Positions 1 through 64,000 of a DNA stretch of 64,000 nt are shown here, piece after piece. Each line of letters opens with the position of its first letter. Positions within the stretch are counted from its first letter, which is position 1. The notes below the pieces were generated by a model that was given only the letters and a program-made list of their open reading frames with translations, ran no database searches and had not been told where the DNA came from. This stretch comes from a virus: the IMG/VR virus record IMGVR_UViG_3300035670_000040, positions 1 to 64,000 of that record. The stretch is one strand, 5' to 3'. Position numbers and translations under genes: made by a program.

Positions 1-435
1 GTTGCACCTGTAGCTCCATCAAAACCTGTTGCACCTGAACCTGTTGCACCATCAAAACCTGTAGAACCCTGTAAACCTGTTGCACCTGTAGCTCCATCAA
101 AACCTGTTGCTCCTGAACCTGTTGCACCATCAAAACCTGTAGAACCCTGTAAACCTGTTGCACCTGTAGCTCCATCAAAACCTGTTGCTCCTGAACCTGT
201 TGCACCTGTTAAACCAGTTGCTCCATCAAAACCTGTGGAACCTTGTAAACCAGTTGCTCCATCAAAACCAGTTGCTCCATCAAAACCTGTGGAACCTTGT
301 AAACCAGTTGCTCCATCAAAACCAGTTGCTCCAGAACCTGTTGCACCAGTTAATCCTGTTGCTCCATCAAAACCTGTTGCACCATCAAAACCTGTTGCTC
401 CTGAACCTGTTGCACCAGTTAATCCTGTTGCTCCG
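1..435. repeat. Degenerate coding tandem repeats (GATG/GFDGATG/GLQGSTG/GSGATG units)
   Basis: Recurring gttgcacc/gttgctcc, ccatcaaaacc and gaaccctgtaaacc units with variation mainly at third codon positions of the minus-strand frame. Confidence 0.9.
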
Positions 436-578
436 TTTAATTTTAATAAATCTACATAAGCAGATAAACTCCATACTTGTGTTTTAAATTCTGAATTCTC
501 TTGAGAGTTTATTCCTACAAAGTAGTCATTATCAGTTAATGTTGATTTTAGTGGAAAATCTGTGAATTTCTTAGGCAT
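1..578 (-). CDS. Collagen-like (Gly-X-Y) fibre/structural protein, 3'-partial (runs off window start)
   Basis: Hand translation from ATG at 578: [75 protein letters not shown]...GLQGSTG..., open to the window edge; same strand as the upstream gene; absent from the ORF track. Confidence 0.9.
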
Positions 579-586
579 ATGTTTAT

Positions 587-1042
587 TTATATATAATTTA
601 ATCTTTCTCCATCACTCGTTAACATTCTTTCATCATTTCCAGTTATTATTAATTTTTGATCATATAACGGAGAATAAATATTTATAGGGTCACTGGAGAT
701 TCTTGTTATTTCTGGTAAAATATTTATTTTTCCTTTTAAATAGGTTTTTGTTTTTCCTGTTGGAAAACTTATTTGTAAATCATAATTATATTCTCCTGTA
801 GGAATATTTATAATTTGTTTTGGAATAGAGATAAGTCCCATCTCTGGAACTACTATTTTAATAGTATCAGAATATGTTGATAATTCTAAAAATACAGGAG
901 AAGCTAAATTTTTACTAGATCTAAATTGTAGGAATACATCACAATCCAATAAATTTACAGCGGAATTATTTTCCATTATAGTTATGGAACTAATACCTTT
1001 CCAAGTATCTCCACATATTTGATCTGAAAAATTATAAATCAT
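587..1042 (-). CDS. Virion structural protein, BppU-N-like beta-sandwich adaptor
   Basis: C-terminal [30 protein letters not shown] pattern typical of phage fibre/baseplate adaptor domains; TAAGTA motif upstream; precedes the collagen gene. Confidence 0.55.
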
Positions 1043-1175
1043 TCTTTATTTTACTTATTATTTTTTGCTAACATTTAAAAAAATAAAACGAATAATTATA
1101 ACATATATTTATATATTTTGAAAAATTATTATAAAAATATATAAGAATCGATGCTCAACAAGATTAAGATATTAA

Positions 1176-1664
1176 TTAATCAACTTTAATGTCGATATTT
1201 AATACCTCCGGTTGAGTTACAGGGACGGTTACTCGCAATAACCCGTCAATATAACTTGATTTTATTTGTTTAACATTTGCATTTTCATTTAACAAAAATG
1301 ACAAAGCACCTTTTCTTGTACTAATTCCCCTCTTAACATAAGAGCAAGAATCCTTACAATCTTCTGTTTTATCTTCTTTTAATACACTTATATATAAATG
1401 TCCATCTCGGACCTTTACATCAATGTTATTTTTTCCTACACCAGCTAAAGCAACCTCGACAACATATTCTTTTAAATTGTTGTCTTTGTCTTTAACTGTT
1501 TTTACATTGTATGGATATACAGCATTTGGAACATCGAAAGCTTTTTCGAATTCACCAAATACATTGTTAAACCAGTTGTCATTAAACAAAGCGGGTAACT
1601 GGCGATAAACCCTCTCTGTGGACGAATAATGTCCGGGTATTAGTTGTGTTGTTATTGTATTCAT
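1176..1664 (-). CDS. hsp20: Small heat shock protein (Hsp20/alpha-crystallin family)
   Basis: YPYNV..YVVEVALAG..KRGISTR..YIDGLLRVTVP motifs; start moved to ATG 1664 (MNTITT), which has AAGGAG Shine-Dalgarno upstream. Confidence 0.92.
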   Translation of the reverse strand: MNTITTQLIPGHYSSTERVYRQLPALFNDNWFNNVFGEFEKAFDVPNAVYPYNVKTVKDKDNNLKEYVVEVALAGVGKNNIDVKVRDGHLYISVLKEDKTEDCKDSCSYVKRGISTRKGALSFLLNENANVKQIKSSYIDGLLRVTVPVTQPEVLNIDIKVD

Positions 1665-1674
1665 TTTTTTATTT

Positions 1675-1692
1675 CTCCTTGTTATAAGCGAG
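1675..1692 (-). promoter_or_regulatory. ROSE-like RNA thermometer hairpin occluding the hsp20 Shine-Dalgarno
   Basis: mRNA reads CUCGCUU-AUAAC-AAGGAG; the UCGCU motif pairs with AAGGAG leaving a bulged G, as in ROSE elements. Confidence 0.65.
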
Positions 1693-1742
1693 TTTTTGAT
1701 TAAGATCTTGTTGAGCATCAAAACCAAAATTATTTACTTCTT

Positions 1743-1789
1743 AAAAAGAAAAAAAACGCAAATTTTAAATTTGCGTTTTTTTTCTTTTT
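1743..1789. terminator. Intrinsic (bidirectional-type) terminator
   Basis: aaaaagaaaaaaaacgcaaattt-t-aaatttgcgttttttttcttttt palindrome with A/T tracts just downstream of the 1803..2009 ORF. Confidence 0.8.
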
Positions 1790-1802
1790 ATAAATTTATT
1801 TT

Positions 1803-2009
1803 TTAACTATTTTGAGTTTCTACAAATTCATAAAGCTCTTTTGCTCTTGAAATAATATCTTCTGACTTTGGAAAAAGACTATCTATTTGATCTTGTGGAA
1901 TAGATGATTCATTACCCAAACGAATATTATTAATTGTTTCAATGTATTTATTAAAACAATCAGCATGAGCTAATTTAAGAACTTCAAGTCTTATTTCATA
2001 ACCATTCAT
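1803..2009 (-). CDS. Small hypothetical phage protein (YEIRLEVLKLA...IISRAKELYEFV type)
   Basis: 68-aa ORF with strong AGAAAGGAGG SD; followed by terminator. Confidence 0.75.
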   Translation of the reverse strand: MNGYEIRLEVLKLAHADCFNKYIETINNIRLGNESSIPQDQIDSLFPKSEDIISRAKELYEFVETQNS

Positions 2010-2045
2010 GTGTGTGTATCCTCCTTTCTAATAAAAACTTTTGTG

Positions 2046-2465
2046 TTAAACACCAGTAGAACCAAATCCACCATCTCCTCTTTGAGATTCTTCTAATTTT
2101 TCTACAATTTCAAAATCAAAAGAATAATGTTTTTCAAAAATTATTTGAGCGATTCTATCTCCTTTTTTTATAGAAAATGTTCTTTCTTTATCTGTATTAT
2201 AAAGAATAACAGCAATTTCTCCTCTATAATCAGAGTCAATTATACCAGCAAGTACATCTATACCATTTCTAATTGCTAAACCTGATCTTGGTTCTATTCT
2301 TCCATAGAAGCCAGTAGGAATCTCCATTACAACTCCTGTTTTTATAACTGTTTTTTCTTGTGGATATACATAATAATCATGTAATGAATATAAATCATAT
2401 CCAGCAGCTTGTTCAGACCCTTTTGTTGGTATTTTTGAATTATTATCTATTAGCTTTATTTTCAT
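2046..2465 (-). CDS. dut: Trimeric dUTPase
   Basis: AAGYDL, RSGLA, GIIDSDYRGE, GDRIAQ and RGDGGFGSTG motifs. Confidence 0.97.
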   Translation of the reverse strand: MKIKLIDNNSKIPTKGSEQAAGYDLYSLHDYYVYPQEKTVIKTGVVMEIPTGFYGRIEPRSGLAIRNGIDVLAGIIDSDYRGEIAVILYNTDKERTFSIKKGDRIAQIIFEKHYSFDFEIVEKLEESQRGDGGFGSTGV

Positions 2466-2520
2466 TAAACCAATATAATACTAAAATTATTTTGTTATAT
2501 CAATAACAAAATAATATAAA

Positions 2521-2847
2521 TTATGGCCTAAAACCAGCTGGTGTTTTCCTACCACCTTTTAACATAGGAATTTTATCGTTTTTTGATTGTGGTTCTTTTT
2601 TATTTGATTGTAAAACACTTTGAAGTTTTGTTACTAATTGTTTATTTTGTTTAGCTTCATTTAGTTTATTTTTTATTTCTGGATATAATCTAGACAATCC
2701 TTCAAAAACTAAAGGCAATCCAAAAGCAACAACATAAACAAGAGCAGCACCCAAGGTTTCATTTGCATCCTCAGAAATTAATTGAGTTTCTTTTTTATTT
2801 ATTGATTCGTATACTTGTTCTAAATTTTTAAAATCTTCAGTTTTCAT
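2521..2847 (-). CDS. Hypothetical late protein
   Basis: 108 aa; TAAATA 6 nt upstream of ATG; one hydrophobic segment. Confidence 0.65.
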   Translation of the reverse strand: MKTEDFKNLEQVYESINKKETQLISEDANETLGAALVYVVAFGLPLVFEGLSRLYPEIKNKLNEAKQNKQLVTKLQSVLQSNKKEPQSKNDKIPMLKGGRKTPAGFRP

Positions 2848-2862
2848 TTTATATATTTATCT

Positions 2863-4512
2863 TTAACCTTCACAACTTTTACAACTCAAAATATTTCTTG
2901 CCAAATTTTGTGCAGCATTTCCACTTCTTTGATAGTACAAACCTTTAATACCTTGTTCCCATGCAAAAATCATAAGTTCATTTATCTCTTTAGCCTTTGT
3001 ATCGGAACTAACCATAATATTTAAAGATTGTCCTTGATCAATATATTTTTGACGTTGAGCGGCCTGAATGATGATTTCTTTTTGAGAAATTTCACCAAAG
3101 GTTTTAAATACATCCTTTTCTTCTTGAGTTAAAAAATCTAAATGTTGAACGCTTCCTCCATGTAAAAGAATAGATTTCCATGTATCATCATCATGTTTTC
3201 CTTTTTCTTTTAATAATTTTTTAAGATATGGATTTTTATATGAAAATTTACCTTTAGCTAAATCTTTTACATAATAACAAGATTCGATTGGTTCTATACT
3301 AGGAGATACTTGTCCAAGAATAAATGACGAACTTGTAGTTGGCGCAACAGCAAGTGTAGTTGTATTTCTTCTACCATATCCTTTTAGTAACTCTGGTTCA
3401 CCAAATATTTCAGAAAGTTCTTTGGTTGCTTTATCTGATTTTTCTCTTATAAGTCTCCATATTTCATTATTCAACATTTTAGCCTCAAATGATTCAAAAC
3501 CTATCATTTTAGACTGTAATAAAGAATGCCATCCTAATACACCAACACCCAATGCTCTCTGGTTTATTGCAAATTTTCTAGGTGCTTCCATAAACTTAAT
3601 ACCTTCTGTTTTGTTAATAAATTCAGTCATAACAGCATCTAAAAAATAAACTAAGGTTTCTACTGCATCGGTATCTTTCCATTCTTCCCATTTTTCTAAA
3701 TTTAACGAAGATAAATCACAAACAAAAGATTCGTCTTCTGAGTTTGATAAATGTATCTCGTTACATAAATTAGAATTATTTATTTTTAATCCTTTATCTT
3801 TATAAACTTGAGGAGATTGGTTGTTAGAATTATCGCTAAAGAAAATATAAGGATAGCCAGATTCAAATCTTTTTTTAATAACAAGACCCCAAATCCTGCG
3901 AGCATCTTTATCACCATCAATCATTTTTTTCATCCACTCATCAGATACACAAACACCAATAGAAAGATTTTGAATTGGGTTTCCTTCAGATTTAATTTTT
4001 AAAAATTCTTCAATATCTGGATGATCAATTGGAAGGTATGCTGCAAATGACCCTCTTCTAACACTTCCTTGAGAAACTACATTCATCAATTTATCAAACA
4101 ATTCCATAAAATGAACAGAACCAGTAGATTCTCCGCCAGATGAAATAGCATTACCTCTTCCTCTTAATTCTCCAAAATAAGCCGATGTACCGCCACCATG
4201 TTTGGTCATCATTGCAACTTCTGAAACTTTATTCATAATCCCTTCCATTGTGTCAGGTACTAAAGAACCAAAGCAAGAAATCGGCATTCCCCTTTTTCTT
4301 CCGAAATTGCTCCATATAGGACTAGACAAGGAATAGAAGCTTCTAGACATATAGTCTTCAAATTTATCAGCAAATCCTTTTAAGTTTAGATATCTTTCTG
4401 CTGCTTCTGCAATATCTCTAATTCTTTTCTCTGCTGTTTCCCCCTCTAGCAAATAACCTCTTTCGAGAAATTTTCGTGAATCTTTGTTTAACCATTCGTA
4501 TTTGTTTGTCAT
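2863..4512 (-). CDS. nrdA: Ribonucleotide reductase class I alpha subunit (short, no ATP cone)
   Basis: PISCF, VRRG, SNLCNEI (catalytic N-x-C-x-E), APTTSS, LYY and C-terminal CKSCEG. Confidence 0.96.
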   Translation of the reverse strand: MTNKYEWLNKDSRKFLERGYLLEGETAEKRIRDIAEAAERYLNLKGFADKFEDYMSRSFYSLSSPIWSNFGRKRGMPISCFGSLVPDTMEGIMNKVSEVAMMTKHGGGTSAYFGELRGRGNAISSGGESTGSVHFMELFDKLMNVVSQGSVRRGSFAAYLPIDHPDIEEFLKIKSEGNPIQNLSIGVCVSDEWMKKMIDGDKDARRIWGLVIKKRFESGYPYIFFSDNSNNQSPQVYKDKGLKINNSNLCNEIHLSNSEDESFVCDLSSLNLEKWEEWKDTDAVETLVYFLDAVMTEFINKTEGIKFMEAPRKFAINQRALGVGVLGWHSLLQSKMIGFESFEAKMLNNEIWRLIREKSDKATKELSEIFGEPELLKGYGRRNTTTLAVAPTTSSSFILGQVSPSIEPIESCYYVKDLAKGKFSYKNPYLKKLLKEKGKHDDDTWKSILLHGGSVQHLDFLTQEEKDVFKTFGEISQKEIIIQAAQRQKYIDQGQSLNIMVSSDTKAKEINELMIFAWEQGIKGLYYQRSGNAAQNLARNILSCKSCEG

Positions 4513-4516
4513 AAAT

Positions 4517-4687
4517 TTAAATATTGTCTTGTTTTTCTGATTTTAATTCTACAATAATTTTATCTCTAATCGTAATTTGATTTTCGAGATTTTTAATTAT
4601 TGTTAACAATTCTTCAATTGTTTCTTGTTGAGCATTTCTCCAAGATGACGCCAATTCATCAGCAGTTTTATCTGATTTAAAATGCAT
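4517..4687 (-). CDS. Small coiled-coil hypothetical protein between nrdB and nrdA
   Basis: Hand translation, 56 aa MHFKSDKTADELASSWRNAQQETIEELLTIIKNLENQITIRDKIIVELKSEKQDNI; fills the gap almost exactly. Confidence 0.6.
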   Translation of the reverse strand: MHFKSDKTADELASSWRNAQQETIEELLTIIKNLENQITIRDKIIVELKSEKQDNI

Positions 4688-4693
4688 AAAAAT

Positions 4694-5665
4694 TTAAAAT
4701 AAATCGTCTTCTGAAAATGATTGTGTAAACTTTTGGTATCCAGTTGGTTTTGAATGGAAAAAATCTGTCATGTTAGTACCCAATAATTCTTCCTCAAACC
4801 ACATGGTAGAGGAAATAAGATTTTTGTCAATATCAAAAACCTTTGAGTATCCTATTTGTTCTAATGAAATATTGATTCGGTTTTTAATAAATTCTTTTAC
4901 TGTATCAGCATCTAAACCATCTTCTTTTATACCATTTATCATCCAGTCTACTATTTTAGATTCTGCTTTAAATGCTTCTTGAGCCTCGGTAAGAATTTTA
5001 TCTTCTAATTCTTTATCGAATAATTCGGGATATTCTTCTCTAATAGTGTTAACTATTTTAGATCCTATTAGACCATGCAACAACTCTTCGTTTCTAGTAT
5101 ATTTTACTTGTTGATCAGTGTCTTTAAGAACATTTTTAAAACGAGCGAACCAGTTAATAACATAAAATTGAGAGAATAATGAAACATTTTCTACAAACAA
5201 TGTAAAAAGAATCAAAGCATAAAGATATTGTTTTTTGGAATCTTTGTAATATTTGTGTGTGTATTTTTTTAGATATTTTACTCTTCCTTCAATCCAATCC
5301 AATTTTAGATTATCTTCGAAAACATTTTCCATTCCTAATACAGTAATCAATCTTTCATATGCATTGTTATGGATAACTTCGGTATTTGCCATTGCATAAC
5401 CTAAGTCTGACAAAGAAGGATGTGGTAGATTTTCTCCAAGTTTAGCCCAAAAGGTTTTAACACTAATTTCGATTTGTCCGATAGCAGACAATGTTCTAAT
5501 AATTATTTCACGTTCTTTATCGGTTAAATTTACTTTAAATTGTTGAATATCAGAAGAAAAAGAAAACTCTTTATCTGTCCAAAATCCAGCATAGATTGCT
5601 TCGATAAATTTTTCTGTCCAAGGATACTTGTTTGGTTTGCGCGATATTTGTTCTTCGAAAATCAT
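4694..5665 (-). CDS. nrdB: Ribonucleotide reductase beta subunit, class Id-like
   Basis: Ferritin-like ligands QIEISVK, EVIHNNAY, VENVSLFSQF, EELLH; DFF tail. Confidence 0.95.
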   Translation of the reverse strand: MIFEEQISRKPNKYPWTEKFIEAIYAGFWTDKEFSFSSDIQQFKVNLTDKEREIIIRTLSAIGQIEISVKTFWAKLGENLPHPSLSDLGYAMANTEVIHNNAYERLITVLGMENVFEDNLKLDWIEGRVKYLKKYTHKYYKDSKKQYLYALILFTLFVENVSLFSQFYVINWFARFKNVLKDTDQQVKYTRNEELLHGLIGSKIVNTIREEYPELFDKELEDKILTEAQEAFKAESKIVDWMINGIKEDGLDADTVKEFIKNRINISLEQIGYSKVFDIDKNLISSTMWFEEELLGTNMTDFFHSKPTGYQKFTQSFSEDDLF

Positions 5666-5704
5666 AGTACTATAATTATCATAAAAGCGGGAGTAAAAGC
5701 AAGA

Positions 5705-5863
5705 TTATTCTTTCCAAATTTTATATCCACATTTCTCATCGAACTTTACAGAAAGATTCATAAATTTTGAATATAAAACATAGCAAAAGTAAAAAGGAAA
5801 TTTGCATAAAAAATCTCCTAAAAGATAAAAAAACCAAGCTAGAAATAAATTAAAAAATTTCAT
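5705..5863 (-). CDS. Small hydrophobic hypothetical protein
   Basis: Hand translation, 52 aa MKFFNLFLAWFFYLLGDFLCKFPFYFCYVLYSKFMNLSVKFDEKCGYKIWKE; fills the intergenic gap. Confidence 0.5.
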   Translation of the reverse strand: MKFFNLFLAWFFYLLGDFLCKFPFYFCYVLYSKFMNLSVKFDEKCGYKIWKE

Positions 5864-5864
5864 A

Positions 5865-5894
5865 TTGACTAGTGCCAATATTTAATGCTATTAT
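5865..5894 (+). promoter_or_regulatory. Sigma70-like promoter (TTGACT...TGcTATTAT), ATG 6 nt downstream
   Basis: TTGACT 5865-5870, extended -10 TG-c-TATTAT ending at 5894, start codon at 5901, no SD. Confidence 0.55.
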
Positions 5895-5900
5895 AGTAGT

Positions 5901-6641
5901 ATGTCTAGTATAAAAATAAAAATTTTTCCTACTGAAAATGAATATTTTGAATATTTGGAAAAACCGTTTCCTTCTTCTAGTATAAATCCAGAATGGTTAA
6001 AAAAAATTCCCACATATTATACAGATAAAAAACAAATAGATCAATTAAATATGCCTACATCTACAATAAAAAATTGTATGCCTGTTAGAGATATGATTGG
6101 TTGTGGTTTCACAATTCCTCTTCCTTGTGATGTTTGGGTTGAAAAAATTAAAACAGAAGAGGAAGATGAGATGACCAATTTTAGATGGGCATTAGGAAAT
6201 CTAAACCTTATAACCCCACATGTAATGCAGCAATCAAACGGAATTCCTGTTCCTGAAGGTTTTTGTGAAGAGCCTTATAGATTTAATAATTTTTGGATAA
6301 TAGAGACTCCTAAAAATTGGTCATGTATATTTAAACATCCCTCGTATTATGATGATCTTCCGTTTAGGGTTCTTGATGGTCTTGTGGATACGGACAAATA
6401 TCCATTACCTGTTAATTTCCCTTTCTTTATAAAGAAAGGATTCACTGGTCTTATTGAAAAGGGAACACCAATTGCTCAAGTTATTCCATTTAAAAGAGAA
6501 AATTTCAATGTTCAATTTTACAAATACAATTCAAATTTTTTATTCAAATGGTATAAAGCATCTTCAAATTTTTTTAATATCTATAAAAGACACTTTAGGA
6601 CAAAGAAAAATTTTAAAATCTCAAAGTGTCCTTTTCATTGA
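5901..6641 (+). CDS. Conserved phage protein (DUF6065/beta-clip-like, tentative)
   Basis: TIKNCMP..D...GF.IP, WIIETP..WSCIF.HP, GLVDTD, VNFPF, KGTPIAQVIPFKRE motifs, which I recognise from large aquatic phages. Confidence 0.6.
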   Translation: MSSIKIKIFPTENEYFEYLEKPFPSSSINPEWLKKIPTYYTDKKQIDQLNMPTSTIKNCMPVRDMIGCGFTIPLPCDVWVEKIKTEEEDEMTNFRWALGNLNLITPHVMQQSNGIPVPEGFCEEPYRFNNFWIIETPKNWSCIFKHPSYYDDLPFRVLDGLVDTDKYPLPVNFPFFIKKGFTGLIEKGTPIAQVIPFKRENFNVQFYKYNSNFLFKWYKASSNFFNIYKRHFRTKKNFKISKCPFH

Positions 6642-6957
6642 TAAGTTCACTTTTATAAATTTTTTTAGATATCTCCATTAAAAATAAAGCTGTTTGTAAA
6701 GGGGATATGTGGTTTATTAATCTTTTTTCTGCTATAAGTACTTTTGTTTCTGACCATTTAGGGTATATAAAATGTATACATTCGTGAAACATTGTTGGAA
6801 TAATGTCTTTTCTATAATCAAATTCTAAGAGATCGTCATAACACAAACCCACAACTCCTTTCATTTTTCTGAATGAAAAGAACTCAGGTTTTTTTGTTTT
6901 AACCAACTCTAAGCAATTATTATATATTTTAGTGAGTTGTCTTTTTGTGAATTTCAT
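6613..6957 (-). CDS. Hypothetical protein with HExxH motif (zincin-like)
   Basis: TMFHECIH; likely start ATG 6957 overlaps the methyltransferase stop (ATGA). Confidence 0.6.
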   Translation of the reverse strand: MKFTKRQLTKIYNNCLELVKTKKPEFFSFRKMKGVVGLCYDDLLEFDYRKDIIPTMFHECIHFIYPKWSETKVLIAEKRLINHISPLQTALFLMEISKKIYKSELINEKDTLRF

Positions 6958-8036
6958 TTTTTTTGTTTTTTCCATATCCAAATTGGTTCAACAAATATTC
7001 CATCTTTTCCTGATTTACTATTAATTCTTTTTGCCATTCTATAGTTTATATTTTCAACCTTACAACTATTTTCAAGAGTTGAAATGAAATCATTCATGGG
7101 ATCACATATATTGTTTACTGTGTGGTTACAATAAACATCACTTATATTTATTGCTATATGTCCTTCTTGTTTTAGTATTTTCCAACAAGATTCTATTGTT
7201 GGAAATAAAAAATTATTTAACCATTTATCAAGTTTTTTGTATCTTTGCCAAGACTGTGTTTTGTCTTTTGAATATCTCTCTATTATAAAATAGGGAGGAC
7301 TTGTAAAAATAAAATCAGGGTTATAATCAAGTTTTGAAGCAGCTTCTTCTGCTGGTTCCATTATCATTTGTATTTGTTTTTTATATCCAAATGTTTCTAT
7401 TTGTTTCAAATAACCATCAAATAAATCTTTGTTTGGGTCTATTCCTATATATTCTTCAACATTTTCACATGCCATTGCTCCTGATAATCTATCACCCCAA
7501 CCTGAGCTAAAGTCTAATACTTTTTTTGCATTAAAATATTGATATAAACATTTTGCAGAAGATGGACGAAATTGGCTTGCTATATATTTTCGCATTGCAA
7601 CGCATGTTCTTAGAGTATCTGATGTTACTTCCTTTACCCTTAAGGACCACAACCCATTTAATAATGTGAAAAAGAATTTTTTATCATTCCATGTTCTGTA
7701 AGGAGAAGGCGAATTTATAGAATCACATCTATATCTTAGATCTTGATGAAAATAATTTGAAGATTTATTTCCTGTATTACAGGAATCAATATACTTCCTA
7801 CCAACATCCCATTTATAATCGTATCTAGAAAAGACATCACTTTCCTTTATCAAGGAAAGGCAATTTAGTTTGTTTAGACTATCAAAGTCTTGTTTTGCAT
7901 CATCTATTTTTATTTCTTTTTGAATATTTAAATTTCTGGTTTTATTCCATATTTGTTCTTTTATTTCATCATCTGGTTTTGGAAACTTTGAAATTATTTC
8001 TTTCCATTCTATTTTTGTGTATATTGTGGTTGTCAT
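6954..8036 (-). CDS. DNA amino-methyltransferase (N4-C/N6-A)
   Basis: SAM-binding VLDFSSGWGDRL and catalytic FTSPPYF..ERYS. Confidence 0.88.
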   Translation of the reverse strand: MTTTIYTKIEWKEIISKFPKPDDEIKEQIWNKTRNLNIQKEIKIDDAKQDFDSLNKLNCLSLIKESDVFSRYDYKWDVGRKYIDSCNTGNKSSNYFHQDLRYRCDSINSPSPYRTWNDKKFFFTLLNGLWSLRVKEVTSDTLRTCVAMRKYIASQFRPSSAKCLYQYFNAKKVLDFSSGWGDRLSGAMACENVEEYIGIDPNKDLFDGYLKQIETFGYKKQIQMIMEPAEEAASKLDYNPDFIFTSPPYFIIERYSKDKTQSWQRYKKLDKWLNNFLFPTIESCWKILKQEGHIAINISDVYCNHTVNNICDPMNDFISTLENSCKVENINYRMAKRINSKSGKDGIFVEPIWIWKKQKK

Positions 8037-8083
8037 TAAATTTAGTTATTGATTTTTTATATCAAAAATTATATTCTTTATAG

Positions 8084-8923
8084 ATGACAAAATCAATAAA
8101 AAGTTTTGATGATTTCATTTTTTTGAACGAAAGATTTAAGGGTATTAGGTTTTTTGAAAAAGATCACAAGTATAAAATAAATGGAACTTTATCAAAGTAT
8201 TCTGTAACTTCTCTTTTGAAGAAATATTCATTAGAATTTGAATCAGAGAAGATAGCAAAAAATTTAGCATTTAAACAAAATAAAAAAACAGAGGACGTTT
8301 TGAAAGAATGGGATTTTAAAAAGAATTATTCATGTTTGAAGGGTACTGAATTTCATAAATATATAGAAAATTTTTTAAATAGAAAATTTGTTTCTATTGA
8401 TGAAAGCGCATTTGAACTTTTTTTATTATCGGAAAAATGTAAAAATATAGACCAAAAGAAAGAAGAATATATCCAAGTTTTCAAAAAAATGATAATCAAT
8501 TTTTTGGATTTTTACAAATGGTATGATAAAAATTATTATTTTTTGAAGTCTGAATTTGTTGTTGGTGACGAAGAAAGCGGTATTTGTGGAACAATAGACA
8601 ATTTATCATTCCATAAAAAAGAAAAAACTCTGGCTATACTCGACTACAAGACAAATAAAAATATAAAAACCGAAGGATTTAAGGGACAAAAGATGCTTAA
8701 TGATCTTTCACATTTACAAGATTGTGAGTTAGTAAAATACTCATTACAACTTCACATCTATAAACACATATTGGAAAAACACACAGGGTTTCAGGTAAAT
8801 AATTTACATATTATTTGGTTTCCTGAAGATAAAAATTATGAGATCATAACTCCACTTTGTTTAAATGAAGAAGCCAAAATGCTGATAAATAAAGAAATAT
8901 TATTTAATGAAAATGTATCTTGA
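8084..8923 (+). CDS. PD-(D/E)XK exonuclease (Cas4/RecB-like phage family)
   Basis: SVTSLL, GTEFHKYIE, SE, ICGTID, ILDYKT, YSLQLHIY motifs. Confidence 0.88.
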   Translation: MTKSIKSFDDFIFLNERFKGIRFFEKDHKYKINGTLSKYSVTSLLKKYSLEFESEKIAKNLAFKQNKKTEDVLKEWDFKKNYSCLKGTEFHKYIENFLNRKFVSIDESAFELFLLSEKCKNIDQKKEEYIQVFKKMIINFLDFYKWYDKNYYFLKSEFVVGDEESGICGTIDNLSFHKKEKTLAILDYKTNKNIKTEGFKGQKMLNDLSHLQDCELVKYSLQLHIYKHILEKHTGFQVNNLHIIWFPEDKNYEIITPLCLNEEAKMLINKEILFNENVS

Positions 8924-8953
8924 CAGAGTAAATATTATTACAAACTAAAAATT

Positions 8954-9826
8954 ATGATCGATCCATTAACACAAAAATATTTAGAAATAGTCAATGAAGG
9001 CTGTGCTGATAAAGGCATTGTAAAAACAAATCTAAAAACAGGTTCTTCTGCTTTAGGTGATTTAAAGACTGCAAACGATCCAGAAGAAAATGTAACATTG
9101 AAAAAGCCAGTAGAAAGTGAACATAATTCCGATGATGATAATGGAGAATTAGAAAAATCTAAATCTTATAAAGACATGAAAGAAAACAAACAATTAAATC
9201 CGTTCGAAACTCTTTATAATAAGATCCTATCAGAAGAAGATTCTTTTGGTTGGTCTATGGATAAAGACGAAGAAGATGAAAACGAAGAGACAACAGGAGA
9301 AGTTGATGATTTTGAATTATCAGACGAATCAGAATCCGATGAAATGGATGATGAAATGGATGATGAAGGTGATTCTGACGAAGTAACATTCACTCTTGAT
9401 AAAGAAACTGCTCAAAAATTAATAGAAGTTCTTCAATCTGCTATTGGTGGTGAAGACATGGGTGAAGATGAAGACATGAGTGAAGACATGGGTGAAGATG
9501 AAGATGAAGACATTTTTTCCTCTGAAGATGAGGAAGATGAAGAAGGTGATGAAACCTTAACGAAAGAAGAAGTTGATGCTGAAATCGTTGGTCATTCTTT
9601 AGTTGATCAAGAAAAGCTTTTAAAAGGAATGAACAATCCTAAAAACAATGTAGTTAAAGGATCACTTTCTGCAAAGAAAAAGAAAGCAAATGTTCCCCTT
9701 ACAGGAAAAGGATTCAAAGGGCAATTAAGTAAACATAAAGAATCAGCAGGAAAATCATTACAAGGTAAAAATAATAAAGTAAATGCAGTAAATGCAAAAA
9801 ACAAAACACTTGTTGATAATAAGTAA
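8954..9826 (+). CDS. Highly acidic protein, possible prohead core/internal protein
   Basis: D/E-rich centre with EDMGEDEDMSEDMGEDE repeat, K-rich C-terminus; TAAATA upstream; terminator downstream. Confidence 0.6.
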   Translation: MIDPLTQKYLEIVNEGCADKGIVKTNLKTGSSALGDLKTANDPEENVTLKKPVESEHNSDDDNGELEKSKSYKDMKENKQLNPFETLYNKILSEEDSFGWSMDKDEEDENEETTGEVDDFELSDESESDEMDDEMDDEGDSDEVTFTLDKETAQKLIEVLQSAIGGEDMGEDEDMSEDMGEDEDEDIFSSEDEEDEEGDETLTKEEVDAEIVGHSLVDQEKLLKGMNNPKNNVVKGSLSAKKKKANVPLTGKGFKGQLSKHKESAGKSLQGKNNKVNAVNAKNKTLVDNK

Positions 9827-9851
9827 AATTAAATTAAAAAATTAAAAAATT

Positions 9852-9883
9852 AAAAACTCCACCTAAACAGGTGGAGTTTTTTT
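9852..9883 (+). terminator. Intrinsic terminator
   Basis: aaaaactccacct-aaac-aggtggagttttttt hairpin plus T tract. Confidence 0.85.
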
Positions 9884-9895
9884 ATAAGTAGATAT

Positions 9896-10243
9896 ATGAG
9901 TTTTAAACAATACATTGAGGAAAACAATCTTTTAAATTCTATTATAAAACCTAAAAAAAATCATACACAAGCATTAAATAGAAATACAATTGATCGTAAT
10001 CATCTAAATTTTGTTCCTAGATCAGATAATGTAAAAAGATCACATTATATTATAAAAAAGTTTGAAAAAAATAAAAACTTAAAATTTTTGCCAATTCCTT
10101 CCGAAAAAATAGCATCTGAGTTAGCTAATATTTTTGGATTAACAATAACTGATGATAAAAAGAATTTTAATATGTCTTTAAAAAGAACTGGTTTAAATTT
10201 AGTAAGATATAATAATAAATATTCTGTAATAAGGAAAAAATAA
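9896..10243 (+). CDS. Basic hypothetical late protein
   Basis: TAAGTA 5 nt before ATG; N-terminus MSFKQYIEE. Confidence 0.65.
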   Translation: MSFKQYIEENNLLNSIIKPKKNHTQALNRNTIDRNHLNFVPRSDNVKRSHYIIKKFEKNKNLKFLPIPSEKIASELANIFGLTITDDKKNFNMSLKRTGLNLVRYNNKYSVIRKK

Positions 10244-10244
10244 A

Positions 10245-10871
10245 ATGGAATCTGTTAGATTTTTAAATAAGAAAGTAAATTTAAACGAAAGGAATAATTT
10301 TGACAATTGGAATCGTGAACAGATTCAAATGTATGGTCAAGATGTTAAGTTTTTTTCCAATTTAACAACACTTTCTTCTGTAGATTCTTTATATGGTGAA
10401 GACACTGTATCTGGTTTTGGTGAAGGTAAAAATCTAATAGTTTTACTAAATTTAAATAATGATAGTTATCTTTTATCTAAATTTGGTATTGTGGCTGATA
10501 GTGATTTAAATGGTGTAATTCATCCAAAAATGTATGAAGAAGTTTTTGGAGAGGGAAGTGAACCAAAAGCTGGAGATGTTGTAGAACTAGAAGAGTTTGG
10601 TTCTGACAGAATACATTTCCCAAAAAGAGGAGCAACTGTTTATGAATTAACAGAAGTTATAGATGAGTTTCAAATAAATCCTTTAGGTGGACATTACTTG
10701 TGGTTCTTTAAGGCTAGAAGGTATGAGTATAGCTATGAAACCGGAGGACCAGGTGCTGGGCAAGGAAATACACAAAGAGACGATAATGATGCATTAGAAG
10801 AATCTTCTCAACAGAATTTTGACTATTTGAGTAATCCATGCGCTAATGATAGCATCTATGGTGATTATTAA
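10245..10871 (+). CDS. Neck/head-completion protein, T4 gp14-like
   Basis: MYGQDV, LYGED, LLSKFG, PKAGD, ARRYEYSYE motifs typical of gp14 homologues. Confidence 0.78.
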   Translation: MESVRFLNKKVNLNERNNFDNWNREQIQMYGQDVKFFSNLTTLSSVDSLYGEDTVSGFGEGKNLIVLLNLNNDSYLLSKFGIVADSDLNGVIHPKMYEEVFGEGSEPKAGDVVELEEFGSDRIHFPKRGATVYELTEVIDEFQINPLGGHYLWFFKARRYEYSYETGGPGAGQGNTQRDDNDALEESSQQNFDYLSNPCANDSIYGDY

Positions 10872-11122
10872 ATACTTTTAGCATTCAGGTCTTTTCCAAT
10901 CAAACGTCTTTGTATTTGATCTTCAACACTAGATATATATTTTTTTATTTTAACGGGACTTAATTTAATATTTTCAAATTTTTTCTTTCTCTGTTCAGCC
11001 TCCTCTGCAATCATATTGATAGCTTCATATAAAGCTATCCATCTTGCATAGTATAATGATTTATCAAAAGAATTTTGTGTATTGATTAAATTTATTTTAT
11101 TTTTATTTTTTGTCTTCATCAT
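10868..11122 (-). CDS. Hypothetical protein
   Basis: ORF overlapping its upstream neighbour. Confidence 0.55.
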   Translation of the reverse strand: MMKTKNKNKINLINTQNSFDKSLYYARWIALYEAINMIAEEAEQRKKKFENIKLSPVKIKKYISSVEDQIQRRLIGKDLNAKSI

Positions 11123-11507
11123 TTGTTAAAAGTGAACTAATTTGTATGGTTTCATTCTTTTTAATAACAGAAAATTGCATTATTACAGAATTTAATTTGT
11201 TACAAGAGACACATGTAAATTCTAATTTTTCATTTTGGTCTGGTATAAAGGTTAAAATGTTTTTATCCGAACAATACGCGCATTCTAAAATTGTTGATAG
11301 ATTTTCTAATTTATCCAACTCTTTTTGTCTAGTCTTTTCTTTAAAAAAAGAAATTATAATTTTAGCTATAACAGAATAAAGTACATATAATATCAAAAAA
11401 GAAAAAAGGAAAACATATAAAAAATGTCCACCCGACAAGACAGAAATAAGACCAAACAAGGAAGACAATATTATATTTGATACTAAAAACCTTAATATAT
11501 TTTTCAT
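11103..11507 (-). CDS. Membrane protein with C-terminal Zn ribbon
   Basis: Two N-terminal hydrophobic helices; CAYC...CVSC. Confidence 0.65.
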   Translation of the reverse strand: MKNILRFLVSNIILSSLFGLISVLSGGHFLYVFLFSFLILYVLYSVIAKIIISFFKEKTRQKELDKLENLSTILECAYCSDKNILTFIPDQNEKLEFTCVSCNKLNSVIMQFSVIKKNETIQISSLLTNDEDKK

Positions 11508-11513
11508 GTATCA

Positions 11514-11542
11514 ACAATACAAAAAATACATTATAATGTCAA
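11514..11542 (-). promoter_or_regulatory. Sigma70-like promoter TTGACA-N17-TATTGT, ATG 6 nt downstream
   Basis: tgtcaa 11537-11542, acaata 11514-11519, start at 11507. Confidence 0.6.
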
Positions 11543-11550
11543 TAAAAATT

Positions 11551-11955
11551 TTAATTTATCTTTGAATCATCTAACACTTTTGATCCCATTAATTTAATGT
11601 GATCCAAAATTCTTTTTATATCTCTCAAGTATTTTTTTAAATTAGATTTTTGGTCTTTTGTTAATGTTTTATTGTTATTAATACAATAATTTATTTTTTG
11701 ACCAATTTCATAGAAAACAATATACCCATTTGTAAAGTCTTCTATTATATTTTCTAATGGCCATGGTATAGATCCTTTTATTGGTGGTTCTGGTAATCTT
11801 TCTCCACCGGATCTGATATTTTGTTGATATGAATAGTTATAATCAGACTGATTTGATGTGACAAAATCTTTGCGAGCAGGAGTTTCATATGCTGAATATG
11901 TTCTAATATTAGCAGAGCTTCCTATCATCTCCTCAATAATTTTGTCTAATTTCAT
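11551..11955 (-). CDS. Hypothetical protein
   Basis: Likely start MKLDKIIEEM at 11955 via ATGA overlap with the upstream Zn-ribbon ORF. Confidence 0.6.
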   Translation of the reverse strand: MKLDKIIEEMIGSSANIRTYSAYETPARKDFVTSNQSDYNYSYQQNIRSGGERLPEPPIKGSIPWPLENIIEDFTNGYIVFYEIGQKINYCINNNKTLTKDQKSNLKKYLRDIKRILDHIKLMGSKVLDDSKIN

Positions 11956-12110
11956 ACGTTTCCTACTTTTACTAGTTGATTGCATCTAGGACAAACCCAT
12001 TTAATTTGATTGTTTTGTACTTTACCATAAGTAGTTGCTCCACAATAAAAACAACCAACTGGTTTATTGTTAACTTTATTATAATCTATTTTTTGTTCTT
12101 TGTTGTCCAT
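11952..12110 (-). CDS. Small Zn-ribbon protein
   Basis: Hand translation, 52 aa MDNKEQKIDYNKVNNKPVGCFYCGATTYGKVQNNQIKWVCPRCNQLVKVGNV; two CxxC; TAAATA just upstream; ATGA coupling to the next gene. Confidence 0.7.
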   Translation of the reverse strand: MDNKEQKIDYNKVNNKPVGCFYCGATTYGKVQNNQIKWVCPRCNQLVKVGNV

Positions 12111-12158
12111 TATATTATTTACTTACCTTCTGATGGTTTCCAATCATCGTTTGTGAAA

Positions 12159-12908
12159 TTAAATGGTTTGTTTTTTATAATTTTTTACTTTTTTCATCAC
12201 AAACTTTAAAAAATCACTTCTCATAACATCCATTTCGTCTTGCAACATATACGTATAAATATTATTGTCCTTTGATTCTTGATCATCAAAAATCCCATAT
12301 ATTTCTTTAAATCCTGAATTTTTAATATCAACTTGCCAAGAATCACCTATACCAAAAACATAACTAAATTTTCCCACTCTGGAAAGAGTTAACATAATAT
12401 CTTCTTTTGACATGCAACCCATTTCATCGATGATAATTCCGTATGCGTTATATGAGGTTCCTCTTAAAAGGGCAACTGGTTGTGATTCCACTGTACCGTC
12501 TGCAATGAGTTTATTTACTTGACTTGGTGGTAAAAGTTCTTCCAATTTTTGTTGGAATGGAATCATGTATGGACTTAGGCGAGTTTGTAAATCGCCACCA
12601 AGCCAACCAAGCGTTCCTGTTCCACTTTGTACAATATTTCTAATATAGAGAATATTTGATATCTTCTTCATATTAAGAAGTTTTAGACATATATATGTAG
12701 ACAAAAGTGTTTTTCCAGAACCCCAAATACCATCAATTAATGTCATATTTGCCTTTTTATCAATTACGGTATCTATGATTTCTTTTTGTTTTATGGTCCA
12801 AGGTAATTCTCTTATAGACAAATCAAAGCTTATTTTTTCGTTTTGATGAATATAAGCAGAAGTGTCCTTAGTGTTAATTTTCTTTTTAGGCTGTGGTTTT
12901 TTTGACAT
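12159..12908 (-). CDS. phoH: PhoH-family ATPase
   Basis: GIWGSGKT Walker A, LGWLGG, LRG, IIIDE, GDSWQVD; likely start MSKK at 12908. Confidence 0.9.
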   Translation of the reverse strand: MSKKPQPKKKINTKDTSAYIHQNEKISFDLSIRELPWTIKQKEIIDTVIDKKANMTLIDGIWGSGKTLLSTYICLKLLNMKKISNILYIRNIVQSGTGTLGWLGGDLQTRLSPYMIPFQQKLEELLPPSQVNKLIADGTVESQPVALLRGTSYNAYGIIIDEMGCMSKEDIMLTLSRVGKFSYVFGIGDSWQVDIKNSGFKEIYGIFDDQESKDNNIYTYMLQDEMDVMRSDFLKFVMKKVKNYKKQTI

Positions 12909-12916
12909 AAAATTTA

Positions 12917-13204
12917 TTAAGCCCAATCACGACATGCCATTGCTTTTGGAGTTCCTGCTTTTGCAGAAGAACAGCCGTGTCTTTTTTTGAAAGATTTCTT
13001 TCTTTTAGTATTTCCAGATTTTCCTGTCACTCTAACACCGGCCTGACCCCAGTGAATTTTTTTATAAGAACCATCTGATTGTTTAGCACACTTCATCCAT
13101 TTCTTACCCTTTCGATCACTAGAAGCTTTTTTTGTTGGACCTGTACATTTGGCGGCTTCTTCCAATAAAGAAGAAACCAAATTATCAAAATTTTCTGGTA
13201 TCAT
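12917..13204 (-). CDS. Conserved basic phage protein (KKIHWG..RKKSFKKRHGC..ACRDW)
   Basis: Lys/Arg-rich; TAAATA 8 nt upstream of ATG 13204. Confidence 0.7.
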   Translation of the reverse strand: MIPENFDNLVSSLLEEAAKCTGPTKKASSDRKGKKWMKCAKQSDGSYKKIHWGQAGVRVTGKSGNTKRKKSFKKRHGCSSAKAGTPKAMACRDWA

Positions 13205-13278
13205 ATTATTATTATTTACATCCAATTTTTATTTTTTTATAAATTGGTATTATTGAAAGATAAATATTTCTATAAAAT

Positions 13279-15996
13279 ATGGCTACAAAAATCATACAAT
13301 CACCTAGAAGAATCCAATCACCCGGTGTTCAAATCACAGAAATAGATCTAACAAGAAGACCAACTTCTCAAAGACCAATAAGACCAGCTGCGATGGTTGC
13401 TGGCTTTGCCGCTCAAGGACCAACTGATGAAATTGTTAAAATAACAAGCATGGCCCAGTTTAATACTGTTTTTGGTCTTCCAGAAACAGCAGCTGAAAGA
13501 TATCTATCCCACACAGTTGAACAATTAGTTTCTTCTGGATCTGATGTTCTTGTTACAAGACTTCCTTATGGTAAAAATGCTGGAGAAGGAATTCAAAACT
13601 ATTATAGTGCATTATTTTTCCCAATCGTTCCTCATGGAAAAACTTATGGTGAAGCCGAAACATATTATGTTCTTCCACCAAAATCTGTTCTTTTAAGTGA
13701 AGATGCATATGAAACTCAAATTAAAGACAGAAATATTGCATGGACAAATAATTTTCAGGTTTCAACTGTAGAAAACAAAACATTCAATTTAACATGGGAT
13801 GCTGCTAGTGCCATATTTCTAGATATTGTAAATGATTTAAGAGTTACAGATGTTCCAGTAGTAAACAGTTATTTTGGACCATCTGAGACTGTTTATTCTG
13901 GTCCTGTACTATTACCAAGTCAATTAAATTTATCCAGACCATTAACATCATTTAATATTCAGAGAGCTTTTGAACAAAGAATAAACGAGGTAGTTGATAG
14001 ACTAGCATACAACACAAATAACCAAACAAATCAATTAGATACACAAGTTGTTGGAGTTCCCACTGCTTGGGCATCTGTAACTACGAACTTATCTCTAACA
14101 AGTTTTGCTGAACAACTTTCAGCAAACAGTTCATCTAGAAATTTATTTAATATTCCTATTAAATATACTTTAAATTATCTAACAAATAATTCTGATAATA
14201 TTGATAAATTTACAATAAACAGTGTAGATGATATTAATAAATCAGGAATAATAATTGTTAATAGTGATAAACTAAGAAATAATGATTTATTCGAAGGGTT
14301 CTATGTTGGATTAACAGATAATTCCGATGACAGTCCTTATACAGATTTCAAATCAGTTACTGCATTAAAAGCAGTTAATTCTATTTCTGCTATTGATGGA
14401 ATGCCTCTTTCTGATTCAACAAAGGCTATTCAAACATTCTTTACAGTACCAGAAGAGAGATTGAATTTTACTTTATCTGAATCATATTCCAGTATTAATT
14501 TCCAGAGTGTTTCTGAAAAGATGGCTAGATGGCCCTCATATGATTTTTCACAGGATTCATTTAATGATTGCTTAAAGTTATTTGTCTTTAAAATTAATAC
14601 TTCAACAAACTTACAAGATGCTATTACTTTAAATACACCATCAACCGTTGAAGCTTATGTTGGATCTCTGTATTCACAAAGAAAACAAAATAACCCAAAT
14701 GGTGGTAGACTTGTGAATTTCTTTATTGAAAATAAAGTAGAAAACAATTCAAATTCCAGAATTAAGATGGTTGTAAATCCAAATATATCAGAATCTGGAA
14801 CATGGACTGATTCTTTTGCAATGCCAACAAAGAGAGTTATAATTTCTGATGCTGCAAAGTCTCTTTGGGCTACTGGTATATATACACCAACTACTATAAC
14901 TGAACAGAATAAAAGAATAGGAAATCTAATGTTAAAATTAGATAGAACATTCCAGATGTATGAATTGACTGAGAACGAAACAAAAAATATTGATATTGTT
15001 TGTGAAGCAGGACTCGGTACAATTAATGCTGGTGTTAAATATCAAAAGACTATCACTGGGAATATTGATCAAGAAACTTTTGATGATACTATTCCAGTTG
15101 ATATTACTAATTTAAAACAAATTCCAAAAAATTATAGAGAATATCTACAAACACCAGATATTGTAAGAGATTCTTATGTAGATATTATAAAAAGATTTAG
15201 GGCAGTTGCTCAACAGAGAAAAAATCATGTATTTATATCAGATCCTTTAAGATATATATTTGTTAAGGGTATTAATTCTAAAGCAACTGATAAAAAATCA
15301 TTTAATTTTGTTAATGATATCTTTAGACCATTACAGAATTCATATGCAAAAGTTGGTAGATCTACATATATGTCTGTTTATGCGAACTGGATGAGAAGGT
15401 ATGATGCTGCTTCTGATGAATTTACATGGGTTCCGCCTTCTGGTTTTGTTGGAAAAATAATGCTTAATGCAAAGAAAAGAGCACCTTGGACTGCACCAGC
15501 AGGATTTAATTATGGAAGACTTTCCGGTGTTGCTGATTTGGCTATAAATCCAAATCAAAGACAAAGAGATATTCTTTATAGGTCTTCATATAACCCAGTT
15601 GTAAACTTCCCAAGAGAAGGTATGGTTGTTTATGGTCAAAAAACATTTATTAATTATCAAACAGCTTTTGATAGATTGAATGTAAGAAATCTATTTTTAC
15701 ATTTAGAAAAAGAAGCAACCAGAATATTGGATAGATTTGTATTTGAACCAAACACAATACCTACCAGAAATAGAGTTATCTTACGTTTAACACCTATTTT
15801 TGAAAGAGCTAAAACACGTCAAGGTGTCTATGATTATAGACTTGTTTGTGATGAAAGAAACAATACACCAGATGTAATTGATAGAAATGAATTAAGATTG
15901 GCTGTTTATATACAACCCGTAAGAACAGCAGAATTTATATTAGCTGACTTCATTGCAACAAGAACTGGTACAGATCTTGATGATCTTATAGGCTAA
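13279..15996 (+). CDS. Tail sheath protein (gp18-like)
   Basis: SPGVQITEID, GFAAQGP, PWTAPAG, YNPV, VVYGQKT, DRLNVR.LF, FEPN, CDERNNT, IQPVRTAEFI. Confidence 0.96.
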   Translation: MATKIIQSPRRIQSPGVQITEIDLTRRPTSQRPIRPAAMVAGFAAQGPTDEIVKITSMAQFNTVFGLPETAAERYLSHTVEQLVSSGSDVLVTRLPYGKNAGEGIQNYYSALFFPIVPHGKTYGEAETYYVLPPKSVLLSEDAYETQIKDRNIAWTNNFQVSTVENKTFNLTWDAASAIFLDIVNDLRVTDVPVVNSYFGPSETVYSGPVLLPSQLNLSRPLTSFNIQRAFEQRINEVVDRLAYNTNNQTNQLDTQVVGVPTAWASVTTNLSLTSFAEQLSANSSSRNLFNIPIKYTLNYLTNNSDNIDKFTINSVDDINKSGIIIVNSDKLRNNDLFEGFYVGLTDNSDDSPYTDFKSVTALKAVNSISAIDGMPLSDSTKAIQTFFTVPEERLNFTLSESYSSINFQSVSEKMARWPSYDFSQDSFNDCLKLFVFKINTSTNLQDAITLNTPSTVEAYVGSLYSQRKQNNPNGGRLVNFFIENKVENNSNSRIKMVVNPNISESGTWTDSFAMPTKRVIISDAAKSLWATGIYTPTTITEQNKRIGNLMLKLDRTFQMYELTENETKNIDIVCEAGLGTINAGVKYQKTITGNIDQETFDDTIPVDITNLKQIPKNYREYLQTPDIVRDSYVDIIKRFRAVAQQRKNHVFISDPLRYIFVKGINSKATDKKSFNFVNDIFRPLQNSYAKVGRSTYMSVYANWMRRYDAASDEFTWVPPSGFVGKIMLNAKKRAPWTAPAGFNYGRLSGVADLAINPNQRQRDILYRSSYNPVVNFPREGMVVYGQKTFINYQTAFDRLNVRNLFLHLEKEATRILDRFVFEPNTIPTRNRVILRLTPIFERAKTRQGVYDYRLVCDERNNTPDVIDRNELRLAVYIQPVRTAEFILADFIATRTGTDLDDLIG

Positions 15997-16026
15997 TTTA
16001 ACACATAGAAAGGTAAATATAATTAT

Positions 16027-16560
16027 ATGTCAATATTAACACAACAAGGTATTAGAAACTTTCACGAAGTTGCTGGAAGAAAAGATTTTTTTAGACAGAA
16101 TCTTTTCAGAATTATAAATTTTGGAGGTAATGTCTTGGATCAAGATGATTTGATCTATGTAGAATCAGCAACTCTTCCCAGTAAAACAATTAATAATGTA
16201 ACAGTTCCTTATATGGGATTACAATTCAATGTTCCCGGTACGGTACAGTATCCAAACAGTTCTGCTTGGTCTGTTAACATAAGAATGGATGCTGGTTTAG
16301 AGATAAGAGAAAAACTTGAAGGTTGGATGAAAAGAATTTTTGACGATGAAGATAGCACCGGAGATTATAGTATTCCTGATGGAGATGATGGAACTACCAC
16401 TCTTCTTTTATTAGACAAAAAAGGAAATACACTAAGAACATATGACTTGTTTGGTTGCTATTTAACTAATTTAGGAGAATTTACTTTAAACATAGGAACT
16501 GCTGGTGATATAATCACTGCTCCAGCCACAATTGCTTACCAATATTGGAGAGTAAGATAA
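16027..16560 (+). CDS. Tail tube protein (gp19-like)
   Basis: Follows the sheath gene; RQNLFR, ATLPS, VPYMG..PG, W.V, AYQYW. Confidence 0.88.
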   Translation: MSILTQQGIRNFHEVAGRKDFFRQNLFRIINFGGNVLDQDDLIYVESATLPSKTINNVTVPYMGLQFNVPGTVQYPNSSAWSVNIRMDAGLEIREKLEGWMKRIFDDEDSTGDYSIPDGDDGTTTLLLLDKKGNTLRTYDLFGCYLTNLGEFTLNIGTAGDIITAPATIAYQYWRVR

Positions 16561-16596
16561 TCAATTAAAATTCGTATTTTTTGATAAATATATCAT

Positions 16597-17322
16597 ATGG
16601 CGGATGAATTATCTAGTCCTTATGAAAACTACTTAAAAACATTATCTGAATGGCCTACAGCTATAGGCTCTTCAAATCAATGGTTTTTGTGGTTTGATGT
16701 ATCTAGTGTTAATGCTCTTACAAAAAAATTAAACGAAACTCTTTACAAATTCGAGGGTAATTTTGGAACAGAGAATGGATGGTATGTAAATGAAAATACA
16801 GTATCCAAACTAACAGAAGACGAATATCATTTTAAAGAAAGAGTGGGTTGTGTTTTTGCGAAACAAGTAAGTTTACCCACTGAATCTTTTGAGGCTGGTA
16901 ATGAAGGTTTAAGTTATGGTGGTTGGCTACCACCAGCAACATCTAACAACAGGACAAAATATAATAAGCTTAGAGTTACATTTCTAGAAACAAATGCTTC
17001 TTTTGTTGATTTTGTTATTAAACCTTGGTTGGTTTTAGCATCATATTATGGAATGATGTCTAGAAGGCAAGATAGTGATAAAAATATTAAATGTACCTTT
17101 TGTGATGTTCATTTTTTAGCAAGAACATCAGCAAAAAATCCACAAGAATCTAGGAAATCTTATAGATTTCAAAATATTGTCCCTGTTAGTATAGACGGAG
17201 AACAATATTCATATTTATCGGACGATATGAAGACTACATCAGTTGATTTTGTATATGATCAATACTATATAAGAGATACACACTCTTATGCAAATTTAGA
17301 AAGAACATATTACAATTCCTGA
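16597..17322 (+). CDS. Tail tube-fold baseplate/tube initiator (gp54-like)
   Basis: VSLP, LRVTFLET, YRFQNIVPVSI, VDFVYDQY resemble the tube fold; position in the tail module. Confidence 0.6.
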   Translation: MADELSSPYENYLKTLSEWPTAIGSSNQWFLWFDVSSVNALTKKLNETLYKFEGNFGTENGWYVNENTVSKLTEDEYHFKERVGCVFAKQVSLPTESFEAGNEGLSYGGWLPPATSNNRTKYNKLRVTFLETNASFVDFVIKPWLVLASYYGMMSRRQDSDKNIKCTFCDVHFLARTSAKNPQESRKSYRFQNIVPVSIDGEQYSYLSDDMKTTSVDFVYDQYYIRDTHSYANLERTYYNS

Positions 17323-17327
17323 TAAAA

Positions 17328-18206
17328 ATGTCTTATTATATTCATAATCTTCAATTTCCATTTACAAACACAATATTGAGTTTTAAAGAACTAACATGTG
17401 AACAATCTTATTCATTAATAAGAATAAATAATAATTTTCCAGCTTCTTCTGAAAATAGAACAGATTATCATATTCAACTTGTTAATATATTAAAGGATTG
17501 TATAAAAGAAAAAGAAAATATATATAATCTCAATATTCTAGAATTTTTAATGTTTTGTATAAGAATAAGATCTTTATCCATATCAACTAATGTTGAATTA
17601 GAAGTTGGAAAAAGAGATGATAAGAACGTAAAAATAAATATAAATTTTTATGATCTGATGGCAAATGTTTTTGAATCAACAAATATAATAGAAAAATATA
17701 AAACTATAAATGTAGATGATGTCGAAGTTTCATTAAGCTGGCCTCTATTAAAAGACGAAATATTTTTTCTAAATTCAATAGAAGATGACCAGTTTAAAAA
17801 ATTTGTTAATTCTATTCCTTTATTTGTTGATAAAATTATTATAAAAAATAAAATTTTTGATTTTAAAAATCTTGAGTTTGAACAAAAAAGAACATTAATC
17901 GATTCTTTACCTGTTTCTGTTCAGAATATTATTCAAACAAATATATTATCTCTTTTAAAAGAATTATCAGAAATGACTTTATTTGGTTTAGAAGATTTTA
18001 ATCAATATAAGTTAGAGTTTTATAATGCCACAATACAAGATATTATAAGATTTCTATTTGCTGGTAATGAAGATTCAGAAATAGCAGAGATTTGTTTTCT
18101 TAAAAAATTTAATTTTAATATAAATGAAATTTATAATATGACACCTCAACAAAAAAATAATTATATAAATTATCTTATACAATCAACAAAAGAACAAGCT
18201 ACTTGA
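17328..18206 (+). CDS. Baseplate hub assembly protein (gp26/gp51-like)
   Basis: FKELT, FLMFCIRIRSLS, and a C-terminal EIYNMTP..YINYL gp51-like segment. Confidence 0.55.
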   Translation: MSYYIHNLQFPFTNTILSFKELTCEQSYSLIRINNNFPASSENRTDYHIQLVNILKDCIKEKENIYNLNILEFLMFCIRIRSLSISTNVELEVGKRDDKNVKININFYDLMANVFESTNIIEKYKTINVDDVEVSLSWPLLKDEIFFLNSIEDDQFKKFVNSIPLFVDKIIIKNKIFDFKNLEFEQKRTLIDSLPVSVQNIIQTNILSLLKELSEMTLFGLEDFNQYKLEFYNATIQDIIRFLFAGNEDSEIAEICFLKKFNFNINEIYNMTPQQKNNYINYLIQSTKEQAT

Positions 18207-18239
18207 TTTTTAATTTTTTTTATTAATTAAAGTAATAAA

Positions 18240-19055
18240 ATGAGCGATAATACAAATATTTCATTTAACGAACTACTTAAAGAATTAACAACTCTAACTA
18301 ATACATTTGTTATAGATATAAAAATTCCTTCTTTAAATCAAACTGTTCAATTTAAAGAACTTAATACTAGACAACAAAAAAAGTTATTAGAAACAGTAAC
18401 CGATACTTCGGTTTATAAAACTGAATTTTCAAAGGTTTTTTTAGATATTATAAAAGAAAATTTAATAACCGAGAATATCGATGCAGACAATTTTACTATT
18501 TATGATAAAATTGCTATTGGTATTTTTTTAAGATCAAAAATTTCAAAAAGTCTAAATGTTATTTTTAACGAATCTCCTGTATATACTGAAAATATAGATA
18601 TATCTCCGATTATAGAAAAAATAAAATTATATATTCACCCTGTATCTGAAAGTTTTAATATAGTTAAAAATGATTCTGTTTTGAGTGTTGAACTAAGTGT
18701 TCCTACTATATCTTTGGAGGCAAAGTACGAATCAGAAATTACAAAAACAACTAAAAAAATGGAAAATATCAAGAATATTAATGAAATGGGAACTGTCCTA
18801 TCTGATGTTTTTATTGGAGAAATTTCCAAATTTATTAGTAAAATTACATTTAATTCACAAGAAATTGATTTTAAAAATTTTACAATTAATCAAAGAATTA
18901 AATTTTGTGAAGTTTTAACTGCGGATTTAACTCAAAATATACTTGAAAAGATATCTGAATGGAAAAAAACATTAGATGATATTATAGAAGTTTCTTCAAA
19001 AGATGGAAGTTATAAGAAAGTATTATCATTAGATAATTTATTATTTTTAATGTAA
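18240..19055 (+). CDS. Baseplate hub subunit (gp26-like paralog)
   Basis: IKIPS..VQFKELNTRQQKKLL, FTIYD...FLRSKIS. Confidence 0.6.
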   Translation: MSDNTNISFNELLKELTTLTNTFVIDIKIPSLNQTVQFKELNTRQQKKLLETVTDTSVYKTEFSKVFLDIIKENLITENIDADNFTIYDKIAIGIFLRSKISKSLNVIFNESPVYTENIDISPIIEKIKLYIHPVSESFNIVKNDSVLSVELSVPTISLEAKYESEITKTTKKMENIKNINEMGTVLSDVFIGEISKFISKITFNSQEIDFKNFTINQRIKFCEVLTADLTQNILEKISEWKKTLDDIIEVSSKDGSYKKVLSLDNLLFLM

Positions 19056-19092
19056 TTCTTTTTAATTTTAATATTTTGTCATAAATAGTATT

Positions 19093-22053
19093 ATGGCAAC
19101 AGATGTATCGGGAATAGTTTCTGAAATTCAAAAAGTTTTTGGTGATAATTTAAAAAATCCATCAACTATTCTTAATTCGTTTTTTGAATTTTTATCAAAA
19201 AACGATCCAGAAGTTTTATCTATTCAAAAAGAATTTAAAAGGAAATATTTAATACCATTATTAAAATCTTGGGATAAATTAACCAAAGATGTTGATAAAA
19301 ATGCACTTAAAGCATCAGATGTTTTTAATAAACTTGACAAATTCTTCTCTTCTTTTGAACAAGAAACAAAAAATATTATAAATCAAAACAATAAAAAATT
19401 TAATAATACTATTGAAGATATTAAAAATGTTTATTTGAATCAAAATAAATCTGAAAATACTCAACAACCTACAGTTCTTCAAAATAATAGTGATAAAAAT
19501 AGTTATGAAAACATTTTAAATACATCTGATTCACCAACAGAAGAAAAATTAATAGAGAAAAAGACACCAGAAACTATTATTTCTTTCAGCTTACCCACAA
19601 TAAGTTTAATAGATAAGTGGATAAACAAATTATCAAACGATAATGCAGAAAATTTAAAAAGATTAAACCTCGGACAAACAAAACAAGGTAGTATATTGGA
19701 TAATTTATTGGATTTAGCTACGTCTCTTCCTGTATTATTTGCAGCAATTGGTGGTGCATCCGCTCTTGCTGGAATGTTTTGGCCTGAAATCAAAGAATAT
19801 ATTAATGAAAAGTTTGGTGATAAAGCAGCAGAAGTCTTTGATCAGTTTCAAGGAACAGTAAATGGATTAACAAAATTTATATCTATTGGTGGTCTTCAAG
19901 TTACTGTTGGTAAAACATTCCAAACATTAGGTTCTTTGCTTGGTACTGTTGCTGATGACTTTGCTAGTGGTGCTAAAAAAATATTTGGTGGTATTTTTGA
20001 TAATTTATTGGGTGTTGGTGGAACTGCTGCTGCTGGTGCTGCTGATAATGTTGCAGGGGCAGCTATAGGAAAGGGACTAGGTTCTACATTACAAAAAGGA
20101 GCTTCTCTTTTATTCAGAGGATTATCAATAACAGCATTGAGAGCAATTCCATTAATTGGAACTATCATTAGTTTTTCTCAAGCTTGGGGTCGCTTCAAGC
20201 AAGGTGAGTATGCACAGGGTGTAATTGATATTGGTGCAGGACTAGCCGCATTTGTGCCCGGTATTGGTACGGGTCTTTCTATAGGTCTAAGTGTTATGAA
20301 CGCTATTATAGACTTTAAAAGTCCGGAAGAAAAAAAGGAATTAATACAGAAAACATTTAATATTGCCGGAATGTTAACAAAGGGTGTTGGTGTTTATGCC
20401 AAATTAATGGGTGGACCAGTGTTGAAAAGAATTCCCTTTTTAGGATCTTTATTTAATTTCGCAAGTGCAAAAGAAAAATTTGATCAAAATAATATATTAG
20501 GAGGAACATTGGATCTTGCTTCTGGTATTGCTGCTTTTGTGCCCGGTGTAGGATTGCCTGTCTCTATAGGATTAGATATTCTAAGTTCAATTATAGGAAC
20601 ACAAGAAGCAAAAGAAAGTGGTGTTCAACAAACAGGGTTTGATTATGCTAAAATGGCACTAAAAGCTACGAAATTTGTTACAAAATTAGGTAAACCTTTT
20701 TTTAAAAGAATACCTCTTCTTGGAAGTTTATTAAGTTTTGCAGATGCATGGGATAATTTTCAAAATGACAATATATTAGCTGGTTCTCTAGATCTTGTTT
20801 CTGGTGTTGCCAATTTGTTTCCAGGTATAGGAACAGGACTTTCTTTAGGTGTTGATGTTTTAAATACTCTCATGTCAACAAAGGGAGAGGACGGAAAAAC
20901 AAGATTTCAGGCTGTTGGTGATTGGTTTTCTAAAGTTTGGAAGTGGGTAAAAGAAACGCCTGTTATGAAAACCTTTTTTGATCTATATGATGGTATAGAA
21001 GCTGTATTCATGGGTGATATGCCTAGAGCATTTAAAACATTATCAAATATTCCTCTAATTGGTGGAATGTTTGAATCAATAGGAAAAGCATTAAACTTAG
21101 ATACAAAAAATTCTCCTACATTGGAATCATCTAAACCATTTAGAACAAATAATACACAAAAAATAATAGATAATTTACCAACAGAATATAATAAGAAAGA
21201 AGAAGATAAATTAATAGAACAAGACAAAGAACTTATTTCTAAAAGAAAAAAAATAGAAGAAGATAAGGTAAAAACTGAACAACAACCAGTTAAAGATAGA
21301 TCGGAAGCAGATGCTAAAAACAAAAAAATACAAGAACTCAATAAAGATTTAGATAACCTTGTTAACGAAAGACATGATTTACTAATTCAAATTAATAGAC
21401 AAAAAGAATTAAAAGAAGGTAAAAAATTCGAAAATAAAAAACCAAAAGAGGATAATTTATTAGAGAATAATCAATCATTAAATGATAATAATATACAAGA
21501 AGAAGACAATTTAAAATCAAAACTACAAGACAAGGTAAGTCAACTTGCAAAGATACAAAAAGAAAAATCCAGAGATCCAAAAAGATTGGAAAAAATAACT
21601 TCATTAAGAAAAGAGATAGAGGAATTAACAAATTCTGTTCATGCAAATGATTTTGATGAAACTAATATGTTTAATTTACCAGTAAAACAAAAAAACTTTT
21701 CTTATCAACCTAGTTCTGGTCCTAATTTTGGTTCTGGTAAGTATGTTTTTCTTCCTAAAGATGAAAGAATAACATCTTTTAATGATAAAGGACCGATAAA
21801 TGATACATTTAAACAACTTAATAAAAACATAGAAAAGTTAACAGAAAAAATGTTAGGTGTTACAAATGAAATTTCTGCATTGGCACTAAAACAACAAAAC
21901 ATGAATAATAGTCAATCACCAACTATTATAAATAACAACAACACAACTCAGTCAACAAATAAATTGGATATGTCTTCTACTAGAGATCAAAATATGATGG
22001 CAAGATATGATTATATTAGAAACAATTCATATAACAGAACATCATATACATGA
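19093..22053 (+). CDS. Probable tape measure / gp29-like protein
   Basis: 986 aa, Gly/Ala-rich amphipathic repeats, coiled coil, PTIINNNNT near the C-terminus; position in the baseplate module. Confidence 0.65.
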   Translation: MATDVSGIVSEIQKVFGDNLKNPSTILNSFFEFLSKNDPEVLSIQKEFKRKYLIPLLKSWDKLTKDVDKNALKASDVFNKLDKFFSSFEQETKNIINQNNKKFNNTIEDIKNVYLNQNKSENTQQPTVLQNNSDKNSYENILNTSDSPTEEKLIEKKTPETIISFSLPTISLIDKWINKLSNDNAENLKRLNLGQTKQGSILDNLLDLATSLPVLFAAIGGASALAGMFWPEIKEYINEKFGDKAAEVFDQFQGTVNGLTKFISIGGLQVTVGKTFQTLGSLLGTVADDFASGAKKIFGGIFDNLLGVGGTAAAGAADNVAGAAIGKGLGSTLQKGASLLFRGLSITALRAIPLIGTIISFSQAWGRFKQGEYAQGVIDIGAGLAAFVPGIGTGLSIGLSVMNAIIDFKSPEEKKELIQKTFNIAGMLTKGVGVYAKLMGGPVLKRIPFLGSLFNFASAKEKFDQNNILGGTLDLASGIAAFVPGVGLPVSIGLDILSSIIGTQEAKESGVQQTGFDYAKMALKATKFVTKLGKPFFKRIPLLGSLLSFADAWDNFQNDNILAGSLDLVSGVANLFPGIGTGLSLGVDVLNTLMSTKGEDGKTRFQAVGDWFSKVWKWVKETPVMKTFFDLYDGIEAVFMGDMPRAFKTLSNIPLIGGMFESIGKALNLDTKNSPTLESSKPFRTNNTQKIIDNLPTEYNKKEEDKLIEQDKELISKRKKIEEDKVKTEQQPVKDRSEADAKNKKIQELNKDLDNLVNERHDLLIQINRQKELKEGKKFENKKPKEDNLLENNQSLNDNNIQEEDNLKSKLQDKVSQLAKIQKEKSRDPKRLEKITSLRKEIEELTNSVHANDFDETNMFNLPVKQKNFSYQPSSGPNFGSGKYVFLPKDERITSFNDKGPINDTFKQLNKNIEKLTEKMLGVTNEISALALKQQNMNNSQSPTIINNNNTTQSTNKLDMSSTRDQNMMARYDYIRNNSYNRTSYT

Positions 22054-23087
22054 GCAAAATAAGTTTAAAAGAAGTAAGTTATTTAAAAGATAGTGAACTT
22101 TTCACAGTAGATGACGACACAATTGAAACATCTGGTGTTAGAGACATAATCTCAGTATCATCATTTTTGAAAAGAACCAAACTTTTTCCCAAAAAAGCAA
22201 TAGATATTGTAAACGATTTTGATTGGAAAAATAGAGGAATGGACACATCGGAAGTTCCTACTATCACTTTAGAAGAAAGAACCTTGTCCATGTCAGGAGT
22301 TGCTAAAACTCTTGCAAATATATATGACACAGCAAAAGGTATAGTAGATTCTGGCGATTTCAAAGAAGCTTTATCTGATCCATATGGTGTAATGTATCAG
22401 GTTGAGACTCAGGGATCAAACTTTGTATATCATTTTCCTTGGTTGCTGGGTTCTGGTGGAACTATAAGGGGTATTAAAAACACTTGGAATGATATGTCTG
22501 GAAATAGTGCATCGAGTCCTGCTAATAGCGGAGAACCTAGTAAAGCTGAAAAAATTGCTGGATTTGTTGCTGGTTTAGCCGCTGGAGCCGCTTCGCCTGG
22601 TTGGGGGATGGAACCAATATACACATTCTCAAAAACCGAACAATACTCTGTAACAATAAAATTTCCTTTATACAATACAGTTGATATTTCTTCTACTAGA
22701 AGAAATTTTGATTTTGTAAATTTAATAACATTTCAAAATTTAAAAAACAGAACATCCATGGTTACATATATTCCTCCTTCTGTTTATACTGTGTCTTGTA
22801 ATTCTATTGGTGGTTTATATATGCCTATTGCTGTTGTTGAAGATCTTAAAATAGAAAGCATAGGAACTGTTAGAAAAACAGATGAAATAATTCTTGGTCA
22901 AAATTTACTAATACCTGAAGCATATTCTGTATCAATAACACTTAGAGAATTAATATCACAATCAACAAATATTTTTGAGGGTGCTATGGGAGGAAATAAA
23001 GTTGAAGTTTTTTCTGATAGAAATTTGTCTAGTTTAAGAGAAGCTCCAAACCAACCAACAGTAAAACCACAAACCAACCAAGGATAA
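22050..23087 (+). CDS. Baseplate/tail tube cap-like protein (gp48-like)
   Basis: IKFPLYNT, YIPPSVYTV, YSVSITLREL; lies between tape measure and gp53-like gene. Confidence 0.5.
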   Translation: MSKISLKEVSYLKDSELFTVDDDTIETSGVRDIISVSSFLKRTKLFPKKAIDIVNDFDWKNRGMDTSEVPTITLEERTLSMSGVAKTLANIYDTAKGIVDSGDFKEALSDPYGVMYQVETQGSNFVYHFPWLLGSGGTIRGIKNTWNDMSGNSASSPANSGEPSKAEKIAGFVAGLAAGAASPGWGMEPIYTFSKTEQYSVTIKFPLYNTVDISSTRRNFDFVNLITFQNLKNRTSMVTYIPPSVYTVSCNSIGGLYMPIAVVEDLKIESIGTVRKTDEIILGQNLLIPEAYSVSITLRELISQSTNIFEGAMGGNKVEVFSDRNLSSLREAPNQPTVKPQTNQG

Positions 23088-23120
23088 ACCCCCAAACAAC
23101 TTAAAATATCAAACAATATT

Positions 23121-23471
23121 ATGAAAAAAAAAGATATATTAGAAATATCAGATAGTTCATTTAAATTTGAAAATTTTTTCAATGTGTATGAAACCGATAA
23201 AGGATATAGATTCTTTAATTTATTAAAGAATATATCCATATTCCCATCAAATAACAGTGAAGTAGAAGAAGAATATATAGCAGACGGTACAGATACTTGG
23301 TATTCTATTTCTCATAAAATATACGGAACTTTAAATCTTTGGTGGTTGGTTTGTTTATATAATGGAACAATAAATCCATTCAAACCATTAAAATCAAAAA
23401 CTGTATTGAAAGTACTAAAGGGAGAATATGTGGGGTTGGTTTTAAGTGAAATAAAAAAACAAATATTATAA
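23121..23471 (+). CDS. Baseplate wedge protein (gp53-like, LysM-like)
   Basis: DTWYSISHKIYGTLNLWWLVCLYN..NPF. Confidence 0.8.
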   Translation: MKKKDILEISDSSFKFENFFNVYETDKGYRFFNLLKNISIFPSNNSEVEEEYIADGTDTWYSISHKIYGTLNLWWLVCLYNGTINPFKPLKSKTVLKVLKGEYVGLVLSEIKKQIL

Positions 23472-23472
23472 T

Positions 23473-25311
23473 ATGCCTAAAAAAATAATAGCTCCTGTAG
23501 ATATTACCAATGAAGAGATGGTTGTTGATGGTGATTTTTTTAAAGGAAATGAAAATCTTTTAAGAGGAAATGCCACATTAAAGTGGACAAAGGAGATGGA
23601 GGAGGACTTGAAACTTTGCAGAAAAAGTATTTTGCATTTCGCTGAAAGTCATTTTTATATTGTTACTCTAGACGAAGGAAAAAGAAAAATAGAACTATAT
23701 AAATTTCAAAAAAGATTATTAAAATCTTTCAAGGCAAATCGATTTAATATTGTATGTGCTAGTAGACAGGTAGGAAAAAGTACTTGTATAACAATGTATG
23801 CACTTTGGTTGGTTTGTTTTTTTGATGATAAAAGAATAACTATTGTAGCTAATAAAGCAGATACTGCTGAAGAAATTTTTGGTAGAATAAGGATGGCATT
23901 TGAAGAACTTCCATTATATCTAAAACCATCGGTTAAATCTTGGAGAAAAAATGGTTTTAATTTAGCTAATGGATCAGCAATACAAGTTAGTACAACATCA
24001 TCAGCTGGTCCTCGTGGTTCTACAAGTAATCTTTTGCTTATAGATGAAATGGCCCATTGTCCAAATGAAGTCATGAAAGAACTTTGGAAATCTGCTATTC
24101 CTATTATTTCGTCTTCTAAAAATTCACAGATAATAGTTATCAGTACTCCTAATGGAACTGATAATAAATTTTATGAATTATATAAAGAAGCACAAAAACC
24201 AAAGAGTGAATGGAATTTAGAGATGGTTCATTGGGAGGACGTACCCGGTAGAGACGAGGCTTGGAAAATATCTACAATAGAACAACTTGGTTCGGAAGCT
24301 GATTTTGAACAAGAATTTGGTAATCAATTTTTTACAAAAGGAAAAACTATTGTAGATCCAAAACTATTAGAGGATTTAAAATCAAAATGTAAGGAACCTG
24401 TTTTGGTTTTAGATGAGGGTTCTTATAAAATTTTTGATTTTCCAAAAGAAAATGATTTTTTTGTAGTAGGTGTGGATGTTGGAGAAGGAATTGGTAGATC
24501 AAATACTGTTGTTCAAATATTGAATGTATCTGATTTAACATCTATAAAACAAGCAGCAATTTATGTTAATAATCAAATAAGTCCATACCATTTTGGAACA
24601 AGATTGATGGGTATACTTGATGATTGGGGTAGACCTCCTATTTTAATCGAAAATAATAATAGCGGTCAACAAGTATTAGACGTTTTAGGTAAAATCCACA
24701 ATTATGAAAATATAGTATCATATTATAGTGAAGGTATGAGTAAGCAGTATAAAAACGAAAATAGATTAGGTATTCATAACCATACAAACACAAAATATAG
24801 AGGTACTTCTAATTTTAGATATTGGGTTAATTCTTTAAATGCAATTTCTTTTTATGATTTAGATACATTACTGGAAATAAATAATTTTATTCAGCATCCT
24901 AATTACACATACAGTAAAAGAACGAATGATGATTTTGATGATAGAGTATTTGCATTAATTTGGGCTATGTTTATTTTAGAACCATCGGTTGTTGAGAGGT
25001 ATTTTTATGTTAATAACTTAGATGAACAAGGAAGACCTCTATTAATAAAACCTTTTGTGAATAATTCAGATTTATTAAAGAAAAGTTCTCTTTTTTCTGG
25101 TAAAGGAAGTGTTTATAGAAAGACCGAGAATAATCATAGACCTATGAATTATATAGGTATGGATGAAAATGATGGAACAGATCCCAATGAGTCATTGGAT
25201 CTTGTATTTTGGCTTAATAATTTGTGGGAAAGGGATTCAAGTATAAATAATACAGGAGAAAATAAAAATAAAGATTCTGAAGAATCACAGAATCCTATAT
25301 TTCTTTTTTAA
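23473..25311 (+). CDS. Terminase large subunit (gp17-like)
   Basis: SRQVGKST Walker A, LLIDEMA Walker B, ISTPNG, FEQEF, GVDVGEG, DDRV nuclease motifs. Confidence 0.96.
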   Translation: MPKKIIAPVDITNEEMVVDGDFFKGNENLLRGNATLKWTKEMEEDLKLCRKSILHFAESHFYIVTLDEGKRKIELYKFQKRLLKSFKANRFNIVCASRQVGKSTCITMYALWLVCFFDDKRITIVANKADTAEEIFGRIRMAFEELPLYLKPSVKSWRKNGFNLANGSAIQVSTTSSAGPRGSTSNLLLIDEMAHCPNEVMKELWKSAIPIISSSKNSQIIVISTPNGTDNKFYELYKEAQKPKSEWNLEMVHWEDVPGRDEAWKISTIEQLGSEADFEQEFGNQFFTKGKTIVDPKLLEDLKSKCKEPVLVLDEGSYKIFDFPKENDFFVVGVDVGEGIGRSNTVVQILNVSDLTSIKQAAIYVNNQISPYHFGTRLMGILDDWGRPPILIENNNSGQQVLDVLGKIHNYENIVSYYSEGMSKQYKNENRLGIHNHTNTKYRGTSNFRYWVNSLNAISFYDLDTLLEINNFIQHPNYTYSKRTNDDFDDRVFALIWAMFILEPSVVERYFYVNNLDEQGRPLLIKPFVNNSDLLKKSSLFSGKGSVYRKTENNHRPMNYIGMDENDGTDPNESLDLVFWLNNLWERDSSINNTGENKNKDSEESQNPIFLF

Positions 25312-25313
25312 AA

Positions 25314-25934
25314 ATGAACCAATCTATTTTAAATAAATCAAGAAATGATAAATTCGCTCTTTTGTTTGGATTACCTGTTGGTATAAAACAAAAGATTGAC
25401 CCTGTTTTAATGAGCGATTTTAATGACAGTAAGGTGGAATTAAGTATATTTGGATTATCTGTTCCTGATATAACAATTCCACCTATATCATTAGGATTTA
25501 GTGGTCAAACATATAAAACAAGTTCTTTTTCAAGACCAGATTTCAGTCCATTAGAAGTAAAATTTTTTATAGATAATGGATATCATAATTATTATATTTT
25601 ATGGAAATGGTTAAATGAATTTAATGATTCAAAATATTCCACAAGTGATATAGTTACTACACAAGAAATACCACATATTGGTGATTCCGATATGGAAAAT
25701 CCATTTTCAGATTATGTAACTAATTTAAATTTAATTGTAATGGATGAATATAATAATAAATTAATGAAAATAATTTATGAAGACGCATTTATAACAAATT
25801 TAGGAGGAATAAGTTATTCACATCAAGATGGAGCAGAAATAATTGGTTCAGTGTCTTTTGCATATAACCAACTTCATATTGAAATGGAACACAATGTGAA
25901 TGATTGTAAAGTAAATTGTCATGACAAAATATGA
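25314..25934 (+). CDS. Tail completion / tube-fold protein (gp3-like)
   Basis: SVPDITIP, PLEVKFFIDN..NY..LWKW, DAFITNLGGISY, SFAY. Confidence 0.68.
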   Translation: MNQSILNKSRNDKFALLFGLPVGIKQKIDPVLMSDFNDSKVELSIFGLSVPDITIPPISLGFSGQTYKTSSFSRPDFSPLEVKFFIDNGYHNYYILWKWLNEFNDSKYSTSDIVTTQEIPHIGDSDMENPFSDYVTNLNLIVMDEYNNKLMKIIYEDAFITNLGGISYSHQDGAEIIGSVSFAYNQLHIEMEHNVNDCKVNCHDKI

Positions 25935-27507
25935 TAAAATTAATGGTGAATTGGTTACTTTAAGAAACCAATTATATAAAATAAGAATAACCATGTATAA
26001 TAACATGGATAAACCTGTTTTTATACCATATAAGGTTGTTATGGGATTAACGATAGAAGAAACCATTATTAATTGGTGGAGCAAGGGATGGATTATTCTT
26101 CAAAATGATTTTGAAGTTTTGGAAAAAGGAGCTAATCCCGATCTTTTCACAGAATCAAAGGATTCTTATAATGAGAATAACTATATTTATAAATTTAGAC
26201 ATGATGGTAGAAATAAAATAAACATAAGAATATCTACAGTATCTGATGATATTCTGGATGAAAAACTTTGGACAATGGATTATGACTTCATTATATATGA
26301 TGTTGAAGATATGGAATCTATAAATTCTGTTAAAAAAGCAAAAAAATTTTATTTTATTGATGAAAGATATCAAATTTTTTCTGAAAGAAATATTCCTTGG
26401 TCAACATCTACACATGGAGATGCAGCAAAATCAGGAACTCCTGTCTGGTCATTACCAGATAGTCAAAGAAAAATGAATCCTTGTGATGCAATAAAATCAA
26501 TAATAAACACAGCATCATGTAATTCATTTGTAACTTCTGTAAAACAAGGTGAAATAAAGGTTGGTTATGATTATGAACACGGATCTATAGATAAACCAGA
26601 CATTCCTTTAAATAATATAAACAATGAGTTGTGGAATAAGGGATATATATCTCCTGATTATAATGTTTTTTACACGTCTCCATCTAATTCAACAGTGATT
26701 GATGACTTAGATTTTATGTTAAACCATGCTGTTGGTGACAAAAAAGATCCTGTTTTTTTAAGGCTTAGTCGATATGATAAAAAATGGGAATTATTATCAT
26801 TAAAAGATTATTTTTTTGAAGCTAAACAACTGGAACAATTATTATTAGATGATGGAATAGCTCCAACATCAAAAGCATACGTAGGAAGAGCATCTTTACA
26901 AAAAGATGATAAAAAAATAATAAACTTTACTTCCCCCAGAGCTTCTTTGATAAGAAATTATAAATTCTCGCAAATGGCTCCAGTTGATGATCTTAGATTT
27001 ACAAACAGACCAATACATATGTTTGATTTTTCGTCAGGAACGTATAATATCCATGCTAAAGATAATAAAATTGAAAGTTTTTATGAAAATTTTAAAGAAA
27101 TATGTACTTCTGGTGGTCTTTATTCTTTTTCTTCTACTAGTGGAAATGGTCAGATTTGGATGAATATAAATAAAACCAAAAAAGAGGGAATTTCTGTAGA
27201 AAATTCATTTTTAACTCAAGGCCCAACTATATTAAATTCTGTTAGGATGGCTAAAGATATGTTGTTTTTAAATCAAAGTTTATATTTTCAAAATGAAGGT
27301 TTAACTCTCCGAACACCGGGTAATTTTATATTCGTAGACAAAGTTGATTCGAGTGATATGAACTTATTTAATGATAAATTTTTAGGGCAATGGTTTATAA
27401 CAAAAGTAATTCATTATTTTGATCAAAATATGTATGTTACAGAAGTTTATTCTAATAAATTTGATTCATCACAAAAACATTGGGATGTTGTTGATAAAAA
27501 ATATTAA
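25921..27507 (+). CDS. Baseplate hub protein (gp27-like, tentative)
   Basis: LTIEE, GLTLRTPG, GQWFITKVIHYF C-terminal hub pattern. Confidence 0.55.
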   Translation: MTKYDKINGELVTLRNQLYKIRITMYNNMDKPVFIPYKVVMGLTIEETIINWWSKGWIILQNDFEVLEKGANPDLFTESKDSYNENNYIYKFRHDGRNKINIRISTVSDDILDEKLWTMDYDFIIYDVEDMESINSVKKAKKFYFIDERYQIFSERNIPWSTSTHGDAAKSGTPVWSLPDSQRKMNPCDAIKSIINTASCNSFVTSVKQGEIKVGYDYEHGSIDKPDIPLNNINNELWNKGYISPDYNVFYTSPSNSTVIDDLDFMLNHAVGDKKDPVFLRLSRYDKKWELLSLKDYFFEAKQLEQLLLDDGIAPTSKAYVGRASLQKDDKKIINFTSPRASLIRNYKFSQMAPVDDLRFTNRPIHMFDFSSGTYNIHAKDNKIESFYENFKEICTSGGLYSFSSTSGNGQIWMNINKTKKEGISVENSFLTQGPTILNSVRMAKDMLFLNQSLYFQNEGLTLRTPGNFIFVDKVDSSDMNLFNDKFLGQWFITKVIHYFDQNMYVTEVYSNKFDSSQKHWDVVDKKY

Positions 27508-27518
27508 GTATTATTAAT

Positions 27519-27833
27519 ATGAATTCTGATTTTTTAAAAAGAAGACTAGAAGAAACGAGACAAAGACAGCTTCAATCATCAAATAAAAATCTTTCTATGC
27601 CATCTATTGGTCAAATGGCAAAAGGTCTAGGAAGAAGTGTTATTAATAATGCTGTTAGTGTTGCACAAGGGAACGATCTTAGATTAACACCAGAAGAAGC
27701 AAATAGAAGATTATCTATTTGCAAGGGGTGTCAATTTTTTGAGTCTTTATCACAAAGATGTTCAAGATGTGGATGTTTTCTTTCTATGAAAACTTATTTA
27801 AAAGCTGAAAAATGTCCTATTGGTAAGTGGTAA
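27519..27833 (+). CDS. Cys-rich protein (DUF6171-like)
   Basis: RLSICKGC...CSRCGCF...KCPIGKW; TAAGTA upstream. Confidence 0.7.
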   Translation: MNSDFLKRRLEETRQRQLQSSNKNLSMPSIGQMAKGLGRSVINNAVSVAQGNDLRLTPEEANRRLSICKGCQFFESLSQRCSRCGCFLSMKTYLKAEKCPIGKW

Positions 27834-27869
27834 ATTAAGTTTTATTATATAAATATCTTATATAATAAT

Positions 27870-29687
27870 ATGGTGATTACTTTTATAAATCCAGACGACG
27901 GGAAAGAACATAAAACATCTGACAATAACCCTCTTACATCACTAAGTTATTTAGGTAATTCTACTCCTATACAACAACCTAATACTAGTAATTTAACATA
28001 TAATCCAAATGTAGGAATACAAAGTTTTACTAATAGTAGTACTGTAACAGTTCCTCCAGCAAATGCTAATGTTTCTGGTGAAAATTATATTAATGAAACT
28101 GTCAAAAAAGCTGAACCATTAAATAAATTCGAAACAGCAGTTAATAACTTAACTGATCCATTAAAGTATACAGAACCATTAACACCACAAAATTTTAACT
28201 TAGATCCAAACAAAGTAACATCAGGATTGGGTTCTGGTCCAGAAACAAATAAAAAAATAAAAGGTGATCCTAAAATAGTAGAAGCAGTAGCAAATAAAAA
28301 GTCAGATGCTACAAAAGAAAAACAAATTGGAGGTAGTTCTAGTAATGTTTCTATAAACATTGTTGATGTAGGTAAGGCGGCAAGATTAAACCTAGACGAT
28401 CTTCTTGCTCTTTCGACATATGTTTCTGGTCCAACTAATTTAAATTTACTAGCTGCATGGGTTTACCTTTTATATAACGGCTCAGGTGCTGTCAATAAAA
28501 CAGTTAGTATGGAAAACAATCCAAATAAAAATGATCAACCTATTACAATCTCTGGAAATATGTTGATGTATATGTGGACTAAAGGAAATTCTATTGTAAA
28601 GGGATATTTTCACAAAGGAATTACAAAAATTTTTAAAAAAACTCCAGCATTTAAAGATAAGTTTTTTGAAGATATTGGTGAAGCTGGAACAACAATGCTT
28701 TCAAATAGTGAAAGATTACCAAGCAATCCTGTGTCTGGATCATCAAAGCATACACCATCATTGGTTGAAAGAATGTTGAATAAAATTCATCCTAAATTTT
28801 CACAAGAATTGGAAAAGTATGTGAATGTTCTTAAAGGAAAAGTTTATTTGGCATTACCATCAGGTATTTTAGGATCAATTCAATATGCTATTAGTTATAT
28901 AAATGGAATTGTAACAGCTGTTGCACAACAAATAAATGAAATTTATCAAGGAGCATTAAAAGCGATAAGAGGATTTATTGCAGCAATTGATTCTATTATG
29001 GGAATGATAATGCAAACTATTTTATCATTGGTCGATAAAATTATTCCTCTTGAAATAATTTGTTTAATTTTAGATATTATATCTATGTTTGTTGGTGATT
29101 TAACATTTATAACAAATTTCTTTTCTCATTCAGCTAAAATATCAGATGTTTTAAAAGCATTTAATATAGGTGATCCTAATATTGCAAATTTTTTAAGTGA
29201 TCCTATAAACTCATTAAAAGATTTTCTTCCTGATGATATTAAAAATATAGTTAGCATAGCAGACAGTGTTGCAAATGACCCTATGGGATATTTAGGAGGT
29301 GTGTTGAGTGATTATGGTTATTCTTATATGGCAAAATATTTAGAAGGAGATATTATGGGTGGAGTTCTTGATCAATTTGGATCTCAAGCACCTATTCTAT
29401 ATCCTATTTCTGGTATTATGAAAAAATATGGAGTTTCTGGAAAAATTCAATTAACAGATCCAAACGAACCTTCTCCAAATGTAGTTTTACCAGCAATCAT
29501 TACAGAATTTAGAAAAGATGTTAAAAAAACATTTGATGGATTAGGAAGATCAACAGAAAAATTACAAAATACAATAGACCAAAAAGTTTATGATATAGGA
29601 CAAGGTGCTTCTGATACATTTGGTCTTGGAAATATAAGCGAAAGATCAAATGATCTTGGGTTTGGAACAACAAACACATCAGGTTAA
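27870..29687 (+). CDS. Hypothetical virion/baseplate protein
   Basis: 605 aa; TATAAATA upstream; directly before the gp5-like gene. Confidence 0.6.
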   Translation: MVITFINPDDGKEHKTSDNNPLTSLSYLGNSTPIQQPNTSNLTYNPNVGIQSFTNSSTVTVPPANANVSGENYINETVKKAEPLNKFETAVNNLTDPLKYTEPLTPQNFNLDPNKVTSGLGSGPETNKKIKGDPKIVEAVANKKSDATKEKQIGGSSSNVSINIVDVGKAARLNLDDLLALSTYVSGPTNLNLLAAWVYLLYNGSGAVNKTVSMENNPNKNDQPITISGNMLMYMWTKGNSIVKGYFHKGITKIFKKTPAFKDKFFEDIGEAGTTMLSNSERLPSNPVSGSSKHTPSLVERMLNKIHPKFSQELEKYVNVLKGKVYLALPSGILGSIQYAISYINGIVTAVAQQINEIYQGALKAIRGFIAAIDSIMGMIMQTILSLVDKIIPLEIICLILDIISMFVGDLTFITNFFSHSAKISDVLKAFNIGDPNIANFLSDPINSLKDFLPDDIKNIVSIADSVANDPMGYLGGVLSDYGYSYMAKYLEGDIMGGVLDQFGSQAPILYPISGIMKKYGVSGKIQLTDPNEPSPNVVLPAIITEFRKDVKKTFDGLGRSTEKLQNTIDQKVYDIGQGASDTFGLGNISERSNDLGFGTTNTSG

Positions 29688-29693
29688 TTTATT

Positions 29694-32600
29694 ATGAGTT
29701 ATGTAAAAGATCCAATTTATGGAAATCATTTAGGAATCGTAGTAAACGATGCAAGTTTTGATCCTGAACAAAGAGGTAGGGTTCAGGTATGGATTCCTTA
29801 TTTATCAAATACTTTACATTCTAATTGGAATGAAAAGATGGATGATAAAAAATTTAAACATATTCATGAATCAGGTGCATTGACTCCTGAATTAGTAGAA
29901 GAATTAAAAAATGTTTTACCTTGGGCTGAATGTGCTGGACCAATTATGGGTGGTGGAACATCTGCAACATACAATCCATCAACAGGAATAACAGATACAA
30001 ATCCACACAGGACGTTTGTAAAACCAGTTTCTAGGATATCAAATACAACAAAAGAAAATGTTAAGTATGCTTATTCTGACGGAACTACAAGAAATAAACC
30101 TATTCAAGATGATTTAATGAATAAATTGTCTGAAGCAGCTTACGATGCATATGGTCCAGATGCAAAAGTTGTAATTTATAGTGGAGGTCAAGATGCAATA
30201 GGTGAAGGTGAAAGAAGAACAGGTACAACCAGACACGATGATGGATTTGCTGCTGATGTTTACATTGAAAAAAACGGAAGATACTTAGCAAATGAAGAAA
30301 TGGCTCCAATGATTCAATATTGGTTAGCTAATAAAAACGGTGGTGTTGGTTATGGAATGTTAAAAGATGGTCAAAAAGCTGGATTACATTTAGATATTAG
30401 AACCCCAGAACAAGGTCAACAGTTTGCTAGTACTTATTGGGCTTATCAAGGAGAGCAAAATGATGAACCTGCTATAGTTCAAGCAAAAAATTCTGGTAAA
30501 AATGGAGTTTTACCAGAATTGCAGAATTCTCAGGTTACAAAAACAGCTGCTGATACAGCAGAAGTTGCTGGAACAACGGTAAATGCAGCAAAAACAGCAA
30601 AAGAAGCAGACTTTACACCACAGGACATTTCTTCCTCAACAGGATTTAGTCAAAATTTAGTAAATGCTATTAAAGTATGGGAAGGATTTAAAGGTGAAGC
30701 TGGACAAGATAATACATTAATAACTGGTGGATATGGTACTGAGGCTCCAACTGGAACAAAATATACACCAGAACAAGCTGAAGCAGCACTAATAAATGAT
30801 TTACAAACCAAAAGATTACCAATTTTAGAAAGAAAATTAGAAAAAAACAATATTACAGTAACTCAGGCTCAAAAAGAAGCTTTACTTTCCTTTGCTTTTA
30901 ATAGAAATCCAGAAAAAGGGTTAGATGACGTATTAGTTGGATCCTCATCTTGGGATGATATATCAGCTAAAATGAGAGAAAATTTTGCTGGACCAGATAT
31001 AAGAAATAACCCTAATCACCCAGATTATAATGGTTTAAAAAATAGAAGAGAAAAAGAAATAGAATACGCAAATACAAATGGTGCTAAAGGAGGAAATTTT
31101 AATTCTAATGGATCAGATTCTTCTGTTATGGTTAATCCAATACCAAATTTTAACCCATCAGTAATTCCTGCTGGTGTTGCTGGAGCACAACCATCTGGAT
31201 TTATTTCAACACCAAAAATAGGTGCAAAGGTTTTTGTTTTCTTTTTAGCTGGTGATATTCAAAAACCAATTTATTTTGCTGGTTTATTGGAAAAAGAATC
31301 ATATCAAAAAGTTCAATCTGTATCTAGTCCAGAAGTTCAAGTAACAAATGAAAATGTACATAGAATAAATGAGGTACATGGTTCCATTAATTCAACAAAC
31401 ATGTTTGGAAACATTAATGGAGTTCCTGTGGAAGAACAACAGGTGTCACTTGGTAAACAAGGATCATTGTATCAGTCAGGATCTTATGTTCATGAGATAG
31501 CTGCTGCTGGTAAAACAACTACTTGTTACGGAGATAATCATAATCAATCTCTTGGTCATGAAATCAGAAATGTAAAAATGACCTATCAATTATCATCGGA
31601 AGATCTTAATTTTAGTGCAGGTTTTAATGGAACAGAAAAAGAAATAAATGAAAAATTAAAAGCACAAGAAGATATTCATAAGATTTCTAAAGAAATTCAA
31701 GAAGAAAAAATAAAAGAGATTGAAAGTAATGCAAAAAACGGAGAAAAGGTTCCATGTCCTTTATGTTCTACTTCACATGCAGTTGATAGAGCAAGTGCAT
31801 TTAGCAAAAAAGTAATTTCTTTTTTAAGTAGAATATTAAAAATTCCATATTTTTCTTATGTAGTTGATGTTGTAAATTTTTTAAATAATGTTTTAGTTGT
31901 TCCATTTTGTTCCATCGTACCCGGTAGTGCATTGGGTAAATGTGGAAACGAAGAATGTGAAAATGGATTTGTTCCTTCTCCACAAAAACCAATAGAAGAT
32001 GCAAATAAAAAGGCAATACAAAAATTAGTTTCAAAACAAAAAGAAATAGGTGAATTGGAAAAAAAATTAGGGAGTGGTGGATGTTATTCTGTTACGGCAT
32101 TGAAAGATGTTGTAATTTCTGCTGGTGGTCCTATGAATGATGCAAAATGTTATGCTGAGACGACAAATATATCAGAACCTATTGGTGGACAAACAAAAGG
32201 AGAGGATGGAAAGGGTAGTACTCAAACAATAAGAGCTAGATCTGCAAAAAGTTTAAAAGATGTTCCATATATCCCCCCTGTGCAGTATCCAGGTGGTAAT
32301 ATACTACTTAAAGGTGGTAATGCTGTAAAAATAATCGCGGGAGCACCAGGTATTGAATTGAATACAATAGGAAAAATATCATTAAATTGTGGTTCTATAG
32401 AAATTTTATCATCAGATGGGAAATTGTTACTTGGATCAAAAAATCACACAACTCTAAGTGGCAAAGTTGTAACGATAAATGCTAATGACAAAACAAAAGA
32501 AGGTGGTGTTAATATAAATTCTCCACATATGATATGCAAGGGATTCACTGCAACCGGAGATATTGGTATAAAGGGTGGAGCTAGAATTGATGGTGAATTA

Positions 32601-33281
32601 TCAATACCTTATTTAAATACTGTTGCTCAAAGAATGCAGTGTGATGATGGTATGTCACCAGATCAAAGAATTCCTTTTGCGAATTGGGCCATAGGTGCAG
32701 CACAATCAAATGACACGGCAAACACAGTAAGGCTTGCTTTGACACATTATTCCATGACTGGTTCGTTATTATTGCTTTCAAATATTATAAAATTTGTAAT
32801 GGAAAATTATAATACAATCCTTACAAATTGCATACTTGAACCATCAATAACGGGTATATATTATGGTTTTTGTTTAAATTCAGCAGGACCTGGTTCTTCT
32901 TGGGGATATATTCAAAACTTTGCACACAATCATATGGAAGATCCCAAACCACATCATCATGATTATATTATGCCAAAAGGTACATATTACGATGATATTG
33001 CTGGGGTAAATGATTCTGCTGTTGAACCAAACGAGGTTCCTACAAGGGCAAGAAAAAACGGATTAGGACCAGAAGGTGGACCGAAATCATTAGCTGGTTG
33101 TGGTGGTTTTGGTGGTTGGGCTGGTTCTTCTGGTGGAAGAAAAGCTAAATTAAACTCCTTTGGTTTAGACAACGATTTAAAAGGATTTAACGGTACTGTT
33201 ATTAATAAAAACAACACTAAAGTAGTATATGAAAAAGATGGTAATGTTCGTTTGACAGTAGATGAAACTCCTTGTGATTAA
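29694..33281 (+). CDS. gp5-like baseplate spike with inserted M15-like peptidase and GH24 lysozyme domains
   Basis: OB-fold halves GIVV..DPEQRGRVQV..WA and PKIGAKVFVFF.GD..PIYF; between them RHDDGFAAD..LHLD and IKVWEGF..D..TGGYG..LLSFAFN..GLKNRREKE. Confidence 0.85.
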   Translation: MSYVKDPIYGNHLGIVVNDASFDPEQRGRVQVWIPYLSNTLHSNWNEKMDDKKFKHIHESGALTPELVEELKNVLPWAECAGPIMGGGTSATYNPSTGITDTNPHRTFVKPVSRISNTTKENVKYAYSDGTTRNKPIQDDLMNKLSEAAYDAYGPDAKVVIYSGGQDAIGEGERRTGTTRHDDGFAADVYIEKNGRYLANEEMAPMIQYWLANKNGGVGYGMLKDGQKAGLHLDIRTPEQGQQFASTYWAYQGEQNDEPAIVQAKNSGKNGVLPELQNSQVTKTAADTAEVAGTTVNAAKTAKEADFTPQDISSSTGFSQNLVNAIKVWEGFKGEAGQDNTLITGGYGTEAPTGTKYTPEQAEAALINDLQTKRLPILERKLEKNNITVTQAQKEALLSFAFNRNPEKGLDDVLVGSSSWDDISAKMRENFAGPDIRNNPNHPDYNGLKNRREKEIEYANTNGAKGGNFNSNGSDSSVMVNPIPNFNPSVIPAGVAGAQPSGFISTPKIGAKVFVFFLAGDIQKPIYFAGLLEKESYQKVQSVSSPEVQVTNENVHRINEVHGSINSTNMFGNINGVPVEEQQVSLGKQGSLYQSGSYVHEIAAAGKTTTCYGDNHNQSLGHEIRNVKMTYQLSSEDLNFSAGFNGTEKEINEKLKAQEDIHKISKEIQEEKIKEIESNAKNGEKVPCPLCSTSHAVDRASAFSKKVISFLSRILKIPYFSYVVDVVNFLNNVLVVPFCSIVPGSALGKCGNEECENGFVPSPQKPIEDANKKAIQKLVSKQKEIGELEKKLGSGGCYSVTALKDVVISAGGPMNDAKCYAETTNISEPIGGQTKGEDGKGSTQTIRARSAKSLKDVPYIPPVQYPGGNILLKGGNAVKIIAGAPGIELNTIGKISLNCGSIEILSSDGKLLLGSKNHTTLSGKVVTINANDKTKEGGVNINSPHMICKGFTATGDIGIKGGARIDGELSIPYLNTVAQRMQCDDGMSPDQRIPFANWAIGAAQSNDTANTVRLALTHYSMTGSLLLLSNIIKFVMENYNTILTNCILEPSITGIYYGFCLNSAGPGSSWGYIQNFAHNHMEDPKPHHHDYIMPKGTYYDDIAGVNDSAVEPNEVPTRARKNGLGPEGGPKSLAGCGGFGGWAGSSGGRKAKLNSFGLDNDLKGFNGTVINKNNTKVVYEKDGNVRLTVDETPCD

Positions 33282-34096
33282 TCTATTATTTTTGGCCAAA
33301 ATGGACCAGTAAGAGCATCAACTAGGTCCATATCATTTGATGATCTCATATCCTTAACATTTTTAATCTGTATCTTTAAATTAAGTTTAGTTGCAACAAT
33401 GTTTCTTGAATCAAAATAATATTTAAAATATTTCATTTCTTTTTTTTCATTTTGAACTTTTACTACAAATAATGGAATTTCTCTTCCATATTTTATTCTT
33501 TCTAGATCACCTGTACTATATGATATTAATTCTACATTCCAACCTTTATTAAGATAATTTTTCTTTATAAACTCAGAAAAATCTTCAGCGGTTTTATTTA
33601 ATTTTTCATTCCAAATATCGTATGTAAATTTTTTTAAACTTTCTAGTGTTATTTCTTCATTAATATCATTAATATCAAACCCACCTTGTCCACAAACTTC
33701 TTTTACATTATAAACTTCTTTTCCAGAAGGATCACATATTATCTCATCTTCTATTCTACATCCGTCTTGAAGTATTGAAAGCTTTACCTCAAGAAGTGGC
33801 TTGTATTTATCTAATGTTCTTTTCATTAATTCACCTAGACTTAATCTAGGATCACCAACATCGGTTAAGTTTACTAATGAATCAATCCAAGGACTTATAT
33901 CAAAAGCAGAAGGACCAGGTATTAAAACAGGATCAACATCATCTCTTTTAGCTAATTTTATAACTTCGCAAAGAAATGGTGTTATATTTTCTACTGTTAA
34001 ATTTTTTGGATTTGATAAATCTGGATATTTTGATATATCAGGAAGTTCTGGGATTTCACATACGTCTGGATTTAATGGTTTACTAGAACTGCTCAT
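33278..34096 (-). CDS. Hypothetical protein
   Basis: 272-aa ORF at the end of the minus-strand operon. Confidence 0.7.
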   Translation of the reverse strand: MSSSSKPLNPDVCEIPELPDISKYPDLSNPKNLTVENITPFLCEVIKLAKRDDVDPVLIPGPSAFDISPWIDSLVNLTDVGDPRLSLGELMKRTLDKYKPLLEVKLSILQDGCRIEDEIICDPSGKEVYNVKEVCGQGGFDINDINEEITLESLKKFTYDIWNEKLNKTAEDFSEFIKKNYLNKGWNVELISYSTGDLERIKYGREIPLFVVKVQNEKKEMKYFKYYFDSRNIVATKLNLKIQIKNVKDMRSSNDMDLVDALTGPFWPKIID

Positions 34097-34098
34097 AA

Positions 34099-34470
34099 TT
34101 ATTCAACCTCACCTTGATGCTGTTGTATAAAAACATTTTTAAGAAACTCCATTACTGCATCTTTATCTTTTGGAGATTCATATCCCTGTAAAATAACTCT
34201 TTCACCATCCATAGTATAACCTAAAAGAAGAAAACTACTTAAGTATTCTTCAATAATACCTTTTAAAATTGTTAAATCTCTAATAACAACAGAATTTCTT
34301 CCTTCGTTGGACTTCAACCATTTATCCATACTTCTTTTTAGTTCAACAGCATTTAATGCATCATATAATTTATTTTCAATATCATCTATTTTTTGTGATG
34401 AAGATGATAAATTAGGCATTGTTGATTGTATTTGTTTTGGTTTTTTAGTCCTTTTTTTATTAGGAGGCAT
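34099..34470 (-). CDS. Hypothetical protein
   Basis: Tightly packed operon ORF. Confidence 0.7.
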   Translation of the reverse strand: MPPNKKRTKKPKQIQSTMPNLSSSSQKIDDIENKLYDALNAVELKRSMDKWLKSNEGRNSVVIRDLTILKGIIEEYLSSFLLLGYTMDGERVILQGYESPKDKDAVMEFLKNVFIQQHQGEVE

Positions 34471-34472
34471 GA

Positions 34473-34796
34473 TTAATTTCCTTTGTATGTTGATGATTTA
34501 TTGTTAATATTAAATTTACTTAAATATTCAACAACAATTTCTATTGAAGATGTTTTTATTCTAAAATTTTCAGGGATATATTGACCTCCATCATAAATTT
34601 CAAAAAATTCTTCTCCCAAATAATTTTTATTATTGAAACAAGTTATTAATATAGATGTATTTGATGGATCAACGATTACAGTCCAATTTCTACAATCATT
34701 ATTACTATAATCTACATATAACTTATCAGCCACATATCCACTATCTCTTAATCTTTTAAGAAAATAACTTATTGATGTTATCTTAGTTTTTGCCAT
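34473..34796 (-). CDS. Hypothetical protein
   Basis: Tightly packed operon ORF. Confidence 0.7.
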   Translation of the reverse strand: MAKTKITSISYFLKRLRDSGYVADKLYVDYSNNDCRNWTVIVDPSNTSILITCFNNKNYLGEEFFEIYDGGQYIPENFRIKTSSIEIVVEYLSKFNINNKSSTYKGN

Positions 34797-34820
34797 ATTA
34801 ATATAATTATTGCAATAATT

Positions 34821-35567
34821 TCACTTAACAAGTGCTGATGTTATATATTTTACATCAATAAATTCATCTTCTTTTACATTAAAGACAAAAACCTTGTATT
34901 CATTATTTATTTTTACATTTATACTACTATTTTTTGTATAAATCAAATTTTTAAAAAGTTCTATACTTATTGGTGTTGGTTGTTTAATTGAATCACCAAT
35001 ATATTTGTCACATATTTTAAATTCAACACTATCTTTATTATATTGTGTTAAATCATTAATTTCTGCATATATAGAACTCTCATTTTCCTTAAAATATATC
35101 TTTGAAACGTCTGGTGAAAACGAATAAGCAGACATTATTTTATTCTGACAAGGTAATGGTATTGAAAACTCTGTATCAAATTTTAAATTTGATATTTTTT
35201 TAAGACTAAATGGTGTTTTTGACATTACACTATCATCAACCAAGTGATATTTAAAATGTGTTTTATCAGGAACATCTTTTGTTTGACATTTTAAATAATT
35301 CTCATTAATTATTATTTCTATAAATTTAGAATCCAAACAATCCAAACCACATAAAAACCTTTGAATGTCTATAATATTTATTTTATGCGGTTCTTCTTGC
35401 TTTTCTGCAAGAATACCTTTTATGTAAAGAATAACTATATTATCGGATGATGAACTTATTGAATAAATTTGATCATCTTCTATTTTTATCGTACAGCTAT
35501 CACATAATCTCCCAATAGTTTTTAAAAATCTTTGAAGAAAAGACTTTTCAACAGAAAAACTTGTCAT
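34821..35567 (-). CDS. DNA polymerase sliding clamp (gp45-like)
   Basis: 248 aa alpha/beta; INIIDIQRFL..L and FKYHLVD patterns like gp45; located in the replication operon. Confidence 0.6.
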   Translation of the reverse strand: MTSFSVEKSFLQRFLKTIGRLCDSCTIKIEDDQIYSISSSSDNIVILYIKGILAEKQEEPHKINIIDIQRFLCGLDCLDSKFIEIIINENYLKCQTKDVPDKTHFKYHLVDDSVMSKTPFSLKKISNLKFDTEFSIPLPCQNKIMSAYSFSPDVSKIYFKENESSIYAEINDLTQYNKDSVEFKICDKYIGDSIKQPTPISIELFKNLIYTKNSSINVKINNEYKVFVFNVKEDEFIDVKYITSALVK

Positions 35568-35986
35568 TTTTGATTTGCTTTATTTATGTTCTGAAACACT
35601 TTTCCAAACATTCCAGTTAATTTTGTTAAGTTGTTATTAATTTTTTCCAAATTTGTGTTTATATTCTTAATATCAAATTCTAAACTAGAATAAGAAATCT
35701 GGTTATCATGTGTTTGTGTATTAGAAATACTTTGAGGTTGAATGTTTTGGATAGGTGGAATACTGTGAACTTGATAGTTTTGTGAAGATTGATCTCTATT
35801 AGGTGGTAGAGCCTGTGCTTGTTTAGCTCCTTTTACAAATTCATGTAGATTTATTCTATCAGCTGGAACATCCGGCCTAGATTCCATCATGGAATCTATG
35901 TTTCTCATTTTACTTTTAACCATACCAGCCAAAAGTGCTGCTTCCATTGCTTCTTCTTGTTCAGATATCATTTTATTTTTCTCCAT
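35564..35986 (-). CDS. Hypothetical protein
   Basis: ORF coupled to the clamp gene (alternative start at 35971). Confidence 0.6.
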   Translation of the reverse strand: MEKNKMISEQEEAMEAALLAGMVKSKMRNIDSMMESRPDVPADRINLHEFVKGAKQAQALPPNRDQSSQNYQVHSIPPIQNIQPQSISNTQTHDNQISYSSLEFDIKNINTNLEKINNNLTKLTGMFGKVFQNINKANQK

Positions 35987-36797
35987 ATTCTATTTTTACC
36001 AATGTTTCATATGTGTTTATACTTTCTTTTTGTGAAAGTTTAACCAAATAATGCTTAATATGTCTTTCATTTACATATTTTTGTAATTTTTCAGATACAT
36101 TTTTTGCAATTTCTTCTATAAAAAGTGCATTTTCATACATTAATTCTGTTTGATATGCTTCATCTTGTAAGTTTGTCATATTATATACAGGACTTGAACA
36201 TGATTTATCTAACAAAACTATTAAATCGTCTATCCAAAACGATTTTTTAATATTAATATCATCGAATTCTACTCTAAAGAAAGCATTTCCTCTCTGATTA
36301 TGAGCGCCATAATCAGAAATCTCTTTTGAAGCTGGGCAAAGCGATGAATATGGTAAGTTTGTTTCTAGAAAATATTTCTTTTTATTTCCTTCTAAGCACA
36401 AATAAATGGAAGAATCGTACTTATACAAACATTTCTTGTTAGAAACAGGTGTTTGTTTTGTGCAAAAGTATGAAAAATCAACTTTTATGTTTAAATTTTG
36501 TGATTCAAAATCTTTTATAAACCTATTTTGCACATCATCAAACAACTCATCTATAGTTGGAAATGTTTTTGACAAAAAATAATCAGATATTTTGTTAATG
36601 TTTACACCATTTGTTTTATTATTAAGTGAAGTTTCGATCCTTACATGACAAGGAGACATATAAGAGTCTCCACTCTTGCTTACTATTTTTATAGGTATGA
36701 ACAAATCTCCACACCCAACTACAGTTGAGTGTGGAGATTGATCAACTACGTTTTTGGAAACGTATAAAATATCATTTTCTTTCTTTTTTTCAGGCAT
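35973..36797 (-). CDS. folE2: GTP cyclohydrolase IB-like T-fold protein (divergent FolE2)
   Basis: TPVS, SLCPASKEISDYGAHNQRG, CSSPVY..DE..TE..YEN..F.E, ESI; likely start MPEKK at 36797. Confidence 0.85.
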   Translation of the reverse strand: MPEKKKENDILYVSKNVVDQSPHSTVVGCGDLFIPIKIVSKSGDSYMSPCHVRIETSLNNKTNGVNINKISDYFLSKTFPTIDELFDDVQNRFIKDFESQNLNIKVDFSYFCTKQTPVSNKKCLYKYDSSIYLCLEGNKKKYFLETNLPYSSLCPASKEISDYGAHNQRGNAFFRVEFDDINIKKSFWIDDLIVLLDKSCSSPVYNMTNLQDEAYQTELMYENALFIEEIAKNVSEKLQKYVNERHIKHYLVKLSQKESINTYETLVKIEYGEK

Positions 36798-36801
36798 GAT
36801 A

Positions 36802-37698
36802 TTAAAGATCTTTAAGAATTTCTTCAATTTTAGCATCAGCATCATCAAAACTATCTGTTTCTTCTTTAACTTGCTTTTTTTCAACTACGTTTTTCTTTTC
36901 AAAGATACCAGCATTTGATTCAATTTCAACCATATTATCGTAATTTGCATCTTCATTCTCCGATAATGTCTGTTGTGCGTCTTGAGAATCTTTTTCAAGA
37001 CCTAAAAAGTGGAAATCTAGCAATTCTTTAATCTCAGCATAAGTTTTATGGTTAAAAATCTTATCCAAATCTTTAATTTGAGTATAAATTTCGTCAATAT
37101 CATCAATTCCATCAAGTTTAGAAGGAGACATAAACTTGGAACTAACATATGTCGGATATCCACCCTCATTCTGTTCAACTTTAATCTTAAAACTACAACC
37201 ATTCTCTGATAAATCAAACACTTTTGCACCAAACTCGTCAGATTCATCTCCAGAAATTGCATCAGTAATAATTTTGTTCAACTGTTTACCATATCTAAGA
37301 ATTTTTACCTTTCCTTCGTTATCTGGATTGGTTGGATCTTTAACAACGTAGACATTTGCAAGCCAAGATTCATTTCTCTTAATTGGACGGGTCTTATCGA
37401 TCTCTGTTTCGTTCTTTGTACGATAAATTCTCGAACGATACTCTTCAATTGGGCATTTTTCTCCATATGTTGTTGGACAGAGAAAAGAAATCATATTGTT
37501 TGACACAACACTCTTCCACATATGGTGATAATAGTGGAAAAATGTCCTATCTGGTGCTTCAATGTTTGGAAGCAACCTAAGAACATATGTTTTTCCTGTC
37601 TCCATTTTCATAAAATCCTTGAAATTGCTTTCAGTTGGAGCTTTTTTGTTGAGTGCATCCTTAATGGATTCGAATAGATTACTAGTGTATTTGTTCAT
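36802..37698 (-). CDS. Single-stranded DNA-binding protein (gp32-like)
   Basis: LRLLP, CPTTYGEKCPI, ANVYVVKDPTNPDNEGKVKI, GYPTY..SKF, acidic tail. Confidence 0.92.
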   Translation of the reverse strand: MNKYTSNLFESIKDALNKKAPTESNFKDFMKMETGKTYVLRLLPNIEAPDRTFFHYYHHMWKSVVSNNMISFLCPTTYGEKCPIEEYRSRIYRTKNETEIDKTRPIKRNESWLANVYVVKDPTNPDNEGKVKILRYGKQLNKIITDAISGDESDEFGAKVFDLSENGCSFKIKVEQNEGGYPTYVSSKFMSPSKLDGIDDIDEIYTQIKDLDKIFNHKTYAEIKELLDFHFLGLEKDSQDAQQTLSENEDANYDNMVEIESNAGIFEKKNVVEKKQVKEETDSFDDADAKIEEILKDL

Positions 37699-37713
37699 AA
37701 TTTTCAGACTGCG

Positions 37714-37742
37714 ATATTAGTTTATTTTTTGTGTTATGTCAA
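37714..37742 (-). promoter_or_regulatory. Sigma70-like promoter for the gp32-like gene (TTGACA-N17-TAATAT)
   Basis: tgtcaa 37737-37742 and atatta 37714-37719. Confidence 0.55.
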
Positions 37743-38375
37743 ATTCTTTTTGACAAAATCTTTTGTTTTATTAACCCAAAGTATTATTTTTTCCTTTGAA
37801 TGACAATTATTGAATCTTATTTTATAAGATTCAATATTCTTTATAAGATTTGGAATCCAAATATTTCGTTCGTCCTCTTGAAGCATAAAGAATTCAGTGG
37901 AAACACCAATTGCTATTAAAGAATAAATGTTTATTTTTCCTTCTTTATAATGTTTTACCCATGTTGGCATACATAAAGTTTTATGTTTTATGTATGAATC
38001 CATATTAATTCTTTCTCTTAGACAAAAAGATCCTAAATATATAATACTGTTTTTTATTTCATCTAACTGAGAATCAGGTGAGCAGTTTTCTTTGTGATCT
38101 TTATATAAAGAAAAGCATTTTATAGCCTTTCTTGATGTAAAAAATGATAATGGAGGATAATTTTCATTAGGATATACAAAAGAAAATGATTCAAAGAAAA
38201 AATTCAAATTTATATGTTTGAATTTATTAAAAAAGTTTTCTAATTTATACAAATCAATTCTAGTTGATGAATTGATGTTATCAAAATTCTTTCTAGGATT
38301 ATATGGTTCACCTTTCCTAGAATATTTCAAATAACAATTGTATATTTGTTTTTGTTTTTCGGTTATGTCGGTCAC
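37734..38375 (-). CDS. Hypothetical protein, possible helicase loader (gp59-like by size and position)
   Basis: 213 aa, basic and aromatic, immediately upstream of gp32 as gp59 is in T4; no clear motif. Confidence 0.45.
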   Translation of the reverse strand: MTDITEKQKQIYNCYLKYSRKGEPYNPRKNFDNINSSTRIDLYKLENFFNKFKHINLNFFFESFSFVYPNENYPPLSFFTSRKAIKCFSLYKDHKENCSPDSQLDEIKNSIIYLGSFCLRERINMDSYIKHKTLCMPTWVKHYKEGKINIYSLIAIGVSTEFFMLQEDERNIWIPNLIKNIESYKIRFNNCHSKEKIILWVNKTKDFVKKNLT

Positions 38376-38662
38376 TTGTTAAATTTTGAACGAAATATTT
38401 TTTTGTAAAAACCAGGTATATTGTCTATATATGTTTTTATAACATATTGAAGATTATATTCTCCTAAAAGATCACAATATAACTTTTGAATTTCTTTATC
38501 TTCAATAATTAATTTTAATAAATTAAGAAAATTTAATTTTTTATTCTGACAGATACTTATAAAAGAACCAAATTGAAGAGTAATTTCTTCAAATTCGTTT
38601 ACATCCAAAGAATTTGATGGATTTATTAATTTTTCTATTTGTTGATACGATGTTATAATCAT
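38372..38662 (-). CDS. Hypothetical protein
   Basis: Overlap-coupled ORF. Confidence 0.65.
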   Translation of the reverse strand: MIITSYQQIEKLINPSNSLDVNEFEEITLQFGSFISICQNKKLNFLNLLKLIIEDKEIQKLYCDLLGEYNLQYVIKTYIDNIPGFYKKIFRSKFNK

Positions 38663-39582
38663 TGTGGTTTCAAATTCTTCATCATTTCCATAAAAACAGG
38701 TGTCAATTTTCCTCCTGCGGAATTTGAACTACCACCACCTTCGCAAACTTTTTCTGCAAACACACTGATATCAAAATTTTTAATACTTGATTTTTTTCTC
38801 ATGTTTACTTTTTCTGTTTTCACGTTTATAAAAAAGAATATATCTGGATCATACTTATTAATAAGGCAATCAATAGCAAGTAAATTGTATTTTTCACCAA
38901 TAACAGCAATAGTATTGTATTTTTCTTCTTTTATTTTTAATTCACCAGAAAATTTCTGATAAGATTCTGCTAATTTACATCCCAAATATTTTTCATTCTC
39001 AATTAATTTTTTTTGAGATTCTGTAAATGGTTTAAATCCTGATTTGTAGTCTTCTATGAATTTAGAAAAATTATTTTTATATTCTGACCAGAACAATACA
39101 TTTAGATCATACGAGTCTTTAAGTTTTAAGTCATAACAATCAAAATCATTAGCCAGTGCTATAAGATATTTTTGACTTGTTGTTAGGGTATTTTTTTCTT
39201 TTAAAAAGGTATTATACATCAATGATGTATTCGATGTGGTTTCTTTAAAAACTACTTTTGATGTTTTAAACTGATTTAAAAATTTTTCTGATCTTTTGTG
39301 GTGATCTATAAAAACAAATTCAGAACTATCAAAATTTAAAAAACTTTCTCTTAAAGAAAAATCCATAATAAGAGTTGTTGGTTTGTTTATTGTTTTTTCA
39401 TTATACAACATCAACCTATCTTCAATGGTATTATTAAATAATTCCTCATATTCTATAGTTGCATCTGGTCTTGCCCATAAAAAACAAAGAAGACTTACAG
39501 CACCATCGAGATCACCGTGAGTGAAAACCTTATACAATTTATTTGACATTAAAATACTTATATCCATATCATTCAATATCAT
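38659..39582 (-). CDS. DHH/DHHA1-family phosphoesterase (RecJ/NrnA-like)
   Basis: THGDLDG, MDF, IDHH, ANDFD, GGGSSNSAGG. Confidence 0.85.
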   Translation of the reverse strand: MILNDMDISILMSNKLYKVFTHGDLDGAVSLLCFLWARPDATIEYEELFNNTIEDRLMLYNEKTINKPTTLIMDFSLRESFLNFDSSEFVFIDHHKRSEKFLNQFKTSKVVFKETTSNTSLMYNTFLKEKNTLTTSQKYLIALANDFDCYDLKLKDSYDLNVLFWSEYKNNFSKFIEDYKSGFKPFTESQKKLIENEKYLGCKLAESYQKFSGELKIKEEKYNTIAVIGEKYNLLAIDCLINKYDPDIFFFINVKTEKVNMRKKSSIKNFDISVFAEKVCEGGGSSNSAGGKLTPVFMEMMKNLKPQ

Positions 39583-40951
39583 CTCCTAATGATGCTAGTA
39601 ATCCTATTGTATCAGATACGTGACTTTTTTCATTTTTATTTTCTCTATTGCTAGAAACAATAAAAGAAGTGGAGACATTATCTGGATCTTTTAATGTTAA
39701 AGTTGGATAATCTATTTCTAATACAGTATGACAATCTCTAGGACCAAACCTGTTTTTTGTTATACCTAGATGTATTATTCCTAGTTCAATGTCTTCTTCT
39801 TCTGTCCATATCGAAAATTGAGCATCTGCTGTGTGTGAAAGACCCATAGATTCACTAGTTGTTTCAAGACCTGGATTTTGTTGATTATATCCAGATCTAT
39901 TTGTCTGAGTAGCTGAAATAACAGGACATTCAAATTGATAAGACATTGCTCTAACCATTTCTGTTATTTCTTTAACAGCCTCATAAGAAGAGACACCTTT
40001 CTCACTAGGAGCAATAAGATTTAAATAATCCAAAATAATAACATCAGGTTTTATTCCAGATGCTATTAATTTTTCTATATATGTTTTTATATGAAAACAA
40101 GAAACTGTTTTAGGAGGAAATTCTTTTATTATAAGTTTTGAATTTTTGTGTTTTATCTTATAAGAATTTAATTTATCTTTTAAAAGAACAATCTGATCAG
40201 CTAAATCATCCATACATATTTGTGACAATTGTGAACTTATTCTTTTTGCATAAACTTGTTCAGACATTTCCATAGAAATTAAAACAACATTTTTATTTTG
40301 ATTTAAAATATTTGTTGCTATATTTCCTAAAAATATAGATTTACCAACGTTTGTTACACCGTAAAAAACATATAATGCCCTACCAGTTGCAAGGAATCCT
40401 CCACCTATTCTTTCATCCAACCACTTCCAACCAGAAGGAATGTATGTAAATGTTTTTTGTAATTCCTGACAATGTAAATCTATATTTTCCAAATAATCAA
40501 AACCATTGTCGATTACAAGAGATATTGAACACGCCTTTTCAAAAGATTTTAAAATTTCAGAAGTGTTTATGTTTCCACTTTGAATGTTTAAACTGGTCTT
40601 CAAAACAGTATTAAATACCGATTTTTCTTTTAAAAATTTTTCTGTATTCTTTGTAAGAAGTTCTTTGTTATATTTTTTATCAATATCCGAAAACCCCAAG
40701 AAAACTTCTTTTATAATTTTTCTCTTTGATTCATCAACAACATTTAATTTTAATTCAGTTGGGTTTGGTATTTTTTTATGATTTCTATAAAAATCACAAA
40801 GTATAGATATAAATGTTCTATTCTTTTCATCCGAAAAGAATGAAGGATTTAAATGTTCATATATTGATTCAAAATATGAACTATCAAAAAAACAATTATA
40901 TGTTATAACCTTTTCAAAAAGGTCATAATCAAAATCAATAACTTCTCCCAT
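39569..40951 (-). CDS. Replicative DNA helicase (gp41/DnaB-like)
   Basis: GVTNVGKS, SMEMSE, IIKEFP, ILDYLNL, SATQTNRSG, SESMGL..TAD, KNRFG. Confidence 0.95.
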   Translation of the reverse strand: MGEVIDFDYDLFEKVITYNCFFDSSYFESIYEHLNPSFFSDEKNRTFISILCDFYRNHKKIPNPTELKLNVVDESKRKIIKEVFLGFSDIDKKYNKELLTKNTEKFLKEKSVFNTVLKTSLNIQSGNINTSEILKSFEKACSISLVIDNGFDYLENIDLHCQELQKTFTYIPSGWKWLDERIGGGFLATGRALYVFYGVTNVGKSIFLGNIATNILNQNKNVVLISMEMSEQVYAKRISSQLSQICMDDLADQIVLLKDKLNSYKIKHKNSKLIIKEFPPKTVSCFHIKTYIEKLIASGIKPDVIILDYLNLIAPSEKGVSSYEAVKEITEMVRAMSYQFECPVISATQTNRSGYNQQNPGLETTSESMGLSHTADAQFSIWTEEEDIELGIIHLGITKNRFGPRDCHTVLEIDYPTLTLKDPDNVSTSFIVSSNRENKNEKSHVSDTIGLLASLGDDIE

Positions 40952-40953
40952 AA

Positions 40954-42102
40954 TTATTCTTCAATAAGAACTTTTTCAGATTTTTGTTTTAAAACAATAT
41001 TTGCTTCGTTTTTAAATTTTAGTTCATGTTTAAGTTTATTTTCCAATAATGGTAAAATCTTGGATTCCCAAACGGAATCATCATCTTTCCAATCTTTATA
41101 AAAACCAAGAACTTCTTCACCGACAGCATATCTATGTCCTTGTTTATGTATTATTCCATATCCTTCAGCCATTTCTAACAAACCAGAATACTTTGATAAA
41201 CCTGTTCTGAAATTAAGATACATTTCACATTCCAAGAAAGGAGGAACAAAACGATTTTTTGTTGTCAAAACTCTCATAGTCAATCCATTCACATCTTTTG
41301 ATAAAGGAGTCACTTCATCGCTTGCATTTTTGTTATCGGATTTTCCTACTCTTTCTTGTTTTGTTGCCATTTGAACAAGTACAGATGACATATAAAGAGG
41401 ACCAGATCCTCCGCTTTGACTTTTAACAAGTGTTGGATACATCGCACCAGGATTATCATAAATATGATTAGTAAAAACCACTGGACAGTTTGCTTTTGCC
41501 GCAGCATGTGTAATTGCTCTCAACATAGACTTCAAAGAAACTGCCCTAGCCCCCATATCAGCGGAATCTTTACCATCTTCTATAACCTTGGCTTCTCTTG
41601 CAGAGATTAAATTTCCCAAGGAGTCGATAGCAAGAAGAACTTTTCCCTGAAGACCCTTTTCTATAATGGTTTTTAAGAATTTTACAATCTGGTTTCTACA
41701 ATCTTCTATAATCTCTGTCGGACAATGTTTGATTTTTTTAGGATCACATCCTAAATTTATTGCTGTTTCTGGATCAAGAGCATTTTCTGTATCAAAGTAA
41801 ACAACATGCATTCCTTTTCTCTGTGCTGTTGCCATAATTTTGTTTACCATCAAAGTCTTTCCACATGCTTGTGGACCAGCAAATCCCGTAATCCTACCCA
41901 TGGGAATTCCTCCATAAAGAGAACCAGAAATGATAGCATTAAGAGCCATACAACCAGTATCAATCCATTCACTTACTGTTGAAAGTGTATTTTCATTTAA
42001 GAACGCAGCATCTGGATTAAGATCATCCAGAACCTTAAAAGCATCTTCAATATATCCAGTTTCTTCGTTTTGTTGATTTGTTTCTTTTTTTGTTTTTGCC
42101 AT
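40954..42102 (-). CDS. uvsX: RecA-like recombinase
   Basis: IDTGCMALN, GPQACGKT, YFDTE, IDSLGNL, DMGARA, TNHIY, SGGSG. Confidence 0.95.
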   Translation of the reverse strand: MAKTKKETNQQNEETGYIEDAFKVLDDLNPDAAFLNENTLSTVSEWIDTGCMALNAIISGSLYGGIPMGRITGFAGPQACGKTLMVNKIMATAQRKGMHVVYFDTENALDPETAINLGCDPKKIKHCPTEIIEDCRNQIVKFLKTIIEKGLQGKVLLAIDSLGNLISAREAKVIEDGKDSADMGARAVSLKSMLRAITHAAAKANCPVVFTNHIYDNPGAMYPTLVKSQSGGSGPLYMSSVLVQMATKQERVGKSDNKNASDEVTPLSKDVNGLTMRVLTTKNRFVPPFLECEMYLNFRTGLSKYSGLLEMAEGYGIIHKQGHRYAVGEEVLGFYKDWKDDDSVWESKILPLLENKLKHELKFKNEANIVLKQKSEKVLIEE

Positions 42103-42147
42103 AATTGTTGAATGATTATAGATATTTTTTTGGTAAAAGCAAGAAAT

Positions 42148-42178
42148 AAAAAACCCCGATTTAAAATCGGGGTTTTTT
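42148..42178 (-). terminator. Intrinsic terminator
   Basis: aaaaaaccccgattt-a-aaatcggggtttttt hairpin between 42202..42591 and uvsX. Confidence 0.85.
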
Positions 42179-42201
42179 ATGCCTTATGTCAATACTAAAT
42201 T

Positions 42202-42591
42202 CTATTCATCAAATAGCTTAATAACATCTGGTCCCTTGTTTTCTGGAGTGGTTATTCCTTGATTTGATGGTACATATAAATTACTCTTATTGAAGATTTG
42301 AGAATATTGAGCCTGTAATCTAAAGTCAATTGCTTCTATGTCTGTAGTTGTTATAGTTTCCTTATTATAAGAAAGAACAACATCAGATTCTTTTTCTGCT
42401 AAGAATTCTCTAAAAAACAGAGGAAATAGCTGAATAGACATTCTATTATCCGGTGTTGGAACCGTAGATAGAATTACTGGATTCTTAACATTTAATTTAC
42501 TTTCATCTTCAGATGAAAGTTCTCCAAGAATTGTTCTTCCTACATAATCTAGAAAAACTACTATTTTTTTATTTGTTTGTGTATCACTCAT
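42202..42591 (-). CDS. Hypothetical protein, Sm/SH3-like beta fold (tentative)
   Basis: GRTILGEL....LNVKNPVIL pattern seen in small T4-like phage proteins. Confidence 0.6.
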   Translation of the reverse strand: MSDTQTNKKIVVFLDYVGRTILGELSSEDESKLNVKNPVILSTVPTPDNRMSIQLFPLFFREFLAEKESDVVLSYNKETITTTDIEAIDFRLQAQYSQIFNKSNLYVPSNQGITTPENKGPDVIKLFDE

Positions 42592-42635
42592 ATTAGACTT
42601 TATAGTTTATATAAACAAAATAAAAAGTCAACATA

Positions 42636-45218
42636 TTAATCATAATCTTCTGAAAAAAGTTTTGTTATATCTGTTTCATAATTGCATGTAAGTGATGGAA
42701 AACTCCATCCTATACATGAATAAATTCTTTCTAATGGAGGAGATACAGTTTTTTTGAACATTTTTTCGTAATCAGGGACAATATCTTTTTTTATTTCTTC
42801 TGGAAAAACTTCATTATAGGAAATAACATTTATGTTGTATTTGTTTTTGGAAACATAAAAGATTTTAACCTTGTTTCCGCTAGAAATTTTTTCATATAAA
42901 TGTTCTATGTTATAACTTTTTAAAAGATTGTTAAAGTATATTGATGCTTTTACATGATTAGGAGTTGCTTTAGGTGTTTTAAATCCAACTGTTATAGATT
43001 CATATTTTGAAATATCTGTAATTTTTTTTCTTGTAGAAATTAAATTTATATCCATCTCTAAGAACTTTTTATATGATTCTATAAAAATATTATCAGATTC
43101 TTTTTTATCTTCTGATAAAATAATTGATTCAACAACGTTTCTAATCAAGTCCTTTACTTCATTTGACATTGTTGATTTAGCCAACTCCACTCCTTTATAT
43201 ATAAATTGTTTTTTTGGTTTTGTTCCTTCTTTATCAATTACATGAAGAATATACATTTTCTTCTCAAGAAACAATCCTTTATCACAAATTGTTTCTCTCT
43301 TAAAAACAAACCTTGGATCTATTGAATTATGTTTCTGTTTTGACCAAATTATAATTTCTTTATTTAATTTTTTATCAATTTCATCTATTATTTGTTTAGC
43401 TAGGGGTGTTACTTCTTTATTATCATCCAACAATAAGGAATTTTCCTTTTTTAATAAAGGATCTATTGTAAAAAAAATACTATCCGTATCAGAATATAGA
43501 TATACACCATTTTTTTCTCCATCAAATCCTCTTTCTTTCATGTAATCAAAAACAATATCGGATGCTTTTTTGATGACTGATTGACCAGTCATTGTTACAC
43601 TCGCAGAATGATCAATATCATATAGGGGAGAGAACTTTTGAGCAAAAGTTCCATAAATAGAATTCAAAACAAGTTTGTAAACATTTTGCTGTGTGTCCAA
43701 GTCTTGAATTTTTTGCTTAATTTTTTGTTTTTCGGCTTTATCGGTTATATTAGAACTTTCTTTCTGATATTTTTGCATCTCATTTTTAGCATCCACCCTT
43801 TGTTTGTATAATTTATCAATATAACAGGGAACTACACCCTTTGTTTTTTGTGTATACAATACATCATAATCAGAAATACATATTTTTTCTCTTTCAACTA
43901 ATTTTAAAAATTTTTCTTTTGATAAAGAGATTATTTTACCATTAATTAAAGATAATTTGTATTCGTCATCTGTTTTTTCTAAAATTTTTCCTATTTTAGT
44001 TTCAGGTGAAATATTTAATGTAATAATTGTATTGGGATATAGACTATTGGCATCATAACTAACCAGTGACTTCTGTAATCCTCTTTCTGGATCATGTACA
44101 TACCCTCCAACATATTCTTGTTTTTCATGATCTGATTTAAATGTTGGAATCATCTTACCCTGCAATAATGCCTCATGTGCAATTGCTCCTGTAATCATAG
44201 AAACCTTACCAGTAGCCTTTTCAAATGGGATAAACCCTTTATATGATAAGTTTCTTACCAAATCCAAATATTTCAATGTTTCTTCTAGTTTTACAAGAAG
44301 TCTTACGTCTTGAATATTATATTTTACAAATGTATTCCAGTCAGATTCTGCTAATTCTGCTAAATTACCTGTTCCAAAATCAATTTTTCCTTCTTTTAGT
44401 TCTTTCTCAGCAATAAAATTCAGACTATATGACTCAGAATCGCCTCTAGAAAAGGCTTTATAGATAATCATGTAGTCTAGATTGGAAACTCCAGAAATAT
44501 ACCACTTATCAAATGGTTTGTTGTACTTGTTTATAACAACACCTTCTCTACAATAAACATTTTGAATAGGAGAAAGTCTATTATATTCGTCTCCCTTAAA
44601 TTGTTTAATCCTATTAATGAGATAAGGGACATCGAATGTTTCTGTATTCCATCCACACATTATATCTGGTGGATCTTTTTCCCAAAACTGTAAGAATTTT
44701 TCTAATAATTCGTATTCGTTCTCACAAAAATAATAAATTTCATTTGATTCTTTTGAGGAATACTTTTTTGTACCCCAACTATAATACTTCTTTTTTAAAG
44801 AATCATATATGGTTATTAAATTTATAGGATCTTCTGCCTGAGAAGGTTCCGGAAATTTTTCTGGGCTAAAAGTTTCCAAATCCCAAAAATATATTTTCAA
44901 AGGAAAGCCTGATAAATCTTTTGTTTTCTGATCTTCTCTGAATGTATTGATTAAAAAATCTTGTTCTACATTCAAATTTTGAAAAATTCTTTTTATAGGT
45001 GTTTCATTTACAAATTTATTTCTATAATAATTGTTTTTGAATGTAAGTTTTTTTAATTTTGTATTAAAAATAGAAATTCCATCAGTTTTTTCATTACTTT
45101 CAATATATAAACTAGGTTCGTAGGATGTTTCGATTTTTATTCTATTACCATCCTCATCCCAAGTCCAAAGATTAATGCATCCGTCTTTATTATTATATGC
45201 TACGTTTCGATAAGCCAT
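42636..45218 (-). CDS. Family B DNA polymerase (gp43-like)
   Basis: DLET, GWN..FDVPY, YNIQD exonuclease motifs; SYDANSLYP, KLVLNSIYG, YSDTDS. Confidence 0.97.
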   Translation of the reverse strand: MAYRNVAYNNKDGCINLWTWDEDGNRIKIETSYEPSLYIESNEKTDGISIFNTKLKKLTFKNNYYRNKFVNETPIKRIFQNLNVEQDFLINTFREDQKTKDLSGFPLKIYFWDLETFSPEKFPEPSQAEDPINLITIYDSLKKKYYSWGTKKYSSKESNEIYYFCENEYELLEKFLQFWEKDPPDIMCGWNTETFDVPYLINRIKQFKGDEYNRLSPIQNVYCREGVVINKYNKPFDKWYISGVSNLDYMIIYKAFSRGDSESYSLNFIAEKELKEGKIDFGTGNLAELAESDWNTFVKYNIQDVRLLVKLEETLKYLDLVRNLSYKGFIPFEKATGKVSMITGAIAHEALLQGKMIPTFKSDHEKQEYVGGYVHDPERGLQKSLVSYDANSLYPNTIITLNISPETKIGKILEKTDDEYKLSLINGKIISLSKEKFLKLVEREKICISDYDVLYTQKTKGVVPCYIDKLYKQRVDAKNEMQKYQKESSNITDKAEKQKIKQKIQDLDTQQNVYKLVLNSIYGTFAQKFSPLYDIDHSASVTMTGQSVIKKASDIVFDYMKERGFDGEKNGVYLYSDTDSIFFTIDPLLKKENSLLLDDNKEVTPLAKQIIDEIDKKLNKEIIIWSKQKHNSIDPRFVFKRETICDKGLFLEKKMYILHVIDKEGTKPKKQFIYKGVELAKSTMSNEVKDLIRNVVESIILSEDKKESDNIFIESYKKFLEMDINLISTRKKITDISKYESITVGFKTPKATPNHVKASIYFNNLLKSYNIEHLYEKISSGNKVKIFYVSKNKYNINVISYNEVFPEEIKKDIVPDYEKMFKKTVSPPLERIYSCIGWSFPSLTCNYETDITKLFSEDYD

Positions 45219-45226
45219 GAGTTGGC

Positions 45227-46528
45227 TTATATTATCTGATCTTTATTTAGTAAAGTCAAGTTAGGATATTTTTCATTTCTCTCTTTTGACCCCCATCCAG
45301 TCAAATAAAGACCTTCATATAGATCCATATGATCTTCTAACCACATTGTTTCAGCAAAATCTCTGGCTTTCTTTGATTCTTTCATATAAACATTTACATC
45401 AGATGTTAAATGTTCCAACATACCTACTAAATCTCTTCCTGTTTTGAATTTGTTTTGAGATAATTCATAGGTACATAAGTCTTGGTATGCACCAGGTATT
45501 CCGAGAGCACCAGCTTCTATCATTTTAATATTACTCTTTGATTTATTAAAGATATTATCAACCAAAGGAGCAAAAGTAACATTACAATTCGCATCTACTA
45601 GACCTTGTGGGTACTCTGGTAACACAGACCAGTCTAAATACTCCATTTCTCCATTGTCTATAAATGGTTTTACTGCTAATGGGTAACATCCCTTCCAAAC
45701 AAACTTAAATTTCTTTCTTGCTTTGATAATTTCATCAACTACATGACCGAAATCGTCTTTCATACCCGTTCTATTCAAAACATCTATATGTGTACCTGAT
45801 CCAGAATAAAGAACTCTTGGTCTTTTCTTGTTCTTCTCAAAGTTTTTGAGAAGTTTTTGAGAGTCGTACATTCTATCAAGCCAAAATTTCGGCGCGTAAT
45901 TAGGAATAACTGTTATATTCTTATTTCCTGTCTTTTCTATATAATAATCTTTCATGAATTGACAAGTTACAGTCATTTCATCCATCATTCCTATGATTTC
46001 TAAAATATTTTTTACAATTTTTTCATCATTAAATGCGTCCTTGCATCTATTGTAATCAGGAATATCTTCTCTAAAAACAATATCATCAACTTCATAAATA
46101 AGTCTAAGATCAATAGATTTTTTAATTTTATTAAGTTCTTTGATAAAAGATAATTGATGTTCAGTTGCTTGTCTTTGGAATCTAACGGCTTTTAGAGATT
46201 GGTAAAACCTGACATCTAAAATCATTTGTGTCATTCCAGAACAAACTGCTTTTTGATAAAAATTTAAAAGATATTCTGGCCATATCATTCTCCAGAATCC
46301 ACATCCACCATAGTCAGCATAATAATTTAAGACTCTAGGAAGACTGGATTCTGGCATTTCAATTGGTGCTGGTGTAGGAATCTTTATAGGGAAAAGATGA
46401 ACATAAAAATAATTTAATAAATTATTTTGAGTCCCAACAGGAGGAAACGGGATTTCTTTCTTAAGAACATTAAATCCATATGTAACTCTTCTATCAGAAT
46501 TTTCTTCTTTTTTTATTTTTAAAGCCAT
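45227..46528 (-). CDS. GT-B (GT4-like) glycosyltransferase upstream of the DNA polymerase
   Basis: GGCGFWRMIWP, YEVDD, VIPNY, APLVDNIFNKSKSNIKMIEAGALG. Confidence 0.82.
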   Translation of the reverse strand: MALKIKKEENSDRRVTYGFNVLKKEIPFPPVGTQNNLLNYFYVHLFPIKIPTPAPIEMPESSLPRVLNYYADYGGCGFWRMIWPEYLLNFYQKAVCSGMTQMILDVRFYQSLKAVRFQRQATEHQLSFIKELNKIKKSIDLRLIYEVDDIVFREDIPDYNRCKDAFNDEKIVKNILEIIGMMDEMTVTCQFMKDYYIEKTGNKNITVIPNYAPKFWLDRMYDSQKLLKNFEKNKKRPRVLYSGSGTHIDVLNRTGMKDDFGHVVDEIIKARKKFKFVWKGCYPLAVKPFIDNGEMEYLDWSVLPEYPQGLVDANCNVTFAPLVDNIFNKSKSNIKMIEAGALGIPGAYQDLCTYELSQNKFKTGRDLVGMLEHLTSDVNVYMKESKKARDFAETMWLEDHMDLYEGLYLTGWGSKERNEKYPNLTLLNKDQII

Positions 46529-46563
46529 AATTGTGATATATTATATCAAGTAATTTATAAAAA

Positions 46564-48369
46564 TCAAATTACTATTCTTGTTTTCCCGTTTATTTTTTCC
46601 AAAGTTATAACATTATCTATATTGTTTTTAGAAACAGAAGGATTGTGTGAAATAATATATATTGATTCTTTGTATTTTTCGGATTTTTCTTTTAAAATCT
46701 CCAATACTTTGTTTGTTCCGATTTCATCCAATGCTGAATCAAAAAGTTCATCATACATATTAAGTGAATAATATATACCAGACTGTGATTTAAGTATGTC
46801 CTGAAATGTAAAAAGTATTGAAATATCTATTCTTTTTCTTTCTCCTCCACTAAAATTAAAATAAGAGCATTCTTTTTTGTTCTCATTTATAATTGTTTCG
46901 TCAAAATATTCATCAAAGGTACATGTACATGGTGCTTCTAGTCTTTTTAAATAAAAATTCAATTTATTATTGAAGAAAACAAGAAGTTTTTTAATAATAT
47001 GTGTCTTAACACCCTCCTCTGAAACAATAAGTTTTGAATTTTCTAGAATATTCAGTGTTTTTTGTTGATTTGTAAGTTTTTCTTCTATTTCTTTTACGGA
47101 TTGTTCTATTTCTTTTATTTTTTCTTCTGTATGATCCTTTTCTTGTAGTAAACTATCTATAGATTCTTGAATTTCCGAATTTTTGTCATTAATTGTAGAA
47201 TTCTCCTTTATTAAAACATCTATATTTGTTATTTTTTGATTAAATGTTTTATATAAATCATTTAATTCTCTTTGTTTTTTGATAAAATTATTTTTTTCAT
47301 TTAAAATTTCATGTCTTTGTTTTGATATATTATCAAATTCTTGTTTTTTTGTGTTTTTATCATCAGATAATTGATTTAAATGTTCTTCTATAGAAGAATC
47401 GTCTTCATCCGACAGTTTTTTCTTACATGTTGGACATATTCCTGTTTTATTCTTTAATGATTTTATTTGTTTTTCTATATTTTCAATTTCAGTATGAAAA
47501 ACTGCTTCTTTTTTGGAAGCATCCAGCAATGAGTCAGCTATTTTTGATACTTTTTCTTCTATTTTTTTAATAGCACTTTCAGTTTTTTTCAAAGATTCCT
47601 CCAATTTACTTTTTGTGTCTAAAAGTGTTTGATTTTTATTTGTTTTTAACTTTTCTTCGTTTTCTTTTATTTTATTTTTTAAAGTTTCAATTTTTTGATC
47701 CTTTATTTGTTGGTTTTTTAATTTTTGTTCTTTAAAAAAAGAAATTGTTTTTTGTTTTTCTGAAAAAAGGCTGGAAGAAATATCATATTCTTTTTTTAAG
47801 TCATTGTAATCCTGCCTAACATTAGAAAGCATCTCACTAAAAACGTTTATTTGAAGAATACTTTCAATAAATTTTCTTTTTTCCACTTTCTTCTGAGCCA
47901 TGAATGGAATAGTATTGTCTAATGACATTATTACAGAGTTTCTAAACAACTCTTCATTTGCTCCTATAAGTTCTATTATGGCTTCGTCTGTTTTTTGAAT
48001 GGTAGAGTATGTTGTATCGACTTCTTTCTTATACAAATGAACTTTACTTGGATTTAAACTTCTTTCTATCTTGTATTCTGTAGTTTTACCGTCTAATGGC
48101 GTTAAGTCAAATTCCAATTCAACCAAACAAGTTTCTTTAGAATGATTGTGAACAATTTTGTCTTTTTTGATATCTCTTATAGTATTTCCGAAGATAACCC
48201 AATATAAGGCATCTAAAATTGTGGTTTTTCCACAACCATTTTTACTTTGTTTATCTTTATTTTCCCCTGTTATAAGAAAAATTCCTTTTTTAAGAGACAA
48301 TTCTAATTCATCATCACCAACAGATAAAAAATTTTTAATTTTTAATTTTTTAAATAAAATTTTTTTCAT
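46564..48369 (-). CDS. Recombination endonuclease ATPase subunit (gp46/Rad50-like)
   Basis: KNFLS, NGCGKTT, CPTC Zn hook, FSGGE, YDELFDSALD, ISH. Confidence 0.95.
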   Translation of the reverse strand: MKKILFKKLKIKNFLSVGDDELELSLKKGIFLITGENKDKQSKNGCGKTTILDALYWVIFGNTIRDIKKDKIVHNHSKETCLVELEFDLTPLDGKTTEYKIERSLNPSKVHLYKKEVDTTYSTIQKTDEAIIELIGANEELFRNSVIMSLDNTIPFMAQKKVEKRKFIESILQINVFSEMLSNVRQDYNDLKKEYDISSSLFSEKQKTISFFKEQKLKNQQIKDQKIETLKNKIKENEEKLKTNKNQTLLDTKSKLEESLKKTESAIKKIEEKVSKIADSLLDASKKEAVFHTEIENIEKQIKSLKNKTGICPTCKKKLSDEDDSSIEEHLNQLSDDKNTKKQEFDNISKQRHEILNEKNNFIKKQRELNDLYKTFNQKITNIDVLIKENSTINDKNSEIQESIDSLLQEKDHTEEKIKEIEQSVKEIEEKLTNQQKTLNILENSKLIVSEEGVKTHIIKKLLVFFNNKLNFYLKRLEAPCTCTFDEYFDETIINENKKECSYFNFSGGERKRIDISILFTFQDILKSQSGIYYSLNMYDELFDSALDEIGTNKVLEILKEKSEKYKESIYIISHNPSVSKNNIDNVITLEKINGKTRIVI

Positions 48370-48417
48370 TATATTATGTATAATATAACATATGTTTTTA
48401 ATATATTCAACAATATA

Positions 48418-49140
48418 TTAAAAACAACTAAAATTAGAATAATATAAATTATCTAAACGATAATGAATTGAATCCAAACCTTCGCATAACTCTATTATTC
48501 TTGGTTTGTTTAATGATGATGCTATTGTGGTAGGAGAACTTTGATTTCCCAAAAACAACTTACAGCTATTAATTTTTATAAAAAAATCATATAAACAAGA
48601 CACTTTTAACATTTCTACGTTGTTTTTAAATTTAAAATTATTATATTGTTCTTCATCAAAACATATAAATTTTGCATTTTGATTATTTTTAATAATTTCT
48701 TCATATTTTTTAGAAGATTTCTGAGTTAATGGTATTCTAACAGATCTATTAATTAATAAGACATCTTTTAAAGAATCATCTTTTTCTGAAATTTCTATCC
48801 ATTTATAATCTTTAGGTGTGTTTTTTTCATTTAAAAATGTTTTTAAAAAAATATTCAACCAATTATCTCTATATAAAAGATTAGAATATCTAAATGATAC
48901 AAGATTTATATCAATACTCTGATTGTCATATATTTCAAAACTTTCAAACCAATCCTGTTTCTTTAAAACAGGGTATAAATCATTATAAGTGAAATCTAAT
49001 CCTTTTTCAAAATTACAACCGATATTACTTAAAAATATTTTTGCTTTAAAACCGGAAATCTCATAGTTTCTTTTGCATACCATCAAACTATTAATAAAAT
49101 CACCTAGTTTTGGACCTGTTAAATAACTTTTACTTACCAT
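48418..49140 (-). CDS. GT9-like glycosyltransferase
   Basis: N-terminal LGD and C-terminal INSCKLFLGNQSSP..IA..L..P resemble the heptosyltransferase fold. Confidence 0.6.
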   Translation of the reverse strand: MVSKSYLTGPKLGDFINSLMVCKRNYEISGFKAKIFLSNIGCNFEKGLDFTYNDLYPVLKKQDWFESFEIYDNQSIDINLVSFRYSNLLYRDNWLNIFLKTFLNEKNTPKDYKWIEISEKDDSLKDVLLINRSVRIPLTQKSSKKYEEIIKNNQNAKFICFDEEQYNNFKFKNNVEMLKVSCLYDFFIKINSCKLFLGNQSSPTTIASSLNKPRIIELCEGLDSIHYRLDNLYYSNFSCF

Positions 49141-49381
49141 ACATTTTAGTAGATCCTTGTTTATATAACTTTTGTGGTTTTCCTGATACGATTAACTCGT
49201 TGATTTTTTCATCTATTTCTTGAATCAAATCAGTTCTGAAAGAATTTGCCACATTTGTTACTCTAGTAGCATCTGCAATTTGTTTATCAGAAGCATTTTT
49301 ATCTCTCTTAATATCTTCTGCCATCCAAATCCTAATATTAGTAATAGTTAATTTGTCAATTAAATTTCCGATTGTATCCAT
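49130..49381 (-). CDS. Small helical protein (DUF4254-like)
   Basis: TIGNLIDKL...IWMAED.KR...N..R..LIQEID. Confidence 0.6.
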   Translation of the reverse strand: MDTIGNLIDKLTITNIRIWMAEDIKRDKNASDKQIADATRVTNVANSFRTDLIQEIDEKINELIVSGKPQKLYKQGSTKMYGK

Positions 49382-49995
49382 ATTTTATTTCCTTCTATAA
49401 AATTTGAATTAATATACCAATCTTCGTATGGTTTATTATTCCATTCTGGATTAGAATCCAGACATACTGCATTTTCTACAACTCTAGTATACCCTTTACT
49501 TGTTAGTAAATCAAATATTTTGTTTTTTTGTTCAGATCCAGAACAATATAAATTATGTTCAATTGTCATTAATTTAAACTTCCATTTATTAAAATCTATA
49601 GTATTTAATATAGTAAATTCGTGACCTTCCACGTCTAAAGACAGATAATCTATGGTATCGTCTTTTAAATTTTTTTCTAAAACATCATTTAGAATAAAAC
49701 AAGGAGTTTTAATTCCTTGTTTTGTTATTTTATCAGATGAAAAATAACATTCTCCATTATTATCAGATATAGCACCATAAATATTGATACAATTTCTGTT
49801 TTTAATTAGATTTTGATATACTGAATAGTTTGCCTCTATACATAATCCACTCCAGTTATAATATTTTTCTAAACAATAGGTATTGCTTGTTTGTATTCCA
49901 TCATAAGCTCCAATGTCAACAAAGACTCCGTTAGTTTTATATAATAGATTTTCAAGAACCCATTTGTCTTGTTTTGATTGAGAGAAGTATTTCAT
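49360..49995 (-). CDS. FkbM-family SAM-dependent methyltransferase
   Basis: SQSKQD, FVDIGAYDG..SNT, WSGLCIEAN, IDYLSLDVEGHE. Confidence 0.9.
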   Translation of the reverse strand: MKYFSQSKQDKWVLENLLYKTNGVFVDIGAYDGIQTSNTYCLEKYYNWSGLCIEANYSVYQNLIKNRNCINIYGAISDNNGECYFSSDKITKQGIKTPCFILNDVLEKNLKDDTIDYLSLDVEGHEFTILNTIDFNKWKFKLMTIEHNLYCSGSEQKNKIFDLLTSKGYTRVVENAVCLDSNPEWNNKPYEDWYINSNFIEGNKIWIQSEI

Positions 49996-50912
49996 AAATT
50001 TGTTATAATACTATATAAATTATCTCTAAATTTTATATTATTCCATTTAGATCTATAATATCTTACATTATCCAATCCAGAATCCATAATTTGTTTCAAA
50101 TTAAAGTTATTTGATATTGAGATATTTGGAGTTTCTGTTGTTATATGACGAAACATATACGAATTGTTAACAGCCAATGGAGTATCTACACTAATAGCAT
50201 AGTCTATTACAGATGACAGACCTCTTCCATGCATCTCGTCATATAAAAAGACATTTAAAGAATTAGAATTTAAAAATTTTAAAATATCATTATCAGATAA
50301 AAAATTTGTAGTAAAAACAACAGATACGTTTGGATTTGTTATTTTATTTTTACATCTTTCTATTATATTATTTGTAGTATTACCGCTATAATCTCCAAAA
50401 AAAGGATTTGTTATATGTAATTTTATAATAGCTTTATTAAATGTCTGAGATACTAATTCACAAATTTTTTCAAATCCTTTATTATCGAAACCAAAACCAA
50501 AACTTCCTATTACTGGAACTTCATTTGTTTCTTTTTTTAAAGAAAAATCAAAGATTGGTCTAATTAAAGGATAAATTCTTTCAGAAGGATTAAAAGACAT
50601 ATCTGCTGTTAAATAACCATCACTGTGTAAATTATAAGGATAAGTTAATTCATGAAAAATAAAAAGCTGTTTTTTATTTTTTAATTGTTCTGTTTTTTGT
50701 CTAGACAACCATTTCATCGTTGCCGTGTGCCAGTTATAAATTATAATATCTGGATTATGTATTGATAAAATAGAATCAAAATCTTCTACATTATTTGTTT
50801 CTAAGTTTAGAAATTCATACCTAGATTCATTTTGTAAAATATTTTTTATTCTTTTTCCATACTGATATACACCACATTCAAAAATTTTGCTATTTACTAA
50901 TAAAACTTTCAC
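49992..50912 (-). CDS. GT-B (GT4-like) glycosyltransferase
   Basis: CGVYQYG, IGSFGFGFDNKGFE, GLSSVIDYAIS..PLAV. Confidence 0.7.
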   Translation of the reverse strand: MKVLLVNSKIFECGVYQYGKRIKNILQNESRYEFLNLETNNVEDFDSILSIHNPDIIIYNWHTATMKWLSRQKTEQLKNKKQLFIFHELTYPYNLHSDGYLTADMSFNPSERIYPLIRPIFDFSLKKETNEVPVIGSFGFGFDNKGFEKICELVSQTFNKAIIKLHITNPFFGDYSGNTTNNIIERCKNKITNPNVSVVFTTNFLSDNDILKFLNSNSLNVFLYDEMHGRGLSSVIDYAISVDTPLAVNNSYMFRHITTETPNISISNNFNLKQIMDSGLDNVRYYRSKWNNIKFRDNLYSIITNL

Positions 50913-52141
50913 TTAGAAATAATTTGAAATTTAGGACAAGGAACAATAAAAGAACCACCAGAAGATAAAAAATCATCTTCTCTTTTTATAAACTCATTGA
51001 TAAAATGCCAAGGTAAAACCAACATATAATCAGGATTCATTTCTCTAACTTCTTCCTCTGATTTAATTGGTATATTAGTTCCTATTGTTTTTAACCCAAA
51101 CTTATAATGGCTTCTTTCTGCTATGGCATCAATTAATGTATTATCTAATCCAAAATATTGAAGAAGAGTATTTCCTTTTGTAGATGCTCCATAACCACAA
51201 ATAATTTTTCCTTTTTCTTTTTCTGATTTTATAAAAGAAACAGTTTGTTCTTTTAACTTTTGAATATTATCGTAAAAATCAAGCCATGTTTTTTCACTAT
51301 TAATTCCTGTTTCTTTTTCCCATATTAATAAGGACTCTATTCTTGTATTACAAATATCACGATATGGTGCTGTAGAAAATTTAAGAATATCACTATTCTT
51401 CTTTTTAATATAAATTCTAAAACTTCCTCCATTTACATCATTTAATTGACAATCTACAATTTTAAAATTAGCTTCTGTTAAAAGTTTATTTATAGATTCT
51501 AAAGACCAATAATATACATGCTCATGGCAAATATTATCAAATGCCAGTTGTTTTATCATTAATGGTGTGTAACTCATTTGTAAAACAAAAATACCATCAT
51601 CATCTAAAACATCATAAACATCATTTAAAAAGTTTATAGGTTCATCTAGATCATAAAACATTGCTATACATGTTATAACATTAGCTTTTTGGTTTTTAAA
51701 TTTTGATTTATTGAAATTTTCTAATGTAAAATAATCTTGAATTATTTGATCAGCTATTTTTTCGGATTCTTGTTTAAAAGAGTCTTCTGCTGGATCAATT
51801 CCTAACTTTTTAAATGTTTTAGGAACATAACTTAATAAAGTTCCATCATTACACGCTATATCTAACCACAAATCATTTTCTTTAAAATTTTGCAAAGAAA
51901 TTATGCTGTCAACAATTCCGCTTAATTCCCTTTTCATGGTAGAATTAATTCCGCTTCTATACCAATACTTTCCAAACATTGAATGAATTGGTGTTGTTTT
52001 GTTTAATCTTGCTGAACCATATCTTTCATCTATTACTAAAGTCAAATCATGCTTTCCTGCTCTTGCATCTGAATCTTTATCTATAAAATCGGATACATAT
52101 AAATCACCCAAACTAAATAATTTTTTATTAAATTCTATCAT
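50909..52141 (-). CDS. NDP-sugar C3-methyltransferase (TylC3/EryBIII/TcaB9-like)
   Basis: YWYRSG, LDIACNDGTLL, GIDPA, FDNICHEHVYY, NGGSFR, YGASTKGNTLL, VLPWHF, FIVPCP. Confidence 0.9.
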   Translation of the reverse strand: MIEFNKKLFSLGDLYVSDFIDKDSDARAGKHDLTLVIDERYGSARLNKTTPIHSMFGKYWYRSGINSTMKRELSGIVDSIISLQNFKENDLWLDIACNDGTLLSYVPKTFKKLGIDPAEDSFKQESEKIADQIIQDYFTLENFNKSKFKNQKANVITCIAMFYDLDEPINFLNDVYDVLDDDGIFVLQMSYTPLMIKQLAFDNICHEHVYYWSLESINKLLTEANFKIVDCQLNDVNGGSFRIYIKKKNSDILKFSTAPYRDICNTRIESLLIWEKETGINSEKTWLDFYDNIQKLKEQTVSFIKSEKEKGKIICGYGASTKGNTLLQYFGLDNTLIDAIAERSHYKFGLKTIGTNIPIKSEEEVREMNPDYMLVLPWHFINEFIKREDDFLSSGGSFIVPCPKFQIISK

Positions 52142-52148
52142 ATAATAT

Positions 52149-52177
52149 ATATTAATTGTTGTTTATTATCTTTTCAA
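52149..52177 (-). promoter_or_regulatory. Sigma70-like internal promoter (TTGAAA-N17-TAATAT), ATG 7 nt downstream
   Basis: tttcaa 52172-52177, atatta 52149-52154, start at 52141. Confidence 0.45.
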
Positions 52178-53137
52178 TAAAGAAATATCATTTTTTACCA
52201 TTTTAGAAACCATTTCTGAAAATGATGTTTTTGGTTTCCAATTTAAAACAGTTTTAGCTTTTGTTGCATCTCCTCTTAAAACATCTACTTCGGCTGGTCT
52301 AAAGAATTTTTCATCTTTTACAACATATTTAGACCAATCTGTTATTCCTATATTTGAAAATGATTCATCTAAAAAGTTTCTAATTGTTCTGGTTTCACCT
52401 GTAGCTAAAACATAATCATCTGGCTTTTCTTGTTGAAGCATAAGCCACATCCCTTCAACATAATCAGGAGCATATCCCCAGTCTCTAGATGCTTCTAAGT
52501 TGCCCAAACTTAATGTTTCCTGTAATCCTAAATGTATTCTAGCTATACCGTCTGTTATTTTTCTTGTTACAAACTGTTTTCCTCTTCTTTCGCTTTCGTG
52601 ATTGAATAAAATACCGCTACAATTAAACATATTATAAGATTCCCTGTAATTTTTACAAATCCAGTGACCATATAACTTGGCAACGCCATAAGGAGATCTT
52701 GGATAGAATGGCGTTGTTTCTTTTGCTGGATTTTCTACCATTTTTCCAAACATTTCCGAAGAAGATGCTTGATAAAATTTTATATTTTTACTTCCATATT
52801 CTCTTATTGCTTCAAGCATTCTTAATACACCAACACCTGTGGTGTTTGCTATTACTTCTGGTGTATCCCAGCTATCTTCAACAAACGATTGTGATGCTAA
52901 ATTATAAACTTCGTCTGGATTTGATTCTTTTAAACATCTTACTAATGAATTTTGATCTGATAAATCTCCTTTTACAAAGTTTATGTGATTTACTAAATGT
53001 GTAGTATTTCTTCTGTCCTCATTAGCCTTTCTTCTTTCTATACCAAAAACCTCGTAGTCTTTTTCTAATAACAATTCGGCTAGATGACTTCCATCCATTC
53101 CATTAATTCCACTTATTAATGCTTTTCTTTTTTTCAT
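52166..53137 (-). CDS. gmd: GDP-mannose 4,6-dehydratase
   Basis: ALISGINGMDGSHLAE, YNLASQS, FYQASSSEMFG, PRSPYGVAK, GILFNHES, FVTRKI, RDWGYA, RPAEVD. Confidence 0.96.
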   Translation of the reverse strand: MKKRKALISGINGMDGSHLAELLLEKDYEVFGIERRKANEDRRNTTHLVNHINFVKGDLSDQNSLVRCLKESNPDEVYNLASQSFVEDSWDTPEVIANTTGVGVLRMLEAIREYGSKNIKFYQASSSEMFGKMVENPAKETTPFYPRSPYGVAKLYGHWICKNYRESYNMFNCSGILFNHESERRGKQFVTRKITDGIARIHLGLQETLSLGNLEASRDWGYAPDYVEGMWLMLQQEKPDDYVLATGETRTIRNFLDESFSNIGITDWSKYVVKDEKFFRPAEVDVLRGDATKAKTVLNWKPKTSFSEMVSKMVKNDISLLKR

Positions 53138-53145
53138 GTTTTTAA

Positions 53146-53829
53146 TTATAAATTTTTCCAATTAATACAAGGAGTTAAATTTTTATCCACCTGTGTCGTT
53201 ACACCAGGTAATGGATTCCATAGTCTTGTATTTTTTTCGGTTATTAGATATCGAAAAAGATCTCGGTCATTCAATTTAAATTTATAAGCAGCATCTTTCA
53301 TTGTACTATTCCAAAATTCTCTTGTGCATGACCAAGTGCAACAGGTAGATTCACATGTTCTCCAATGACAATTTGTTTTTTTAGAAAAAGCTATATATTC
53401 TTTACCTAAAGTGATATCATCTGATCTTGTATATCTATCTAAATGATCATATCCTGTAACCAAATTAAAATTTAAAACACCATAATATATAGTTTTTATG
53501 GAATTTTCTAGATGCAAATAATCATCTTCCACGAAATATAAGTGATTAGTTAATTCATCTGCTATTTTAAAGGTTTCTAATAAACTTTTTTCATTATTAT
53601 TATAATCAATTTTTACTACTTCAAAATTTTTAGGAATATTTTTATATAAAACACCTTTAGGACCATCGTGTACAAAAATAACTTTATTAACTAATTCTGA
53701 AGAATATTCTAGAGCTTTTAGAAAAGAATTAAGACATTTTATTTTATCAAACCAATCGGGTCTTATATGTTTAAATTGATTTTTTAAAATTTCATTCTCA
53801 CAACACCTATATATTATATCAATTTTCAT
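53146..53829 (-). CDS. GT-A-fold glycosyltransferase-like protein
   Basis: LYFVEDDYLH (DxD-like), YDHLDRY, HWRT..STCCT. Confidence 0.65.
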   Translation of the reverse strand: MKIDIIYRCCENEILKNQFKHIRPDWFDKIKCLNSFLKALEYSSELVNKVIFVHDGPKGVLYKNIPKNFEVVKIDYNNNEKSLLETFKIADELTNHLYFVEDDYLHLENSIKTIYYGVLNFNLVTGYDHLDRYTRSDDITLGKEYIAFSKKTNCHWRTCESTCCTWSCTREFWNSTMKDAAYKFKLNDRDLFRYLITEKNTRLWNPLPGVTTQVDKNLTPCINWKNL

Positions 53830-54556
53830 TTTTATTAAAAAGTTTTTTTGCTATTTGTATAGGCAATATATCATTATTATTTTCTAATAAATCTAACAAT
53901 TCTTGTTTATAACCATGACCTCCATGAAATCCGAAATGTGAATCTATTGTAATATTTTTTTCATTTAAATCAATAGGACATTCAAAAGAAAATCTTTTTG
54001 CTGTTTTTACATCAGCATATTTAATTCCAAGTTCTTTGAATTCTTTTCTTTTTAATATACAGAAAAAATTATCTTCTGGAACATAATCTGGATCAGGATA
54101 ATCTAATTTTGATGCTTCTTCTAAGATTTTTTTTGATCTCAGTGAAAACCCACCATTTCCTACTATAATAGGAGTTTTTCTTATATCTATACCCATATTA
54201 CAAGTATACATTCCTCTTTGTGACAATAAAATATCCCAAGGAGCGCCTATATAATCAAAGTTCAAAAAATCATCAGTCCACATGAGAGGATTTGTTACAA
54301 ATCCATCAGGTTGCACTATTAAAACATGGCTTGTGTTTATATAGTTGTAAAGTTCCTTAACACAAAATAAACTATATTCTCCCAAGCTTTTTATTTTTGG
54401 TATAATTTTTGTTTTTATGTTTGAATGTTCTTTATCGCTTAATAAAAACGAATCTCCAAATTTTATATATCTGGAACTATACTCTATAGCCTTTATACTT
54501 TTATCTGAATCTCTCGTATTAATTGATACTATTGTTACATTTTCAAGATTTAACAT
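53819..54556 (-). CDS. DUF5672-family GT-A-like protein
   Basis: VLIVQPDGF, DYIGAPW, VGNGGFSLRS, PEDNFF, FSFE, FGFH. Confidence 0.8.
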   Translation of the reverse strand: MLNLENVTIVSINTRDSDKSIKAIEYSSRYIKFGDSFLLSDKEHSNIKTKIIPKIKSLGEYSLFCVKELYNYINTSHVLIVQPDGFVTNPLMWTDDFLNFDYIGAPWDILLSQRGMYTCNMGIDIRKTPIIVGNGGFSLRSKKILEEASKLDYPDPDYVPEDNFFCILKRKEFKELGIKYADVKTAKRFSFECPIDLNEKNITIDSHFGFHGGHGYKQELLDLLENNNDILPIQIAKKLFNKNEN

Positions 54557-55418
54557 GTTTTTGTAATTCTTTTATTATCTCTGAATAACTAGGTGTTTTA
54601 TAAAAAATTAAATTTTTTGTTTTTTTGAAATTAACACCTTTCCCCAAAACATCAGGTCTTCTTCCGTTTGCATAAACTGGCATAAAATGCGCTCCTTCCA
54701 TATCCAAAACAACATTTATCAAATTTTCTTTAGCGCATATTTGAGTCAAATTAGCTGTTCCTGTTTGATTCTGTACACAGAATAAACAATTTTCAGAATT
54801 TAAAAGAGAACACCAGTCTTTTAAATTTACTAAATGAACATTTGGCATTTTACTAAAAATTTCGTTATGAAATCCTGTTATATAAATTGGAACATTATAT
54901 TGTTTTTGTAAATTTTCAACCAAACCAAAACTATAATCATCTGGCATATTTAAATGCTCTCTATGTTTTCTTATTCGTCTATTCAAACATATAAATTTTT
55001 TATTCGGTACTATTGAATGGTTATAATCTAGGTTTGTTATTAAATCATAATCTTCCTCAAAGAAACGATATTTTGGCTTAGAATCTACAAAATACAAATC
55101 ATGAAAATCTTTTGTTTCCTGAAAAATACAATTTAAATAAAATTCTATAGAGTTGATTTCATTAACAACTTTTTGCTTTTTTATTTCTTCATATTCTTTC
55201 CAAGAAATAGTTTTAATTTGTTTACTATACAAAAATTCTCTACCGCTACATGTAACAACAACATCCTCATTTGTGTTTAATTGTTTTGTATTTATGAGTC
55301 TCTTTGATAAAAGATGTGTTGTTATAACTTCCCAACCAAGTTCGTAATAATTTTCTAATGGTCCAATCTGAAGTGTTTTATCACTATGAATTTCTCTTCC
55401 TGCTATAAAAAATTTCAT
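54543..55418 (-). CDS. Hypothetical protein in glycan island (possible GT-B)
   Basis: Overlap-coupled ORF; context only, weak C-terminal resemblance to GT9-like neighbours. Confidence 0.5.
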   Translation of the reverse strand: MKFFIAGREIHSDKTLQIGPLENYYELGWEVITTHLLSKRLINTKQLNTNEDVVVTCSGREFLYSKQIKTISWKEYEEIKKQKVVNEINSIEFYLNCIFQETKDFHDLYFVDSKPKYRFFEEDYDLITNLDYNHSIVPNKKFICLNRRIRKHREHLNMPDDYSFGLVENLQKQYNVPIYITGFHNEIFSKMPNVHLVNLKDWCSLLNSENCLFCVQNQTGTANLTQICAKENLINVVLDMEGAHFMPVYANGRRPDVLGKGVNFKKTKNLIFYKTPSYSEIIKELQKHVKS

Positions 55419-56128
55419 ATAAAAATGTCTAAACTTTCTATGTTAATGCAATTATTGTAAGAAAATTTACAATTTTCGTCCAAATAATACAATGTTTTTT
55501 TATTTAAAAAATTATTTTTATTCATAACAGAAAACCAAGGACCAGTATTTATTCCTATAATCTTTTTTGTATATAGTGACAATTGGCCTATGTTATAAAC
55601 TGACATGTTATAATCTAATGTACATGGTATATCCTTTATATTCTTTGTTGTAATTAATTTTTTATTTTTGAATTTTTCTATAAATTGATTTTCTGCTATA
55701 TCTTTCGATAATTGATTGCTTAGAGGTATAGAATTTATTAAAAGTATATCCCAGTCTTGAGATGTTGGGTTGTTTCCTTTTATTTCAGGTAACATATCTT
55801 CTATTTTTTTAAAGGGACATGTTAAGCCTAACAATTTGCATAGTTTATTATACGAATATAGTCTTAATTCGCACAGGTTAAACGGTATGGGGGGGATTCC
55901 AAATTGTCCAACCCAACCTCTATAACTATCAATCGGTGCATTATTATATGGTTTTACAATAATTCTTTGTTTTTCATTTACAAAGTCTTGAACTTGGCTA
56001 CTATGTTTATCCAAAACATAATAATCAATAATCAAGTCTGGATAAATTTTTAAAAGTTCATTTAAAAAATGAGTATGCAGCAAACAATCTCCTAAATGCG
56101 TTTCGCTTTTAAAATTTATTTTTTTCAT
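55415..56128 (-). CDS. GT9-like glycosyltransferase
   Basis: HLGDCLL N-terminus; IGQLS..KKIIGINTGP. Confidence 0.55.
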   Translation of the reverse strand: MKKINFKSETHLGDCLLHTHFLNELLKIYPDLIIDYYVLDKHSSQVQDFVNEKQRIIVKPYNNAPIDSYRGWVGQFGIPPIPFNLCELRLYSYNKLCKLLGLTCPFKKIEDMLPEIKGNNPTSQDWDILLINSIPLSNQLSKDIAENQFIEKFKNKKLITTKNIKDIPCTLDYNMSVYNIGQLSLYTKKIIGINTGPWFSVMNKNNFLNKKTLYYLDENCKFSYNNCINIESLDIFI

Positions 56129-56915
56129 ATATAAATTTTAACTTTTCTAAACATTCTTTTTCTGAAACTATTTTTTCTTGAGGTCCATAATTTTGAACAA
56201 CAGAAAAACCGGTTTTTTTTATAAAAGTTTCTACACCTTTTTTAAATGTGTTTATAAAATCTTCTCCTCTAATTTTACTTTGTTGATGATCAGGAACAAT
56301 ATCTTTTAAATATTTAAAAGATTCATGAACATCTGCAAAATATCTAAATGGAGGGTGAAAGTTTTTTTCAATTGAAAGATATGTGTGATATACATGTTCC
56401 ATAGCATTATAAAACTCTTCATCCATCAATCCAATTTCATCTAAAACGGTTTTGTGATAATAAGAAAATGCTCCTAAAAGATTAAAATATAAATCTATTT
56501 TAATATTATTTTTATATTCTATGGTTTTTATTATATTAAAAGACCCATTGTTTGGATTTTTATTATGATTACCATGTAAAGCATAATTTAAATGCAAAAT
56601 ACCTGTATTTTTGGATGTTTCTATATATTTTTCAAAAACATTTTTATCTATTATTTCTACATCATCTTCCATCAAAAAAATATGTTCACAATTTTTGTTT
56701 AAAAGAAATTGTAGTGCCTTATTTTTAGAAAATGCTACTCCTTTTCTTCCTTTTGTTTTAATATAATTTTTAGGAATAAAAGAAGGTGTTGTTTCTCCGT
56801 CATTAACAACGACAATCTCTATATCTTCTCTTTTAATCAAAGAATTTATAGACTTTTCATAAAAATCTAAACGATCACAGGTTATTAAGCCGCAACCTAT
56901 TTTATTTTTTTCCAT
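56109..56915 (-). CDS. GT2-family glycosyltransferase
   Basis: GLITCDR, IVVVNDG, GVAFSKNKAL, IFLMEDD, IGLMDEEF, MEH. Confidence 0.85.
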   Translation of the reverse strand: MEKNKIGCGLITCDRLDFYEKSINSLIKREDIEIVVVNDGETTPSFIPKNYIKTKGRKGVAFSKNKALQFLLNKNCEHIFLMEDDVEIIDKNVFEKYIETSKNTGILHLNYALHGNHNKNPNNGSFNIIKTIEYKNNIKIDLYFNLLGAFSYYHKTVLDEIGLMDEEFYNAMEHVYHTYLSIEKNFHPPFRYFADVHESFKYLKDIVPDHQQSKIRGEDFINTFKKGVETFIKKTGFSVVQNYGPQEKIVSEKECLEKLKFIYEKNKF

Positions 56916-57651
56916 AATTTGATTGTAAAAAATTTATATTTTGTAGAACAGTCTCTTCATTTGATTCGGTTATTTCATTGTGATTAGGAATAAACTTGTT
57001 TTTATTCATAAAATAACCATAAGAATATCTTACCGTTAAGTCTTCACTAGGAAAATCTTTTATATAAGAATTTTCCATAGTTTTTTTATTCTCTACCATT
57101 TTTAAAGAAATGCTTGGATAAAATCCATTTGGCGTATATAATTTTTTATTTTTTAATCTAGTAATATAATCATAAACATCTAAATCATGAGTGTTTATAA
57201 ACTGTTCATCAAAAAAACCAACATTTTTTATTATACCTTTAAATGTATATAAAAATTTAGTATTAAGTTTTTTTGAAATTTTCAAAATAAATCCGTTATC
57301 ATCTTCTACGTCTAATGTCTTATCATCAACATATCCTGATAAGAACCAAGTTCCAAATGTTTTTGCTGTTTCGTGTATTTTTTCAAAAATACTACTGTCA
57401 TTAATAATTTGATCAGAGTGTAAAATAAAATAATAATCTAAATTATTGATTCTAAAATCATGAAGAATTAAATTCCTCATGTGGGCAATAGATACTTTAT
57501 CAACAAAAATATGATTTTGTATTTTATTGTTTTTAATTGTCGTTTTTCTATTACTAACAACACATACATAAACATTTTCTGGTATTTTATCCAGAACATT
57601 ATTTAATGAATCGTCATCATACAAATCTAATAATCCTATTCCTGTTTTCAT
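56902..57651 (-). CDS. GT2-like protein (divergent paralog)
   Basis: IAHMRN, YFILHSD, VGFFDEQF parallel the neighbouring GT2 but lack the EDD motif. Confidence 0.6.
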   Translation of the reverse strand: MKTGIGLLDLYDDDSLNNVLDKIPENVYVCVVSNRKTTIKNNKIQNHIFVDKVSIAHMRNLILHDFRINNLDYYFILHSDQIINDSSIFEKIHETAKTFGTWFLSGYVDDKTLDVEDDNGFILKISKKLNTKFLYTFKGIIKNVGFFDEQFINTHDLDVYDYITRLKNKKLYTPNGFYPSISLKMVENKKTMENSYIKDFPSEDLTVRYSYGYFMNKNKFIPNHNEITESNEETVLQNINFLQSNYGKK

Positions 57652-58685
57652 GTAGTTTTATTGTAAATTTCAGTCAAATATTTAATTGTTTCTTCTTTAC
57701 AGTCAATATCCAATGTATCTATATATTCGCATATATTTTGAAGAATGTCAACAGAGTCATATGTTTTTGTTTCTGTTTTATCATTATCTTCTTTTTCCAA
57801 ATACTCTGTTTTAACATTAAATGGTTCATGTTTCATAACCTTCATTAATAAATTGCTTGCATCCTCTTGTTTTAATGAAGAATCTAAATTTAGAGAAACA
57901 AAATTGTTTTTAATTTTGTTGGAAAGATTTTTTTTATTCAAATCTTCGGTTTTTAATTTCACAAATTTTGGAGAAAATGTGTTTTCAATAAAATCAAATG
58001 ATTGATTATCCAGATCAACGATATAATAACCTCTTTGATCTCCTGTATCTCCAAAATTGTGTTGATATGGGCTTCCTAAATATAAAATTTGTCCTTTTTC
58101 ATATATTCTGTGGTCTTTTTTGTGAAAATGACCTGATATTATGAAAGAACTTTTGTTTAATAGATTTTTAGATTCTTCTCCCTTTTCACATGTCTTAAAA
58201 GTATTCATGTAAAAAGTATTGATCTCAAAATGACCAAAACAAATGTCTGAATTTGGAATATTTGAACAAGAAACACCCCAAGGAATAAATGATATTGTTT
58301 TATTGTTTTTTGTTTTTAATAAAAAATATTCTTTATCAACTATTTTAATATTATTCCATCCATCAAAAACACAGATTGAATTTATATCACTATTCTCCTT
58401 GTGTAGACAATCATGATTTCCAGCCAAAATAATAATTTTGAAATCTATAAAATAATCAAAAAAGTTTTTTGCTGTATGTATTGTTTTTAAAGAAATTTCG
58501 GATCTATTATGAAATACATCACCAGCAATAACTATTGTTTTAATTCCATTTTCTTTATAATATTTCGATGCTCTCTTAGCAAATTCTAAAGATATATCGT
58601 GCCAATCCTGACTGTCTTGATAAAGACCTATATGGATGTCAGAAAAACATCCAACTTTTGAATCTATAATATCAATCATTATCAA
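57648..58685 (-). CDS. Recombination nuclease subunit (gp47/Mre11/SbcD-like)
   Basis: SDIH, GDVFH, GNHD, GHFE, SGHFH, YLGSP metallophosphoesterase motifs. Confidence 0.95.
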   Translation of the reverse strand: MIMIDIIDSKVGCFSDIHIGLYQDSQDWHDISLEFAKRASKYYKENGIKTIVIAGDVFHNRSEISLKTIHTAKNFFDYFIDFKIIILAGNHDCLHKENSDINSICVFDGWNNIKIVDKEYFLLKTKNNKTISFIPWGVSCSNIPNSDICFGHFEINTFYMNTFKTCEKGEESKNLLNKSSFIISGHFHKKDHRIYEKGQILYLGSPYQHNFGDTGDQRGYYIVDLDNQSFDFIENTFSPKFVKLKTEDLNKKNLSNKIKNNFVSLNLDSSLKQEDASNLLMKVMKHEPFNVKTEYLEKEDNDKTETKTYDSVDILQNICEYIDTLDIDCKEETIKYLTEIYNKTT

Positions 58686-59280
58686 AAGGATTTAAATCTT
58701 TTGTTATAGTTGTTTGATTATTTTTAAGCAAGTTTGAATAACCCTCTGTCATTAACATATATTCTTGCTGATACCTTTCTTGTGCTTCATGGATAGTTTT
58801 TTCTTTTTTAATTCTATTTCTAAATGCATTGAATGCTATTCTAGTAAAATAAGAGAATGGATTTGTTCCCTTTTCTCTATCATATTTTTTAGAAATAAGC
58901 GCCTTAAACATTCTTACAATTCCATCACCAACCATCTCTTCTCTGTATGTATATCCTGCAAAATTTGATGAATAACTTAGTTTACTTGAAATTTTGTTTA
59001 ACATTTCTGCTAATTCATTTGATATAACACCACTATTGTAATATTTTACAATTTCATCATCAAATTGTTTAGGATCAACATAAAATTTTTCCTTCGGAAT
59101 TTTAGGTCTGTTTTGTCTTTTCTTTTTTTCTAATTCATCATAATCAATGTCTTCTAATTCATCAGAATCTTCATCATAATCTTCGGCATAAATTTCATTC
59201 TCTGGATTGTATGCCAAATATTCTTCGTCATCAAATTCTTTAAATTTCTTTTTCGATAGTTTTGTATTTTTCTTCATCAT
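58672..59280 (-). CDS. Late transcription sigma factor (gp55-like)
   Basis: YVD, NFAGYTYREEMVGDG, NPFSYFTRIAFNAF..RIKKEK. Confidence 0.93.
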   Translation of the reverse strand: MMKKNTKLSKKKFKEFDDEEYLAYNPENEIYAEDYDEDSDELEDIDYDELEKKKRQNRPKIPKEKFYVDPKQFDDEIVKYYNSGVISNELAEMLNKISSKLSYSSNFAGYTYREEMVGDGIVRMFKALISKKYDREKGTNPFSYFTRIAFNAFRNRIKKEKTIHEAQERYQQEYMLMTEGYSNLLKNNQTTITKDLNPFDND

Positions 59281-60664
59281 ATAGTTTTTTTCTTTCTTTC
59301 AAATGTTTAATAGCATATTTTGTATTATCTGTTATATCAAAAATTGTTGCAATTTTTTTTGTTGGGTGGAGTCTTAGTGCTCTTCCAATTGATTGCATGA
59401 TTTTTATCTTTGCTTTTCCTGCTGATGCAAAAATAATATTATGCAAATTTGGTATATTAATACCAGTACTGAATATTTTTGACATAGCAACAACTATAAC
59501 ATCATTACTTTTTTCCATCAATGATCTTATGGTTTCTCTTTCCTCTATTTCTGTTGAACCCCTTATAAAATAAATTTGTTTTTTGCTTTTATCTTTTAAA
59601 TAATCATATAAAAACTGACCATGATCTATTCTATCAACCATTATAATAGTGTTGTTTTCAATTTTTTCTGATAAATTACAAATAATTTTGTTTCTTTCCA
59701 AACTATTTGTAAGAAATTCAAATTCTTTATTGTAAAGATCCATTGATGGGTCTGTTGAATAAAGATATGATGGTATATTCTTGTGTTTTATTTTTAAAAT
59801 AACAATTTGAAATGAAGAAATATAATCTTGTTTTTCGAGATTTATTGTTTTTTCTTCGTATGTTATTGGTCCAAATTTTCCTATAATATTCCATTGATCA
59901 ATCAATGAAGGAGGCATTGTTCCTGTATATCCAAAGGTATATGGAGTATTTAAAAGTGAAAATATTTTGTTTATATTATTTTGTTTGCGAATTCCGTGGA
60001 CTTCATCACATATAAAAACATCTAATTCTGCTAATATAGACAAATCACTAGATTTACTTAACAGAATTTGAGTTCCTGCTATGATTATATCTGAATTTTC
60101 AAAATCTGGTTTATTTTTTCCAGACCACTTCGTTACTCTATCAAGTCCATATTGTATAAAATCATTTGATGTCTGTTCAACAAGTTGAATAGAAGGAACC
60201 AATACCAGAACTTTTGCATTTTCTTTGTTTAATAAAGATCTTATGTTTTTTATTAGACAAGCCATAACATAAGTTTTCCCTCCTGCTGTTGGAAGAATTG
60301 TTACTCCTCTTCCTTGCAACAAACTTTTTTCTATGGATTTTTCTTGATAAGATCTAAAATCCATACTTAATTTTTGAATTTCAAAATCTTTTATTTCTTT
60401 TATAGGATTGTAAAGATTTCTTATTTCTTCTTCTATTTGAACAAATATACCTTTCTTAAAAAAGAAATCGATCACTTCTCCTAGTAGTCCAATCTCAAAT
60501 TTACCAGAAGGAGTTATACAATAAAGTCTTTTTTGAACAAATGGAGAATTACTTCTGTATGCAGGATTTTGAACGGAAAAATATTCTCTCACCAATGAAA
60601 CCATTGATGAATCTCCGTCTAATTGGAGTATATTTTTTTTCTTTCCGCTAAATTTTATATTCAT
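59240..60664 (-). CDS. uvsW: SF2 DNA helicase
   Basis: RSYQ, LPTAGGKT, DEVH, GYTGT, FSTGINIPNLH, QSIGRALR. Confidence 0.93.
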   Translation of the reverse strand: MNIKFSGKKKNILQLDGDSSMVSLVREYFSVQNPAYRSNSPFVQKRLYCITPSGKFEIGLLGEVIDFFFKKGIFVQIEEEIRNLYNPIKEIKDFEIQKLSMDFRSYQEKSIEKSLLQGRGVTILPTAGGKTYVMACLIKNIRSLLNKENAKVLVLVPSIQLVEQTSNDFIQYGLDRVTKWSGKNKPDFENSDIIIAGTQILLSKSSDLSILAELDVFICDEVHGIRKQNNINKIFSLLNTPYTFGYTGTMPPSLIDQWNIIGKFGPITYEEKTINLEKQDYISSFQIVILKIKHKNIPSYLYSTDPSMDLYNKEFEFLTNSLERNKIICNLSEKIENNTIIMVDRIDHGQFLYDYLKDKSKKQIYFIRGSTEIEERETIRSLMEKSNDVIVVAMSKIFSTGINIPNLHNIIFASAGKAKIKIMQSIGRALRLHPTKKIATIFDITDNTKYAIKHLKERKKLYDEEKYKTIEKEI

Positions 60665-61059
60665 TATGTTGTTTCGAGTTTATTAATATCTATGATATTT
60701 TTCAAATCATAACTCATTGTTTTGAATATTTGTTCAACTTTTTCCAAATATTCAATCATGATATTGGTTTCTTCTATTTCTTCATCTATTGTAATAATTT
60801 GTTCTGTTGAATCAATTTTTAAATCAAGACTTTTTCTAGGTATTCCTTTTGGAATATCTTGTAATTTAGAAAGTACAGATTCTTTTATTTCTTTTCTTTT
60901 TTTGTTTAAAATGTTTAGTTTTCTTTTATGAGAAATTAATCTTGCAACCCATTTGTGTTTCACGCCGGGTAGTTGTAATTGTTTCTCTAAAAGATTAAGT
61001 TCGTCTATTTTAGTATCCAATGTTATTTCATTTTCATACTCTTCGAACAAATTTTTCAT
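60664..61059 (-). CDS. uvsY: Recombination mediator (UvsY-like)
   Basis: D.KIDE.NL....P..KHKW and YLE....K...YDLKN.ID; adjacent to uvsW. Confidence 0.75.
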   Translation of the reverse strand: MKNLFEEYENEITLDTKIDELNLLEKQLQLPGVKHKWVARLISHKRKLNILNKKRKEIKESVLSKLQDIPKGIPRKSLDLKIDSTEQIITIDEEIEETNIMIEYLEKVEQIFKTMSYDLKNIIDINKLETT

Positions 61060-61078
61060 AAATATATAATAATATATT

Positions 61079-61345
61079 ATGAATAAATTACAACAAATAA
61101 TTTTAAATGTTATACAAGAAATGGATTGGGGTGGTGTATATGGCTCAACATCAGGACCATCTGCTGAACAAGGGACTCAATTATATAACACAGACTCGTA
61201 CGCAACCGGATCAAATATTATACCAAATAATAATTTTCCTATGCAGAAAAGAACATTTCCTGAACTAATTAATCAAAAGAAAAAGAAAAAAAATGGCAAA
61301 CAAAAACAAAAACAAAGGAAAAGCATTCGAAAGACAAATTTGTGA
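61079..61345 (+). CDS. Hypothetical protein
   Basis: 88 aa, TAAATA upstream, basic tail. Confidence 0.55.
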   Translation: MNKLQQIILNVIQEMDWGGVYGSTSGPSAEQGTQLYNTDSYATGSNIIPNNNFPMQKRTFPELINQKKKKKNGKQKQKQRKSIRKTNL

Positions 61346-61784
61346 AATACTAACTAATTGTTTTGGAATAAACTTTCAGAGAATTCCCAACTCCGGTTCT
61401 TATGTTGGAGGAAAAAACATAGTTAGGTATGATGGTTTAACAGAAGAACAAAAACTTTTGGCTGATGGTGATATTATAGTTCCTTCTGAATTAAGTCATA
61501 TTTCAATGGAATGTAAATCATATAAAGATTTTTCATTTAGCGGTCTTTTTTTAGGAAAAAATGCATTACTGGATGGATGGATAGAACAATCATCAAATAC
61601 AAAAAAATCTAAATGGCTTTTGTTTTTTAAAATAAATAACAAAGGTATATTTGTTGTTTATGACATTTCAAAATTTCCTGTAAATATGCAAAAAGAAAAT
61701 TATCATCTGTACAAAAACCAATATGTTATACAGGATATAAACGAATTTTTAGAAAAAAATAAAAACAAATTATATGAAAAATAA
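61293..61784 (+). CDS. Holliday junction resolvase-like PD-(D/E)XK nuclease
   Basis: KGKAFER, FQRIPNSG, GDI, ISMECK, WIEQ. Confidence 0.8.
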   Translation: MANKNKNKGKAFERQICEILTNCFGINFQRIPNSGSYVGGKNIVRYDGLTEEQKLLADGDIIVPSELSHISMECKSYKDFSFSGLFLGKNALLDGWIEQSSNTKKSKWLLFFKINNKGIFVVYDISKFPVNMQKENYHLYKNQYVIQDINEFLEKNKNKLYEK

Positions 61785-62313
61785 AACAGAATGCATATAT
61801 TGCGGTTCAACTAGTTACGGAAAAACTTGTTATTTGTCTCCTAATAAAGTACACGTACATACTGGTGATCCAACTGTTTGTATATATTGCGGTTCTAAAG
61901 CAATAGGATCTGGATGTTATAATAATCCATATGGAAAAATTCATGTAAGAGGACCAGAATTTTTAAATAGATTTACAGAACAAGCTGAAAAATCTATTTT
62001 GTTAAAGTACTTTTTAGAAAAAATTAATAAAGATGAAGAAAAACAATCTAATTCTTTTTTAGATAATTTTTATTCTAAAGTTCGTTCAATGATAACTAAC
62101 TTAAGTGTGCCTTTATTGGAATCATTTTTTTTAATGGAAAAACCAACATATAAAAACCTTGATAAAGAGCAAATGGTTATTGCTATTGAATCGAAAAAAC
62201 TTGTTTCAAGTAAATTATCCGAAATGAAAGATATTTTGTCTGAAATAAATTTAGTTTTACCAACAGAAATAGTTGAAGAAATTATAGTTGATGCTATTAT
62301 TTCTTCTAAATGA
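61774..62313 (+). CDS. Hypothetical protein with two CxxC-C-H repeats
   Basis: CIYCGSTSYGKTCYLSPNKVHVH and CIYCGSKAIGSGCYNNPYGKIHVR. Confidence 0.65.
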   Translation: MKNKTECIYCGSTSYGKTCYLSPNKVHVHTGDPTVCIYCGSKAIGSGCYNNPYGKIHVRGPEFLNRFTEQAEKSILLKYFLEKINKDEEKQSNSFLDNFYSKVRSMITNLSVPLLESFFLMEKPTYKNLDKEQMVIAIESKKLVSSKLSEMKDILSEINLVLPTEIVEEIIVDAIISSK

Positions 62314-62765
62314 CGGATTATTTGTTTTTTTCTTTAAAAAATCGCTTGACAATTTTTAATTATACCTTATATTTAAATATAATTGAAGAAACCATTATAA
62401 AATATATAGAAGAATGGGATTTATTAGATAAAGATTATAAAGTTCCTAATAAAATACCATATTATTATGATTTTTTATCTAAAGTATTAAAAGAAGAAAT
62501 AGATAAAATTAAAAAAATTCAAAAAAACACCAATACTAAATCGATTGTATTAATAAATTTACAAAAAAAAGGAAAGTTTTCAAAATATTTTGACAATTAT
62601 GATGTTTTTATAAAACAAAATGTAAAAATCTTAAAAAAACTTGAAAAAAACGTGTTTATTACAGATTTAGAGTTTTCCAAAACAAATGGAACATTTCAAC
62701 ATTTAAACTGTTTGGATCTTTTAGGAGAAGAAGAAGAATTTTTAAAAAAACTAACAATTGTTTGA
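62310..62765 (+). CDS. Hypothetical protein
   Basis: ATGA-coupled to the previous ORF. Confidence 0.55.
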   Translation: MTDYLFFSLKNRLTIFNYTLYLNIIEETIIKYIEEWDLLDKDYKVPNKIPYYYDFLSKVLKEEIDKIKKIQKNTNTKSIVLINLQKKGKFSKYFDNYDVFIKQNVKILKKLEKNVFITDLEFSKTNGTFQHLNCLDLLGEEEEFLKKLTIV

Positions 62766-63044
62766 TTTTTTCTCCAACTCATAGAGTTCTTTCAATGCAT
62801 CTTCAAATGAATATGTTTTTAAACCAATAGAAGTTTCTGGTTTTATTGTAGGATTTGTTTTTTCTTCTTCTGACAATATAGAATTGAATGTATTGATTAA
62901 ATCGTTCTCAAGTTTTTGATTCTGTGGATCTCTTTCAAAAAAAGGAGAAAATGAAGGACTAGATGAAGGAGTTAAAATTATTGAATTTTTACCCTTTACT
63001 TGTGAAGAATAAACTTGTTCAAGGCTTTTATGCACAGCTTTCAA
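62751..63044 (-). CDS. Hypothetical protein
   Basis: ORF overlapping the endolysin stop. Confidence 0.55.
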   Translation of the reverse strand: MKAVHKSLEQVYSSQVKGKNSIILTPSSSPSFSPFFERDPQNQKLENDLINTFNSILSEEEKTNPTIKPETSIGLKTYSFEDALKELYELEKKSNNC

Positions 63045-63651
63045 TTAATTTTGCTTCGGTTTCTCTTCTTTCAAGAAGTCCATCAAGACCTTTTCCAACC
63101 CAAAGTCTTTTCATTTTTCTTACTTCTTTTGCAATCCCTTTATAATCTTTAAAAGGTATCAATTCTTTAATATTTCTCATTTCCAGTCTAGATTGACCAT
63201 TTAAACTTGTTCCTCTATTAAAAACAATCGAGACAATAGCACCATAGGCATCTTCTTTTAGCTCTGTAGCCCCCAGAAACGTTTTATTTGTTAGTTTGGT
63301 AAACTTGGGCCATGTTATACTGTAAAAAATATCTAGAGCTTTTTCCCAATCAACAGTTATTCCTGCATTTCTCAGAATTCTAGTATATTCTCTTCCTTTT
63401 TCACCAGTCTTACCAACAGAACCTTGAATTAATTCAATTTGATTTTGTGGAAGAAAATTAAATATTTTTGAAAGTTCTGTTTTAGTATAATATGCACAAT
63501 CAATTCCTATTGCTATTGTTGGTCCAGATGCTCCTTTTGGCCATGTAAATTTAGATAAGAATTTATCATAATAAGATTTTCCACCACCTACTTCGTATTT
63601 TAAGAGCAAGTCAAGTGTTTTTGGAGAAGGTTTATCGTAATTCATAGTCAT
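63028..63651 (-). CDS. Endolysin, pesticin/T4-lysozyme-like muramidase
   Basis: YEVG, WPKGASGPTIAIGID, IVSIVFNRG, MKRLW, GLLERRETEA. Confidence 0.82.
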   Translation of the reverse strand: MTMNYDKPSPKTLDLLLKYEVGGGKSYYDKFLSKFTWPKGASGPTIAIGIDCAYYTKTELSKIFNFLPQNQIELIQGSVGKTGEKGREYTRILRNAGITVDWEKALDIFYSITWPKFTKLTNKTFLGATELKEDAYGAIVSIVFNRGTSLNGQSRLEMRNIKELIPFKDYKGIAKEVRKMKRLWVGKGLDGLLERRETEAKLIESCA

Positions 63652-64000
63652 CTTCCTTTGAATTACTTGTAATTACTGTTATTTCTTCAAATTTTTCTGT
63701 TTTATTTTCTGATTTAAAATCAACATTTGAATCAGATTTATATCTAAAGTCTAATAATGTCTGAACACCTAAATAACTACCGATTATTACTGCTAATATT
63801 TTTATTGTTTCAACAAATATTGTAACAAATGCAGATGTTATTGTTGCTGACATTCCAGATGTTAAAAATAAAACAAAAATACTAACCGCATAAAACACAG
63901 AAAGTATTATTACAGAACAAAAAACAACAAAAAATTTTTTTGATGCTAAAAAGTTTATATTACTCAAGTCTTTTTGATATTCTGTTGGTGTATTTGGTGG
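63632..64000 (-). CDS. Two-TM membrane protein, holin candidate (probably 5'-partial)
   Basis: Frame is open to the window end (PPNTPTEYQKDLSNINFLASKKFF...); two hydrophobic helices; YLGVQ; overlaps the endolysin start. Confidence 0.6.
   Translation of the reverse strand, partial: PPNTPTEYQKDLSNINFLASKKFFVVFCSVIILSVFYAVSIFVLFLTSGMSATITSAFVTIFVETIKILAVIIGSYLGVQTLLDFRYKSDSNVDFKSENKTEKFEEITVITSNSKEDDYELR

Follow-up and report, generated by a model that had tools for sequence, protein, structure and literature searches.

A twelve-gene island between gp47 and gp46 is probably one allele of a hypervariable glycan-assembly locus in uncultured aquatic T4-like phages

The window analysed here, a 64,000-nucleotide stretch of DNA, belongs to a 130.8-kb T4-like IMG/VR fragment (G000) from an uncultured water phage; since G000 is 61% complete (CheckV), absences in it alone mean little. 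Between 48418 and 57651 on the minus strand, exactly 12 contiguous ORFs fill the gp47 to gp46 interval and encode, in the order 48418 to 57651, proteins of 240, 83, 211, 306, 410, 331, 227, 245, 291, 237, 268 and 249 aa. The upstream flank is gp47, a Mre11/SbcD-like nuclease subunit (57648..58685, minus strand; PF12850; T4 gene 47, 29% identity, E 2e-22), and the downstream flank is gp46, a Rad50/SbcC-like subunit (46564..48369, minus strand; AAA_23, SMC_N and Rad50 zinc hook; T4 gene 46, E 3e-27). Pfam matches place gp47, gp55, uvsW and uvsY on the upstream side of the island and gp46, a 433-aa ORF (orf54_433) and then DNA polymerase on the downstream side; T4 homology supports the identities of gp46, gp47, gp55 and pol43. 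The T4 gene order is 55 - a-gt - 47.1 - 47 - 46.2 - 46.1 - 46, in agreement with the background used in the original prediction (46 and 47 close together, a-gt between 47 and 55). Whereas only 46.2 and 46.1 separate the two genes in T4, here the 12-gene island lies between them.

The predicted arrangement of mostly overlapping genes was borne out, with overlaps of 4-22 nt at 9 of the 11 internal junctions. The exceptions are the junction from Gmd to the C-methyltransferase (C-MT), a gap of 24 nt, and that from G227 to Gmd, which is -16 with a TTG start or about +8 with the ATG at 53137, probably the true start of Gmd. The island is followed by a 48-nt gap between A240 and gp46, and its first gene, L249, overlaps gp47 by 4 nt at an ATGA, as had been noticed earlier; translational coupling of the island to gp47 is thus supported. 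Homologues exist elsewhere for every one of the 12 genes, which are therefore real genes and not chance ORFs. The original prediction had also described a single internal promoter-like site of sigma70 type, but a consensus scan of 45-62 kb returned 107 such sites against 124 +/- 9.5 in shuffled sequences, hence has no discriminating power and lends that description no support. The window contains 12 copies of the motif TATAAATA (17 expected), only one of them in the island, inside the C-MT gene; from the 45-62 kb scan and these counts, no late-promoter signal could be assigned to the island.

The labels Gmd, sugar C-methyltransferase, FkbM, DUF5672 and short DUF4254, proposed earlier from the translations, all scored above curated HMM cut-offs. 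F331 (52166..53161; all island genes are on the minus strand) is a GDP-mannose 4,6-dehydratase (Gmd; PF16363, 434.9 bits; TIGR01472, 431.3, cut-off 415), and E410 (50909..52141) is an NDP-hexose C-methyltransferase of the TylCIII/EryBIII type (PF08484, 152.4 bits; PF13489, 58.9 bits). In MAGs of bacteria and archaea, homologues 56-63% identical to E410 adjoin Gmd genes. A homologue that is 33% identical lies beside Gmd and Fcl in Synechococcus phage DSL-LC02, where the gene order is Gmd-CMT-Fcl-GT-GT4-FkbM; the island shares the order Gmd-CMT-...-GT4-FkbM. C211 (49360..49995) is an FkbM-family methyltransferase (PF05050, 53.9 bits; TIGR01444, 38.4, cut-off 37.7; PHROG 8156). B83 (49130..49381) is a short DUF4254 protein of 83 aa, matching PF14063 (33.2 bits) only at positions 3-64 of 144. 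Its homologue adjoins the C-MT homologue in two of five MAG loci (69-76% identical), and neither of these two genomes has another DUF4254 copy; B83 is genetically linked to the C-methyltransferase.

The two genes nearest gp47 encode related GT-A proteins. K268 (56109..56915), the conserved second gene, is a GT2-like glycosyltransferase that matches PHROG glycosyltransferase families 2456 (7e-22) and 1579 (3e-21), and its E83-D84-D85 motif is invariant across 11 aligned sequences; its Pfam GT2 score, 21.4 bits, is below the cut-off of 23.3. L249 (56902..57651) is a paralogue of K268 that lacks the DxD motif. The two families align over 247 columns (hhalign, 98.9%, E 3.8e-17) with FILHSD of L249 opposite FLMEDD of K268; L249 also matches PHROG 2456 (7e-7), and the usual DxD position reads HSD here and NSN in distant relatives. 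With this motif lost, L249 may be a non-catalytic helper. K268 is 31% identical to the N-terminal domain, a GT-A domain, of the gp98 glycosyltransferase of Mycobacterium phage Pacc40 (cluster F). Matches to K268 at about 31% identity occur in 553 Mycobacterium phage records (E 1e-11; E 1.7e-16 in a two-locus database), and these make up 553 of the 590 deposited phage records that match the conserved GT-A gene. ORFs in relatives' islands match the N-terminal region of Che8 gp108 (34%, 6e-26); K268 showed no match to Che8 gp108-110 in sequence comparison.

Six island proteins (A240, D306, G227, I291, J237 and L249) matched no named Pfam glycosyltransferase family even at E<=10; what D306, G227 and L249 did match were unrelated families, weakly and below threshold. 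Their glycosyltransferase labels draw on fold and profile evidence of unequal strength. J237 (55415..56128), with 40 homologues that all lack Pfam matches, was modelled with AF2 at pLDDT 94. Its top Foldseek matches are WaaC, WaaF, the GT9 structure 3tov and TibC (E 1e-5 to 1e-4), the last of which is a protein heptosyltransferase; VIA superposed the model on these four with Z 12.6-12.0 and rmsd 3.8-4.2 over 213-219 residues, against Z <=9.2 for other GT-B folds. On this model, J237 is a compact GT-B protein folded like GT9 heptosyltransferases. A240 (48418..49140), the last island gene, belongs to an uncharacterised family (52 homologues, none with Pfam) that is weakly GT9-like: its hhalign match to the J237 family has E 1.2e-3 over 210 columns at a probability of only 19%, with matching LGD, LLIN and G-x-x-x-GP motifs, and its best PDB profile match is WaaF (1psw, E 1.3). 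I291 (54543..55418), with 36 homologues, none with Pfam, had been left as an unknown; profile comparison relates its C-terminal half to the A240 family (hhalign, 82%, E 1e-5, 144 columns), and it had no significant profile match to the J237 family and no match to PDB sequences. From these profiles A240 and I291 appear to be distant kin, I291 probably being a nucleotide-sugar-binding GT-B half, so that there may be three compact GT-B proteins of GT9-like kind and not two.

H245 (53819..54556) is a DUF5672 protein (PF18922, 71.9 bits, cut-off 24.4), a family without assigned activity that we count as glycosyltransferase-like. G227 (53146..53829) gave nothing informative in Pfam or PHROG (only DUF3764 at E 0.079); its exact sequence is in the Atlas, where the model (pTM 0.91) has TM 0.84 to a 'Glycosyltransferase 2-like' cluster, a lead only towards a GT-A/GT2-like protein. 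D306 (49992..50912) had no significant Pfam match (only DUF6179, 16.3 bits, cut-off 25). A DSL-LC02 gene carrying the annotation 'glycosyltransferase family 4 protein' aligns with 99% of D306 at 35% identity, and the Atlas feature neighbours of D306 include viral 'glycosyltransferase' clusters, AGT PF11440 (0.97) and Glyco_trans_1_4 (0.96); these are again lead-level signs of a GT-B/GT4-like enzyme. D306 and G227 stay at the level of leads, and the transferase labels of A240, I291, G227 and D306 are weak. Outside the island, gp46 and the polymerase flank orf54_433 (45227..46528, minus strand), a conserved GT-B glycosyltransferase of GT4-like type. It has no Pfam match itself; 14 of 52 aligned family members match Glyco_trans_1_4; it is 47-69% identical in relatives, has 2225 representative clusters at E<=1e-3, and its AF2 model (pLDDT 90) matches MshA, BshA, PglA and WaaG in Foldseek (E 3e-10 to 3e-9). 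It probably belongs to the same glycan system.

The island is not peculiar to this phage: a GT-A pair next to gp47 and a variable glycan cassette occupy the gp47-gp46 interval in all related loci accessible to the analysis. An L249 homologue directly follows gp47 in 34/34 related loci with sequence downstream of gp47, and a K268 homologue is present in all 29 that extend past it. In the 12 loci that reach gp46 the interval measures 4.4-9.5 kb, and the order is GT-A pair, variable glycosyltransferase/methyltransferase cassette, gp46, GT4-like gene, polymerase. A census of 120 same-strand ORFs from 13 loci included GT2 (23), GT7C (9), GT25 (5), GT1 (4), GT11 (3) and two each of GT6, GT10 and GT47, together with Methyltransf_24 (11), FkbM (9) and CmcI (4). 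The closest relatives by gp47, L001 (77%) and L002 (75%), are without genes A-J. The modules J-I-H-G and Gmd-CMT-FkbM-DUF4254-A240 recur at the same site in more distant phages, with identities above those of the flanking genes. In L049, J, I and H are 73%, 76% and 83% identical (H also in L048), against 40% for gp47 and 39% for gp46. In L051, C-MT is 74% and the DUF4254 protein 93% identical (B83 also in L052), against 37% for gp47 and 35% for gp46, and an A240 homologue (48%) follows the DUF4254 gene; L053 has a G227 homologue (64%). These data show that the genes between the conserved ends are swapped as modules among distantly related phages at the same site. The island is best explained as one allele of a hypervariable locus for glycan assembly that is shared across a deep-branching clade of uncultured aquatic T4-like phages, and it belongs among the glycan clusters already known from aquatic T4-like phages.

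The gene content agrees with the proposal of a phage-encoded glycan pathway with methylation, and supports a GDP-6-deoxyhexose branch, C-methylation, an FkbM-type methyltransferase and about eight glycosyltransferase-like proteins (L249/K268, J237, A240/I291, H245, G227 and D306). All 12 products are soluble, without a membrane segment (maximum 19-residue Kyte-Doolittle mean <=1.06). Profile searches found Bac_transf and Wzy_C in 0/4 records each, and lipid-carrier machinery was not found in G000 or in three relatives that are 92-100% complete. We propose that Gmd would make GDP-4-keto-6-deoxymannose, which E410 is predicted to C-methylate, and that C211 would put on a further methyl group, the small B83 travelling with this sugar module. 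Passages of PMC3539893 propose a Gmd, TylCIII and GMER route for virenose and describe bifunctional GMDs; here the 4-keto reduction, for which the island has no dedicated enzyme, would fall to the host or to a bifunctional Gmd. The conserved enzymes would prime the acceptor, and the cassette enzymes would lengthen the chain and cap it with methylated, branched 6-deoxysugars. The lack of a membrane protein, initiating phosphoglycosyl transferase, flippase, polymerase and ligase suggests that sugars would be added one by one, in the cytoplasm, straight onto the acceptor.

The best overall explanation, which we favour tentatively, is a clade-wide glycan locus with a protein acceptor. That acceptor, the leading candidate at somewhat less than even confidence, would probably be a virion protein (of the capsid, the tail or a collagen-like fibre), so that phage lineages would differ in their glycan coats. 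K268 is homologous to the Pacc40 gp98 GT-A domain, and passages of PMC11256854 describe that in the cluster F phages Che8 and Rita capsid proteins bear glycans and glycosyltransferase genes lie at the genome 3' end; in passages of PMC12363180, Che8 gp110 is essential for capsid glycosylation. This homology is at the level of the catalytic domain and says nothing about acceptor choice. TibC among the GT9 neighbours of J237 also speaks for protein, as does a Thr-rich collagen-like G-x-T gene at 3-578 (minus strand). In the closest complete relative, seven open frames (268-1402 aa) contain the collagen-like matches; among three complete relatives keeping the conserved glycosyltransferase core, two yielded no collagen-like gene. 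Whereas glycosylated mycobacteriophage capsids have a C-terminal extension, the major capsid protein here is without one, and its Pfam Gp23 match stops about 20 residues short of the stop. GT9-like, GT25, GT10, GT11 and GT6 enzymes are also typical of LOS/LPS outer-core synthesis, which counts against a protein acceptor. Against a virion acceptor, the island sits in the replication/recombination block and not among late structural genes, a position no less compatible with DNA or host targets.

An oligosaccharide on a modified phage base could act against restriction or CRISPR, like T4 a-gt and b-gt on hmC, and the gene placement has parallels: in T4, a-gt lies between 55 and 47, with gene 42 and b-gt just past gene 43, and here transferase genes follow gp47, co-oriented and coupled with the replication genes, and stand between gp46 and the polymerase. 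An arms race with modification-dependent nucleases would be compatible with the hypervariability, and the AGT clusters among the Atlas feature neighbours of D306 are a lead in the same direction. Passages of PMC13326640 describe RB69/DLP3 putting arabinose on 5-hydroxycytosine and a tri-arabinosyl DNA glycan, and the best folds of orf54_433, MshA and BshA, are those reported there for the arabinosyltransferases; however, such folds are generic for GT4, and eight to nine transferases with C-/O-methylation far exceed the glycans of those passages. No base hydroxymethylase or TET/JBP gene had been recognised in the window, and this now extends to the 131-kb record and three 92-100% complete relatives, which, like G000, also yielded no DpdA in the genome search suggested earlier. 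By family, thymidylate synthases (hmC, hmU and 5hoC synthases) were found in 0/6 records, including those three relatives, and Tet_JBP and TGT/DpdA in 0/4 each. All three complete relatives have ThyX, the enzyme for ordinary dTMP synthesis. With no route to a hydroxylated base found in these records, and with ThyX present, DNA glycosylation is unlikely, and stepwise glycosylation in the cytoplasm of a protein (virion) or of host LOS is favoured; the DNA option of the original prediction is further weakened in that no island ORF matched T4 a-gt, T4 b-gt or Pfam AGT.

Remodelling of the host envelope is the second candidate, less probable than a protein acceptor: during infection, soluble transferases would modify lipid A-core/LOS, or another host glycolipid, at the inner face of the membrane, and the changed cell surface could, for example, block superinfecting rival phages or alter grazing or adhesion. 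The nearest solved folds to J237 are the LPS-core heptosyltransferases WaaC and WaaF, and the GT25 (5 ORFs), GT10, GT11 and GT6 genes of relatives belong to typical LOS/O-antigen families. LOS-type assembly needs peripheral soluble transferases only, which fits an island without membrane proteins, and a host-takeover function would suit the placement in an early/middle-type replication block. Passages of PMC7029224 and PMC12801897 propose an envelope-changing role for 'LPS' genes of cyanomyophages and pelagimyophages, but as hypotheses. No Kdo/heptose pathway gene, lipid-carrier enzyme, flippase or ligase was found in the island or the 4 records searched; the host would need an LPS core able to take these sugars, and the phage matches of the conserved GT-A gene are mostly mycobacterial, mycobacteria being without LPS. 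Lastly, a metabolic or decoy role, in which the enzymes would make a free or small-molecule glycoside, disable a host cytoplasmic protein by glycosylating it, or drain host nucleotide sugars, agrees with the solubility of every island product, with small-molecule glycosylation by the GT-B/GT4 relatives MshA and BshA, and with glycosylation of proteins such as TibA by GT9-like folds. We regard it as rather unlikely, in that a long series of different transferases, capping methyltransferases and cassette diversity between lineages are characteristic of an exposed polymer that selection diversifies and not of a metabolic by-product.

The phage to which the window belongs (record G000; linear, 130,820 bp, 28% G+C, with the window as its first 64 kb) is a T4-like phage, and a distant one. 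Its gp46, gp47, gp55 and DNA polymerase were confirmed by comparison with T4. The polymerase, however, is no more than about 30% identical to any of the 2,678 phage records that it matches, and a megablast search of positions 46000-59000 against 50,697 phage records returned nothing; therefore no deposited record in the set searched is a close relative. The Mre11-like gp47 (57648-58685) and the Rad50-like gp46 (46564-48369) bracket exactly 12 minus-strand ORFs (48418-57651), which in order of transcription are L249, K268, J237, I291, H245, G227, F331, E410, D306, C211, B83 and A240. Upstream of this island, beyond gp47, lie gp55, uvsW and uvsY, and downstream of gp46 lie a 433-aa ORF (orf54) and the polymerase. 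The original prediction of twelve contiguous, mostly overlapping genes, the first of them coupled to gp47, was thus reproduced: the gp47 stop overlaps the first island gene by ATGA, and 9 of the 11 internal junctions overlap, by 4-22 nt. The island has the same G+C content as its flanks, and none of its 12 proteins has a hydrophobic segment (the 19-residue Kyte-Doolittle mean peaks at 1.06). An internal promoter-like site of sigma70 type had also been proposed, but here the scan was uninformative, as sigma70-like sites are rarer in the region than in shuffled sequence; the motif TATAAATA was likewise without enrichment. Terminator-like hairpins between 45000 and 62000 number 14, against 2.7 +/- 2.0 in shuffles, and most of them lie within coding sequence, on either strand.

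To compare this interval across related phages, gp47 was searched against IMG/VR, which yielded 38 loci at 47-77% identity, and the window's proteins were mapped onto them. A homologue of L249 directly follows gp47 in all 34 loci with downstream sequence (the other four end in or at gp47), and a homologue of K268 comes next in every one of the 29 loci whose sequence continues. In the 12 loci long enough to include gp46, that gene lies 4.4-9.5 kb past gp47; a counterpart of the 433-aa ORF (54-69% identity) and then the polymerase come after it. The rest of the island is not shared in this way. Homologues of A240, B83, D306, E410, G227, H245, I291 and J237 were not found in the 38 loci at E<=1e-5, and the other cassette matches consist of weak Gmd-like SDR hits in three loci and a single FkbM hit. 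The intervals of 13 loci hold instead 120 ORFs, all on the same strand, among which Pfam models identify GT2 (23), Methyltransf_24 (11), FkbM (9), GT7 (9), GT25 (5), GT1 (4), CmcI (4), epimerases (4), GT11 (3), and GT6, GT10, GT47 and RXYLT1 (2 each). Given the conserved pair and this tally of glycan enzymes, the gp47-gp46 interval is a glycan locus in the whole clade and not a peculiarity of one phage. The clade locus consists of a conserved core, the L249/K268 pair and orf54, and a variable cassette between them.

More distant phages were reached through the J237 family, and it is in these that the cassette genes of the window recur. Two loci (L048/L049) carry K-J-I-H, with J, I and H 73%, 76% and 83% identical to those of the window, whereas gp47 and gp46 are 40% and 39% identical. 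A second pair (L051/L052) carries K-J-H-Gmd-CMT-FkbM-DUF4254-A240, in which Gmd (57%), the C-methyltransferase (74%), DUF4254 (93%) and A240 (48%) again exceed gp47 (37%) and gp46 (35%). Another locus, L053, carries L-K-J-I-H-G, with G at 64%, and a 208-kb contig bears copies of A240 and J237 that are 84-86% identical to those of the window. What the cassette contains thus does not follow the phylogeny of the flanking genes, and modules move between lineages by recombination at the gp47-gp46 site. In its fixed site, conserved core and freely exchanged cassette the locus resembles a bacterial O-antigen locus; however, it is viral, encodes soluble enzymes only and lies between phage recombination nuclease genes.

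Within the core, K268 scores 21.4 bits against the GT2 model PF00535, below the gathering cut-off of 23.3, but matches PHROG glycosyltransferase families strongly (2456 at 7e-22 and 1579 at 3e-21), and so it is a divergent GT2/GT-A relative. An acidic motif of the DxD type after the fourth strand, E83-D84-D85, is invariant in 11 of 11 aligned sequences. The family profile of K268 gave one weak match in the PDB (6p61, E 0.0018) and that of L249 gave none. The two families are homologous to each other (hhalign 98.9%, E 3.8e-17, 247 columns). L249 lacks the DxD, the place of the EDD being taken by H-S-D in the window, by T-D or S-D among close relatives, and by N-S-N, G-S-N or T-S-N among more remote ones. 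L249 is therefore classed as a GT-A paralogue rather than as an active GT2, and is possibly non-catalytic, to judge from these residues. We infer that it might serve as a helper subunit that binds its active neighbor K268. A structure prediction of the K268-L249 complex, made without controls, scored 0.00 and gave no verdict, speaking neither for nor against binding. Many relatives have in addition a protein of ~495 aa whose N-terminal domain is a third K268-like copy (locus L015, 12522-14009; L021, 12632-14113; L014, 12571-14067), and their islands also encode two-domain proteins of about 420-437 aa whose C-terminal half matches the N-terminal region of mycobacteriophage Che8 gp108; the phage of the window has neither.

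The remaining core gene, orf54 (45227-46528, minus strand, 433 aa), which separates gp46 from the DNA polymerase, encodes a GT4-like GT-B protein. Its counterparts in relatives are 47-69% identical, and in many cases it is better conserved than gp46 or gp47. Its family comprises 2225 representative clusters at E<=1e-3; the sequence of the protein itself was linked to no Pfam model, and the family profile had no match in the PDB. A sigma70-like site of the form TTGATT-16-TGxTATAAT lies just upstream of the gene (46567-46540).

Five genes of the cassette exceed curated HMM cut-offs, namely those for Gmd, the TylCIII-type C-methyltransferase, FkbM, DUF5672 and DUF4254, and for these the family labels of the original prediction stood; several of its glycosyltransferase labels depend on fold, profile or lead evidence. 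This is the case for J237, whose family comprises 40 proteins without annotation. An AlphaFold model built from that alignment (pLDDT 94) matched WaaC, WaaF, 3tov and TibC best (Foldseek E 1.2e-5 at best), with VIA Z scores of 12.6 for WaaC, 12.3 for 3tov and 12.1 for WaaF and TibC. Against GT9 structures these scores range from 12.0 to 12.6, with an rmsd of 3.8-4.2 A over 213-219 aligned residues, while the next family scores 9.2, so that J237 lies about 3 Z units closer to GT9 structures than to other GT-B families. In contrast, no Pfam match to Glyco_transf_9 (PF01075) was obtained even at E<=10, and the family profile found 3tov in the PDB at E 0.051 over the N-terminal 50 residues only. 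Hence we describe J237 as having a GT9-like fold and not as a GT9 member, and its likeness to GT9 is one of modeled fold only. It shares with the GT9 heptosyltransferases WaaC, WaaF and TibC a predicted two-domain GT-B fold, but at 237 aa, against 315-390 aa, it is about 90-150 residues shorter, and it is 7-14% identical to them.

Searches of the PDB with the single sequences of A240, D306 and J237 gave nothing usable. Comparison of family with family by hhalign outperformed single-sequence runs for A240 and I291, neither of which, as a single sequence, significantly matched the J237 family. The A240 family (52 homologues) aligns with the J237 family over 210 columns with common motifs at E 1.2e-3, the probability being only 19%, and its profile finds WaaF in the PDB weakly, at E 1.3. 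I291 (36 homologues) had been listed as the unknown gene of the island, and it still has no identity by Pfam or PDB, its family profile included; however, its C-terminal half is related to the A240 family (hhalign 82%, E 1e-5), and it does not significantly match the J237 family. G227 is predicted to be GT-A-like from an Atlas structure model, which matches a GT2-like cluster at TM 0.84. D306 has viral glycosyltransferase clusters as its Atlas feature neighbors and aligns from end to end, at 35% identity, with a Synechococcus phage DSL-LC02 gene that is annotated as GT4. The DUF5672 protein, H245, found only two distant loci among metagenome contigs, at 33% identity.

The sugar-modifying genes were assigned with the aid of equivalog and domain models. 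F331 exceeds the TIGR01472 equivalog cut-off for Gmd (431.3 against 415 bits, model positions 2-341 of 342) and matches PF16363 over its full length (434.9 bits, positions 1-332 of 332). E410 consists of a PF13489 domain (58.9 bits, residues 84-229) followed by PF08484 (152.4 bits, residues 236-403, model positions 2-160 of 160), and is a predicted NDP-hexose C-methyltransferase of the TylCIII/EryBIII type, enzymes that methylate NDP-4-keto-6-deoxyhexoses at C-3; its genetic linkage to Gmd suggests that the substrate may be a GDP-sugar. C211 is over both FkbM cut-offs (PF05050, 53.9 against 22.7; TIGR01444, 38.4 against 37.7). A precedent for the pairing of Gmd with E410 is the GDP-linked route proposed for virenose, a 6-deoxy-3-C-methyl sugar of Coxiella burnetii LPS, in which, as set out in the sections consulted of PMC3539893, Gmd is followed by a TylCIII-type C-3 methyltransferase acting on the 4-keto intermediate and then by a GMER-type epimerase/reductase. 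Gmd and the C-methyltransferase are likewise adjacent in the island; however, the GMER/Fcl-type enzyme that ends the virenose route is not encoded there, and the island has both FkbM and DUF4254, which the virenose proposal lacks. With no reductase in the window's island, the 4-keto reduction would be supplied by the host or by Gmd itself, and bifunctional GMDs that also reduce are noted in the same source (PMC3539893).

The short DUF4254 protein B83 (49130-49381, minus strand) scores 33.2 bits against PF14063, over the cut-off of 27 but as a partial match covering model positions 3-64 of 144; full-length forms of about 200 aa occur in bacteria. Other short copies lie in loci L043 (11220-11468), L044 (9696-9944) and L051 (16349-16597), and the protein keeps 93% identity between phages that have only 37% in gp47. 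We also inspected five bacterial or archaeal MAG loci with homologues of the C-methyltransferase (56-63%). Gmd (43-57%) lies within 4 kb in four of the five, and in two, one from a Methylococcaceae and one from a Chlamydiae genome, an 83-aa DUF4254 protein (69-76%) adjoins the methyltransferase and is the sole DUF4254 copy of the genome. A wider test of this linkage was dropped, as only 4 of 401 genomes sampled from one phylum carry DUF4254, too few for the purpose. Short DUF4254 proteins may be partners of NDP-hexose C-methyltransferases, and the linkage of Gmd, C-methyltransferase and DUF4254 suggests a role for an uncharacterized protein family; both DUF4254 and DUF5672 receive only passing mentions in the literature that we searched.

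The position of the island raises the question of whether its product is attached to phage DNA. The analogy with T4, pointed out in the original prediction, is real: in the T4 gene order a-gt is placed between genes 55 and 47, with gene 42 and b-gt on the far side of gene 43. The T4 system and the arabinosyl-5-hydroxycytosine clusters of RB69 and DLP3 thus share with the island the placement of transferase genes within the replication block, beside 47, 55 and 43, and the involvement of GT-B folds of the MshA/BshA type, which are the best fold matches of orf54 and are reported for the RB69/DLP3 enzymes (PMC13326640). However, in the known DNA-glycosylation systems covered there, an enzyme of the thymidylate-synthase family supplies hmC, hmU or 5hoC (PMC13326640), and the T4 and RB69/DLP3 systems always include such a base hydroxylating enzyme together with dCTPase and kinases, whereas the thymidylate-synthase family (PF00303) was found in 0 of 6 records, three near-complete relatives among them (G000 itself is 61% complete by CheckV). 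Tet_JBP (PF12851) and TGT/DpdA (PF01702) were each found in 0 of 4 records. The lack of a base hydroxymethylase and of TET/JBP first remarked on in the window therefore extends to the whole G000 record and to the three near-complete relatives, and DpdA was not found in these four records either. These relatives, 99, 100 and 92% complete and with a common glycosyltransferase core, all encode ThyX. No island protein matches T4 a-gt or b-gt better than E 0.5 by tblastn, Pfam AGT has no match in the island (for D306 there is an Atlas feature lead only), and transferases and tailoring enzymes are far more numerous in the island than in the T4 and RB69/DLP3 systems. We therefore regard glycosylation of phage DNA as an unlikely function of the island. 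A gene for a homologue of the FolE2-type GTP cyclohydrolase I lies within the replication block (35973-36884, minus strand; PF02649, 137 bits), but as no TGT/DpdA was found in G000 or the three near-complete relatives, it has no obvious tie to a pathway of 7-deazaguanine DNA modification. In its specific form, a lineage-variable methylated oligosaccharide primed by the GT4 enzyme encoded beside the polymerase and the GT-A pair encoded beside gp47, on a DNA base made glycosylatable by novel chemistry other than that of thymidylate-synthase-type enzymes, TET/JBP or DpdA, the idea is very improbable; if it were true, no known DNA glycan would equal the product in complexity, and DNA glycosylation would have a new entry route.

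Features of an O-antigen/capsule locus of the lipid-linked kind, dependent on Wzx/Wzy or a ligase, were also sought, and Bac_transf (PF02397) and Wzy_C (PF04932) were each found in 0 of 4 records and a membrane protein in 0 of the 12 island products. With DNA disfavored and none of these lipid-linked features found, what remains is stepwise cytoplasmic glycosylation of either a protein or the lipid A-core/LOS of the host.

For a protein acceptor, close parallels are the cassettes of mycobacteriophages (Che8 gp108-110, Pacc40 gp98/gp100, Corndog gp38), in which the phage likewise encodes soluble GT-A enzymes that work in the cytoplasm. K268 matches 590 phage records, 553 of them Mycobacterium phages of clusters F and I, and is about 31% identical over 170 aa, in the N-terminal GT-A domain, to Pacc40 gp98 (E 1.7e-16 when the database consisted of two loci, and about 4e-11 when all phage records were searched), which sits in a glycosyltransferase cassette at the right end of its genome. 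Island ORFs of the relatives match the N-terminal region of Che8 gp108 (34%, 6e-26), although Che8 gp108-110 were matched by none of the window's proteins, K268 included, and TibC, a protein heptosyltransferase, is among the best structural matches of J237. According to the sections consulted of the respective reports, Che8 and Rita carry capsid glycans (PMC11256854), Che8 gp110 is essential for capsid glycosylation (PMC12363180), and mycobacteriophage glycans form a virion coat (PMC11256854, PMC12363180, PMC12619734). However, homology of catalytic domains does not reveal the acceptor, and the mycobacteriophage cassettes are small, with 2-4 genes, and belong to temperate siphophages, where they occupy the right end of the genome, whereas the island has 12 genes and its host genome, that of a T4-like myophage, carries it within the replication block, a location that counts against a protein acceptor. 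In mycobacteriophage virion glycosylation, for which Freeman et al. (2023) is the primary paper, the glycan is reportedly borne by a C-terminal extension of the capsid or tail-tube subunit. In contrast, the capsid protein of G000 (109880-111322) has only about 20 residues past the Gp23 domain and no C-terminal extension.

A collagen-like protein is one possible acceptor. Its gene lies at the edge of the window (3-578, minus strand), runs off the contig start and encodes Thr-rich G-x-T repeats, with G-A-T, G-S-T and G-F-D triplets; TATAAATA is found 5 nt ahead of its ATG. Bacillus BclA is the analogue behind this idea. In G001, the closest complete relative, collagen-like matches extend over seven open frames of 268-1402 aa, but they are absent from the other two complete relatives (G002 and G003), and the protein was rejected as an explanation of the conserved core for having matches in only one of the three. 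If the product coats virions, phage virion glycosylation would extend from mycobacteriophages to abundant T4-like phages of natural waters, implying phage 'serotypes' under diversifying selection.

The other course, glycosylation of host lipid A-core/LOS, is consistent with the GT9-like fold of J237 and with the GT25, GT10, GT11 and GT6 genes in the islands of relatives. 'LPS-like' gene runs have been noted in aquatic T4-like phages since the first cyanophage genomes, and we know of no demonstration of their target. Modification of the host surface is the standing hypothesis for such genes in cyanomyophages and pelagimyophages, as worded in the sections consulted of PMC12801897 and PMC7029224. 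If the host surface, or DNA, were altered, the locus would represent a large, variable counter-defense or exclusion system.

Glycosyltransferase clusters in aquatic T4-like phages are already known, and those of P-SSM2, S-SCSM1, S-SCSM2R, the pelagimyophages and DSL-LC02 share with the island a T4-like genome, runs of soluble transferases, and nucleotide-sugar enzymes and methyltransferases of putative function (PMC12801897 and PMC7029224, sections consulted). S-SCSM2R, with 13 glycosyltransferases, is described there as possibly the marine phage richest in them (PMC12801897). The island differs in being fixed between gp47 and gp46, with a GT-A pair of which one member lacks the DxD, and with a GT4 gene after gp46; its clade is separated from cyanophages by a DNA polymerase only about 30% identical and swaps its cassettes at one site. 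In pelagimyophages, by contrast, the transferases are mostly in a tail-fiber 'host recognition cluster'. A similar gene order is that of the metagenome-assembled DSL-LC02 (PMC10611076), a member of the Kyanoviridae, whose 11-gene cluster (L077, 91916-102407) reads Gmd, C-methyltransferase homologue, GDP-fucose synthase, GT, GT4 and FkbM, plus five GT-like genes. This order parallels F-E-D-C of the island, with its GT4 being the D306 homologue, but the cluster is surrounded by auxiliary genes such as hli and ferredoxin and does not lie between gp47 and gp46, and it has the Fcl reductase (GDP-fucose synthase) that the island is without. Assignment of the clade to the 'moraphage' lineage was rejected, as moraphages are placed outside the T4 group in the section consulted of PMC12619734.

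What the window adds is a cassette made up of a GT9-like trio, DUF5672 and the Gmd/C-methyltransferase/FkbM/DUF4254 module, the modules of which recur elsewhere at higher identity than the flanks. In the article texts searched, we found no description of a glycan island between gp47 and gp46, nor of the combination of fixed site, GT-A/pseudo-GT-A pair, GT4 after gp46 and O-antigen-like cassette exchange. The locus is real, sizeable and experimentally tractable; its fixed site, conserved core and exchanged cassette sharpen the question of what the aquatic 'LPS-like' genes target, and the core genes provide experimental handles in any cultivable member, whether the acceptor is protein, host surface or DNA. 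Finally, the neighborhood varies in other respects among the relatives. In L024 (1815-3173) and L031 (2249-3649) gp55 matches as two separate pieces with about 1 kb between them, and some loci carry an insertion of about 0.8-0.9 kb, located between gp55 and gp47 in L014, L025 and L034 and between uvsY and uvsW in L014, L019, L029 and L034. Mobile elements, such as a homing endonuclease, an intron or an intein, may account for both the split gp55 and the inserts.
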